Shown: positions 1-34,569 of the stretch, in pieces
Position numbering within the stretch: the first letter of the stretch is position 1
Layout of the letters: each line of letters opens with the position of its first letter
Virus record (IMG/VR): IMGVR_UViG_3300030104_002586
Location: 1 to 34,569 of that record
Reading direction: 5' to 3' (one strand)
Source of the DNA: a virus
Lineage: Duplodnaviria; Caudoviricetes
DNA: 34,569 nt
Made by a program: the position numbers and the translations under genes
Notes under the pieces: model-generated
Seen by the model: only the letters and a program-made list of their open reading frames with translations
Told to the model about the DNA's origin: nothing
Database searches by the model: none

Positions 1-40
1 GGCGCTTCACACGGAGCGCCTTATGGAACAATCGGTTCCA
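1..40 (+). repeat. Twin-hairpin intergenic element, copy 1 (5' truncated)
   Basis: GGCGCTTC-ACAC-GGAGCGCC TTA TGGAAC-AATCG-GTTCCA. Confidence 0.9.
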
Positions 41-136
41 CACTAAAAAATGAAAGAGAGAACAAAATGGAAACATTTGGAAAAACAATAACACACGAAT
101 CAGTCAGCTTCAGAAATACAAAAGACCGTTGGTCTT
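1..136. repeat. Terminal direct repeat, left copy (circular overlap)
   Basis: 14-136 matches 34447-34569 with one mismatch (A88/G34521); the leading GGCGCTT is also shared but the hairpin loop differs. Confidence 0.95.
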
Positions 137-438
137 GTTTCGGCAACTGGTTCAACACCAAAGACCAAGAAATTGGAAACTACTACAATGAGGACGGCGT
201 ACTTACTTTAGAGAACGTTGCTAACTTCCTTATTGAACACAAAGATATGACTTGCAACGCGGGTTGCAAAGTTCCAATGCTTGCTCAGGGCGAAACTACT
301 TATGAAGTAGAAGTCGCTAGATTCTGGGACGGCGACGGCGGAACAGACGACGTCGAAGTCTTAGGACAAGTTACTATCAAAAGAACAGGAAATATTTGCC
401 TAGCTAAGTTTGACACAAGCCGAGCTGGACAACGCTAG
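67..438 (+). CDS. Hypothetical early protein (123 aa)
   Basis: ATG preceded by purine-rich GAAAGAGAG; flanked by twin-hairpin elements. Confidence 0.8.
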   Translation: METFGKTITHESVSFRNTKDRWSCFGNWFNTKDQEIGNYYNEDGVLTLENVANFLIEHKDMTCNAGCKVPMLAQGETTYEVEVARFWDGDGGTDDVEVLGQVTIKRTGNICLAKFDTSRAGQR

Positions 439-440
439 TA

Positions 441-487
441 GCGTACTGCACTTGCCGAGCGCGAGTGCAGAACGGTGCATAGCACCA
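441..487 (+). repeat. Twin-hairpin element, sequence-divergent copy
   Basis: CTGCACTTGC-CGAGC-GCGAGTGCAG then GGTGC-ATA-GCACC-A; same position and architecture as the other copies, different sequence. Confidence 0.65.
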
Positions 488-521
488 TAAGTAAAAACTA
501 AAAAAGAAAGAGGAAAACAAA

Positions 522-821
522 ATGGCACATTTAATGGCTATTAGACCACTAACAAAAAAAGCAATGGACACAATTGGCGAAAACGGATTTTGCCTAAGTG
601 ATGATACAAATGATTATGCACTTGGAATAATGAAGTTAAAGAAATTGGGACTACACGGCAACGGCAACGTTGTTGGAATTGGTTGTACCGACGGCAAAAG
701 TTGCGGTTGGACTAACGAAGATTTCATTGCTTACGAACAAAGACTAATTGATGAGGGTCTGGACACAGACGGACACTCTCAAAGAACCATTGAGAAATTA
801 CGTAAAGCAATGGCTAGCTAA
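522..821 (+). CDS. Hypothetical early protein (99 aa)
   Basis: ORF with SD GAAAGAGG. Confidence 0.8.
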   Translation: MAHLMAIRPLTKKAMDTIGENGFCLSDDTNDYALGIMKLKKLGLHGNGNVVGIGCTDGKSCGWTNEDFIAYEQRLIDEGLDTDGHSQRTIEKLRKAMAS

Positions 822-824
822 GAA

Positions 825-870
825 GCTTGGGCGCTTTCTAACGAGAGCGCCTTATGGTTTTTAGAAACCA
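825..870 (+). repeat. Twin-hairpin element, copy 2
   Basis: GGGCGCTTTC-TAAC-GAGAGCGCCT TA TGGTTT-TTAG-AAACCA. Confidence 0.9.
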
Positions 871-903
871 AAAGTACAAACTATAAAAGAAAGAGGTACC
901 CAA

Positions 904-1233
904 ATGGGAACTGAATACAAAGACATAACAAGCAAAAGAAATAACGATACAGTTAAAACTATACAGGTCAAGCAATTTGCTGGCGGTAAAGATTTTGACG
1001 GTGTTGGAATACAATTGACAACAAACGCTGAAGAGAACTGGAAGAACAAAGAGCGACCTTGGGAAGCACAATACATACAGTTCAGCCGTCAAGACATACC
1101 AGCAATAGTTAAAGCTTTGCAAAGTTATTATGACAACGAATATCCAACATTGTTGCAAGACAATTATGAGAAATCACATTTCAACGGAACTTGCGAGTGC
1201 AACTGTTCAGAGCGAGATGAGATAGAAAGTTAG
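904..1233 (+). CDS. Hypothetical early protein (109 aa)
   Basis: SD AAGAGGT; C-terminal H/C cluster. Confidence 0.8.
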   Translation: MGTEYKDITSKRNNDTVKTIQVKQFAGGKDFDGVGIQLTTNAEENWKNKERPWEAQYIQFSRQDIPAIVKALQSYYDNEYPTLLQDNYEKSHFNGTCECNCSERDEIES

Positions 1234-1240
1234 AAATAGT

Positions 1241-1489
1241 ATGAACAACAAATACGTAGCAATCGAAGATACGGACGAGTTGATTATAGGCAAATGTTAC
1301 ATTGGACACAGTTCAAGCATTAGCCATATCACATTAACACACGTTGTTGGAAGCAACATTTATCAGTTAAGTAAGCCGATAAGAGTAAGCAACCAGCAAG
1401 TAAAGTTGAGGCAAGAAAATGTTGCAATCGGACTTAACGATAAAGCAACACCTTACCCAAGACAACGCGACCATATCAACAGATTCTAG
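1241..1489 (+). CDS. Hypothetical protein (82 aa)
   Basis: ORF fills the gap up to the next repeat; weak SD. Confidence 0.6.
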   Translation: MNNKYVAIEDTDELIIGKCYIGHSSSISHITLTHVVGSNIYQLSKPIRVSNQQVKLRQENVAIGLNDKATPYPRQRDHINRF

Positions 1490-1492
1490 GAA

Positions 1493-1537
1493 GCTAGGGC
1501 GCTTATTAGCGTAAGCGCCTTATGGTTCTTAGAACCA
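1493..1537 (+). repeat. Twin-hairpin element, copy 3
   Basis: GC TAGGGCGCTTAT-TAGC-GTAAGCGCCTTA TGGTTC-TTA-GAACCA. Confidence 0.9.
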
Positions 1538-1576
1538 ACAGTATAAATAAACTAAAAGAAAGATGAGGTACCACAA

Positions 1577-2530
1577 ATGGTAGCAAATATAGAAACAATG
1601 TTCTCAGCTAAGGAAACCCCTTGGCACAAATTGGGAACGATTACAGACGGCGTCTTAACAAGCGCCGACGCAATAGTAAAAGCTGGACTTGATTGGGAAG
1701 TCAGATTGAAAGACTTGTATTACACAAGTGATACAACTTTTGGCGCTGAACATAAAGCGCCCAGCCACTATGCAACAGTACGAAGTAGCGATGAAAATTG
1801 CTTGGGTGTTGTCGGAAACCGATATACACCAGTACAAAATAGTGAAGCGTTTAACTTTATGGACGCTTTAGTAGATAGCGGGGAAGCTAAATACGAAACC
1901 GCTGGAAGCATAGCTAACGGTAAGATTGTTTGGATTCTTATGAAACTAGATTCTTTAGAGAACAATTCATTTGAACCAGACGTATTTGAACCGTACGTTT
2001 TGCTTTCAAATTCCCACGACGGAAGTAGCGCGCTTAAAGTTACGATGACACCAGTAAGAGTAGTGTGTCAGAACACTTTGCGTATGGCTCTTAAAGGAGC
2101 TTCGCAACAATTTAGTATGCGACATACTTCTGGAATTGCAGGCAAAGTTCAGCAAGCTAGGGAAACCTTAAACTTCGTAGGCAAGTACTACGAATCATTT
2201 CAAAATGAAGTTAATGCTCTTATTGACAAAGAAGTTAATGACAAGCAATTTAACGAAATTGTTGAGATATTATTTCCAAGACCAAGCGACGAGGATATGG
2301 AAAAACCAAGAACCGCAAACAATTACGAAAACATTGTTGGCGACTTGAGAACAAATTGGAATAACGAATTGCATAAAGGAAGTGCTTGGGGCGTTGTCAA
2401 TGCTTTCAACTCATACGAGCTTTGGAATCAAAAGACAAGAACCGACAAATTAGAAAGACAAGCGAAGAACTTTATCAACGACGACCAATACTATACAAGA
2501 CGCGCACACCAGATTGTGCATAGTTTGTAG
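1577..2530 (+). CDS. DUF932/DUF945-family phage/plasmid protein
   Basis: Motifs ETPWHKLG, AGLDWEV, YTPVQNSEAF, YETAGS, NSHDGSSA, PVRVVCQNTL, RHT. Confidence 0.9.
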   Translation: MVANIETMFSAKETPWHKLGTITDGVLTSADAIVKAGLDWEVRLKDLYYTSDTTFGAEHKAPSHYATVRSSDENCLGVVGNRYTPVQNSEAFNFMDALVDSGEAKYETAGSIANGKIVWILMKLDSLENNSFEPDVFEPYVLLSNSHDGSSALKVTMTPVRVVCQNTLRMALKGASQQFSMRHTSGIAGKVQQARETLNFVGKYYESFQNEVNALIDKEVNDKQFNEIVEILFPRPSDEDMEKPRTANNYENIVGDLRTNWNNELHKGSAWGVVNAFNSYELWNQKTRTDKLERQAKNFINDDQYYTRRAHQIVHSL

Positions 2531-2533
2531 AGA

Positions 2534-2578
2534 GCTAGGGCGCTTATTAACGTAAGCGCCTTATGGTCTTTACGACCA
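2534..2578 (+). repeat. Twin-hairpin element, copy 4
   Basis: GC TAGGGCGCTTAT-TAAC-GTAAGCGCCTTA TGGTC-TTTAC-GACCA. Confidence 0.9.
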
Positions 2579-2599
2579 GAAAGATGAGGTAAATAATTT

Positions 2600-2908
2600 A
2601 TGATTGAATTAAATTATTGCGTTTATAAAAACTCAAAAGCTAGGCAAGAACAACACCCTTATAGCGCTATCCAATCGGATATTCACTACATAGGTTCAGT
2701 TGAGCTTGAACAGACTTTGAGTAATCCCGCTGAAGTAATCCAGAACTGGATTAATAGGGAAGTAAAAATATATAACAACAAAAGAACCGAAGCAGAAAAA
2801 AAACAATTTGAATATGTTATTGCTGAAGTTACTGAAGTTGAATTAATTAAAACTGATTCAGACCTAGTTGATATGGGTATTGAATTGGAATTAGGCGAGG
2901 AGGAATAA
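2600..2908 (+). CDS. Hypothetical protein (102 aa, acidic C-terminus)
   Basis: SD GAGGT; TAATG coupling to the next gene. Confidence 0.8.
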   Translation: MIELNYCVYKNSKARQEQHPYSAIQSDIHYIGSVELEQTLSNPAEVIQNWINREVKIYNNKRTEAEKKQFEYVIAEVTEVELIKTDSDLVDMGIELELGEEE

Positions 2909-3312
2909 TGGGATTAGATAATATTGTATTCCAATATTCAAATGAGCAAGACGATGACGGCAACAAGATTTATTTACCAATGGTAGATAAAAAGCTTGCA
3001 CGTCTTTGTAGGCAACTTACAGGCGGGATAGCAACAGAAGATTCTAATTCTTTTAGAGGCAAAGTGTATGCAAAGCTTTTGAAAGAAAAATGTTTTGTTG
3101 ATTTATACAAGAGCGACGAGTGGAAAGACCACGACTACGCTAAAGTAGTAGCCCAAATGTATATTAACGACTATGCCGAGAACGATTACATAAATGAGTT
3201 CGGGCATACAATTACAGTTCGGAACCAGATTAACTTGCGAAAGTTTTTCAGTTATATGCTGGAGCTACGCAACAAGTATGGGGAAGAAGTTCAGTTAGGA
3301 GCGTGGTACTAA
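2908..3312 (+). CDS. Hypothetical phage protein (134 aa)
   Basis: SD GAGGAGG; MGLD N-terminus and aromatic C-terminus as seen in many small phage proteins. Confidence 0.8.
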   Translation: MGLDNIVFQYSNEQDDDGNKIYLPMVDKKLARLCRQLTGGIATEDSNSFRGKVYAKLLKEKCFVDLYKSDEWKDHDYAKVVAQMYINDYAENDYINEFGHTITVRNQINLRKFFSYMLELRNKYGEEVQLGAWY

Positions 3313-3455
3313 TGGCTGGTGGAATACCAAACAGAAGTATATCAAAAGTCCAACAGGGCAAGTACAATAATAAAGTGCAATTCTCTAGTACGGGCATATC
3401 AGCTCGCAACAAAAGACGACTTGCAAAAAAACTAAAGAGAAAGAGGGGAAAGTAG
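3312..3455 (+). CDS. Small basic protein (47 aa), not in ORF track
   Basis: TAATG overlap, SD AGGAG; MAGGIPNRSISKVQQGKYNNKVQFSSTGISARNKRRLAKKLKRKRGK; exactly fills the gap. Confidence 0.65.
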   Translation: MAGGIPNRSISKVQQGKYNNKVQFSSTGISARNKRRLAKKLKRKRGK

Positions 3456-3456
3456 T

Positions 3457-3765
3457 ATGGCTAAATACGAAGACTACCCAACTGTTGTAGATTACGACAC
3501 GGAGCCAGAAGCGTCAGACTTAATTAACGACGTTTTCAAAAGTATCCAAGAAGAAATCCTACAACCAGTAGCAGAAGCAATTAGGAGCAACAACGAACTA
3601 ACACATAGTTCGCCAACTCTTACACAAGTGTTCGGATTAACACACGCAAACGTGGTTAAGGCTTTGAACATTGTAGATGCTTACAAGCAAAACATTAAGG
3701 AAGCTCAAGAGCTTGATAAGAAAGAACAACTTCTTAGAGATAGCTTCGACGAGCCACCTTTCTAA
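3457..3765 (+). CDS. Hypothetical protein (102 aa) ending DSFDEPPF
   Basis: SD GAGGGG; TAATG coupling. Confidence 0.8.
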   Translation: MAKYEDYPTVVDYDTEPEASDLINDVFKSIQEEILQPVAEAIRSNNELTHSSPTLTQVFGLTHANVVKALNIVDAYKQNIKEAQELDKKEQLLRDSFDEPPF

Positions 3766-3947
3766 TGGATATATTAATATTGTTTTGGTTTGCAGAGTTA
3801 ATGTTATGGATAGGAATTATTCTTATGCCTTTTGCATTATTAGAACTTTATATTCTCAACAAAGAGAAAGTAAGTAAAACCGAAATAGAAATATGGACAG
3901 AGCAGTATCAAGCGGACGTTCCAACCGTTTGGACAAAAACCCAATAG
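3765..3947 (+). CDS. Small membrane protein (60 aa)
   Basis: Hydrophobic N-terminal half; coupled start. Confidence 0.65.
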   Translation: MDILILFWFAELMLWIGIILMPFALLELYILNKEKVSKTEIEIWTEQYQADVPTVWTKTQ

Positions 3948-3952
3948 GGCAA

Positions 3953-4043
3953 TCGCTAGACCGAGTGTCTAGCGAGGAAGTTATTAGGGACTTCACGAAA
4001 TCTCCCTGTTACGTACGACCTTAGTAGCTTCCTCGTTAGGCAC
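3953..4043 (+). promoter_or_regulatory. Structured leader: 25-bp G-U-rich stem with a competing 9-bp hairpin
   Basis: 3965-3989 pairs with 4019-4043 (5 G-U, no mismatch); 3953-3961 pairs with 3967-3975. Confidence 0.75.
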
Positions 4044-4071
4044 ACGCTTAACACTAAGAGAAAGAGCAAAA

Positions 4072-4371
4072 ATGAAAACTAGAAATATTGTTGGTTCATT
4101 TCGAGGCGAAGTGATACCAGCTTATATTAAAAACAAAAGCCAGCTTGTTGCTTACGTGCTAGTTAGATACAGGAAAGAAGAGCCAATATCAAATGGCGAA
4201 TTTGTATTTGACTTACGTTGCACAAGATTCGGCGCAATAATACATAACCTACGTCATAATGACGGTTGGGTTATCCAAACAGTACAAAGTAAAGAACAGG
4301 GTAAATTTGTTTTTTACTTAGTATCAAAACCAGACGACGTCGAGGGTAATACAAACCTTAGACTTGTCTAG
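4072..4371 (+). CDS. Winged helix-turn-helix DNA-binding protein
   Basis: ISNGEFVFDLRCTRFGAIIHNLRHNDGWVIQT pattern. Confidence 0.65.
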   Translation: MKTRNIVGSFRGEVIPAYIKNKSQLVAYVLVRYRKEEPISNGEFVFDLRCTRFGAIIHNLRHNDGWVIQTVQSKEQGKFVFYLVSKPDDVEGNTNLRLV

Positions 4372-4867
4372 AAAGCAGGAGCAAATGATAAAGAACGATA
4401 ACATCATAGTCGCTCAATGTTGCTTTAAGGGTGCTATTGACTTAGCCGTAGCCAATAAGATTACGGTTGAAGAAGTCTTTACACTAACGCAACGTTGGAC
4501 AGACGATATTATCAAATCTTACGGCAACGATAGTAAGACTACGGTCGTTAAAAGCGACGGTAAGCCTAGCTTCCAGCCAAAAGATAACTACAAGAAAACT
4601 ACTAATGGAAAGAGTCCAACAGTTAAAAACCCTGACGCACCAGTCAGCGAGAAGCAACTATGGTTACTAAATAAGTTAGTAGGCGAATTACCAGCAGACC
4701 AGCAGAACGGATTTACTGGATTAATTAAAGACAATATGAAAATGGGACTGGCGTCATCTTTGATTGAAGAAATGAAAACAATCATTGACGGACAAAAGCC
4801 AGAAGCAAAACCAATGGAGCAAGTCAAGAAAGATTCTGACGGCGCTCCAACAGAAGCACCATTTTAA
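4364..4867 (+). CDS. Hypothetical protein, possibly recombination/ssDNA-related (start uncertain)
   Basis: PVSEKQLWLL motif, flexible linker, acidic tail ending EAPF; lies upstream of the initiator. Confidence 0.6.
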   Translation: MSRKQEQMIKNDNIIVAQCCFKGAIDLAVANKITVEEVFTLTQRWTDDIIKSYGNDSKTTVVKSDGKPSFQPKDNYKKTTNGKSPTVKNPDAPVSEKQLWLLNKLVGELPADQQNGFTGLIKDNMKMGLASSLIEEMKTIIDGQKPEAKPMEQVKKDSDGAPTEAPF

Positions 4868-4868
4868 T

Positions 4869-5621
4869 ATGGAGGACGGCAATAAGATACAAAGCGATTT
4901 ATATTTCGCCATTGTTCCAGAGTGGATAATTGACGCGCCAATATCCGCTCAAGCCGTCCGCCTTTACGCAACGTTGCACCGATACGCAGACAAAAGCGAC
5001 AAGACTTGTTACCCAGCTATCAACACGGTAGCAAAGCGTATGCAAGTAAGTGCTTCAACAGTGAAAAGAGCTTTAGAAGAATTAAAAGAAATTAAAGCGC
5101 TAACGGTTGAAGCTCGGTACAACAAAGCTACGGGCGAGCAGACCAGCAACTTATATACGTTAATGACTGTACCAGCTTTCACATACGAACCACCCCAGAC
5201 CAAATATGAACTGGAGGGAAGTTCGTCAGAGAGCTACAAACTAAAGTCATATAACCATAGTAAGTTTGCCGAACAATATTCGGCACTTGTAGAAGCTTTT
5301 TACAAGCCAGCTACAAAAACCGAGATTGGCGGATTCAATAAATGCGCAAAGCAATTACACGAAGCGGGAGCGACTTATGATGACATACTTGAGAGAGTTT
5401 TGATTTATAAATCCAAGTGGTCTAATATGACTATTACGCCTTATGCAATTGTTAAGCATTGGTCGGCGTTAGGAATTTTACAAGAGGAGCAAGTACCAAA
5501 AGAATTGCCAATGTGCGATTCAGAAAAACATTTACAAATAATTAAATTCGATGACGGATTCAGTTATTGTGCAAGATGTAGTACAGAATACCCAGAGAAA
5601 AATCCTTATGTACCAAGCTAA
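4869..5621 (+). CDS. Replication initiator-like protein with N-terminal HTH
   Basis: FAIVPEWII...AVRLYATLHRYAD...CYPAINTVAKRMQVSASTVKRALEEL...SNLY; ATG 4869 preferred to 4785, which overlaps the previous gene; C-terminal Cys/His cluster. Confidence 0.8.
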   Translation: MEDGNKIQSDLYFAIVPEWIIDAPISAQAVRLYATLHRYADKSDKTCYPAINTVAKRMQVSASTVKRALEELKEIKALTVEARYNKATGEQTSNLYTLMTVPAFTYEPPQTKYELEGSSSESYKLKSYNHSKFAEQYSALVEAFYKPATKTEIGGFNKCAKQLHEAGATYDDILERVLIYKSKWSNMTITPYAIVKHWSALGILQEEQVPKELPMCDSEKHLQIIKFDDGFSYCARCSTEYPEKNPYVPS

Positions 5622-5721
5622 ATAGAATTGGGGACAACGAGAAATAGAGCCGTAAGAGAACTACGGACGTGGTGCCTTTCCGAAGTATTAACTTCTAGAA
5701 GCTTCGCCATAGTTGAACATC

Positions 5722-6234
5722 TCAATCCCCAAATTCATATCCAAAGTTTTTCAAAACTTCAACACAAACATTTTCAATTTCGTCCAACTCAAAACTAACA
5801 ATGCCCTTAGTAGAACCGTCAGGCATAGACACTTGTATAAATGGTTTAGACATATTACCAAAAGCCCTATGAGAAATATCAGATTGCGTTTTACTTTTGT
5901 AAAAGATTTTAGAAAGTGGTTCAACTTGTTTGCCAGCTTTTACTTCAACCCTAAGACCAGTAGCCCAATTTTCTTCGTGAGCGTCTGCACCGTGAAAACG
6001 ATTATCAGGAATACCAAGCTTCTTACGAGCAAGATTCTGCTTACGCCTACCTTTAGCACGATTACGCCTATTGATACAAGTACGGCACTTACATTTCGTT
6101 TTTACTTCATTTGAATTAGGACATTTACCAGCCATACGCGTATTGGAATTAGGTTGCCCTAGACCAGACCAGCCAGCGTACTTCTTAGCTTTATATTCCG
6201 CGTACGTTTCAGTTCCGTCCCACCCTTTACTCAT
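5722..6234 (-). CDS. Putative PD-(D/E)XK nuclease/resolvase-like protein with Cys cluster
   Basis: CPN...CKCRTC, basic helix, RVEVKAG (E-x-K) motif. Confidence 0.45.
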   Translation of the reverse strand: MSKGWDGTETYAEYKAKKYAGWSGLGQPNSNTRMAGKCPNSNEVKTKCKCRTCINRRNRAKGRRKQNLARKKLGIPDNRFHGADAHEENWATGLRVEVKAGKQVEPLSKIFYKSKTQSDISHRAFGNMSKPFIQVSMPDGSTKGIVSFELDEIENVCVEVLKNFGYEFGD

Positions 6235-7090
6235 TAACTAATTTATTTTCTTGGACTTTTAAGCGTTTCAAATATTCGCTTTCCATAGAATCACAGTCTT
6301 CCATACGAGTACGATAATAACAAACAACAGAAATGCGTTCGCCGTCCTCACTATTTTTAATTAGCTCAGTGTTGCCGTGCCATTGATGAGCGTCAAAAAT
6401 TAATAAATCTTTATGCTCCATTTTAAAAGCAATACGATATTCAGGCAGAACCAAATAGCCACCAGCTATATCGCCCTTTTTAATACAAGCAAGAGTAGAG
6501 ATACCCTCGTCTAAATCGCCTTTGTCAGTATGAACACCAGTAGGGTAAGAGTTATTTACAGTTACCGTAGTAAATGGCGTATTAGGAATTACCCAGTCTT
6601 GATGAGTACGATTTATAAATTCCATTTGCGCATTGTATCTAGCTGGCGCTACCTTTTTCATTTCGTCGCCAATAAACACAAAGAGCGGAAAGAGTTTTTT
6701 ATATTTGTCCATTTCACGCCCACTAAAAGCAGTAAGCCTACAATATTGTTTGGGTCCGTAAGCGTCAAAACTTCCAACAATTGCACTTGATATAGCCTTA
6801 GCGGTCGCTGAACGCGTTTTCCCAGCTTTAATTAACCGTGGCGTACCAGACGCCAGACCTCTATTGTTAGTTTGATAGCCTTTAAGCTCGTGCAGAGTAT
6901 CATAAGTTTTATCAACTATATCGTCTGGGATTACACCTTTTTGAAAGACCGCCATTACTTGACCGTCAAGACCACGAACCGTAGTGTCTTTGTGAATTAA
7001 CAAATTGTAATCTTCGTGCGTCAGTATCTTTCCCTTTTTCTGCTCCAGTTCTTCAGCAGAAATTTTACTTCGCAACCTTATGTCAATCAA
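6227..7090 (-). CDS. TET/JBP-family 2-oxoglutarate/Fe(II) dioxygenase
   Basis: FTTVTVN, HxD (VHTDKGD), GGYLVLPEY, DLLIFDAHQWHGNT, ERISVVCYYR. Confidence 0.9.
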   Translation of the reverse strand: MIDIRLRSKISAEELEQKKGKILTHEDYNLLIHKDTTVRGLDGQVMAVFQKGVIPDDIVDKTYDTLHELKGYQTNNRGLASGTPRLIKAGKTRSATAKAISSAIVGSFDAYGPKQYCRLTAFSGREMDKYKKLFPLFVFIGDEMKKVAPARYNAQMEFINRTHQDWVIPNTPFTTVTVNNSYPTGVHTDKGDLDEGISTLACIKKGDIAGGYLVLPEYRIAFKMEHKDLLIFDAHQWHGNTELIKNSEDGERISVVCYYRTRMEDCDSMESEYLKRLKVQENKLVNE

Positions 7091-7248
7091 CCAGAACCCC
7101 CAACGTCTAGCCAGCCAGCTTTATCCAAAGCTTTGTCAAAATTATCCGCTTTCCAATGCAAAACAATTTCGTCAATTATTTCTCTATATTCCTCTTGAGA
7201 ATATTTACTTATATCTATTTGTTTAATTAATTCAATTAGTGCGTTCAT
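7087..7248 (-). CDS. Small hypothetical protein (53 aa), not in ORF track
   Basis: ATGA overlap with kinase stop and TTGA overlap with TET start; MNALIELIKQIDISKYSQEEYREIIDEIVLHWKADNFDKALDKAGWLDVGGSG. Confidence 0.7.
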   Translation of the reverse strand: MNALIELIKQIDISKYSQEEYREIIDEIVLHWKADNFDKALDKAGWLDVGGSG

Positions 7249-7802
7249 AATCCAATTTTACTAAAATTTTCAGCAATTTCCACAAAGATTTTATCTCTTC
7301 CTTTACCAGTACAATCTATCCTGTAAGCTTCATATTGTTTAGCAAGCTTTTGATGTTTAGTTATTCGAGATTTAACCCAGTCATAATTTTGTTTTTCTAA
7401 ATTATTTTCTTTAGCCCTAGCTTCAGAACGTTCATTACGAACAATTTCGTCAAGTTCCAAGCTTAATAAATGCAAGTCGCCATACCTTTTAGCAACATCA
7501 AAGAACTTACCGTTAGCTAGCCTATCGCCCTCAGCAACAACGCAATTAAACTTACCCAAGCTATCCCAAGCAGAATACAAGCCGTTCATAAACTTAAGCG
7601 CAGTAAAAGAAAGAGTATCAGTACCAGAAAAAACATCTCGCTTCCTACCTAAATAAATATTTAAGTTTTTACCAGAACGATAGACAGTATATCTAATTGG
7701 TTTTGTAAATTGCTCAACAACTTCCCAGCCGTGCATTATTTTTTCCATTTGTGTAGTTTTACCACAAGCTGGAGCGCCAATTATATAAAATGTATTTAAC
7801 AC
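7245..7802 (-). CDS. P-loop nucleotide/DNA-base kinase
   Basis: Walker A GAPACGKTT, FSGTDTLS, VVAEGDRL, lid arginines; resembles kinases of base-modification clusters. Confidence 0.8.
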   Translation of the reverse strand: MLNTFYIIGAPACGKTTQMEKIMHGWEVVEQFTKPIRYTVYRSGKNLNIYLGRKRDVFSGTDTLSFTALKFMNGLYSAWDSLGKFNCVVAEGDRLANGKFFDVAKRYGDLHLLSLELDEIVRNERSEARAKENNLEKQNYDWVKSRITKHQKLAKQYEAYRIDCTGKGRDKIFVEIAENFSKIGL

Positions 7803-8581
7803 AAAGAATCAAGCCACCTAGCAATTAAAGACGGAGCTAGACCGTAGCCAACTCTATGTAAGCCACCAATAGAAGTAAAGTTTTCTTTAACATTAGGAAC
7901 GATAATATCTTTACTAATTGTCTGAGTGCGAATACCCATAGACAAAACCCAGTCATCTACTTTTGACACCAAGCCAATATCTTCAGCTAAATTCAACATA
8001 TCAAATATTTGAAACTTACACTTATCTTTATCTTTGCTAATGCTAGAACCAAGACGAACGGCTCCGTCAGTTTTAACAATTTGTATAGAGTGATAAGGAC
8101 GAACGTGATGAACACGATAAGGTGCATTTAACATTTCAGCAGATTTACTTATTAAAGTTGCACCCCAGAATTTGTTTAAATTCCTACTTAGACTTACACC
8201 GCGAGCGTCAAGAACGGCGTCATAGCCAAACCTTTTAATCTGGTCAATGTGTTGAACGTCAGAAAGATAGTCTGGTAATTCCAAAACACTTACTGGATTT
8301 ACAAGCCACCACGAATCTTGCTCAACAACTTTATCCGTACGCCAAGAGCTTACCCAAGCAGAACGAGTTACCGTAGCCCCAAACTCTTCATACCAGCTCC
8401 AACTCTCTTCAATGTTTGCCCTTTGGTCTTTTGAAAACCAAGTAGGACGAATTGTTGCAAGAGCAGAACGAGAAGCAACATCTCTATTAGTAGAGTGTAT
8501 CTTAGCTTCGTACCCATTTTTTAACGCAATTTTTTTAGCCATAGAGCCAGCTATTCCATTTCCAATTATTCCAATTCGCAT
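7796..8581 (-). CDS. FAD-dependent oxidoreductase (glycine/D-amino-acid oxidase-like)
   Basis: Rossmann IGIIGNGIAG, ASRSA, VLDARG, GIR, GGLHRVGYGLAP. Confidence 0.8.
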   Translation of the reverse strand: MRIGIIGNGIAGSMAKKIALKNGYEAKIHSTNRDVASRSALATIRPTWFSKDQRANIEESWSWYEEFGATVTRSAWVSSWRTDKVVEQDSWWLVNPVSVLELPDYLSDVQHIDQIKRFGYDAVLDARGVSLSRNLNKFWGATLISKSAEMLNAPYRVHHVRPYHSIQIVKTDGAVRLGSSISKDKDKCKFQIFDMLNLAEDIGLVSKVDDWVLSMGIRTQTISKDIIVPNVKENFTSIGGLHRVGYGLAPSLIARWLDSLC

Positions 8582-8964
8582 AATATCCTTTCTACTTCTT
8601 TTTTAATTTGAACTACTGCAAGCGCATATTCTTTCGTAAAATGCGGGTCAGCAATATTATAATCAGCTAACCTACGTGCTTTATTTGTTAAGAACTTTTT
8701 GTTGAGCTTACTTACTTGACCACTACCCATACAATAAATAACGTCAGCCCACTCAACTAACAAGAAATCAACTTGCTTACTTTTGTGTTCAAAAAATTTA
8801 CCATACGCATTCATAATCCTTTTGGTAGCGGGAAGACCTTTAAGAGCGCCTTTACCCAGACCAGCAGAATCAACGTTTGTATAACCTTTGTCTTTAAACA
8901 TTTGTTCAGCAACCGCAGAACGATTAATGTTGCCCGAACATATTACCAAGATGTTTGGATTCAA
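8566..8964 (-). CDS. Low-molecular-weight phosphatase (LMW-PTP/ArsC fold)
   Basis: ILVICSGNINRS (Cx5R), VDSAG, WADVIYCM, IADPH. Confidence 0.88.
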   Translation of the reverse strand: MNPNILVICSGNINRSAVAEQMFKDKGYTNVDSAGLGKGALKGLPATKRIMNAYGKFFEHKSKQVDFLLVEWADVIYCMGSGQVSKLNKKFLTNKARRLADYNIADPHFTKEYALAVVQIKKEVERILCELE

Positions 8965-9793
8965 TTTTCCCCCTATCTAAAACAAATTGCAAACGCTTTT
9001 TATATTCATCAACGCCGTGTTTTTCCATTATTTTTTTATTTGTATAATCAAAACCTAATTGTAAAGCTTCGTTCCATTTAGCCATACGTGGTATTTCAAG
9101 CTTCATAGCTTCGTAATTATCAAACGGATTTTTTTTACTTAAGAAAGATTTAACAAAGTTTTCACACCACAACAGAGCAGAAGCATATTCTCTAAGAGAA
9201 TCAGTACCAAAGAAATGTCGAAATTCAATAGTGCCGTTACTATAAATGCTTTTAAGATTTATACCAGCACGCCTACTAATACGACCAACGCCCAGAGCGT
9301 TTCTAATTTGAGAGTGATTACGAGCAGTAGAAATTAACCCTTTAGCATTTTTACTTAATTTAGTTTGATGAGATTTTTTAACGTGCTTTAACCTATCGTA
9401 CATAAGCTGGCTAGTAGGAACGGGCAACGGGTCAATAATACGATAAACCAAATCTTCGTAAGCATTTACATAATATTGAAATTCTTTAATCAATCGCCAG
9501 TCGTGTATCAAACCCTCAACCCCAACGTGTATGTGCAAATTACTTTTATGATTAGTTTTTGTTTTATACAATTTATATATTTGCTCAATTATTTCAATTT
9601 GACCAACAACAGTATCGGTCGGATTAGTATTTATTTCAGAACCAATTAGTACATACTTTTTCAAGTTGTCATTAGCAACACCACAATTATTTACAATAGT
9701 GTAATCTTGTTTGTCATAAACACCCAGCTCTTCAGGAAGTTTAACCGAAGTATCTATATCGGGAAGTTCTAATTCAACCCCGAAGCTTAACAT
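8924..9793 (-). CDS. Putative amidoligase (COOH-NH2 ligase)
   Basis: SFGVELE, GSEINTNP, SNLHIHVG, GINL...GTIEFRHFFGT. Confidence 0.85.
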   Translation of the reverse strand: MLSFGVELELPDIDTSVKLPEELGVYDKQDYTIVNNCGVANDNLKKYVLIGSEINTNPTDTVVGQIEIIEQIYKLYKTKTNHKSNLHIHVGVEGLIHDWRLIKEFQYYVNAYEDLVYRIIDPLPVPTSQLMYDRLKHVKKSHQTKLSKNAKGLISTARNHSQIRNALGVGRISRRAGINLKSIYSNGTIEFRHFFGTDSLREYASALLWCENFVKSFLSKKNPFDNYEAMKLEIPRMAKWNEALQLGFDYTNKKIMEKHGVDEYKKRLQFVLDRGKIESKHLGNMFGQH

Positions 9794-10646
9794 CTTTCCT
9801 TACCCCGTTCCAGCCGTTGAGCTCGCCCAAAAATTCATTAGGCAAAGTTTCCTTACGAGCTTCAAACAACAAGTCAGTATATTTACTTGGTACTTCTTTA
9901 ATTGCAATTTGCATTTTGTCAATATCTATACCAGTGTAATAACGCCCTTTTGTTTTAGAATTAAAATCACATAAGCTAGTTTCCGCAGTTTCAAGCGTAG
10001 CGTGGTAACCACGATTGTTCATAGTTTCAACAAGTTGTTCGCTTAACAAATCAAGAACCCAAATTTCATTTGCAGAATTACCAGCTGGGACATTATCTAA
10101 CAACAACTCAAGACCACGTCGAGAACCAGAAGCACCATTGTGTCCCATATCAGTAGGCTCAACATTAAAGTCCAAAACTTTCATAAATATTTCCGCAGTT
10201 TTATATCCAGCCCAGCGACCATTACCCCAAAGCTTAATTAACCTTTCATTAACAAGAAGCCAATTGCTTTTACTATCATTAGTAAAACCTTTAGTAAAGT
10301 AAGATTCTAAAGAACCGTTCCAGAAAAACACATCAACAATAGATTCAAAATGTTTTTTCAAACGTTCTTGCACACGATGATTGCGCCTTTCAGTTTCACA
10401 CGGCAACTTAAAAGAGGCGAACGGTACTTCAGGCTTAGGACATTGTTCAAGAGTTTTGAAGCCAGAACCAATTTGATAGAAAGCAACATAGGAAAGTATT
10501 GCCCAGATTTTATCGTCAGTAGATAAATTTAATTTATCAAGAGTGTATTTTAAGACTGGATAAATCGGGTCAATGTCTTTTGATAACATTTGTGCGTTAT
10601 GAAACTCTAAATAATTTTGAAAGACGCTTTGGTCTTTAATTTTCAT
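9774..10646 (-). CDS. Amino acid:DNA transferase (aGPT-Pplase2/ADDT-like, HhH glycosylase fold)
   Basis: DIDPIYPVL, ETERRNHR, GNGRWAGYKTAE, GSRRGL, ETAETSLCDF, GRYYTGIDID. Confidence 0.8.
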   Translation of the reverse strand: MKIKDQSVFQNYLEFHNAQMLSKDIDPIYPVLKYTLDKLNLSTDDKIWAILSYVAFYQIGSGFKTLEQCPKPEVPFASFKLPCETERRNHRVQERLKKHFESIVDVFFWNGSLESYFTKGFTNDSKSNWLLVNERLIKLWGNGRWAGYKTAEIFMKVLDFNVEPTDMGHNGASGSRRGLELLLDNVPAGNSANEIWVLDLLSEQLVETMNNRGYHATLETAETSLCDFNSKTKGRYYTGIDIDKMQIAIKEVPSKYTDLLFEARKETLPNEFLGELNGWNGVRKDVKLRG

Positions 10647-11346
10647 TATTAAATATTTTACCTAGCCAGTTAGGGCGTTTAACTGAACCGCTATTTATTT
10701 CTTTTGCAAGATTGACAACAGTAAAGAACAAAGCTTCAGTATGACTAATTGAAAGCCCATTAGCAACAATATCAATATTTGTTTTATAATTTTCATATTC
10801 CTCTTTATGTAAAGCTAAAATTATTTCGTTCAAATGCTCACTAGATTTTTTTTCAGTAGGCTTTTGAATACGATTTTCAATATCAGCAATTTCATCATCA
10901 GTTAAAGCAAAACCACCAGTAAATTCTTCAAAGTCAGTTTCTTCTAATTTTTCAGTATCGTTAAAAATATTATCTACTTCATCAGCAGAAAACCCAGTAC
11001 CAAACAATGCGCCCAGCTCCATTAAGTCCCCAAGCATATTAGAAAGTTTTGTTTTGTCGTAAGTAGCCAATTCATTCAAACGGTTATCAACAAGAACAAT
11101 TTTACGAGCTTTAATATCATCAACATCAACGAACATCACATCACAAGTTTCATAACCTAATTCTTTCATAGCAAGCCAAGTGTGATTACCAGTAAGTATT
11201 TCATTATTGTTTTTATTTACAGTAAGAGGACGATATTGTCCGTGTTTTTCTAAACTTATTTTTATAGATTCTAAATTGCTAGAACGAGGATTATCAGGAA
11301 ATTCTTTTAACGAATTAATCTTTACATTTTTAATTTCATAATTCAT
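10636..11346 (-). CDS. ParB/Srx-like N-terminal domain protein, paralog 2
   Basis: LKEFPDNPR, GQYRPLTVN, ILTGNHT, IVLVDNRL; ATG 11346 chosen by alignment with paralog 1. Confidence 0.88.
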   Translation of the reverse strand: MNYEIKNVKINSLKEFPDNPRSSNLESIKISLEKHGQYRPLTVNKNNNEILTGNHTWLAMKELGYETCDVMFVDVDDIKARKIVLVDNRLNELATYDKTKLSNMLGDLMELGALFGTGFSADEVDNIFNDTEKLEETDFEEFTGGFALTDDEIADIENRIQKPTEKKSSEHLNEIILALHKEEYENYKTNIDIVANGLSISHTEALFFTVVNLAKEINSGSVKRPNWLGKIFNNEN

Positions 11347-11947
11347 TAGCTTCAACCTTTCTAGCGTAAAGCTCAACCGCTTTCAAACCAGCAGTTGTAG
11401 GATTACATTTGTAATAATCAGCAATGACATTAATAGCAGTTTTATATTCATCAAACTTAACATCATTAAGCAAAAGAACAACATCAAATACAGGAGCAAC
11501 CTTTGGCTCAGGCTTGGTAGTAGATTGAGGCGAGCTTACAGGCACACCCGCCTCAACCGTATCCAGCAGTTCAGCAACAGATTCAGCAGTATAACCAGTA
11601 CCAATTAATTCGCCTACATCTTGTAAGTCTTTAATAGCTTTTTCAAGCTTTGCAAAATCATAAGTACCGTCATCATTTAATTTATTATCAACTAAAACAA
11701 TTTGTTTAGCTTGTTGGTCATCAACATCAACATACCAAACCAACGCCGTAGCCCAGCCAAGACGCTTTATAGCTTTGTATGTATGATTACCAGCGAGAAT
11801 AACATTGTCTTTGCGATTTACAACTAAAGGACGGTATTGCCCATTTTCTAAAAGAGATTCATAAATAGAATTTACGTCGCCAACACGAGCATTGTCAGGA
11901 TATTCTTTTAATTCCCTTATATCTATTTCAACAAATTGTTCAGACAT
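11336..11947 (-). CDS. ParB/Srx-like N-terminal domain protein, paralog 1
   Basis: LKEYPDNAR, GQYRPLVVN, ILAGNHT, IVLVDNKL; SD AAGGA. Confidence 0.88.
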   Translation of the reverse strand: MSEQFVEIDIRELKEYPDNARVGDVNSIYESLLENGQYRPLVVNRKDNVILAGNHTYKAIKRLGWATALVWYVDVDDQQAKQIVLVDNKLNDDGTYDFAKLEKAIKDLQDVGELIGTGYTAESVAELLDTVEAGVPVSSPQSTTKPEPKVAPVFDVVLLLNDVKFDEYKTAINVIADYYKCNPTTAGLKAVELYARKVEANEL

Positions 11948-12022
11948 TTAATTCCTTTATGTATTTATTTTAATCTAAAAGTAGCTATTTGTATTACCAA
12001 AATAATAATTAATATAAATTGC

Positions 12023-12442
12023 TCAATAGTCATATTTACCCCAACACTTTCTACTAGCGTTCCAATGAAACCAGCCGTCGTTATAAACTAACCAAGAGGC
12101 TACGGCTATATTAGTTTCTGGATTTTCCCTAGTGTCTTTAAACTTTAATTTTCCTTTAAGCCAGTTCCAAGTATTGTCATTAAATTGGAACAAGCCTACG
12201 TCCTGACTTTTATTAGTATTTACATTTACGGCAGACGGACGCCCAGAGCTTTCACAATATATAATTGTAAGAGCTTTAACAACATCAGCGTCGTCAAAAT
12301 AATTTTCTACTAGCGGTCGCCACTCAATAACGTGCTCAATTATTGCAGAGTGATTTCTACAATCCTTATACGCCGTTAATGTTTCAGGCGTCAGCGTGTT
12401 CGGTAGTAGGCAACTTAGTAGAGGCGCTACTATATTTAACAC
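12023..12442 (-). CDS. SLT-type lytic transglycosylase domain protein
   Basis: IIYCESSG, DVGLFQFN, NPETNI, GWFHW; GTG at 12442 follows SD GAGGGG. Confidence 0.8.
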   Translation of the reverse strand: MLNIVAPLLSCLLPNTLTPETLTAYKDCRNHSAIIEHVIEWRPLVENYFDDADVVKALTIIYCESSGRPSAVNVNTNKSQDVGLFQFNDNTWNWLKGKLKFKDTRENPETNIAVASWLVYNDGWFHWNASRKCWGKYDY

Positions 12443-12596
12443 TTTCCCCCTCAGTAGTTTGAATATCAAATATCTGAGTTACGTAAAGACGAGTTGTACC
12501 CTGAGGCAAATCCTCAAAGACTAAACCACCGTCTTTATTTTTCTTTATCAGTTGCGGTCGCCCGAAAACTGAGTTCTCAATCCCTACTATTTTCAT
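12384..12596 (-). CDS. Hypothetical protein (70 aa)
   Basis: Strong SD AAGGAGG before ATG 12596. Confidence 0.6.
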   Translation of the reverse strand: MKIVGIENSVFGRPQLIKKNKDGGLVFEDLPQGTTRLYVTQIFDIQTTEGESVKYSSASTKLPTTEHADA

Positions 12597-12622
12597 AGCA
12601 AAAACCTCCTTATGCAATATCC

Positions 12623-12631
12623 ATTATACCA
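12623..12631 (-). promoter_or_regulatory. Candidate extended -10 promoter upstream of the SLT and modification genes
   Basis: TGgTATAAT in the intergenic gap, just upstream of AAGGAGG; no good -35. Confidence 0.55.
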
Positions 12632-12636
12632 AATAT

Positions 12637-13308
12637 TCACGAAAGTCCAGACCAACTTAAAGAGTAATGAGTAATAAAATCAACATCAGAAGTATCGCCT
12701 AAACCAGTAAAATTCCACTCGCCTTTATTCTTAAATTCAAGTTGATTAGTTGTATAAAAGTCATAAGGGTAAGGATAGTTTTTAAGAAAGCGAGTTAATG
12801 CGTAAGGTCCGGTAGTTTGCGTTACAAACCTTTTGCGCCAAGTTTTATACACATCTTTTTTAGATTTGTCTTGAATTTGCAACTCAATAAAATCAATAAA
12901 GTCCAAAGCAAAGTTATGACCTTTAGGCATTTGGATTATTTCGTTAGTAATTATTTTACGATTGTCAGCCCGATTAGTGTAAGTTTTATCTAAAATAAAT
13001 CTTAACTTTTTATCATCAGGAACGTTTTTACAATTAGGAAAGACATCTAAATCAACATAAAGACCACCCATACTATAAAGAATTAACAAGCGAATAATAT
13101 CAACTTGCATAATTTCATAACGCGCAGAATTATACAGTTCTTCATATTCAGGAAAAATTTCAATTAGATTGTCGCAAGACTCTTTGTCCCACAAAATATA
13201 TTCATAACCATTATCAGCAGACCATTTTTCAAAACGCTTATTACTTTTTTTAAACAAATCGTTCATACCTTTACCGTAGAAGTCCCAGAATATTTGATGA
13301 ACTATCAT
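12637..13308 (-). CDS. DXD glycosyltransferase (GT32/OCH1-like)
   Basis: IVHQIFW, YEYILWD, DIIRLLILYSMGGLYVDLDV, TTGPYALT, H..SLSW. Confidence 0.88.
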   Translation of the reverse strand: MIVHQIFWDFYGKGMNDLFKKSNKRFEKWSADNGYEYILWDKESCDNLIEIFPEYEELYNSARYEIMQVDIIRLLILYSMGGLYVDLDVFPNCKNVPDDKKLRFILDKTYTNRADNRKIITNEIIQMPKGHNFALDFIDFIELQIQDKSKKDVYKTWRKRFVTQTTGPYALTRFLKNYPYPYDFYTTNQLEFKNKGEWNFTGLGDTSDVDFITHYSLSWSGLS

Positions 13309-14501
13309 AATATTTTAAGATTGTCCCAGCCAGCTTCATTAACAGTAAAAGAGAGAACACCATTACGCGTCATATTACCCGTACGAGCTTTAAATTCATT
13401 AGACTGGTCAAGACTGGGAGCTTGAAACCAAGTACGACCAAGTTGTTCAACAATACGTAAATGATGATAATGTCCAGTAACCAGAAGCTCACAAGTACCA
13501 GCTGGAAGCCAGCCATACATCTGACCTTTCCACCACTTCTCAATCTTTGACCAAATGTCGCCACCACCAGACGTCATATGCCCGTGAGTAAAGCCAATTC
13601 TTTTACCGTAAGTTTCTAAGACTAAATGAAAGTCGTCAGGAATAACTACCTTAACGTGCTTATACCTTTCACGATTAGATATTATTTCGCCAACAATTTG
13701 TATTTGCGCAGTATCACTATTGTCAAGTCGATTAGTTACAATAGAACCTTTACCCGACCTATGCTCGCCGTGATTACCAGCAACACCACCAAGAACAATA
13801 GATTCAGCTTGACCTAAGAAAGCGTCGAGTATTTCAATAATCATTACACGCGTTAGATGTTCTTGTTCAGTACGAGTAAGCTCGACATTAAAGGGTTGAT
13901 GTTCATAAAACCCATAACAATTTTCAATTAAATCGCCAAGTCCAATTAAGTAAATTTCTTTAACGTGAAACCCAGACTTTTTCAAATCTTTTAATTGTTT
14001 TTTCCCATTTGCAATAGCTTTCCTAATTAATTTAACAGTTTCATTACTTCCTAAATCTTTTTTTCCAAGTTGCCAGTCAGCCATAAAGAAAAACCAAGAA
14101 CAATTTCCACCTGACTTAACTTGTATCGGTTTTTTGTTTTTTACTTCTTTAAGAAGCTTCTTAAAATATTTATCGTGATGAGGATTTTTTTTCTTAATGA
14201 TTGCCTTAAAAGCATACATATCAACAATTCGCCCACCTTTTTGTTGCGTGTTCCAAGTAGAAAATTTAATCGTATCTTGGTCAATGTAAAATTCTTTAGG
14301 GTCAAAACCCCATTGAGTAAGCAGAGATTCATACTTAAAGTTATTGTCGCTAGGTTGAATATGAGTAATTGCACCCATTTTAGTTGCTTCGTCAAAAGAA
14401 GCTTCGGGCTTCCAGCCAGACGGGTAAAAGTTATTACCTAATTCCTCATTATGTTGGACATCTTTTCTTTTACGAATAAGACTTTCAACGTCTTTGTTCA
14501 T
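13305..14501 (-). CDS. Calcineurin-like metallophosphoesterase
   Basis: ADWQLG, GLGDLIE, GNHGE, THGH, GHYHH motifs. Confidence 0.88.
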   Translation of the reverse strand: MNKDVESLIRKRKDVQHNEELGNNFYPSGWKPEASFDEATKMGAITHIQPSDNNFKYESLLTQWGFDPKEFYIDQDTIKFSTWNTQQKGGRIVDMYAFKAIIKKKNPHHDKYFKKLLKEVKNKKPIQVKSGGNCSWFFFMADWQLGKKDLGSNETVKLIRKAIANGKKQLKDLKKSGFHVKEIYLIGLGDLIENCYGFYEHQPFNVELTRTEQEHLTRVMIIEILDAFLGQAESIVLGGVAGNHGEHRSGKGSIVTNRLDNSDTAQIQIVGEIISNRERYKHVKVVIPDDFHLVLETYGKRIGFTHGHMTSGGGDIWSKIEKWWKGQMYGWLPAGTCELLVTGHYHHLRIVEQLGRTWFQAPSLDQSNEFKARTGNMTRNGVLSFTVNEAGWDNLKIL

Positions 14502-14536
14502 ACTTGTAGCTTAGAACATTTGTTCGATTATATCAG

Positions 14537-14719
14537 CTACATTAAAATTGTTATTAAAGTTGCTATTGAAATTCCTGCTATAATCCAGCCGTAGATTTCT
14601 TGACGAGTAGGACGAGTAGCCAAGTCTTTTTGTATTTGGTCTAGTTTTTCAAAGAGTTTGTCAATATCTTCCATAACTTTATTTAGCATTTCCTTTTGTG
14701 TATAACCGTTGTCCGCCAT
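14537..14719 (-). CDS. Small coiled-coil membrane protein (60 aa), lysis region
   Basis: ATG 14719; C-terminal transmembrane segment. Confidence 0.65.
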   Translation of the reverse strand: MADNGYTQKEMLNKVMEDIDKLFEKLDQIQKDLATRPTRQEIYGWIIAGISIATLITILM

Positions 14720-14721
14720 AG

Positions 14722-14772
14722 TTAATCCCCGCAAAGACAGTTATAGGCGCAGTTATTTTCGCAAACGTTCAT
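14722..14772 (-). CDS. Cys-rich micro-ORF C (16 aa, MNVCENNCAYNCLCGD)
   Basis: ATG..TAA, stop 2 nt before the next ATG; overlaps micro-ORF B. Confidence 0.35.
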   Translation of the reverse strand: MNVCENNCAYNCLCGD

Positions 14773-14851
14773 TAGAACAATGCTCGCTACCATATTTGCA
14801 ATTACAAATTTGAACAAAAGAACCGTCTTTATTTGTATTGATTAAGCACAC
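14753..14851 (-). CDS. Cys-rich micro-ORF B (32 aa, MCLINTNKDGSFVQICNCKYGSEHCSNERLRK)
   Basis: GTG start overlapping the TAG of micro-ORF A. Confidence 0.45.
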   Translation of the reverse strand: MCLINTNKDGSFVQICNCKYGSEHCSNERLRK

Positions 14852-14892
14852 TATTTACCACCGCAACAACCAGCTCCGCAACAACCGTCCAT
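14851..14892 (-). CDS. Cys-rich micro-ORF A (13 aa, MDGCCGAGCCGGK)
   Basis: TAATG overlap with the upstream gene; G-rich SD-like AAGGTGGG. Confidence 0.45.
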   Translation of the reverse strand: MDGCCGAGCCGGK

Positions 14893-15104
14893 TAGCCACC
14901 CACCTTAAACAATATCTCTCTAATAACTTCTTCAATAATAATTAAGTTTTGATTAAAGCCAGAAATACTATCAGAATACGCAGTTACTTGAGCTTTTAAC
15001 GTAGCAACTTCTTGTTGCAAATCATTAACAGTTTTAAATAGCCAAGCTACCAAGCCAGCCAGACCACCTTGTAATATTTGATTAAGATTAATTGTAGCTT
15101 TCAT
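14892..15104 (-). CDS. Small membrane-anchored coiled-coil protein (70 aa)
   Basis: N-terminal hydrophobic helix then heptads; follows the holin. Confidence 0.65.
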   Translation of the reverse strand: MKATINLNQILQGGLAGLVAWLFKTVNDLQQEVATLKAQVTAYSDSISGFNQNLIIIEEVIREILFKVGG

Positions 15105-15108
15105 TTAT

Positions 15109-15327
15109 TTACCCGTCGTAAGTTTGATTTGGTTTATATTGTTCTAGCGCGTGTTGTAAAACAGTAATAAAAGAAGTTAAGAAAGCAACGCCAATTAGTT
15201 CTAATATTTCTGCGTCAATTATTCCAGAAGAGTTAGCAAGCCACAACGATATTGCAGATTGCAGACCAGTACGGAAAGCTTTGCTCAACATAAATTTCCA
15301 ATATGATTTCCAATTTGTTTTAGCCAT
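15109..15327 (-). CDS. Putative holin
   Basis: 72 aa, two hydrophobic segments, YWK...KAFRTGLQS similar to r1t-type holins; next to the lysin candidate. Confidence 0.65.
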   Translation of the reverse strand: MAKTNWKSYWKFMLSKAFRTGLQSAISLWLANSSGIIDAEILELIGVAFLTSFITVLQHALEQYKPNQTYDG

Positions 15328-15334
15328 AATATCC

Positions 15335-15916
15335 TTAAATTATCTTCTTACCGTCTAACTTTACATCAATTAATTTCAATTTACCATTTATGTCAGCCAG
15401 CTTGTCCCAAACCATTTGGCTATTTATTTTAAATTCATCATCATCAATATCGTCAGCTAGATTGTTAATATCAACAATTTCAATTTCAACTTTTTCATTA
15501 TTTTTAAGAGCTTTAGCAATTCTCGGATAAACACGCTTATACGCTTGTGTAGATTTTCCTATGAACCCGTCTTTAAGAAGAACATTATTCTCTTGAGAAT
15601 CGCCCAGCAGAATACAACCAGCAGTATGTTCGTCGGTATTCCCACAATGAATCAAGATGTATTGAAAGTTAGGAACGTTTTGAAGCTCCAACATACCCTC
15701 GTGAATATCAGAAAATCTTTTAGCATACTTAGAGTGGAAGCCACCAACATTACGAAATTCTATTTGATAAATACCAAGAGGTATAGCAGTTTCGCCCTGA
15801 ACCTTTATTTCCCTTTGTTCGTCTTCCAGAGTAAAGCAAGCAAACTTGTCGTCAATATAAAGAACGCCATTTGTAGAATCAGCTTGCGAACTTATACGAA
15901 CAAGTTTGAGCTTCAT
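15335..15916 (-). CDS. DUF5675-family protein, candidate endolysin (L,D-peptidase-like)
   Basis: STNGVLYID, CFTLED, ETAIPLGIY, ILIHCGNT...TAGCILLG. Confidence 0.8.
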   Translation of the reverse strand: MKLKLVRISSQADSTNGVLYIDDKFACFTLEDEQREIKVQGETAIPLGIYQIEFRNVGGFHSKYAKRFSDIHEGMLELQNVPNFQYILIHCGNTDEHTAGCILLGDSQENNVLLKDGFIGKSTQAYKRVYPRIAKALKNNEKVEIEIVDINNLADDIDDDEFKINSQMVWDKLADINGKLKLIDVKLDGKKII

Positions 15917-16218
15917 TATTCGGGCTTAGGATTGTCAGTTTTCACTTTTGTAATATGGTCTTCCCAAACAGTTGTGTCGTTAATTTTATCCCAATAAATC
16001 ATATCCAATTGCTCTTCAATAGAACCATAAGCAGATTGCCTAGCAGAAATATAACCAAATTGTTGTTCGTCCCATTTAGAATTACCTAAATCTCTTTTAG
16101 CAACTTCGTAATCTTCATCAGTAAATTCAACTCTTTCCCCGTCAATTGATTTATGTAAAGGTTTAGCGTCTTCAATTTCTTGGTCTGCTATTTCTTGTAA
16201 TTCTTCTCTTGTAGCCAT
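15916..16218 (-). CDS. Tail fibre-associated/assembly-type small protein
   Basis: R..AYGSIEEQLDMIYWD...W..HI..VK..NPKP pattern; position after fibre genes. Confidence 0.6.
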   Translation of the reverse strand: MATREELQEIADQEIEDAKPLHKSIDGERVEFTDEDYEVAKRDLGNSKWDEQQFGYISARQSAYGSIEEQLDMIYWDKINDTTVWEDHITKVKTDNPKPE

Positions 16219-16240
16219 ATCTATCCAATCTTACTATATT

Positions 16241-16768
16241 TTATTTCTTTAATCCATACAAAGTAAATTTACCACGCAGTATATTGCTCGTCGGTCCCTC
16301 GCAAGAAATTTGTATTCCGTCGATTGCTGAATTATGTGTATAAGTTCCGCCACCGTGAATACCTAACATTGTGGTAGTATCTTCAGCGTAATAAACAGAT
16401 TCAATAGTTACGTGTGTGTGCATAGATGAAACACCACCATTAAATATATAAACAAACATATTAAAACCTTTACCGTCCGTATTATTTAAAGAACCAGAAC
16501 CAACAAAAAATGCACGGTTTGTGTCTGCAAGATTATTATAACTTGCGTCAGCTCTTATTGATTTTCCACTTTCATCATATTCGCTAACTGAAGTAGCACT
16601 TCCACTTTCAGTAAATCTAAAATGCACATCGGCGTTTGTAGTTACTGGATTAAAATCATTTATAACCAACAAATGAACATTGTAAGTATCATCAATACCA
16701 GAAAGAGTTACATTAGAAGTTGAGGAAGTAACTGTATCTTCGCTAATTTTTATTAAACTACCAGCCAT
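16241..16768 (-). CDS. Tail fibre/tip-associated beta protein, paralog 3
   Basis: Ser/Thr-rich, ends GKFTLYGLKK. Confidence 0.6.
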   Translation of the reverse strand: MAGSLIKISEDTVTSSTSNVTLSGIDDTYNVHLLVINDFNPVTTNADVHFRFTESGSATSVSEYDESGKSIRADASYNNLADTNRAFFVGSGSLNNTDGKGFNMFVYIFNGGVSSMHTHVTIESVYYAEDTTTMLGIHGGGTYTHNSAIDGIQISCEGPTSNILRGKFTLYGLKK

Positions 16769-17310
16769 TATCTTTTATACCCCCAAACATTTATTGTTGC
16801 ACCGCTTTTAACACCATTACCAGAACCAACGTGTATAACTTGAATACCTTTATGAGTACCAGCAGTTGATAAAGTACCAATAGCTTTAGTAGAAAGAAAT
16901 TCATTACTTGTTGTTAATCCCCAAGAGTGCGCAATTAAAAAAGTAAAACTTGTAGCGTCATAAGGGGAATAAACATAGAGAACCGCCTCTCTTTGTTTTC
17001 CTAAAGACAAATCTCTATCTGGTAAGTAAGAAATAAATATTTCATTTTGTCCCTGATTTCTTACATCAAAATTAACACCGCTTCCACCATTTAATCCTCT
17101 TGAAGCATAGTTGTAAGTAAAAGTATCGTTAATTGCGTTGTTGGAACTATCTAATAACCTTACAAAAGTATTATTAGCAACACCGCTATCATCTTCATAA
17201 ACATAAACAACTTTATAAACATCATAATCGGCAGTAAAACAATCAGTAATGCTAAATATATCTGCGTTAGATGTTGATGTTGCCGACTTAACCAATTCCA
17301 AACTCGCCAT
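16768..17310 (-). CDS. Tail fibre/tip-associated beta protein, paralog 2
   Basis: Ends ATINVWGYKR; similar layout to its neighbours. Confidence 0.6.
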   Translation of the reverse strand: MASLELVKSATSTSNADIFSITDCFTADYDVYKVVYVYEDDSGVANNTFVRLLDSSNNAINDTFTYNYASRGLNGGSGVNFDVRNQGQNEIFISYLPDRDLSLGKQREAVLYVYSPYDATSFTFLIAHSWGLTTSNEFLSTKAIGTLSTAGTHKGIQVIHVGSGNGVKSGATINVWGYKR

Positions 17311-17888
17311 TATGAATCCGCCAATCCGTATAAAGAAAACGCACCACTTGAAATATTAGCGCTTGTAAATAAAACCCTAAGTGCGTCATTGGTTTCAGCG
17401 GTTGCATAAAGACCAGCACCGAAAGTTGATATTGCGTCTGGGTCTTGAGTAACACCAGCACCCTGATAATTTACTGTTGATTGTTTTGAACTATTACCCA
17501 AATTGTAAAGATAAACAAAAGCTCCACCCCAACACTCACTTCCATTATTACCAATGTTATGTACCAAAGAAAAGTGCGAATCGTTCGAAGCTCCCTTCGG
17601 TTGAAAAGTACCATTGGCTTTCATATAATCAAAAGACCAATAATAACCACTTGAATTATGATAACTGCTACCACCGTCATTAGACAGTTCAATCCTTACC
17701 GCTTTATTGTCCCCGTCTGGTTTCATACGAGCTATTGTCAAAAAATGAGTTTTATAAACATCTTCACTAATTGAAGTAAATTCAACCGCACTTGTACTGC
17801 TTGTAATTGTATGAGTTTGGATTAATTCTAATTTACCAAAATCTACAACGCCTCCAAGAAGACCAAACCTTGCACTACCTAAAGGCAT
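17310..17888 (-). CDS. Tail fibre/tip-associated beta protein, paralog 1
   Basis: LELIQTHTI...GAFSLYGL. Confidence 0.6.
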   Translation of the reverse strand: MPLGSARFGLLGGVVDFGKLELIQTHTITSSTSAVEFTSISEDVYKTHFLTIARMKPDGDNKAVRIELSNDGGSSYHNSSGYYWSFDYMKANGTFQPKGASNDSHFSLVHNIGNNGSECWGGAFVYLYNLGNSSKQSTVNYQGAGVTQDPDAISTFGAGLYATAETNDALRVLFTSANISSGAFSLYGLADS

Positions 17889-17896
17889 AAAACCCC

Positions 17897-18763
17897 CTAA
17901 CTAAAATTTTGAAGCGCATTGAGTAAGGGCGTTCCAGCGTCGTAAAACAAAAACGTTACCAAATCAATAGCGTTAGCGCCGTCTGAAACGGTATAGCCAG
18001 TTCCACCAGCAGTTTTTGCAGTTACATTACCACCACCATTAACCGTAACGGCGTTAATTGCAACTGTCTTAGAACTTGAGGCGTGTTGTGTAATTTGTAA
18101 AGTAAAAGTAGCAACACCATTTGTTGGAACGTTTGTAAAATCAATATCTGTAATATTTTCCGTTAGTGTAATACTTCCTGTATTTCCATTTGCTAAGTTA
18201 ATCGCAAGAACGTTTGACGAGCTTGTTACGGCTTGGTCAGTTTCAGAATAATCTTTTAATATTATTTCTTTTGCTACTTGGTCATTAAAATCAACTTCAG
18301 CGTCAATATCTAATGCTATTACACCAGACGTAGCAGTTAAATTTGCACCAGTTATACCGCTAACCAAATCTGCAACCGATTCTTTCTTACTTGCGTTAGA
18401 ATCATCAGCGTCAATAATTGGAATACTATCATTAGCAACATTAATTGTAGCGCCTGTCAATTCATCTAAATCAAGAGCAAGTGAAACTGCACCAGAAGCA
18501 CCACCACCGCTCAAACCATTTCCAGCAGTAATGCCCGTAATATCGCCCTCGCCAATAAAGTTAGCCCAGCTACTACCGTCGTAAAATGTTAAAGTATTTG
18601 TGTCCTTAAGGAATGCGAACATTCCCTCTTCAGCAGAAGTAATAGCAGAGTTACGAGCAGAAGCGTCAGCAAATACCATAACAACTTGTTCTTGAATATA
18701 ATTATTAAAATCGCTGGCATTGACCAAATCGCCAGTAGCCCAAACCTTAAATCCTGCTCCCAT
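17897..18763 (-). CDS. Tail fibre protein
   Basis: N-terminal FKVWATGDLVNASDFNNY attachment-like segment; Gly/Ser/Thr-rich repeats. Confidence 0.7.
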   Translation of the reverse strand: MGAGFKVWATGDLVNASDFNNYIQEQVVMVFADASARNSAITSAEEGMFAFLKDTNTLTFYDGSSWANFIGEGDITGITAGNGLSGGGASGAVSLALDLDELTGATINVANDSIPIIDADDSNASKKESVADLVSGITGANLTATSGVIALDIDAEVDFNDQVAKEIILKDYSETDQAVTSSSNVLAINLANGNTGSITLTENITDIDFTNVPTNGVATFTLQITQHASSSKTVAINAVTVNGGGNVTAKTAGGTGYTVSDGANAIDLVTFLFYDAGTPLLNALQNFS

Positions 18764-18772
18764 ATTAGCTCC

Positions 18773-20038
18773 TTATGTATAAACCAATCTTGTTCCCTCG
18801 CCCAGTTTAGCCTGACCAAGAACCCAGCCAGAAGAACCAGCAGGACTAAGGGTCAAGTTCCAAGACCAACTTTGCGAGCTAGCATTAACCGAGTGGCTAA
18901 TACTTTCAATCCATAATTCATCAGTATAGCTAGAAGTGTCGGGATTTACTATCTTAACTGATATTCTATCCCCAAATTCTAAGCCTAAAGCTTTTTCCCA
19001 TATATTTACATTTTGACGAGGATTAACTACAAGAGAATCAATACGAACAATAGGTAAAGCAGTTTCATTTAGCTTTTGTTCAATAATTGATTTAACATCA
19101 CTATCAGAAGTGTTAATAGTTGATTGAGTGCTTGTACGAGGACGATAACGCAGAACAGAAGTAGCGTCGCTAACACTTTGCTCAGAACCACCTGACCTAG
19201 TCCATTTATAAACGTTGCGCACTTCATTGACATCAAAAGATGTTTTAACATCAGTATAAGGAAGATTAGAACCGTCATTTGAAAACGTTGCTTGAACCGT
19301 TGTAGCTTTTACATTAGACAATTTATATTCCCTATTTCTAAAGGTAGCTTTACCGTCTTTAGCAATAAAAAATTGTGCGTTCTCAGCCACCTCACATTGA
19401 CGCAGTGAGGACAACACATTGTTATTAACATCTTGAGAAACTACTTGATGAACACCAGTATTAATATCGCGCAAAGAACTAGGAAATTGTATTGTGTCTA
19501 AAATACGAGATACACGAGCCGAACTCAATTCGGTTTCATCTTCATAAGCAAAAGTAGTAGATACGCCCAGTTCAGAAAAACCAGCAGTACCCAATATCCA
19601 GCCAGAAGATTCAAGTGTTTGTCCATTAAATATTTTGAAAGCATCAACACAATTAAATTGAACAACGGAATCGCTACCCAAAGCTGGAAAGCTTACAGGG
19701 ACAGTATCAAGAAAACCTTGATACAAACGATAAGTAGTTGAATCATAAGTAGCAGATATTCTTACAACCTTAAACGGCTGAATTTTTGTTATTGAATTTG
19801 ACGAATCATAATAGGGACTTGAAGTATTTGTTGGGTTAAACCTATTGTCAGCGTTAGATAATAGAAGAGAACAAGTACCAGCAACGAACTGTCCAAGCTC
19901 ATTTGTACGACCACGTTTAGTAGCAAAGCTTCTAACATAAGAACTTATATCAGTAAAAGATTGCGAATCGTCAAATGGGTTAGAATCAAAACCTACTTCA
20001 ACAGTTAAATTTACATTACTATCAAAAGCAATAGACAT
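18773..20038 (-). CDS. Minor tail/baseplate hub protein
   Basis: Directly after tape measure; TDISSYVR...RGR...AGTCSLLLSNADNRFNP. Confidence 0.7.
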   Translation of the reverse strand: MSIAFDSNVNLTVEVGFDSNPFDDSQSFTDISSYVRSFATKRGRTNELGQFVAGTCSLLLSNADNRFNPTNTSSPYYDSSNSITKIQPFKVVRISATYDSTTYRLYQGFLDTVPVSFPALGSDSVVQFNCVDAFKIFNGQTLESSGWILGTAGFSELGVSTTFAYEDETELSSARVSRILDTIQFPSSLRDINTGVHQVVSQDVNNNVLSSLRQCEVAENAQFFIAKDGKATFRNREYKLSNVKATTVQATFSNDGSNLPYTDVKTSFDVNEVRNVYKWTRSGGSEQSVSDATSVLRYRPRTSTQSTINTSDSDVKSIIEQKLNETALPIVRIDSLVVNPRQNVNIWEKALGLEFGDRISVKIVNPDTSSYTDELWIESISHSVNASSQSWSWNLTLSPAGSSGWVLGQAKLGEGTRLVYT

Positions 20039-22536
20039 TACCCAAGCACCACGCCTCTTATAGTGGCTTTTTCAAAAGCTTTAGCAGTTTGTTCAACAAA
20101 TTCTTCATCAGAGCCAATAATAGTTCCAGCGTTATTGTTAATTACAATCATTGGTTCCCCAAGTCTTGCTAACAAATCAGCCCTTTGACTAGGAGGAACG
20201 TTACCACCAACAGAAGCAACTGGTGTTGGAAACTTAGTTCCACCACCGCCACCGCCACCAGCACCAGCACCAGAACCAGTAGTAGTAGATGAAGTAGAGC
20301 CAGCCCCAGTATCTAAACCAACAGAAGTAGCTTTTGCGAAGAGTTCATCATACATAGACATCATTTTCCCTACTTCAACACCAGTAAGTTCAGCCATCAT
20401 TTTTAATGCGTCTGTATAACCTTTAGTGCCTTTACCAAAACCCTCAAGAGCTTCGTTCAAATCATTTTGTAAGATTGCATATTCTAAAGTGTTTTGCAAA
20501 GAAGCTTCAGTTAATTTATTAAGCTTCTCTTGTTCTTCACGAAGTCTTTCAACGGCTTCTTTACGTTTTTCTTCCGCGCTAATAAGTCTTTCTTCAGCCC
20601 GTTCAACTTCCCTAAGCGAATCAATTTCTTCTGCGCTTAACGCAACAGATTCGTCTTGCAATTTAATTAATTCTTTTTTAGCAAGTTGCAATTCAAGTTC
20701 TTTTTCTCTAGAACCGTCTTGCTGGTCAGCCAACTCTTGTAAAGCTTGCTTTTGTCTAATAATCGCAAGTTCTTCCTCAGCAGTAACTTTCGCACCAAGA
20801 CCAGACACTTCATTAGCACGTTCTTTTGCTTTTTCTAAATCAGCAATTGCCTGAGCTTCTTTTTCCTCAGCTTGAGTTCTTTTTGTAAGAGCTTTATTAC
20901 GACGTTCTTCTTGTTTGTTAATTCTTTCTTGTTTGCTTTCAAGTGCGTCTAGAGCATTGACAACAGATTCAATACCAGAGAGCAAAGTGTCTTCATAAGC
21001 TTCAGCAGTTTTCAAAGCTTCTTTTGCGTTTTCGTCAAGTGCAATTCCATTTTCGTCAAGTAAAGCAGTAAGTTCATCAACAGTAAAATTAGTTCCGTCA
21101 AGAACATCTTCAAGCTTTACCGTTTCATCAACAAAAGAACCAGCCTCTTCAGTTGTTTGATGATATTGATTACGCATTTGTCTATAAATATCAACAGTAC
21201 GATGTTGAATTTCTTGTTGTTTCCTAAATTCTTCATTACCTTTACCAACGATTTTTACGATACCAGCAATAGCAATTCCAACCGCAGTTGCAACTGGAGC
21301 AAGAGGTCCCAGAACTGCAACTACCGCAATCATTGCTAATTTGAATTTCTTTCCTCCGTCTTCCGCCGCCTTTTGACCCTCTTGAAATTTAATTATCCTT
21401 TCAGTAAGAGTTTGAAAGAACGGAATCATCTTTTCAATAACTGGTGCTAAATCTTTACCTATAATTATTGCTAAGTTGCCTACCGTGTTTTGTAAAATTT
21501 CAGTTTGTGCTTTCAAACTTTCTAATTGTTTTTCAGCAACTTCTGCCGTAGTCCCGCCAGCTTCCCTCAACGCTTCATCATATTCTTTAATTTGGTCTTC
21601 AGCACCAGCAAGAATTTTAACTGCGTCAGCAACACCTCTGTTCAAACCAAGTTGGTCTAACAAACCAGCCTTTTGAGTATCGCTTAAACCCTCCATACCA
21701 GCAGTAAGATTCGCAACGACGTCGCCTAAGTGAAGCAAGTTACCGTCAGCGTCAGTTACAACTATTCCATTTTTAACCCACTCAGAATTATTTTTCTTTA
21801 CCGCCCTAGATACATCTCTTAAAATTTGATTAAGTTTTTCGCCAGCTTCAGCACCTTTAACACCTCTATCAGCAAAAGCAGAAAGAACCGCGACACCCTC
21901 TTCAATATCTTTACCAACAACTTTTAGCGCTGCTCCTGCCTTATTTGTAAGAGCTTCAGAGAATTGTTGCACGGTAGCGTTAGCCAGAGTGTTCGCCTTA
22001 ACAAGTACGTCAGTTACCCTAGTTAAATTTTCTAAGTTTTTTTGTGCGTCTTTAACAGTAAGACCAAGTGCGGATTGGGCGTCAGTTGCTAAGTCAGTAG
22101 CAAGAGCCATATCAAACATACCTGCTTGAGCAAACTTTGCAACCTGAGGAAGAGCAGAAATAGATTGTTCAGCGTCAAGACCAGCAGAAGCAAGAAAGAA
22201 ATAAGCTTCAGCAGATTCAGTTGCGCTTATTGTAGTTTGCATAGCAACATCTCTTGCAGTTTGCGCCATAGCTTCTTGTTGGGCGGTAGTTGTTTGCATA
22301 ATAGCAAGAGATTGCGTCATCTTATCTTCAAAGCCCGTAAAAGCCTTTATAGAAGCGCTTGCACCCTTTGCAAGACCAAGCATACCAACGGCAACCGCAC
22401 TAAGACCGACCTTAGCCAGCTTGCCCATTTTCCCACCAAGAGCGCCACCCTCTTTACCCAAATTATTTAATTGAGCTTTTGCTAAGGTTGCACCTTTAGT
22501 AGCTATCCTTATTATTAAATCTGCACCAGCACCCAT
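20038..22536 (-). CDS. Tail tape measure protein (TP901-like core)
   Basis: 832 aa, Ala-rich helical, SATESAEAYFFLASAG, GVKGAEAG; hydrophobic and coiled-coil segments. Confidence 0.93.
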   Translation of the reverse strand: MGAGADLIIRIATKGATLAKAQLNNLGKEGGALGGKMGKLAKVGLSAVAVGMLGLAKGASASIKAFTGFEDKMTQSLAIMQTTTAQQEAMAQTARDVAMQTTISATESAEAYFFLASAGLDAEQSISALPQVAKFAQAGMFDMALATDLATDAQSALGLTVKDAQKNLENLTRVTDVLVKANTLANATVQQFSEALTNKAGAALKVVGKDIEEGVAVLSAFADRGVKGAEAGEKLNQILRDVSRAVKKNNSEWVKNGIVVTDADGNLLHLGDVVANLTAGMEGLSDTQKAGLLDQLGLNRGVADAVKILAGAEDQIKEYDEALREAGGTTAEVAEKQLESLKAQTEILQNTVGNLAIIIGKDLAPVIEKMIPFFQTLTERIIKFQEGQKAAEDGGKKFKLAMIAVVAVLGPLAPVATAVGIAIAGIVKIVGKGNEEFRKQQEIQHRTVDIYRQMRNQYHQTTEEAGSFVDETVKLEDVLDGTNFTVDELTALLDENGIALDENAKEALKTAEAYEDTLLSGIESVVNALDALESKQERINKQEERRNKALTKRTQAEEKEAQAIADLEKAKERANEVSGLGAKVTAEEELAIIRQKQALQELADQQDGSREKELELQLAKKELIKLQDESVALSAEEIDSLREVERAEERLISAEEKRKEAVERLREEQEKLNKLTEASLQNTLEYAILQNDLNEALEGFGKGTKGYTDALKMMAELTGVEVGKMMSMYDELFAKATSVGLDTGAGSTSSTTTGSGAGAGGGGGGGTKFPTPVASVGGNVPPSQRADLLARLGEPMIVINNNAGTIIGSDEEFVEQTAKAFEKATIRGVVLG

Positions 22537-22730
22537 TATCTATTCGACCTCTTTTTCGCCTCAGCTTGAGCCAAAGCCATTTGCTTGTTTTGTTCTTCTT
22601 GTTCCCAGAGGTAGAAAGCTACCCATTGAGAAAACTCGTATGAGGACATTGTAGTAGATAATTCGCCCACCGTCATACAAAGGTCGCGGGCTAATCGAAA
22701 TTTGAAAGCAAGCTCGTGATTATTCTTGAA
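22536..22730 (-). CDS. Tail assembly chaperone gpT-like frame (frameshift extension), not in ORF track
   Basis: FKNNHELAFKFRLARDLCMTVGELSTTMSSYEFSQWVAFYLWE...; open in the +1 frame from TTTC at the end of gpG; TAATG overlap with tape measure. Confidence 0.75.
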   Translation of the reverse strand, partial: FKNNHELAFKFRLARDLCMTVGELSTTMSSYEFSQWVAFYLWEQEEQNKQMALAQAEAKKRSNR

Positions 22731-23061
22731 ACTCGTTCAAGATTTCCTCTTGAGCCTCACCGCCAATACCGTTAAGATTTGCTATTTGGACAAAGAGATT
22801 GTCGAGTACAGAAGCGTCTTTTTCGTAAAGACTTTCAATAGCTTTATCATCTAGCTTAGGTTCAATAACGCTTGCTTGTAATAAAGCTTTTTGATAATCA
22901 AAAGCGTCAGTAGTTTCAGCGCCAGAAATACGAGCAAGTTCAACTTGCATTTTCTTAGACAAACCTTTTATTTTTACCTTAACTTTCCACTCTGGGATTT
23001 CTATTTCCTCAACGGGAACGTCAGGTAGATTATTTATTTTATTTATATCTAAATATTCCAT
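22720..23061 (-). CDS. Tail assembly chaperone gpG-like
   Basis: EIEIPEWKVKVKIKGLS; lies between tail tube and tape measure. Confidence 0.8.
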   Translation of the reverse strand: MEYLDINKINNLPDVPVEEIEIPEWKVKVKIKGLSKKMQVELARISGAETTDAFDYQKALLQASVIEPKLDDKAIESLYEKDASVLDNLFVQIANLNGIGGEAQEEILNEFQE

Positions 23062-23082
23062 TGTGTTCTTCCTCTAAAACGT

Positions 23083-23493
23083 TTAGTGAGTAGCGCGAGT
23101 AACGTCGCCACTAACTTGTAAATCACAACTATATGCAACAACGTCGCCAACTGGACTAGATACTGCGTAATTGGTCATAACCGCTTCGCCAGTATATTTA
23201 ACTTTTCCAGAGCTTGTACCCTCAGGGCTATATTCAAAACTTAATGTTGCAGATTGACCACGAACCACACCAGCGATTGCGTCAAAAGTAGCGTCCCAAA
23301 GACCAGCAAAGGAAATTGTCGCGTCCTTTAATCCTACAATATAAGTTTTAGAATCAGCACCAAGAGTAGTTGTTTCAGCAATATCACTTGTTGCAGGAAA
23401 ATCTACATTGTTAATGTAAGTAGATATATCTGTTAATGAACCAGACGCGTTGTCCAGCTTAAAAACAGAATCCTTACCGTGTGTAAAAGCCAT
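23083..23493 (-). CDS. Major tail tube protein
   Basis: AETTTLG..SKTYIVGLKDATIS, VKYTGEAVMTNY, VGDVVAYSCDLQVSG. Confidence 0.85.
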   Translation of the reverse strand: MAFTHGKDSVFKLDNASGSLTDISTYINNVDFPATSDIAETTTLGADSKTYIVGLKDATISFAGLWDATFDAIAGVVRGQSATLSFEYSPEGTSSGKVKYTGEAVMTNYAVSSPVGDVVAYSCDLQVSGDVTRATH

Positions 23494-23504
23494 TTATTCT
23501 CCTC

Positions 23505-24218
23505 TTAATTATTTCTTCCGAATCCAATTATAACATTATAATTCGGGCTTGTCCCACCAAGCGTCGCTACAACTTTTAGATAACGATTCACGGTAGTTCC
23601 TTTAGCAACCGACTTAAACTCAGCTCCAGCCGAACTTGTTACTTGTGTGAAAGCAACCAAATCAGCATACGTAGTATTGTCAGCGCTATGTGTTATTTTT
23701 ACGTCTAACGTAGGCGAGCTTCCACTAGCCGAAGTTACAATTATGAAAGCACCACCACCATTACCAGTAGCAGAACCATAATCACGAGCCGTACCAGAAG
23801 CCGTTACGGTATATGTAGCATTTTCAAGTACATTACCAGAGAACAACCCTCCGTCAGCTTGGACATCTATTGAGGAAGCGACAATGTCGCCAACGGGCGA
23901 AGACTTACCATAAGAAGTTATATTTGAATTACCAAACACAACACCGTCAGTAGCGTCTATACCGTCAATCCCCATACAAAAAACAAAGTCAGAACCGCCT
24001 AACAAAGTGTTAGTAGAAGCGTCAGCAGTTGCGTCAAAAAAACCACCAAGTGAAACAGTGCCGTCTAAATTACCAGCTATATAAGTTTTGCTTGCTTTAC
24101 CAAATGTAGTTGATTCAGCAACATCACTAGAAAGAGTTGTATCAACATTATTAAAGTATTGTGAAAAATCATTATTATCAAAAAACACTTTCGTATCTTT
24201 ACCGTGCTTAAAAGCCAT
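23505..24218 (-). CDS. Tail tube-like paralog with extra C-terminal domain
   Basis: MAFKHGKD, AESTTFG..SKTYIAG, SSPVGDIVA align with the downstream gene. Confidence 0.75.
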   Translation of the reverse strand: MAFKHGKDTKVFFDNNDFSQYFNNVDTTLSSDVAESTTFGKASKTYIAGNLDGTVSLGGFFDATADASTNTLLGGSDFVFCMGIDGIDATDGVVFGNSNITSYGKSSPVGDIVASSIDVQADGGLFSGNVLENATYTVTASGTARDYGSATGNGGGAFIIVTSASGSSPTLDVKITHSADNTTYADLVAFTQVTSSAGAEFKSVAKGTTVNRYLKVVATLGGTSPNYNVIIGFGRNN

Positions 24219-24295
24219 TATTTACCTCGCCTACCAGAACCACGTCTGCGCCTACGCCTAGTTGAACCACCGCCACTTGTTTTACCATAGCCCAT
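24218..24295 (-). CDS. Arg/Gly-rich protamine-like micropeptide (25 aa), not in ORF track
   Basis: MGYGKTSGGGSTRRRRRRGSGRRGK; SD GAGGAGG; TAATG overlaps at both ends. Confidence 0.75.
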   Translation of the reverse strand: MGYGKTSGGGSTRRRRRRGSGRRGK

Positions 24296-24513
24296 TATTC
24301 CTCCTCTAAAATTTCTTCAAATTCAGTATCAACGTCATCAATTTTTTCATCTTGTAAAATTTTTTCTTGCATTTTTTTATCAACCTTAACAACAATTTCT
24401 TGGTCAAGTAACCAGCTCAAAGACTTTTTAGGAATATCTTTTGCTTCAACCATAGAACCAGCTTCCAGTATTTTACCACCAGTCATAAGAGTTTCTTTTA
24501 TTAAATATTTCAT
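24295..24513 (-). CDS. Hypothetical protein (72 aa, acidic C-terminus)
   Basis: Coupled ORF in the neck/tail operon. Confidence 0.75.
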   Translation of the reverse strand: MKYLIKETLMTGGKILEAGSMVEAKDIPKKSLSWLLDQEIVVKVDKKMQEKILQDEKIDDVDTEFEEILEEE

Positions 24514-24920
24514 TATGCAATTACCTCAACAATAAATTCAACACCTAAGTAATTAATGTTGTTAATTTCATACACACCATAATTACCAGCACTTACAACT
24601 CTAACAGATTGAGCTTCCCCGTTCAACGTTGTGTCGCTTTCTATTTGAGCTTTAACAGAGCTAGCACCAGAGGACACCAAGAAGCCGTCAAGAGTTTCTT
24701 GACTATCTTGAGCATCAACTCTAGATACATAAAGATATACAGGCACAGAATATTTATCAGCACCACGCGACATAGATTCGTCATAAGTAATTGTGTCCAT
24801 TACACCAACAACCGCAGTAGGAGGTTCAACAGAATCAGGAACGAACTTAAATACACTTAAGCTAGTAATGTTTGCTAAATTATTACCAATTTCATTTCTA
24901 ATGTTTGTTAAGTTAGCCAT
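24513..24920 (-). CDS. Tail terminator/completion protein
   Basis: Size, synteny, PDSVEPPTAVV motif. Confidence 0.65.
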   Translation of the reverse strand: MANLTNIRNEIGNNLANITSLSVFKFVPDSVEPPTAVVGVMDTITYDESMSRGADKYSVPVYLYVSRVDAQDSQETLDGFLVSSGASSVKAQIESDTTLNGEAQSVRVVSAGNYGVYEINNINYLGVEFIVEVIA

Positions 24921-25451
24921 TTACAATTTCTTTCCAAAGCTTCCACGACGACCAGCTCGCCATTGTGCTTCTATCTTAATACCCGTTTTTTGTAATAACA
25001 GTTTCTTTTCAGTTTCATTATTTTTAATAGCAATTTTAAAGAACGGAATTATCGGCGTACCTTTACGACCAATAGCAGATTGAACCGCATAAACGTTAAT
25101 ACCTTTAGCGTCAGCCCAGCCTTGAAGCGCAGAGATAGGCGGGTAATGTGGCTTGCTTCTGCTCCACGGCTCTTTCATATTAAACTTTTGGTCATAGAAC
25201 CCGTGTATGAAAAGAGCATAAGGACTACGAGAGAACAATTCAATACCGACGGGAATACCAGATTGCGACGGAAGATGACGCATAGTTAAAGAGCCACGAA
25301 GATTACCCTCAAACTTAGGCGCAGTTTTTTTAGCGTCAGTTACAATTAATTTTCCATAGTTAGAGAAAAAATTTCTTAAATGAACACCCGCTAGAGCTTG
25401 AAGCTTTAACCTACGTTGCAACTCACGAGAGCCACCAACATCAAAGGACAT
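24921..25451 (-). CDS. HK97 gp10-like neck/tail completion protein
   Basis: AKKTAPKFEGNLRGSL, YALFIHG, GTPIIPFF. Confidence 0.7.
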   Translation of the reverse strand: MSFDVGGSRELQRRLKLQALAGVHLRNFFSNYGKLIVTDAKKTAPKFEGNLRGSLTMRHLPSQSGIPVGIELFSRSPYALFIHGFYDQKFNMKEPWSRSKPHYPPISALQGWADAKGINVYAVQSAIGRKGTPIIPFFKIAIKNNETEKKLLLQKTGIKIEAQWRAGRRGSFGKKL

Positions 25452-26067
25452 TTTTCTTATACGGTCTAATTAACTCTTTTGCGTCTGGGTCAAATTTAGA
25501 AAACAATTCTTGAGTACCAGTTTGTTCATTTCCAAAAACATTAAACGGCGTATCTTTCCTTTTAAATAAACGTGTAGCTTGAATAAGAGTAGCTTGCTTA
25601 ATTGCAGGCGGGACTTTACTGAAACCCCACTTAGCCTCAACTTTGATATTGTTAATTATTAACGGGTCAAACCTCTCACTAGAACGAGTAGGAATTATTT
25701 GAATATAGTTTTGAGGAAAACGGTAATCAGCGTCGCTAACCTCAATGTGTTCAGGGTTCATTGGTTTTAAAATAAAATCAGTATTTAACGTAATTGTTTT
25801 ATTATGCGTGCCGTCATCATTTGTATCAAGCTTAACAACCAGACCAGTAGTTGTAGAAATATCATCAACGGCAATTTCAACAAAATTAGTTGGTGTATAG
25901 TAACGCGCATTAACACTTTCATCTTGATAGAAATAACGACCACAGAAGCCGTCTATTTGACGCGAGGCGCCGTCTATTGCGTTATCTATATTTGTATCTT
26001 GCCCAGAACCAGACAAGCCTAGATACGTTTTTAAATCGGCTTTATCGACATATTGTTGATGAGCCAC
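25441..26067 (-). CDS. Head-tail adaptor (gp6/gp15-like)
   Basis: YVDKADLKTYLG, ASRQIDGFCGRYF, WGFSKVPPAIKQAT. Confidence 0.82.
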   Translation of the reverse strand: MAHQQYVDKADLKTYLGLSGSGQDTNIDNAIDGASRQIDGFCGRYFYQDESVNARYYTPTNFVEIAVDDISTTTGLVVKLDTNDDGTHNKTITLNTDFILKPMNPEHIEVSDADYRFPQNYIQIIPTRSSERFDPLIINNIKVEAKWGFSKVPPAIKQATLIQATRLFKRKDTPFNVFGNEQTGTQELFSKFDPDAKELIRPYKKNVL

Positions 26068-26073
26068 TTAAAC

Positions 26074-26265
26074 CTACTTAGCTTTATTTTCTTTTGGTTC
26101 TTTTGCTTTTGTTTCTTTTAGACCATATTGTTTTGCTTCAGCGTCAGAAATTTCCTCGCCTTTACGAGCAACTACTTGACAACTTTGTCCAGCAAATTCT
26201 TTTGGGTGTCCGTCGCTAAGGACGAACTTTCCGTCTTTATGGTACAAATCTTTTTTTAATTTCAT
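26074..26265 (-). CDS. Hypothetical small protein after capsid (63 aa)
   Basis: ATG 26265 preferred because the longer start runs through a hairpin; KEPKENKAK tail. Confidence 0.65.
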   Translation of the reverse strand: MKLKKDLYHKDGKFVLSDGHPKEFAGQSCQVVARKGEEISDAEAKQYGLKETKAKEPKENKAK

Positions 26266-26283
26266 ATTTTTCTTTCTTGTTTG

Positions 26284-26321
26284 CTTCCCACCCAAATTAC
26301 TTGCGTAGCTCGAGTGGGAAA
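26284..26321 (-). promoter_or_regulatory. Stem-loop with GCAA tetraloop after the major capsid gene
   Basis: TTTCCCACTCGAG-C-TAC-GCAA-GTA-A-TTTGGGTGGGAAG with G-U pairs; no U-tract. Confidence 0.6.
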
Positions 26322-26340
26322 ACAAAACCATTATTACTTA

Positions 26341-27597
26341 TTAAAAGTTAGTAATAGAACAGTAAGCTTGCGGACGATAGATTGCAAAACCTAATCGCAT
26401 AGAAGCTTTCATCATTACTTTATCTTTTGTAAAGAAGTCGTCGTGTGAATCAGACATAGCAACTTCCATACCAGCCCTAGAGATGATATGAGAAGCAAGT
26501 CCGCCACCGAACACACCTACTAATGCAGTTCCAGCAGAAATTGCAGTTGTAGGCACAACCCTAACACCCCACATACTTGATGTAGGAGCGCCATTAAACA
26601 TACCAGCACCAACGAACAGTGGATTCAAAGAACCACTTGTTGTTACCGCATTGACTTCAGTTACGACATCGTTCCAATCGCTTGGGTGCATTAGAATAGC
26701 GTCTGGTTCTAAGAAAGCGTCCTTACGTATTTCAGTAATAGCTTGATACACTTGACCGATTCTCTTTAAGTTACCAGAGTAACTAGAGTAATCAAATGTG
26801 TTGATACCAGTTTTATTCAATATACCTCTTGTGATTGGAGCAACACCAGAACCGCCGATGAGAACATCGTCAAGTCTTAACTGTAACATACTTCTTAATC
26901 TTGAATCAAGATAGCCATTTACAGTTGCAACATCAGAAAGAAGTTCTTCAGTTACAGGAATTGACACACCAAACTTATTGATGTTTTCAGTTCTTTCGGT
27001 CATAGCAAGAGCAGATTCGCCAAAGGCTCCTGCTTCTGCTACTTCAGCAGCGTTGTTAGTAAAGGTAGTTTCTTCTAAATACTTATATTGAAATTGGTCA
27101 GTAGGAATTACTGAGAACAAATCAATAACGGCATTAGGATTTCTTAAAGCAGTAGGAATAATCAAATCACTTCTTACAACCTTAGGAGGATAGGCAGAAC
27201 CCTCATCTACTAATGTTTTACTTTCCAAGATTGGATTGTATTTCACTTGTGATGTAATGTTCAGTTGCCCATTTTCCATATAAGATTTATAAGCGTTAGA
27301 ATCAATTATTTCTTCGCCTAAAGTTTTTGGTTGTTCTTGTGCAGTTTTTTCCTCGTGAATAGGAAGTGGATTAACAACGTTACCAGCTTCTAATTCTTTT
27401 TCATTTTCTTTACGTGCATTTTCAAACGTTTGAATCTCACGAACAGAATCGGCGAGAGCTTTTACGTCCTCGTTCATCTGTGCCCAAGTTTCTTTGTCTT
27501 CAGCAGTAAAGTCAGAAAAGTCTTTTTCGCTAGCAAACTTTTGTAATGCGCCTCTTAATTCTTGAAGCTCTGCATTTTTCTTTTCCAAGTTAGCCAT
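26341..27597 (-). CDS. Major capsid protein, HK97 fold
   Basis: N-terminal coiled-coil delta domain, EVAEAG, IPVTEELLSD, ILMHPSDW, WGVRVV, RLGFAIYRPQA. Confidence 0.95.
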   Translation of the reverse strand: MANLEKKNAELQELRGALQKFASEKDFSDFTAEDKETWAQMNEDVKALADSVREIQTFENARKENEKELEAGNVVNPLPIHEEKTAQEQPKTLGEEIIDSNAYKSYMENGQLNITSQVKYNPILESKTLVDEGSAYPPKVVRSDLIIPTALRNPNAVIDLFSVIPTDQFQYKYLEETTFTNNAAEVAEAGAFGESALAMTERTENINKFGVSIPVTEELLSDVATVNGYLDSRLRSMLQLRLDDVLIGGSGVAPITRGILNKTGINTFDYSSYSGNLKRIGQVYQAITEIRKDAFLEPDAILMHPSDWNDVVTEVNAVTTSGSLNPLFVGAGMFNGAPTSSMWGVRVVPTTAISAGTALVGVFGGGLASHIISRAGMEVAMSDSHDDFFTKDKVMMKASMRLGFAIYRPQAYCSITNF

Positions 27598-27607
27598 AAC
27601 TTATCCT

Positions 27608-28459
27608 TTATAAATCAAGAGTTTCAGCAAGAAGTTGTGTAGTTTCCCTAAACAACTCATTTGCGTCCAACTCATTTTCCAATACTTCATTATCAGAACC
27701 AATACTTAAAAGCGTATCTATGTCTTGGTGCATATCTTGTAATGCGTCCTTTAGACTTTCAAGCGCTTCAGTACTTTCACTTGATAATGTTTTTTCTTTA
27801 CCCAAGCGTAAGGCAGTAAGCTCCTTAGCCCTTTTCAACAATGCGGTCATCTTGATAAGCAAGCTATCCACTTCGTCGGTAAATCTTTGTCCTACATTTT
27901 CAGTAATTGTTTTATTTTCATTATCCAGAGTTTCAACCCCAGCTTCATTTTGTTCCAAAACTTCATCATCATTTTCCTCCAAATTCTTTAACATAACAGT
28001 TCCAGTATTTTGATTAGCACCGACCATTACAGGCGACACTTCCCAAACTTTCAAATCTTTTAAGTAGCGTACTTCTTTTTCTTCAGCACCGTCTTTTTGA
28101 AACATACCAACTTCACTATCAAGAACTTCAAAACCAAAAGACCATTGTTGCAAATCGCTCATAGCTTTAACAGTTTCATAAGCTTCTTTACCAGCATTTG
28201 TATTTAGATTAAAAGAACCTTTGAACACGGCTTTATCATCATCTTGAATTATTTTCCCTTTGCCTATTATATTTTTCCAGTCGTGTCCCCAGACCATAGC
28301 AACACCTTTATCGCCATAGCCAGAACGTATTGACTTAGGCAAGACAACGTCCCCGTCAGAATCCACCTCATTGAAAACAGAAAAAACGGCTTCAACCGTT
28401 CCAGCTTCTTCATCAAAACTTAAAATATCTTTTGCTCTATATTCTTTTTTATCTATCAA
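27608..28459 (-). CDS. HK97-family prohead protease with scaffold-like C-terminus
   Basis: FSVFNEVDSDGDVV, WGHDW, WSFGF, WEVSPVMVGAN. Confidence 0.92.
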   Translation of the reverse strand: MIDKKEYRAKDILSFDEEAGTVEAVFSVFNEVDSDGDVVLPKSIRSGYGDKGVAMVWGHDWKNIIGKGKIIQDDDKAVFKGSFNLNTNAGKEAYETVKAMSDLQQWSFGFEVLDSEVGMFQKDGAEEKEVRYLKDLKVWEVSPVMVGANQNTGTVMLKNLEENDDEVLEQNEAGVETLDNENKTITENVGQRFTDEVDSLLIKMTALLKRAKELTALRLGKEKTLSSESTEALESLKDALQDMHQDIDTLLSIGSDNEVLENELDANELFRETTQLLAETLDL

Positions 28460-28460
28460 T

Positions 28461-30098
28461 TCAAATCCTCTTTTCGTGATAGTTCAAAAAGCAACGACAA
28501 TTAACCGTTAGCTCAGGCGGAGCGCCTAACGAACTATCACTTGGATAGTCTAAGAGGTACCCACCATACTTAAATTGTTGTTCCTCTGGTACTTCCGTAC
28601 CGTCCAAAGTTACGTGTGCGTCCCGAACTTTACCGTCCCTCTGGGAAATCCACTCTTTAGTATATACAATCTGAGTTGATTTTGCACCAACTAAGCGACC
28701 GTAGTTAGCAAGTTTATTAGCTTCAGTTCTAGCAATAGTCAAAGCACGAGTAAGATTTTTTTGACTAAGAATTTTCTTAACAGACTTAGCTACGTGGTTT
28801 TGCAAAGAACGACCACTTAACCCCATTTCTAATGCTTCCTCTAAAGACTTACGGAAAGAAGCGTCAAATCTTTTCTTAGAAGTATTAGAAAGTTCAGGCA
28901 ACAAGTCATCAATTAAATCAGCAACATATTCACGAACAATAGGGTCTTGTCTTAAATTAGTTAAAGGAAGTTCTTGAATTGAAACCAGACGATAGAAAAA
29001 ACCTTGTTCAATAATTTCTTTCTTACTTTCTTTTTGATAAGTAGGAATTACATAAGGAGCAGACTTACGTACAGGCAAAAGCAAATCAACTTGGTAGAAT
29101 GCAAAGTCATTAGCTAAAGATATAAAATAATCATAAACTTCACTAGACCAGCTTTTAGTATTTTCGCCAATAGCAAATTCAACAAGACCATTTACGCCAA
29201 TAGTTTCTACACCATTTTCGTTCATAACAGAAAGAATTTTCCTATCTTGTTTTTGCAATAAGTCAAAGAACAAATTAGTAATTACTTTTTCCCACTGAGT
29301 AAGAAGCTTGTCGTGTTCTTTCCATAAAATGTCTTTTGTTTTTTCCCCACGAAAACGATTTAACCTAAAGTCCCAAGTTTCTTCACGCAGTTTATTTCTA
29401 CGACTAATTAATTCAAATGCGCTACTAGCTTTTTCGTCGCGTTTGTTCATAGCCCGAACAAGTTTTTGCGACCAGCTCTTTCCAGCTTCGCCACCCCAGA
29501 GCGCCCAAGCTATTCTGCCGTTACTTGGATAACCTTTTTCCCCCTGTCGCCAGCCCTCAGCACGTTTATCAACTTCGTGCCTAGGAAAGTATTTAGCAAT
29601 ATGCCTTACTTTTTCAGCACCAGCAACCGTATTGTTCAAAAGATACCTAGCAGAATTACGACCAACATCAGTACCACCTCTACCATATTCCTTAACCCAC
29701 TCAAGACCGCGTTTCGCTTCTTCTTTAGCACCAGCTGGAATTTTGAAGTTAAGGTCATCATAAAGACCTTTTGTCTTTTTACCACGACTAGACAACGGGT
29801 GTCCCTTTGGTAGTAAATCTAAATCAAACTTACCACCACGAAATTTACCAGTACGAACGGCATACAAGAAAGCATTAACACGAGCGTACGCCCACCTGTC
29901 TTCCCCACCAGAAGCACGAACAGACGGTCTAACAGATTGCGGATTAGTTCGATAAGCACCAACGCCACGACGAAAGACCGCACCAAGCATACCTAAAGTT
30001 ACACGTTTAGCGGGATTATCCCCGTACTTCTCGTTATGCTCCTCGACCTTTTTCTTGAGAGCTTCTCTAACCCTCGCCGTAAGTTTCTTCGTTTCCAA
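28461..30098 (-). CDS. Head morphogenesis protein (Mu gpF/SPP1 gp7-like) with N-terminal extra domains
   Basis: RALTIARTE, KEWISQRDGKVRDAH..LDG, NCRC. Confidence 0.85.
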   Translation of the reverse strand: METKKLTARVREALKKKVEEHNEKYGDNPAKRVTLGMLGAVFRRGVGAYRTNPQSVRPSVRASGGEDRWAYARVNAFLYAVRTGKFRGGKFDLDLLPKGHPLSSRGKKTKGLYDDLNFKIPAGAKEEAKRGLEWVKEYGRGGTDVGRNSARYLLNNTVAGAEKVRHIAKYFPRHEVDKRAEGWRQGEKGYPSNGRIAWALWGGEAGKSWSQKLVRAMNKRDEKASSAFELISRRNKLREETWDFRLNRFRGEKTKDILWKEHDKLLTQWEKVITNLFFDLLQKQDRKILSVMNENGVETIGVNGLVEFAIGENTKSWSSEVYDYFISLANDFAFYQVDLLLPVRKSAPYVIPTYQKESKKEIIEQGFFYRLVSIQELPLTNLRQDPIVREYVADLIDDLLPELSNTSKKRFDASFRKSLEEALEMGLSGRSLQNHVAKSVKKILSQKNLTRALTIARTEANKLANYGRLVGAKSTQIVYTKEWISQRDGKVRDAHVTLDGTEVPEEQQFKYGGYLLDYPSDSSLGAPPELTVNCRCFLNYHEKRI

Positions 30099-31767
30099 TT
30101 ATTTCCTCGTATTCGTCGTGAGTATCACACGGCATATATATTGTATTACCGTCGTCGTCCATTGTATGAAAACCTACGCAACCAATTTGTTCAGCACGTT
30201 TTTCCGCTTCTTCCTTTGTACTAAATTTATCTTTTTCCAAAGCTATTTTAGAACCGTCGCTATATCTACTTATTTGTTCAAGCCTAGCTTCAGCAAGTTC
30301 CCTAGTAGGATAGCAACCCATATTCTTTCCAGATTCTTCAGCAATGACACAGAACTCGCCGTCAATTTCTCTAACAACCTTAAATTCAAATCCTTTAGCT
30401 TCATCATCTTCAGTTTCAACATTAGGCTCTTCAGATTGTACAGAGGGTTTTGGCTTGCTAGGTTCAACTTCGCTTACAGAAGCGTCGCCCAAGTCATTTG
30501 CAGGAACGATTATCTTATTAGCGTCCATTAGATAAACAGATTGCTTATCGTCAGTAGGCAAACCAGCTTGCTCCCTAGCTTCCGCAACAGTAATCCAGCC
30601 ACCTTGCACACCAACATTTAGACGATTAAACAAATCATCTTGGTCAGTTTGTAAGGCACGGACATTAGCAAAATCATATTCGGCAAAGTTTTCAGTTTCA
30701 ATATCATAATCTTTCAAAAGTATTTGTTGAGTGAGTTCTTCGCCTACTTGTTTCCATAAAGGTATAAGTTTATTTTCAGTAAAAAATTCACGAAGCTCTT
30801 TTGCATTTGAGTATGTTGCTCTTTCCAAGCCAGCACCTAAACCAGCTAATATTGCTGGGACACCAAGCACGGCGGAAATCCTTTCTTCAGGAACCCTACG
30901 CAAAGTACCAATATCAAGTTCAGTAGGACTGAAAGCCATTTTCTTTACGTCCATAGCACCAGACATAACTAAAGGCATACCTTTATTACGCCCGCCTACT
31001 TTTTGTTTGTAAGCTTTTGCAATTTGTTCAGCTTCGTCTTGAGTTACACCGTAATCATCTTTAGGGGTAATAAGAACATTTGGAACGCCAGAGTTTGCAA
31101 GTAAGGCAGTAGCCATTTGCCCAGCAGATTCGTCCCCGTAGATTTCACGAAGAACAGTACGAAGAGGAGCGAAACCCTTTTTATGATTTTGTTGGTTAAG
31201 ACCAAGACGGATATGTACCATATCTTTAGGCATAACGATTACATTGGTTTCATTAGTTTCATATTCGTAATGCGTAATAAGAGTATCATCATTACCTTTA
31301 GGAACGACACTCTCAGGCATAAGAGGATAGAGAGCAACCAATTGTCCAGCTTGGTTCTTTTGTTTAATTAAGTAAGCGTCGCCCGACACGTGCATAGCGT
31401 TAATAATATATTGTTGGACGATGTCGCCAGACATAAACGGATTAGGACGGCGCATTAGTTTAGTTAATGGGTGGTTAGTAATTTCTTGCTCAAGACCGTC
31501 ATTATCAAGTTGTTTAACTTTCAAAGTAGCTTCACTAAAAGAAAGACCAAGTACTTGCAAACAAGACACAACGGCAGAATTAGAAGCGCCATTACCCATT
31601 TGTTCGACTTCCCAAGAACCCGCACGCGTTTGCCAGCCCTGAATAAATGAAACATTGTTATACATAGAATCATTGTCATTAAAGAAGTTGAAACGCTTTC
31701 TTTCGTCTTGCACGGAAGCACGACCAAACAAAATGTCCCCTAACGTCCGTCTATTATTTTCAGCCAT
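30067..31767 (-). CDS. Portal protein, HK97 family, with C-terminal extension
   Basis: HPLTKLMRRPNPFMS, GDAY, LYPLMP, ISAVLGVP, TYSNAKE, GWITVAEAREQAGLP. Confidence 0.95.
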   Translation of the reverse strand: MAENNRRTLGDILFGRASVQDERKRFNFFNDNDSMYNNVSFIQGWQTRAGSWEVEQMGNGASNSAVVSCLQVLGLSFSEATLKVKQLDNDGLEQEITNHPLTKLMRRPNPFMSGDIVQQYIINAMHVSGDAYLIKQKNQAGQLVALYPLMPESVVPKGNDDTLITHYEYETNETNVIVMPKDMVHIRLGLNQQNHKKGFAPLRTVLREIYGDESAGQMATALLANSGVPNVLITPKDDYGVTQDEAEQIAKAYKQKVGGRNKGMPLVMSGAMDVKKMAFSPTELDIGTLRRVPEERISAVLGVPAILAGLGAGLERATYSNAKELREFFTENKLIPLWKQVGEELTQQILLKDYDIETENFAEYDFANVRALQTDQDDLFNRLNVGVQGGWITVAEAREQAGLPTDDKQSVYLMDANKIIVPANDLGDASVSEVEPSKPKPSVQSEEPNVETEDDEAKGFEFKVVREIDGEFCVIAEESGKNMGCYPTRELAEARLEQISRYSDGSKIALEKDKFSTKEEAEKRAEQIGCVGFHTMDDDGNTIYMPCDTHDEYEEIIGNEETYGEG

Positions 31768-31780
31768 ACATTATCCTCTC

Positions 31781-31830
31781 GGCTAAGGCGGGTAGCTGAA
31801 CACACCCAAAGGAACCACCCGACCATAGCC
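31781..31830 (-). promoter_or_regulatory. Long imperfect stem-loop between terminase and portal
   Basis: GGCTATGGTCGGGTGGTT...AGCTACCCGCCTTAGCC, directly 5' of the portal SD GAGAGG. Confidence 0.55.
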
Positions 31831-31847
31831 AATTCCACGTGTTCATA

Positions 31848-33122
31848 CTAATAAGCCCTATATTCTTTTTTTCTTGCTAATTGTAGCACACCATAGGCAA
31901 GACTATCTACTTGGTCGTCGTGTTCTCCAGCGGGAAATTGTAGAAGTTCTTTTTCCAAATCCATTAGCCATTGAGCAGATTTATCAAAATATATTTGTCC
32001 AGCTTCCAGTTTTGCAGAAAGAGGAAGCGCTCTAGAGTATTTATCCCTATCAGCTTTTAGCTCACGAATTGGTAATTGTGTTTGTTGCCTAGCCATTTGA
32101 ATAAAGGCAAGTTGATAGCCAGCACGTTCAATACCAATAACCGACGGTTCCCAACGGGCATAAACACTTTCTAACATTTTAAGAACTTGAGGAGCTTCCA
32201 GACGTTGCCTTACAACATCAAGAACAAAGATTTCATTAGAGGGACTTACGCCAAGAGTAGTAGCAACGGTATAGTCAGCAGATTCTTTTGTTGAAGTAGC
32301 CAAATCAACAGTTGTGATTATATTCAAATCATCAGTATCAACAATTTTATTATCATAACTTATTTGTTTGTAATATTTTTCAAAACCTTTTTCATCAAAG
32401 CGTAGCTCTTGCGTGTAATCAAAATACTTAAACCAATTAACATTAAACAAGCCACCAGATTGTTCAACAAATTGAGCTTCATATTCTTGTGAGTAAAGAA
32501 AGCTTCCTATTTCCTTTTTAGCAATTTCAAGTTCGTCAAGAGGTACATAAGGATTTGTAGTTGTAGGAAGTTGCCAGCGTTCCCAGTCAGAAAGAGTTTC
32601 AGCTTCATCAAACAATTTAGAGAACCAGTTAAACCCACGAGGCGTACTAATAAACAACGCACCGCCACGACGTTCAGTTAAAGTAGGACGCAACACTTCT
32701 TTCCATACATCTTCTTTAATAAAGGCGCACTCATCAAGAACAATATAATCAAGACCAGCACCACGAAGCCTAGACGGATTATCAGCGGAACGAACAGTAA
32801 CTTGACCACCAGTTGGCGTGTATAAAGTTTTTTCATACTCTTTTACTTCACAACCATAATCAACACCAAGAGTACGGATTTCTTTCCAACCCTCCAGCGC
32901 CATAGAATAAGTTGGAGCTACCCACCAAGCTTTCTTACCCTGCATAGCTTTTGCAATACACAACCAGACGCCCAGCCTAGTCTTACCCCAACGACGACCA
33001 GCTACAAGAACTTTGAACCGAGATTTAGAAGTTGCAACGTTTAATTGCCCGCTATGAAGCTCAGGCATTTTAACCTTAAAACTTTTTACACCTTTAGTAG
33101 ATATCGTCGCTTCCATTACCAC
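31848..33122 (-). CDS. terL: Terminase large subunit
   Basis: Walker A AGRRWGKT, Walker B IVLDECA, ISTPRG, nuclease VDLA...DYT and HDDQVDS. Confidence 0.96.
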   Translation of the reverse strand: MVMEATISTKGVKSFKVKMPELHSGQLNVATSKSRFKVLVAGRRWGKTRLGVWLCIAKAMQGKKAWWVAPTYSMALEGWKEIRTLGVDYGCEVKEYEKTLYTPTGGQVTVRSADNPSRLRGAGLDYIVLDECAFIKEDVWKEVLRPTLTERRGGALFISTPRGFNWFSKLFDEAETLSDWERWQLPTTTNPYVPLDELEIAKKEIGSFLYSQEYEAQFVEQSGGLFNVNWFKYFDYTQELRFDEKGFEKYYKQISYDNKIVDTDDLNIITTVDLATSTKESADYTVATTLGVSPSNEIFVLDVVRQRLEAPQVLKMLESVYARWEPSVIGIERAGYQLAFIQMARQQTQLPIRELKADRDKYSRALPLSAKLEAGQIYFDKSAQWLMDLEKELLQFPAGEHDDQVDSLAYGVLQLARKKEYRAY

Positions 33123-33297
33123 CTAACAAATCTTTCCAGAGTTCAAGAACATCTATTGGAATAGGCAAGACCACGAACCCAGATATATCAATTTCATTTA
33201 TTTCAATTTCAGGAAACGCATTATCAAAACCATTTGCTTGGATTATGTCAATAAATTTTTCATTAGTATCATCAAAGCTTTCAATCGGCTCGCTCAT
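33094..33297 (-). CDS. Hypothetical acidic protein (67 aa)
   Basis: SD GAGGA; overlaps both terminase genes. Confidence 0.55.
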   Translation of the reverse strand: MSEPIESFDDTNEKFIDIIQANGFDNAFPEIEINEIDISGFVVLPIPIDVLELWKDLLGGNGSDDIY

Positions 33298-33742
33298 TGG
33301 TTTCCTCTTTTTTTATATCGGACATTTCGGAAGTTTCCCCCTCAACAAACCGAGTATTGTCAGACCAGTATAGCTCTACATCAAATTGATTACCAGAGCT
33401 AGCTACGTTAATAGAATCCTTACGACCAAATTTATCTGGGTACTTACGTTCCAGTATCCACGCAGAAGCTTGCCAGCTTCCGTTGTTAGCAGAGTTTTGT
33501 ATATTGAAAAGATTACGTACAATAGCTTGCGATTCACTTTTAGCAATTTCTTCCCAGCGAGAAGCGTAAGGCTCTACATCTTTTTCAGCCAGTTCCCGCC
33601 AACGACGGAATTGCCTAGAACTTATCCCAGCAAAAACACAAGCGTCTTCAATGTAGGCTCCAACAGATAGAGCTTGGTTCAATCTTTGCCAGACAGAATC
33701 GTCCATAAACTTATATCGCAAATTCATTTCAGGGTTACTCAT
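33281..33742 (-). CDS. terS: Terminase small subunit (putative)
   Basis: HTH ACVFAGISSRQFRRW, WQASAWILERKYPDKFGR; upstream of terL. Confidence 0.75.
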   Translation of the reverse strand: MSNPEMNLRYKFMDDSVWQRLNQALSVGAYIEDACVFAGISSRQFRRWRELAEKDVEPYASRWEEIAKSESQAIVRNLFNIQNSANNGSWQASAWILERKYPDKFGRKDSINVASSGNQFDVELYWSDNTRFVEGETSEMSDIKKEETNERAD

Positions 33743-34430
33743 AGTTCCACCTTACTAGGACAGACCGAGTATGTTGAATATTTAACCCAGAGAGCCAGCT
33801 ACGAAAAACAAAGTTCAAGCCTGTTTTACGTGTCAGATTTACCAGATTTTTTGGATTTTTTTTATTTTTTTTTTAGCCAATTTTTAGCAAAAATCGTTGT
33901 CGTTAGAGCCTATAAAACTAGGTGTTTTTTTAAGGAGCCACCAGAAAACCCAATTGCTAATTGAATATTTCTTCAAAAGAACTTTCTTTTTCTCTAAAAA
34001 CAGGCATAATTCTCTCAACTTAAAGAAAGAGGCAAAAAATCTAGAAATCGAAATCGCGGAAAATTCGGCTCCGACCAGCCTCACGCGACTCAAAAATGAA
34101 TCCCTAAGCTTTGGGACAAAAGCCCGCAAACCAGCCCGCGCGGTCGTTGAGTTTTTCTCGGCGTCCCGTTCGGGTACGGTGGTCGCCAAATCCATACGGC
34201 GATTACAACAATTATGAAAAGCGAAGTTTGACCAGCACGTCAGCGTAATCTTTAATCGCAACAACGTTGCTCAACTCACCACCCGTTAGTACGGCAAATC
34301 CATTTGCATAGACAATCCATACGGACTAGCTTTGAACACGGTAGGCAACGGACACGAAACTGCACCTTACACTTGACACCACCTTTATCAAAGGCGAGTG
34401 TATAACAAAATAACAACGTACCTGATTTTT

Positions 34431-34473
34431 GCTAGGGCGCTTTTACGAGCGCCTTATGGAACAATCGGTTCCA
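34431..34473 (+). repeat. Twin-hairpin element, right-end copy
   Basis: GC TAGGGCGCTT-TTAC-GAGCGCCTTA TGGAAC-AATCG-GTTCCA. Confidence 0.9.
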
Positions 34474-34569
34474 CACTAAAAAATGAAAGAGAGAACAAAA
34501 TGGAAACATTTGGAAAAACAGTAACACACGAATCAGTCAGCTTCAGAAATACAAAAGACCGTTGGTCTT
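34436..34569. repeat. Terminal direct repeat, right copy, including the start of gene 1 (ATG 34500)
   Basis: Near-identical to 1-136. Confidence 0.95.

What the first reader, a model, noticed from the sequence alone, without database searches (positions are those of the whole stretch)
1..2578. Early genes are delimited like cassettes by a covarying twin-hairpin element
Seen: at 1-40, 825-870, 1493-1537, 2534-2578 and 34431-34473 the consensus is GCTAGGGCGCTT-var-AGCGCCTTA-TGG-var-CCA. It forms two abutting hairpins whose inner pairs and loops vary while pairing is kept (P2 stems TGGAAC/GTTCCA, TGGTTT/AAACCA, TGGTTC/GAACCA, TGGTC/GACCA; P1 loops ACAC, TAAC, TAGC, TAAC, TTAC). A sixth element at 441-487 has the same architecture with unrelated sequence. 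Internal copies begin 2-3 nt after a stop codon and precede an A-rich leader with a GAAAGA(T)GAG-type SD. G-T pairs work only on the + strand, and there is no U-tract. Inference: a structured RNA (processing or stabilising site, or protein-binding site) or ssDNA signal that may also act as a recombination joint for swapping early genes, reminiscent of T7 RNase III sites or T4-type promoter/stem-loop cassettes. No integrase is present.
Basis: partly seen in the sequence, partly recalled or inferred. Interest (0 to 1): 0.8.

Follow-up and report, generated by a model that had tools for sequence, protein, structure and literature searches.

The report
Self-capping RNase III sites between genes
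An uncultured marine phage and its relatives place a conserved folded-RNA signal between their early genes that closely resembles the RNase III cutting sites of phage T7 and likely splits one long message into single-gene pieces, each predicted to refold so that both of its ends are protected by a small hairpin.

Summary
The window is a circular siphovirus contig, so 1-40 and 34431-34473 are one locus: four copies, plus two unrelated-sequence elements (434-487, 3953-4052). A 7-9 nt segment upstream of P1 pairs with P2's 5' arm and loop (206 of 217 cells over 31 distinct combinations; shuffles 114, 0 of 10,000), giving a ~20-bp rod that excludes P2 and is predicted more stable in 49 of 50 copies. 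Counted from P2's first base, a U-G pair sits at -11 in both sequence families, as in three of five T7 RNase III sites; a model built only from these elements had three weak T7 hits, all on such sites. Best reading: T7-type RNase III sites; a cut leaves P1 on the upstream message and frees P2 to cap the downstream one. No cut is shown and the host is unknown. Gene swaps end at the elements, but position confounds this. No Rfam match. The scan noted T7-like sites on other phage DNA; none of the 8 notes shown mentions the refolding cap.

The parts
34422..34473 (+). First family-A element (leader-trimming site). Lower-stem 5' strand 34422-34430, P1 34433-34456, predicted cut after 34457, P2 34458-34472
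   Evidence: 58.6 bits; it was in the training set
1..40 (+). Second appearance of the first element through the 136-nt terminal overlap of a circular assembly; bases 1-13 come from a strain variant
434..487 (+). Family-B-type element (A-A mismatch at -3, U-G at -11); predicted cut after 473, P2 474-486
818..870 (+). Family-A element; stop codon 819-821 lies in the lower stem; predicted cut after 855, P2 856-869
1484..1537 (+). Family-A element; stop codon 1487-1489 in the lower stem; predicted cut after 1523, P2 1524-1536
2525..2578 (+). Family-A element; stop codon 2528-2530 in the lower stem; predicted cut after 2564, P2 2565-2577
3953..4052 (+). Additional long-stem element (25-bp rod 3965-4043) with alternative hairpins on both sides (3953-3975 and 4035-4052) that meet the rod at about a 2-nt 3' stagger; predicted double cut after 3975 and 4034
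   Evidence: present in L026, L028, L009; U-G at -11, U-A at -12
67..438 (+). Cassette gene 1, 123 aa, no family hit; homologues in relatives at varying positions
522..821 (+). Cassette gene 2, 99 aa, no family hit and no homologue in the loci held
904..1489 (+). Two-gene cassette (109 aa and 82 aa), no family hits; shared at 92% with L201
1577..2530 (+). DUF932 gene (PF06067, E 1.8e-55) flanked by two elements
33983..34010 (+). Likely early sigma-70-type promoter, about 410 nt before the first element; weak in the window itself, 10 of 12 consensus at the aligned place in L037 and L068
   Evidence: (0 found in window); inference

Best explanation
The repeats are conserved RNA stem-loops that sit between the phage's early genes and are likely T7-type RNase III processing sites, with an extra strand predicted to refold after the cut so that the downstream message would begin with a protective hairpin. 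Steps: (1) inferred: one promoter near the terminase small-subunit gene drives a long early transcript; (2) shown by covariation and predicted by folding: as each element is made it folds into a rod (7-9 bp lower stem, small internal loop or mismatch, 10-13 bp upper stem, free loop); (3) inferred: host RNase III cuts the 3' arm at UUAU^GG (family A) or the equivalent place, probably on that strand only in family A; (4) predicted: the upstream piece keeps P1 as a 3' hairpin, and the released lower-stem strand pairs with the third strand to give P2 flush with the new 5' end, 25-40 nt before the SD, shielding it from 5'-end-dependent decay; (5) inferred, secondary: because element plus leader is the only homology between unrelated early genes, it also serves as a crossover patch, and each swapped gene arrives as a self-contained, end-protected unit.
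For: Lower stem, not used to select the copies: 206 of 217 cells paired over 31 distinct combinations, shuffle mean 114, sd 10, 0 of 10,000; slid registers 110-167 of 350 against 324. Alignment A3 (36 copies): 95.8% paired, 16 of 20 pairs with changes on both sides, slid controls 37-52%. Rod lower in energy than twin in 49 of 50 A copies (median 1.8 kcal/mol) and 78 of 83 B copies. Contiguous upper stem 10-13 bp in 46 of 50 (the other 4 have a U-U mismatch near the base), matching the 11-bp minimum of E. coli RNase III (PMC1540722). Counted from P2's first base, U-G at -11 in 37 of 46 distinct B stems (3' G in 46 of 46), 22 of 39 A stems, the sixth element and the 3953 element; T7 R0.3, R1 and R1.1 have it too, R0.5 and R1.3 have C-G. 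U-G in the distal box is a determinant in E. coli (PMC1540722) and enriched in B. subtilis sites (PMC11780869). Family B and the sixth element share A-A at -3 and C-G at -4 with T7 R1. Model R1, built only from family A, gave 3 hits in T7 1-9000, all + strand, at 5847-5907, 852-910, 1427-1488; R1.1 is cut at 5887 (PMC8708148). Loop inserts of up to about 70 nt leave both stems intact. The product starting at GG folds with its first two bases paired in 49 of 50 A copies, 25 distinct P2 hairpins; nulls 31 and 18 of 50, mean energy -5.3 against -1.3; 79 of 83 in B; 21 of 22 in an intermediate A/B set.
Against: No cleavage is shown; only assembled contigs were available for RNA. The host and its enzyme are unknown. 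Family A has G-C at -5 in 40 of 50 copies, including all four in the window; G-C at that proximal-box position inhibits E. coli RNase III (PMC1540722), and -4 is G-U in 48 of 50. The T7 hits are weak (E 0.53, 5.5, 9), rank among 4 chance-level window hits, and R1 and R1.3 were missed. U-G is also common at -13 in A (18 of 39), and two window copies have U-A at -11. The cut position is set by analogy and by P2's start; offset -1 works nearly as well in A (44 of 50). Rod and twin are within 1 kcal/mol in 21 of 50 A copies. Family B's lower stem and P2 hardly vary, so they add little covariation, and B could be cut on both strands, which would leave no 3' hairpin. T7 cut positions other than R1.1 are recalled.
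Confidence: 0.65

Rival explanations
1. The rod/twin pair is a protein-binding or ribosome-driven switch, or the substrate of another nuclease: the ribosome ending at the stop codon inside the lower stem opens the rod, P2 captures the freed strand, and this sets stability or translation of the next gene without RNase III.
For: A stop triplet lies in the 7-nt upstream strand in 25 of 27 internal A copies; rod and twin are near isoenergetic in many copies; the GC/UGG internal loop is conserved (partly by selection); family A departs from the E. coli proximal box.
Against: The first copy has no upstream gene; the -11 U-G register and 11-12 bp upper stem are shared by unrelated sequence families and T7; the SD is outside both folds in most copies. 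It may act together with cleavage rather than instead of it.
Confidence: 0.14
2. Intrinsic terminators or attenuators (tandem 'V-shaped' hairpins, recalled; or the terminator half of a PeSL) that step down early transcription.
For: GC-rich P1 right after stop codons; three window copies pass a loose terminator scan; 19 of 50 A copies have 5 or more T in the 8 nt after P1.
Against: 22 of 50 A copies have one T there and B has 1-3 in all 83; those T's are the covarying lower-stem strand; loops of up to about 70 nt are tolerated; the first copy precedes all early genes; promoter-like sites in 1-6500 are not above chance (10 against 14.4).
Confidence: 0.08
3. Primarily a DNA recombination site (attC-like folded single strand, or a dedicated joint) for swapping early genes; the RNA fold is incidental.
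For: Cassette content and order vary; blocks of 85% identity or more break at A/B junctions in 63 of 99 cases against 88 of 828 at plain junctions, family vote 19 of 25 against 11 of 42, p=1e-4; a 316-nt cassette is 99% identical in L182 and L197 whose DUF932 genes are 68% identical; A/B intermediate elements exist.
Against: No integrase among 47 proteins; wobble pairs work only on the transcribed strand; protein-adjacency tests not significant (p 0.07-0.54); per-base enrichment of block ends is alike at elements (53% against 26%) and plain junctions (7% against 4%); the 3 plain junctions inside the cassette zone broke in 4 of 4 observations; no joints in 4 DNA runs (contigs only); lower stems stay matched, which frequent crossing inside P1 would spoil.
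Confidence: 0.06
4. A put-like antiterminator RNA (two abutting stems that modify RNA polymerase; HK022, recalled), reloaded before each early gene.
For: Twin-hairpin fold on an early transcript.
Against: The twin is the less stable fold; a covarying lower stem that excludes P2 has no place in that model; P2 varies from 3 to 9 bp; no Rfam match.
Confidence: 0.03
5. A small self-cleaving ribozyme of a new kind.
For: Conserved internal loop, gene-separating position, product-like 5' hairpin.
Against: No Rfam match; simple rod with few invariant bases; the core differs between families A, B and the 3953 element while helix geometry is kept.
Confidence: 0.04

Closest known systems
Phage T7 early RNase III sites (R0.3, R0.5, R1, R1.1, R1.3; PMC8708148, PMC1540722, PMC3643576; record NC_001604 = L260)
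   Same: Between early genes and before the first gene; rod of lower stem, internal loop, 10-12 bp upper stem and free loop; 3' arm motif ending in UUAU then G; G-C at -6, U-G at -11; single-strand cut leaves a 3' hairpin on the upstream RNA.
   Different: Siphovirus, not a T7-like podovirus; no sequence descent shown; G-C at -5 in most A copies; a third, covarying strand gives a 5' hairpin in nearly all copies, whereas of five T7 sites only R1.1 has a predicted hairpin at the new 5' end (-6.8 kcal/mol) and R0.5 a weaker, offset one; at least two interchangeable sequence families plus intermediates.
S. aureus cspA 5' UTR processing (PMC3386247)
   Same: [quoted passage not shown]
   Different: One chromosomal leader, double cut; not a repeated intergenic module that protects both products.
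PeSL cassettes of T4-type phages (PMC2839356, PMC4122927)
   Same: Repeated intergenic stem-loop plus SD flanking small ORFans in a variable early region; proposed crossover patches.
   Different: PeSLs contain a sigma-70 promoter and act as terminators; 'RNase III' occurs 0 times in PMC2839356. Here no promoter is in the element, spacing varies by up to about 70 nt, and no mini-circles were seen or properly tested.
Integron attC sites (recalled)
   Same: Folded repeats between single-gene cassettes; family B contains an RYYYAAC-type heptamer.
   Different: Partner reads GATAGAT, not GTTRRRY; no L box; family A lacks the heptamer; fold favours the transcribed strand; no integrase.

Membership tests
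T7-type RNase III processing site | Intergenic on the early transcript, after a stop codon and before an SD | tested here: met
T7-type RNase III processing site | Helix of about 11 bp or more between cut and loop, about two turns in all | tested here: met
   upper stem 10-13 bp in 46 of 50, lower stem 7 bp covarying; cut position is predicted
T7-type RNase III processing site | Distal box with U-G at -11 (U-A at -12) | tested here: met
   commonest pair at -11 in A (22 of 39 distinct stems) and B (37 of 46); U-A commonest at -12 in A (21 of 50) but C-G in B (42 of 83)
T7-type RNase III processing site | E. coli proximal box (G-C at -6; A-U/U-A at -5, -4, -3) | tested here: inconclusive
   -6 G-C 41 of 50 and -3 A-U 46 of 50 fit; -5 G-C 40 of 50 and -4 G-U 48 of 50 do not; B fits at -5 (83 of 83) and equals T7 R1 at -3/-4; host enzyme unknown
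T7-type RNase III processing site | Loop sequence and size not required | tested here: met
   many loop types; inserts up to about 70 nt
T7-type RNase III processing site | Cleavage by RNase III at a defined bond | not testable with these tools
   only contigs for RNA runs
PeSL (T4-type) | Sigma-70 promoter within each element | tested here: not met
   one 9-of-12 match overlapping one element's tail, total below shuffle mean; variable spacing
PeSL (T4-type) | Gene gain and loss bounded by the elements | tested here: inconclusive
   for; against specificity
PeSL (T4-type) | Mini-circles from crossover between copies | tested here: inconclusive
   no joints in contigs of 4 DNA runs; contigs drop rare variants
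Intrinsic terminator | Short-loop GC hairpin followed by a U-tract | tested here: not met
   no conserved U-tract; long loops tolerated
Integron attC | RYYYAAC ... GTTRRRY boxes, L box, bottom-strand fold, integrase | tested here: not met
   the attC definition is recalled
Any Rfam 15 family (ribozymes, phage motifs) | Covariance-model match | tested here: not met
   window 1-6300: 4 matches, all E 0.43 or worse, far below gathering; 7 loci, 0

The most novel reading that the evidence does not exclude
A three-strand 'cut-and-cap' module: the same short strand first builds the RNase III substrate and, once cut, is recaptured by a third strand into a blunt 5' hairpin, so every early gene becomes an mRNA sealed at both ends; the upstream stop codon inside the stem lets the terminating ribosome toggle cuttable rod against uncuttable twin; and the module doubles as the standard joint through which this marine phage group trades single early genes across lineages, an integron-like array built on an RNA-processing signal with no integrase.
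Probability: 0.25. Interest if true: 0.7.

Novelty: new variant of a known kind. Interest (0 to 1): 0.42.

Why it matters
If right, it shows the T7 way of cutting an early message into stable single-gene pieces in an unrelated, widespread group of marine siphoviruses, with an addition that is conserved by covariation: a built-in 5' cap hairpin. More than 130 natural variants in two families give a ready set for testing how RNase III specificity differs in an uncultured marine host, and a 55-nt part that could insulate and stabilise cistrons in synthetic operons (T7 R0.5 and R1.1 are used so, PMC3643576). The elements also mark out the phage's swappable early genes, nearly all of unknown function, as candidates for host-takeover or counter-defence tests. 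The basic mechanism is long known, which caps the interest.

Tried and rejected
Rfam: no credible match. tRNA/tmRNA: 0. Five independent copies: rejected, two are one locus. A promoter just before the first element (TTGACA at 34374, TATAAC at 34401): spacing 22 nt, not found by the scan, not conserved among the 32 first-element upstream regions printed. RNA runs: 4 runs, contigs only; none of 18 pieces (of 21 listed; 2 pieces of an unrelated 35-nt match at 2821-2855 and a second piece of one diverged contig were left out) bridges a predicted cut, against 3.7 expected (P about 0.006), or 2.0 for the 9 pieces starting before 4100 (P about 0.07); two contigs of one run begin at 1538 and 4047, just past P2. 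Not used as evidence: hairpins block reverse transcription, repeats break contigs, and one study only. DNA runs: no joints. Protein-level neighbour test of shuffling: not significant in 6 of 6 settings, direction mixed; my ORF calling is crude. Position control: only 3 plain junctions inside the cassette zone, 4 of 4 observations broke. Host: terminase large subunit has only ~31% matches among cultured phages; genome contigs gave only distant terminase small-subunit hits; capsid relatives are uncultured, one cluster named uvMED; no host assigned. Of the 21 loci, 8 high-GC or single in-gene matches (L001-3, L010-12, L014, L017-18 type) lack the architecture and are chance. In one search, 7 of 57 pattern hits were dropped by eye (6 in genes or without the fold, 1 shifted duplicate). 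The 3953 element was found in only 4 of the g4072-bearing loci folded, and its stagger is 2 nt in the window but 1 nt in L009, so it is supporting, not decisive. Literature searches for this combination returned nothing relevant; the library lacks most older subscription papers (T7, SP82/SPO1), so absence from print is not established; supplements were not read.
Full report
Setting. The window is a whole virus record of 34,569 bases with HK97-type capsid, portal, terminase, tape measure and tail genes on the minus strand and small genes, DUF932 and a replication initiator on the plus strand: a siphovirus. No integrase was among 47 proteins scanned. Runs holding half or more of the sampled words are 5, four labelled marine metagenome. 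The host is unknown.

The observation. The copies are at the stated places. The ends overlap by 136 nt; contigs of 3 of 4 DNA runs join position 14 to the 34431 version and L180 has one copy across the junction, so 1-40 and 34431-34473 are one locus. Rfam has nothing.

Relatives. DNA patterns and protein queries fetched loci from viral and metagenome collections. A loose pattern gave 57 family-A hits; 7 were dropped by eye, leaving 50 unique copies, four of them the window's own. A second family (B) gave 83 unique copies, and 22 intermediates with an A-type base and B-type upper stem were found. The sixth element is B-type. Bases used in the patterns are invariant by construction; the lower stem of A, P2 of A and position -11 were not selected for.

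The missed fold. The 7-9 nt before GCUAG pair with the bases after UAUGG, which are P2's 5' arm and loop. Over 31 distinct combinations 206 of 217 cells pair; shuffles give 114 (sd 10; 0 of 10,000) and slid registers 110-167 of 350 against 324. On alignment A3 (36 copies) the 20-pair rod is 95.8% paired, with changes on both sides in 16 pairs; slid controls give 37-52% (the count of pairs with double changes alone was reached by 32 of 500 shuffles, and the copies are related). Rod and P2 exclude each other. The rod is predicted lower in energy in 49 of 50 A copies (median 1.8 kcal/mol, 21 within 1 kcal/mol) and 78 of 83 B copies. The sense strand folds better than the antisense in 50 of 50 and 81 of 83. 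Variants carry loop inserts up to about 70 nt with both stems intact. So the recognised object is most simply a double-stranded RNA stem of about two turns with an interruption.

Comparison with T7. The T7 early region (L260) folds into the same kind of rod before genes 0.3, 0.5, 1, 1.1 and 1.3, three of them with a 3' arm ending UUUAU then G. R1.1 is cut at nucleotide 5887 on one strand (PMC8708148, passages); the other four positions are recalled from Dunn and Studier 1983, which I did not see. PMC1540722 (passages and parts 2-3 of 7) gives an 11-bp minimum, a distal box U-A/U-G, a proximal box G-C then A-U/U-A pairs, inhibition by G-C at proximal position 2, indifference to the loop, and protection of the upstream product by the 3' hairpin left by a single cut. 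Placing the cut at the first base of P2 puts U-G at -11 in 37 of 46 distinct B stems, 22 of 39 A stems, the sixth element and the 3953 element, and in T7 R0.3, R1 and R1.1. B and the sixth element share A-A at -3 and C-G at -4 with T7 R1. U-G is also enriched in the B. subtilis distal box (PMC11780869, passages). A covariance model of family A alone hit T7 three times at E up to 10, each on one of these rods; the scores are weak, mixed with four chance-level window hits, and two T7 sites were missed. Against: G-C at -5 in 40 of 50 A copies, G-U at -4 in 48 of 50, and U-G also at -13 in 18 of 39.

The cap. The predicted downstream product starting at GG folds with its first two bases paired in 49 of 50 A copies (25 distinct hairpins, positions 3-5 covarying), against 31 and 18 of 50 in two nulls, mean energy -5.3 against -1.3 kcal/mol; 79 of 83 in B and 21 of 22 intermediates. 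Of five T7 sites only R1.1 shows a comparable predicted hairpin. RNase III processing that leaves a stabilising 5' hairpin is known for S. aureus cspA (PMC3386247, passages). In the 3953 element, alternative hairpins on both sides meet the rod at about a 2-nt 3' stagger (read and folds), as a double cut would need; it was seen in four loci and is 1 nt off in one.

Transcription unit. The 130 nt before the first element are not conserved. An alignment of 13 regions points to a promoter about 410 nt upstream, 10 of 12 consensus in L037 and L068 but below the scan threshold in the window. The first element would then trim a long leader, as R0.3 does in T7 (inference). A stop triplet lies inside the lower-stem strand in 25 of 27 internal A copies, which may only be economy or may let the ribosome shift rod to twin (untested).

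Gene swapping. In 65 non-redundant loci the promoter-proximal genes are mostly single-gene units between A or B elements, in varying content and order, followed by a more constant block. Shared blocks break at A/B junctions in 63 of 99 cases against 88 of 828 at plain junctions (both directions counted); by gene family and side, 19 of 25 against 11 of 42 (p=1e-4). One cassette is 99% identical between phages whose DUF932 genes are 68% identical. But the protein-neighbour test was not significant in any of 6 settings and per-base enrichment was alike for both junction types, and the three plain junctions inside the cassette zone broke in 4 of 4 observations. So cassettes are exchanged and exchanges end at the elements, but the elements are not shown to cause this. 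This parallels PeSLs (PMC2839356, passages; PMC4122927, part 1 of 3), which differ in holding a promoter and terminating.

RNA data. Four RNA runs gave contigs only; they cannot show ends and are not used as evidence.

Prior work. Seven paper searches for this combination found nothing relevant; supplied the background papers; PMC3643576 was seen as passages. The library lacks most older papers, so novelty in print is not established. The scan has no note on this DNA but lists 264 findings with these words, of which 8 were shown, most reading similar repeats in other phages as T7-type sites; I had reached this reading before seeing them and did not test them.

Verdict. Real, structured, transcribed-strand RNA elements; works like T7 early RNase III sites (about 0.65), membership unproven because cleavage is untested and the proximal box departs from E. 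coli rules. The conserved third strand that would cap the downstream product is the part beyond the textbook case. New variant of a known kind; interest 0.42.

Noticed in passing
window 6227-11947 (-): Cluster of likely DNA base-modification genes: Tet/JBP oxygenase (PF12851, E 8e-28), P-loop nucleotide kinase 3, LMWPc-like, amidoligase, amino acid:DNA transferase (ADDT) and two ParB-like genes.
   Followed up: no
window 33743-34420 (+): About 680 nt without a convincing gene between the terminase small subunit and the first element; similar length (540-740 nt) but patchwork sequence in relatives, with T-runs near the terminase side; could hold the packaging end, origin or a long leader.
   Followed up: partly
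window 3953-4052 (+): 25-bp stem with exchangeable inner loop, before the winged-helix-like gene 4072; conserved in L026, L028, L009 only among those folded.
   Followed up: yes
window 1577-2530 (+): DUF932 is flanked by two elements here but lies inside the element-poor block in more distant relatives and is missing from several (e.g. L053, L081, L082 maps).
   Followed up: partly
L063, L083, L107: A more distant phage group uses A- and B-type elements whose loops all contain GTTTAAAC.
   Followed up: no
window 23083-24218 (-): Two adjacent major-tail-protein-like genes (136 and 237 aa) that hit the same PHROG families.
   Followed up: no
window 12637-14501 (-): A DXD-type glycosyltransferase (PF04488) next to an exonuclease-like gene and an SLT lytic transglycosylase.
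   Followed up: no
L260 5888-5910: The T7 R1.1 downstream product is itself predicted to fold a 7-bp hairpin at its new 5' end (-6.8 kcal/mol), so the cap may exist unnoticed at one T7 site.
   Followed up: partly

Follow-up and report, generated by a model that had tools for sequence, protein, structure and literature searches.

Gene content of the operon

Which chemistry is encoded by a compact phage operon that joins ParB-like, TET/JBP and DNA-transferase genes to an amidoligase and a phosphatase, and what might the last two contribute to it? The operon lies in a stretch of 34,569 nt (here, the window), a 34.6-kb phage genome that CheckV rates as complete. We found nine minus-strand ORFs between positions 6227 and 11947, with adjacent pairs overlapping by 4-41 nt, in the order given by an earlier, sequence-only reading of this DNA; a tenth gene directly follows the TET gene and overlaps it. 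In the sibling L017 the block is collinear with the window operon, at a DNA identity of about 82%. The features are as follows.

11336..11947, minus strand: ParB-like protein 1 (ParB1), 203 aa; phrog_723 (ParB-like), 2e-42
10636..11376, minus strand: ParB-like protein 2 (ParB2); ParB_N 2.6e-7, above cut-off
9774..10646, minus strand: amino acid:DNA transferase (AADT/aGPT-Pplase2); ADDT 1.2e-18
8924..9793, minus strand: carboxylate-amine amidoligase (glutamine synthetase/gamma-GCS fold); Amidoligase_2 4.4e-5
8566..8964, minus strand: LMW phosphatase (LMWP); LMWPc 2.6e-11, YwlE/Wzb matches
7796..8581, minus strand: putative gp47/NGTO-like FAD-dependent glycinyl-thymine oxidase (lyase); best PDB match PaMx11 gp47
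7245..7802, minus strand: P-loop kinase; Ploopntkinase3 4.1e-16, GAPACGKT and EGDRL motifs
7087..7248, minus strand: conserved 53-aa gene (orf53), 49-96% identity among loci
6227..7090, minus strand: TET/JBP 5-methylpyrimidine dioxygenase; Tet_JBP PF12851 7.9e-28
5722..6234, minus strand: 170-aa gene, a conserved flank in 16/16 TET loci

The family assignments of the sequence-only reading were borne out: Tet_JBP, Ploopntkinase3, LMWPc, Amidoligase_2 and ADDT were all matched in Pfam, and both ParB-like calls stood. Neither PolA nor PolB was found in the complete genome by searches whose controls matched, in agreement with its description of the phage as polymerase-less. The best terminase matches are only 31% identical. 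Scans for promoters (25 versus 30.5 expected) and terminators (8 versus 5.5 expected) gave chance levels. The 5722-6234 protein had no match in Pfam, PHROG or NCBIfam, and its gene is probably outside the pathway; a nuclease-like E-x-K motif was noted in it by eye only. A glycosyltransferase gene at 12637-13308 was considered as a pathway member and dismissed, since the sibling loci that span the site all lack it.

A ParB-associated dioxygenase for the first step

The dioxygenase scored 97 bits against the PF12851 cut-off of 34.9, and has the iron ligands H187-x-D189 and H238 and the 2-oxoglutarate arginine R252. Past C266, the last conserved cysteine, it bears a 21-residue tail that by eye resembles tails in Dataset S11 of O'Toole et al. 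ParB-like genes are present in its neighbourhood, and the genome is without a C5-methyltransferase: PF00145 matched in 0/3 genomes, the window included (the control matched in 9/14), as did PF00303, for thymidylate synthase/dUMP hydroxymethylase (0/3 genomes; control in 10/14). ParB-dependent oxidation of T to 5hmU has been shown by O'Toole et al. (2026; PMC13229309), who also state a link between this subclass of T-dioxygenases and kinases, AADTs and GATases. The window enzyme is like clade C1 of the 5mYOX proteins described there (e.g. 5mYOX176/ParB176): a TET/JBP protein of about 290 aa with a C-terminal tail and ParB-like neighbours, a kinase and an AADT nearby, and no C5-methyltransferase. 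These features suggest that it is likely a ParB-associated, clade C1-like dioxygenase converting T to 5hmU.

By analogy with the same work, the two ParBs are likely activators of the T-dioxygenase, a point missed by the sequence-only reading; two-ParB loci (166 and 196) are already reported there. ParB1 matched ParB_N under the Pfam cut-off (E 2e-4) and is kept across siblings regardless of their cassette. ParB2 is its paralogue (35-40% identity in cross-matches to sibling copies), and its true start is likely near 11346, matching sibling starts. Two observations count against this first step. In E. coli, the 5hmU yield of the two two-ParB systems published so far was 0% in one case, where only a single ParB was co-expressed, and 0.7% in the other; purified TET homologues are reported to oxidise 5mC and T with similar efficiency (PMC13229309). 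As a substrate here, 5mC is disfavoured because the genome lacks a C5-methyltransferase; host-methylated C may nevertheless serve. The N-terminal motif of the window TET was not found among the constructs of PMC13229309.

The small gene between kinase and TET, orf53, is present in 14/16 TET-anchored loci, the remaining two of which end early; it is part of the ParB/TET frame and lies outside the swapped cassette described below. Complex prediction with TET gave a score of 0.02, which counts neither for nor against a role as TET subunit.

A predicted route to 5-aminomethyl-dU

In PaMx11, 5-acetylaminomethyl-dU is reported to be made by the kinase gp49, the glycine:DNA transferase gp46, the FAD lyase gp47 and the GNAT gp48 (PMC8989533, PMC11472151). 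The window resembles this system in its kinase, likely a 5-hmdU DNA kinase, its glycine-type transferase and its gp47-fold flavoenzyme, although the proteins are only 16-20% identical. It differs in the source of 5hmU, which would come from TET acting on finished DNA rather than from dUMP hydroxymethylase, and in having an amidoligase and an LMW phosphatase in place of the GNAT.

A single-sequence PDB search with the AADT returned nothing; a clade profile matched 25QC (9e-16) and PaMx11 gp46 (8Z2M, 1.7e-8), which upholds the fold first assigned to it. Its glycine-site residues D26, W145 and K149 align with gp46 D24, W146 and K150, and E222, T223 and C226 with E243, T244 and C247 (Ca ligands and catalytic Cys); the equivalent glycine-site positions are Y/K in phiW-14 gp109 and L/N in ViI gp247. 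From these residues the enzyme is likely glycine-specific. Counting against a glycine step, it is only 20% identical to gp46, whose DNA wedge residues H95, F173 and D175 align with N, A and G, and whose FGPW motif aligns with NGRW; these substitutions recur in the clade, in a region of doubtful alignment. W146 and K150 are both kept in 10/10 FAD-linked transferases and missing from 51/51 non-FAD ones (the tree of the family is a quick version, with long-branch warnings). That GATase-linked transferases use ammonia is unproven, since the ViI serine transferase also lacks the two equivalents.

The 7796-8581 protein had no Pfam match. Among its 40 homologues DAO (PF01266) is a frequent match, in keeping with the FAD oxidoreductase originally proposed, and it has a DAO-family fold with GxGxxG. 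PaMx11 gp47 is its best PDB match by profile and by fold (E 3.6e-13, TM 0.68-0.72). W48, F49, P162, Y163 and R218 align with gp47 W51, F52, P179, Y180 and R242; in place of gp47 Q182, Y244 and K268 the window protein has S, Q and R. Together, the glycine-site residues of the AADT and the gp47-like flavoenzyme point to 5-aminomethyl-dU as the likely intermediate, as in PaMx11. The chemistry first proposed (TET, kinase, transferase, remodelling) fits every test run, and is sharpened here to glycine and then 5-aminomethyl-dU.

The amidoligase-phosphatase pair occupies the place of the acetyltransferase

Within one lineage, the ParB-TET interval has three fillings: a single glycosyltransferase, transferase-GNAT-FAD-kinase or, in the window, transferase-amidoligase-phosphatase-FAD-kinase. 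In nine further loci that share these flanks the order is ParB-AADT-GNAT-FAD, followed by -KIN-TET on contigs that reach far enough, and the orders in PaMx11 and in phage Simon (PQ683277) and TS-type contigs are AADT-FAD-GNAT-kinase and AADT-FAD-amidoligase-LMWP-kinase, respectively. A GNAT profile matched G007 but neither the window nor G006. The five-gene block was found in 4/16 TET-anchored loci, with a TET-associated glycosyltransferase instead in 9/16 and 3/16 too short to tell. Among 80 AADT-anchored loci, LMWP was present in 4/4 with amidoligase and 0/76 without; GNAT occurred in 19 and amidoligase in 4, never together (the chance of zero overlap is 0.33, not significant alone). In 79 amidoligase-anchored viral loci, LMWP was found in 68 (adjacent in 67), FAD in 11, GATase in 55, FAD and GATase together in none and GNAT in none; these loci are not independent, as 47/79 fall into one cluster and the separation of FAD from GATase mirrors that of two transferase clades. 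The amidoligase and the LMW phosphatase thus travel as a pair and occupy the acetyltransferase's place. A phage search with the phosphatase as query returned nothing. One locus, L299, has amidoligase and GNAT together, which counts against the proposed pathway; L299 and L308 may carry a DpdA-like gene, a label based on a motif for which NCBIfam gave no confirmation.

The pathway could also stop at 5-aminomethyl-dU, with the pair a mobile passenger whose substrate is a small molecule or something else other than DNA. ParB-TET-AADT-FAD-kinase without an acylating gene is indeed the commonest form (35/80 AADT-anchored loci), and in L027/L028 some 7.5 kb separates the pair from the TET cluster. 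In the 15 metagenome loci whose amidoligases are most similar to that of the window (40-45% identity), the pair is likewise present, but the visible stretch lacks any thymine-modification gene, and in 11 of them the pair adjoins an amidohydrolase-like gene; these neighbourhoods count against the proposed pathway. No thymine-modification gene was seen in 40/79 metagenome amidoligase loci, many of which are short; five amidoligase records without such a link were searched for ADDT and Tet_JBP and gave no match, nor did any control match. Against a passenger, however, in the window lineage and in L029, L030 and L222 the pair sits between AADT and FAD, where other loci have the GNAT, it adjoins FAD in TS-type loci, and its members are fused to TAGT or kinase in L250, L253, L040 and L270. 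We regard a passenger as unlikely.

Possible functions of the pair

The amidoligase scored 23.9 bits against the Amidoligase_2 cut-off of 22. E7, E9, E53, H87, H89, R175, E190 and R192 are invariant in 20 sequences, and the structure model (pLDDT 92) matched 1TT4 (VIA Z 9.8, rmsd 4.6, 212 aligned), with GS/GCS/PafA-Dop-type chains at structural ranks 1-19. The phosphatase has the C9-x5-R loop (CSGNINRS) and a general acid in D106-P. The two are fused to each other in P0022, L251, L261 and L274, and in L250, where the fusion also includes TAGT; elsewhere the pair adjoins QueF, the maker of another aminomethyl base (L279/G002, L300).

We propose the following pathway. ParB-activated TET would oxidise T to 5hmU, as shown for homologues; the kinase would phosphorylate 5hmU, as shown for the family; the transferase would swap the phosphate for glycine, as shown for PaMx11 gp46, whose site residues are kept; and the flavoenzyme would cleave the glycine to leave 5-aminomethyl-dU, as shown for gp47, whose fold and site residues are kept. 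That these four steps jointly hold is quite probable. The glutamine-synthetase-fold ligase would then use ATP to couple a carboxylic acid to the amine, a step that the gene swaps somewhat favour; the pair likely puts an amide on the amine. Possibly, the phosphatase strips a phosphate brought by the acyl donor, e.g. a phosphorylated hydroxy or amino acid; this is the weakest step, and we offer it tentatively. Overall, there seems to be an even chance that some thymines of host-replicated DNA become 5-aminomethyl-uracil whose amine is then acylated, with ligase and phosphatase replacing the acetyltransferase. The purpose is likely protection from host restriction nucleases.

The top structural neighbours of the amidoligase are glutamate ligases and their relatives, suggesting that it could instead gamma-glutamylate the aminomethyl base with the fold's usual donor, while the phosphatase clears leftover 5-phosphomethyl-U or an abortive acyl-phosphate. 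Fusions of LMWP to the kinase do occur (L040, L270), in favour of such clearing. Since LMWP is found in 0/76 AADT-anchored loci without amidoligase, most of which have a kinase, its presence follows that of the ligase rather than that of the kinase; moreover, we know of no glutamate ligase that requires a phosphatase partner. Glutamylation of this kind seems to us improbable.

GATase is the commonest partner of this ligase family (55/79), and TET homologues are reported to oxidise as far as 5caU (PMC13229309). It is conceivable, then, that the DNA gives the carboxylate (N-glycinyl-T or 5-carboxy-U), which the ligase would couple to ammonia or a phosphorylated amine, with the flavoenzyme on a side branch. 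Yet the window has no GATase, and its flavoenzyme, which retains the gp47 residues for the DNA wedge and for carboxylate binding, would take the carboxylate away. In a variant, the ligase would act as an N-kinase, with a YwlE-like N-phosphatase as its partner; YwlE is the phosphatase's best PDB sequence match and McsB kinase is among the structural matches of the ligase, but at Z 4.4 against 8-10 for ligases, and the ExE motif is invariant. We consider a DNA carboxylate or an N-kinase highly unlikely, and keep to acylation of the amine.

Relation to known systems

The label 'new', given to the operon at first, was overstated (PMC8989533, PMC13229309 and PMC11955845 precede it). Lee et al. (PMC8989533) report contigs on which TET_JBP occurs with flavoenzymes, amidoligase-domain genes and genes for T hypermodification, and proposed TET/JBP-started thymine hypermodification, the same inference as the sequence-only reading; in the part of their paper covered here, the amidoligase-domain genes are listed as of unknown function. 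Phage Tonitrus has a named ParB/TET/AADT/kinase set (PMC11955845). The cassettes of the actinophages Tonitrus, Phelemich and Kozie share with the window the transferase clade (32-37% identical), TET and kinase, and the last two also the flavoenzyme; unlike in the window, no amidoligase or phosphatase was seen in them, and they have at most one ParB. The work of PMC13229309, as far as covered here, ends at 5hmU, with no downstream product determined, and 'amidoligase' and 'LMWPc' are absent as text from its 12 supplements. Acylation of an aminomethyl group on a DNA base has a precedent in the fdPreQ1 (formyl-preQ1) of phage DNA (bioRxiv 10.1101/2023.04.13.536721), and a window-type pair also stands beside QueF; there, however, the base is a 7-deazaguanine and the predicted enzyme a PurN-like formyltransferase rather than an ATP-dependent ligase. 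In the literature searched, in part from incomplete texts, we found no characterised product for the full enzyme set, as the sequence-only reading had said, and no description of an ATP-dependent carboxylate-amine ligase whose substrate is polymeric DNA.

The principle, TET-started and ParB-activated thymine hypermodification, has precedents; the new part is the last step. With this locus, what amidoligase-domain genes do in clusters for thymine hypermodification becomes testable: characterised homologues exist for four upstream steps, the gene set is compact, phage replication genes are unneeded, and siblings with the glycosyltransferase-only or GNAT version at the same site are natural controls. 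If confirmed, acylation would mean a new DNA base and a new class of DNA-modifying enzyme, and would likely explain the ligase-phosphatase pair of T4-like and PaMx11-like phages. More speculatively, the two genes could form a portable unit for acylating the aminomethyl groups of DNA bases, here joining a phosphorylated acid to 5-aminomethyl-U and in QueF phages acting on preQ1, with the phosphatase unmasking a hydroxyl that other phages can glycosylate. If true, this would define a new family of amide-linked bases that is widespread and, in this phage, needs neither a phage polymerase nor a nucleotide-pool enzyme.

A probable thymine-modification operon acting on finished DNA

The window, a full phage record of 34,569 bases (CheckV completeness 100%), has a 74-nt repeat common to both ends (14-87 = 34447-34520) and is collinear in gene order with the complete sibling genome G006. 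The nine minus-strand genes described in the sequence-only reading are present at 6227-11947, with neighbours overlapping by 4-41 nt, and Pfam backed the families claimed for them (TET/JBP, P-loop kinase 3, LMWPc, Amidoligase_2, ADDT and ParB_N). The operon is genuine. Searches in which positive controls matched each time detected no C5-methyltransferase, thymidylate synthase family, PolA or PolB gene in the window, G006 or the related genome G007; thus, any 5hmU must be made on finished DNA. Elsewhere in the window, 22536-23061 and 23083-24218 hold a tail assembly chaperone with a short ORF after it in another frame (a possible programmed frameshift) and two neighbouring major-tail-protein paralogues.

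The operon had been proposed as new, but its principle is already published. Lee et al. (PMC8989533) describe metavirome contigs in which TET_JBP replaces the dUMP hydroxymethylase near thymidine-hypermodification genes. In O'Toole et al. (2026; PMC13229309), clade C1 phage dioxygenases convert T to 5hmU on DNA when given a ParB-like partner. That paper states a link between this subclass and kinases, AADTs and GATases, and it notes two double-ParB loci, whose 5hmU yields were 0.7% for one and, with a single ParB co-expressed, 0% for the other. A ParB/TET/AADT/kinase set is also named for phage Tonitrus (PMC11955845). What stands of the claimed novelty is the predicted last step, by the ligase-phosphatase pair. 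Lee et al. list flavin oxidoreductases for their contigs and, with no function assigned, genes bearing domains of the amidoligase and amidotransferase types; a literature search whose coverage excludes most subscription journals found none assigned to the amidoligase or LMW phosphatase (LMWP) of such clusters.

The window TET has H187-x-D189, H238 and R252 and a tail of 21 residues past C266, and by eye it resembles the clade C1 constructs (PMC13229309). The transferase belongs, as anticipated, to the aGPT-Pplase/ADDT fold, its clade profile matching solved AADT structures. It shares 20% identity overall with the PaMx11 glycine:DNA transferase gp46, with three DNA-contact residues changed, and retains the equivalents of the gp46 residues for glycine (D24, W146, K150), calcium (E243, T244) and catalysis (C247; roles from PMC11472151); W146 is missing in the phiW-14 putrescine and ViI serine transferases. 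The flavoenzyme model (pLDDT 92.5) has the FAD lyase gp47 of PaMx11 as its top match among all PDB chains, and the W/F stack, the P-Y wedge and the carboxylate-binding arginine all align. From these residues and the model, the route would likely be glycine transfer, then cleavage to 5-aminomethyl-dU. The reconstituted PaMx11 route runs from glycine transfer (315 u) through FAD cleavage to 5-aminomethyl-dU (257 u) to acetylation (299 u; PMC8989533), and the operon mechanism likely resembles it, placed behind a ParB-dependent TET. With neither GNAT nor dUMP hydroxymethylase in the window, the operon falls outside the PaMx11 pathway proper. The 53-aa ORF (7087-7248) goes with the two-ParB locus form; none was seen in the single-ParB GNAT siblings L166 and L167, whose TET is 16-18 residues longer.

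Three modules exchange at one site

With the window TET as query, 16 loci were retrieved. Genes of the five-gene block (AADT-amidoligase-LMWP-FAD-kinase) occur in four, with TETs 91-93% identical; a single TET-associated glycosyltransferase (TAGT) replaces the block in nine, with TETs 71-86% identical (the Pfam TAGT cut-off was passed by 2/5 proteins tested, the rest being labelled by a local profile that includes some of them); and three are too short for a call. Nine more loci of the same lineage read ParB-AADT-GNAT-FAD-kinase-TET where the contig reaches far enough. They have the window's phosphoesterase, lysin and downstream flank, their AADT is 52-54% identical, and all three GNATs tested passed Pfam GNAT. 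In these siblings, the GNAT stands where the window has amidoligase and phosphatase. The same exchange is seen in the pre-replicative branch, with AADT-FAD-GNAT-kinase in PaMx11 and AADT-FAD-amidoligase-LMWP-kinase in phage Simon and several thymidylate-synthase-type contigs.

The deposited genome of Simon (L022, PQ683277.1), which is without annotation, carries AADT, FAD, amidoligase, LMW phosphatase, kinase and thymidylate-synthase-like genes at 4849-12528, a tailoring set identical in kind to that of the window, on the pre-replicative route. Loci L216 and L218 have two TETs and three ParBs, and L212 a TAGT module plus an AADT-FAD module; Pelagibacter phage HTVC112P (L018, 6375-8597) has ParB-TET-FkbM methyltransferase, its TET annotated as an SNF2/DnaJ protein. 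A DXD glycosyltransferase at 12637-13308 on the minus strand of the window (PF04488, 2e-11) fills a variable slot between phosphoesterase and lysin; since it is missing from the siblings, it is probably unrelated to DNA modification.

The ligase-phosphatase pair

The amidoligase has a glutamine synthetase/gamma-glutamylcysteine synthetase fold (Foldseek E 1.5e-5, TM about 0.4; by VIA, Z 9.8, rmsd 4.6, 212 residues aligned), and its metal and substrate residues are invariant among homologues. Among 79 viral ligase loci (the best 80 of 418, L009 omitted), LMWP is a separate gene in 68, adjacent in 67, and fused to the kinase in one further locus; four of the remainder stop at a contig edge. FAD occurs in 11 and GATase in 55 of these loci, with neither co-occurrence of the two nor GNAT in any, a split that parallels two transferase clades, and the loci are not independent, 47 of the 79 being one cluster. 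LMWP is present, fusions counted, in 64/79 metagenome ligase loci, which are partly the same loci (L224, identical to the window, omitted). Around 80 AADTs (the best 80 of 124) we found TET in 74, FAD in 66, GNAT in 19 and ligase with LMWP in four, and neither partner of the pair without the other. The two are fused in P0022, L251, L261 and L274 and, together with TAGT, in L250; the phosphatases have a common C-x-G-N-[IV]-N-R-S loop. Since the phosphatase accompanies the ligase rather than the kinase, the phosphate that it removes may enter on the ligase's substrate.

The pair also adjoins QueF in L279 (complete phage G002, also with QueC and FolE) and L300. The QueF product, preQ1, is an aminomethyl base, and other phages formylate or methylate its amine (bioRxiv 10.1101/2023.04.13.536721). 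Together, the swap and the QueF contexts suggest that the acceptor is an aminomethyl group. The QueF-ligase-phosphatase genes lie at 5874-9742 in L279 and 219-2089 in L300. In Vibrio phage 2.275.O (L023), the ligase adjoins a QueF/QueC/FolE cluster, and in L299 (1453-3709) it lies with a DpdA-like gene and GNAT; at all four loci acylated preQ1 in DNA is possible. A distinct cluster (L050, L051, L059, L066, L091) has two or three amidoligases without phosphatase, and representatives carry aspartate decarboxylase, UvdE-like and LuxE/LuxC-like genes.

Other observations weigh against the pair acting in place of GNAT on an aminomethyl base. Near it, no thymine-modification gene was found in the 15 closest metagenome ligase homologues (40-45%; 1.8-14.3 kb surveyed), and in 11 of them an amidohydrolase-like gene, recognised by language-model features only, adjoins it. 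GNAT and ligase occur together in 0/80 AADT loci (the best 80 of 124), a result expected by chance a third of the time, and L299 carries both. The pair is likewise found in phage-like contigs without a nearby thymine-modification gene in L225-L239, L245, L249, L258 and L289, 15 of which have an adjacent amidohydrolase-like gene of 320-385 aa with no Pfam family. The value of the operon lies in the specific, low-cost experiment it allows on the group that ligase and phosphatase would attach to DNA.
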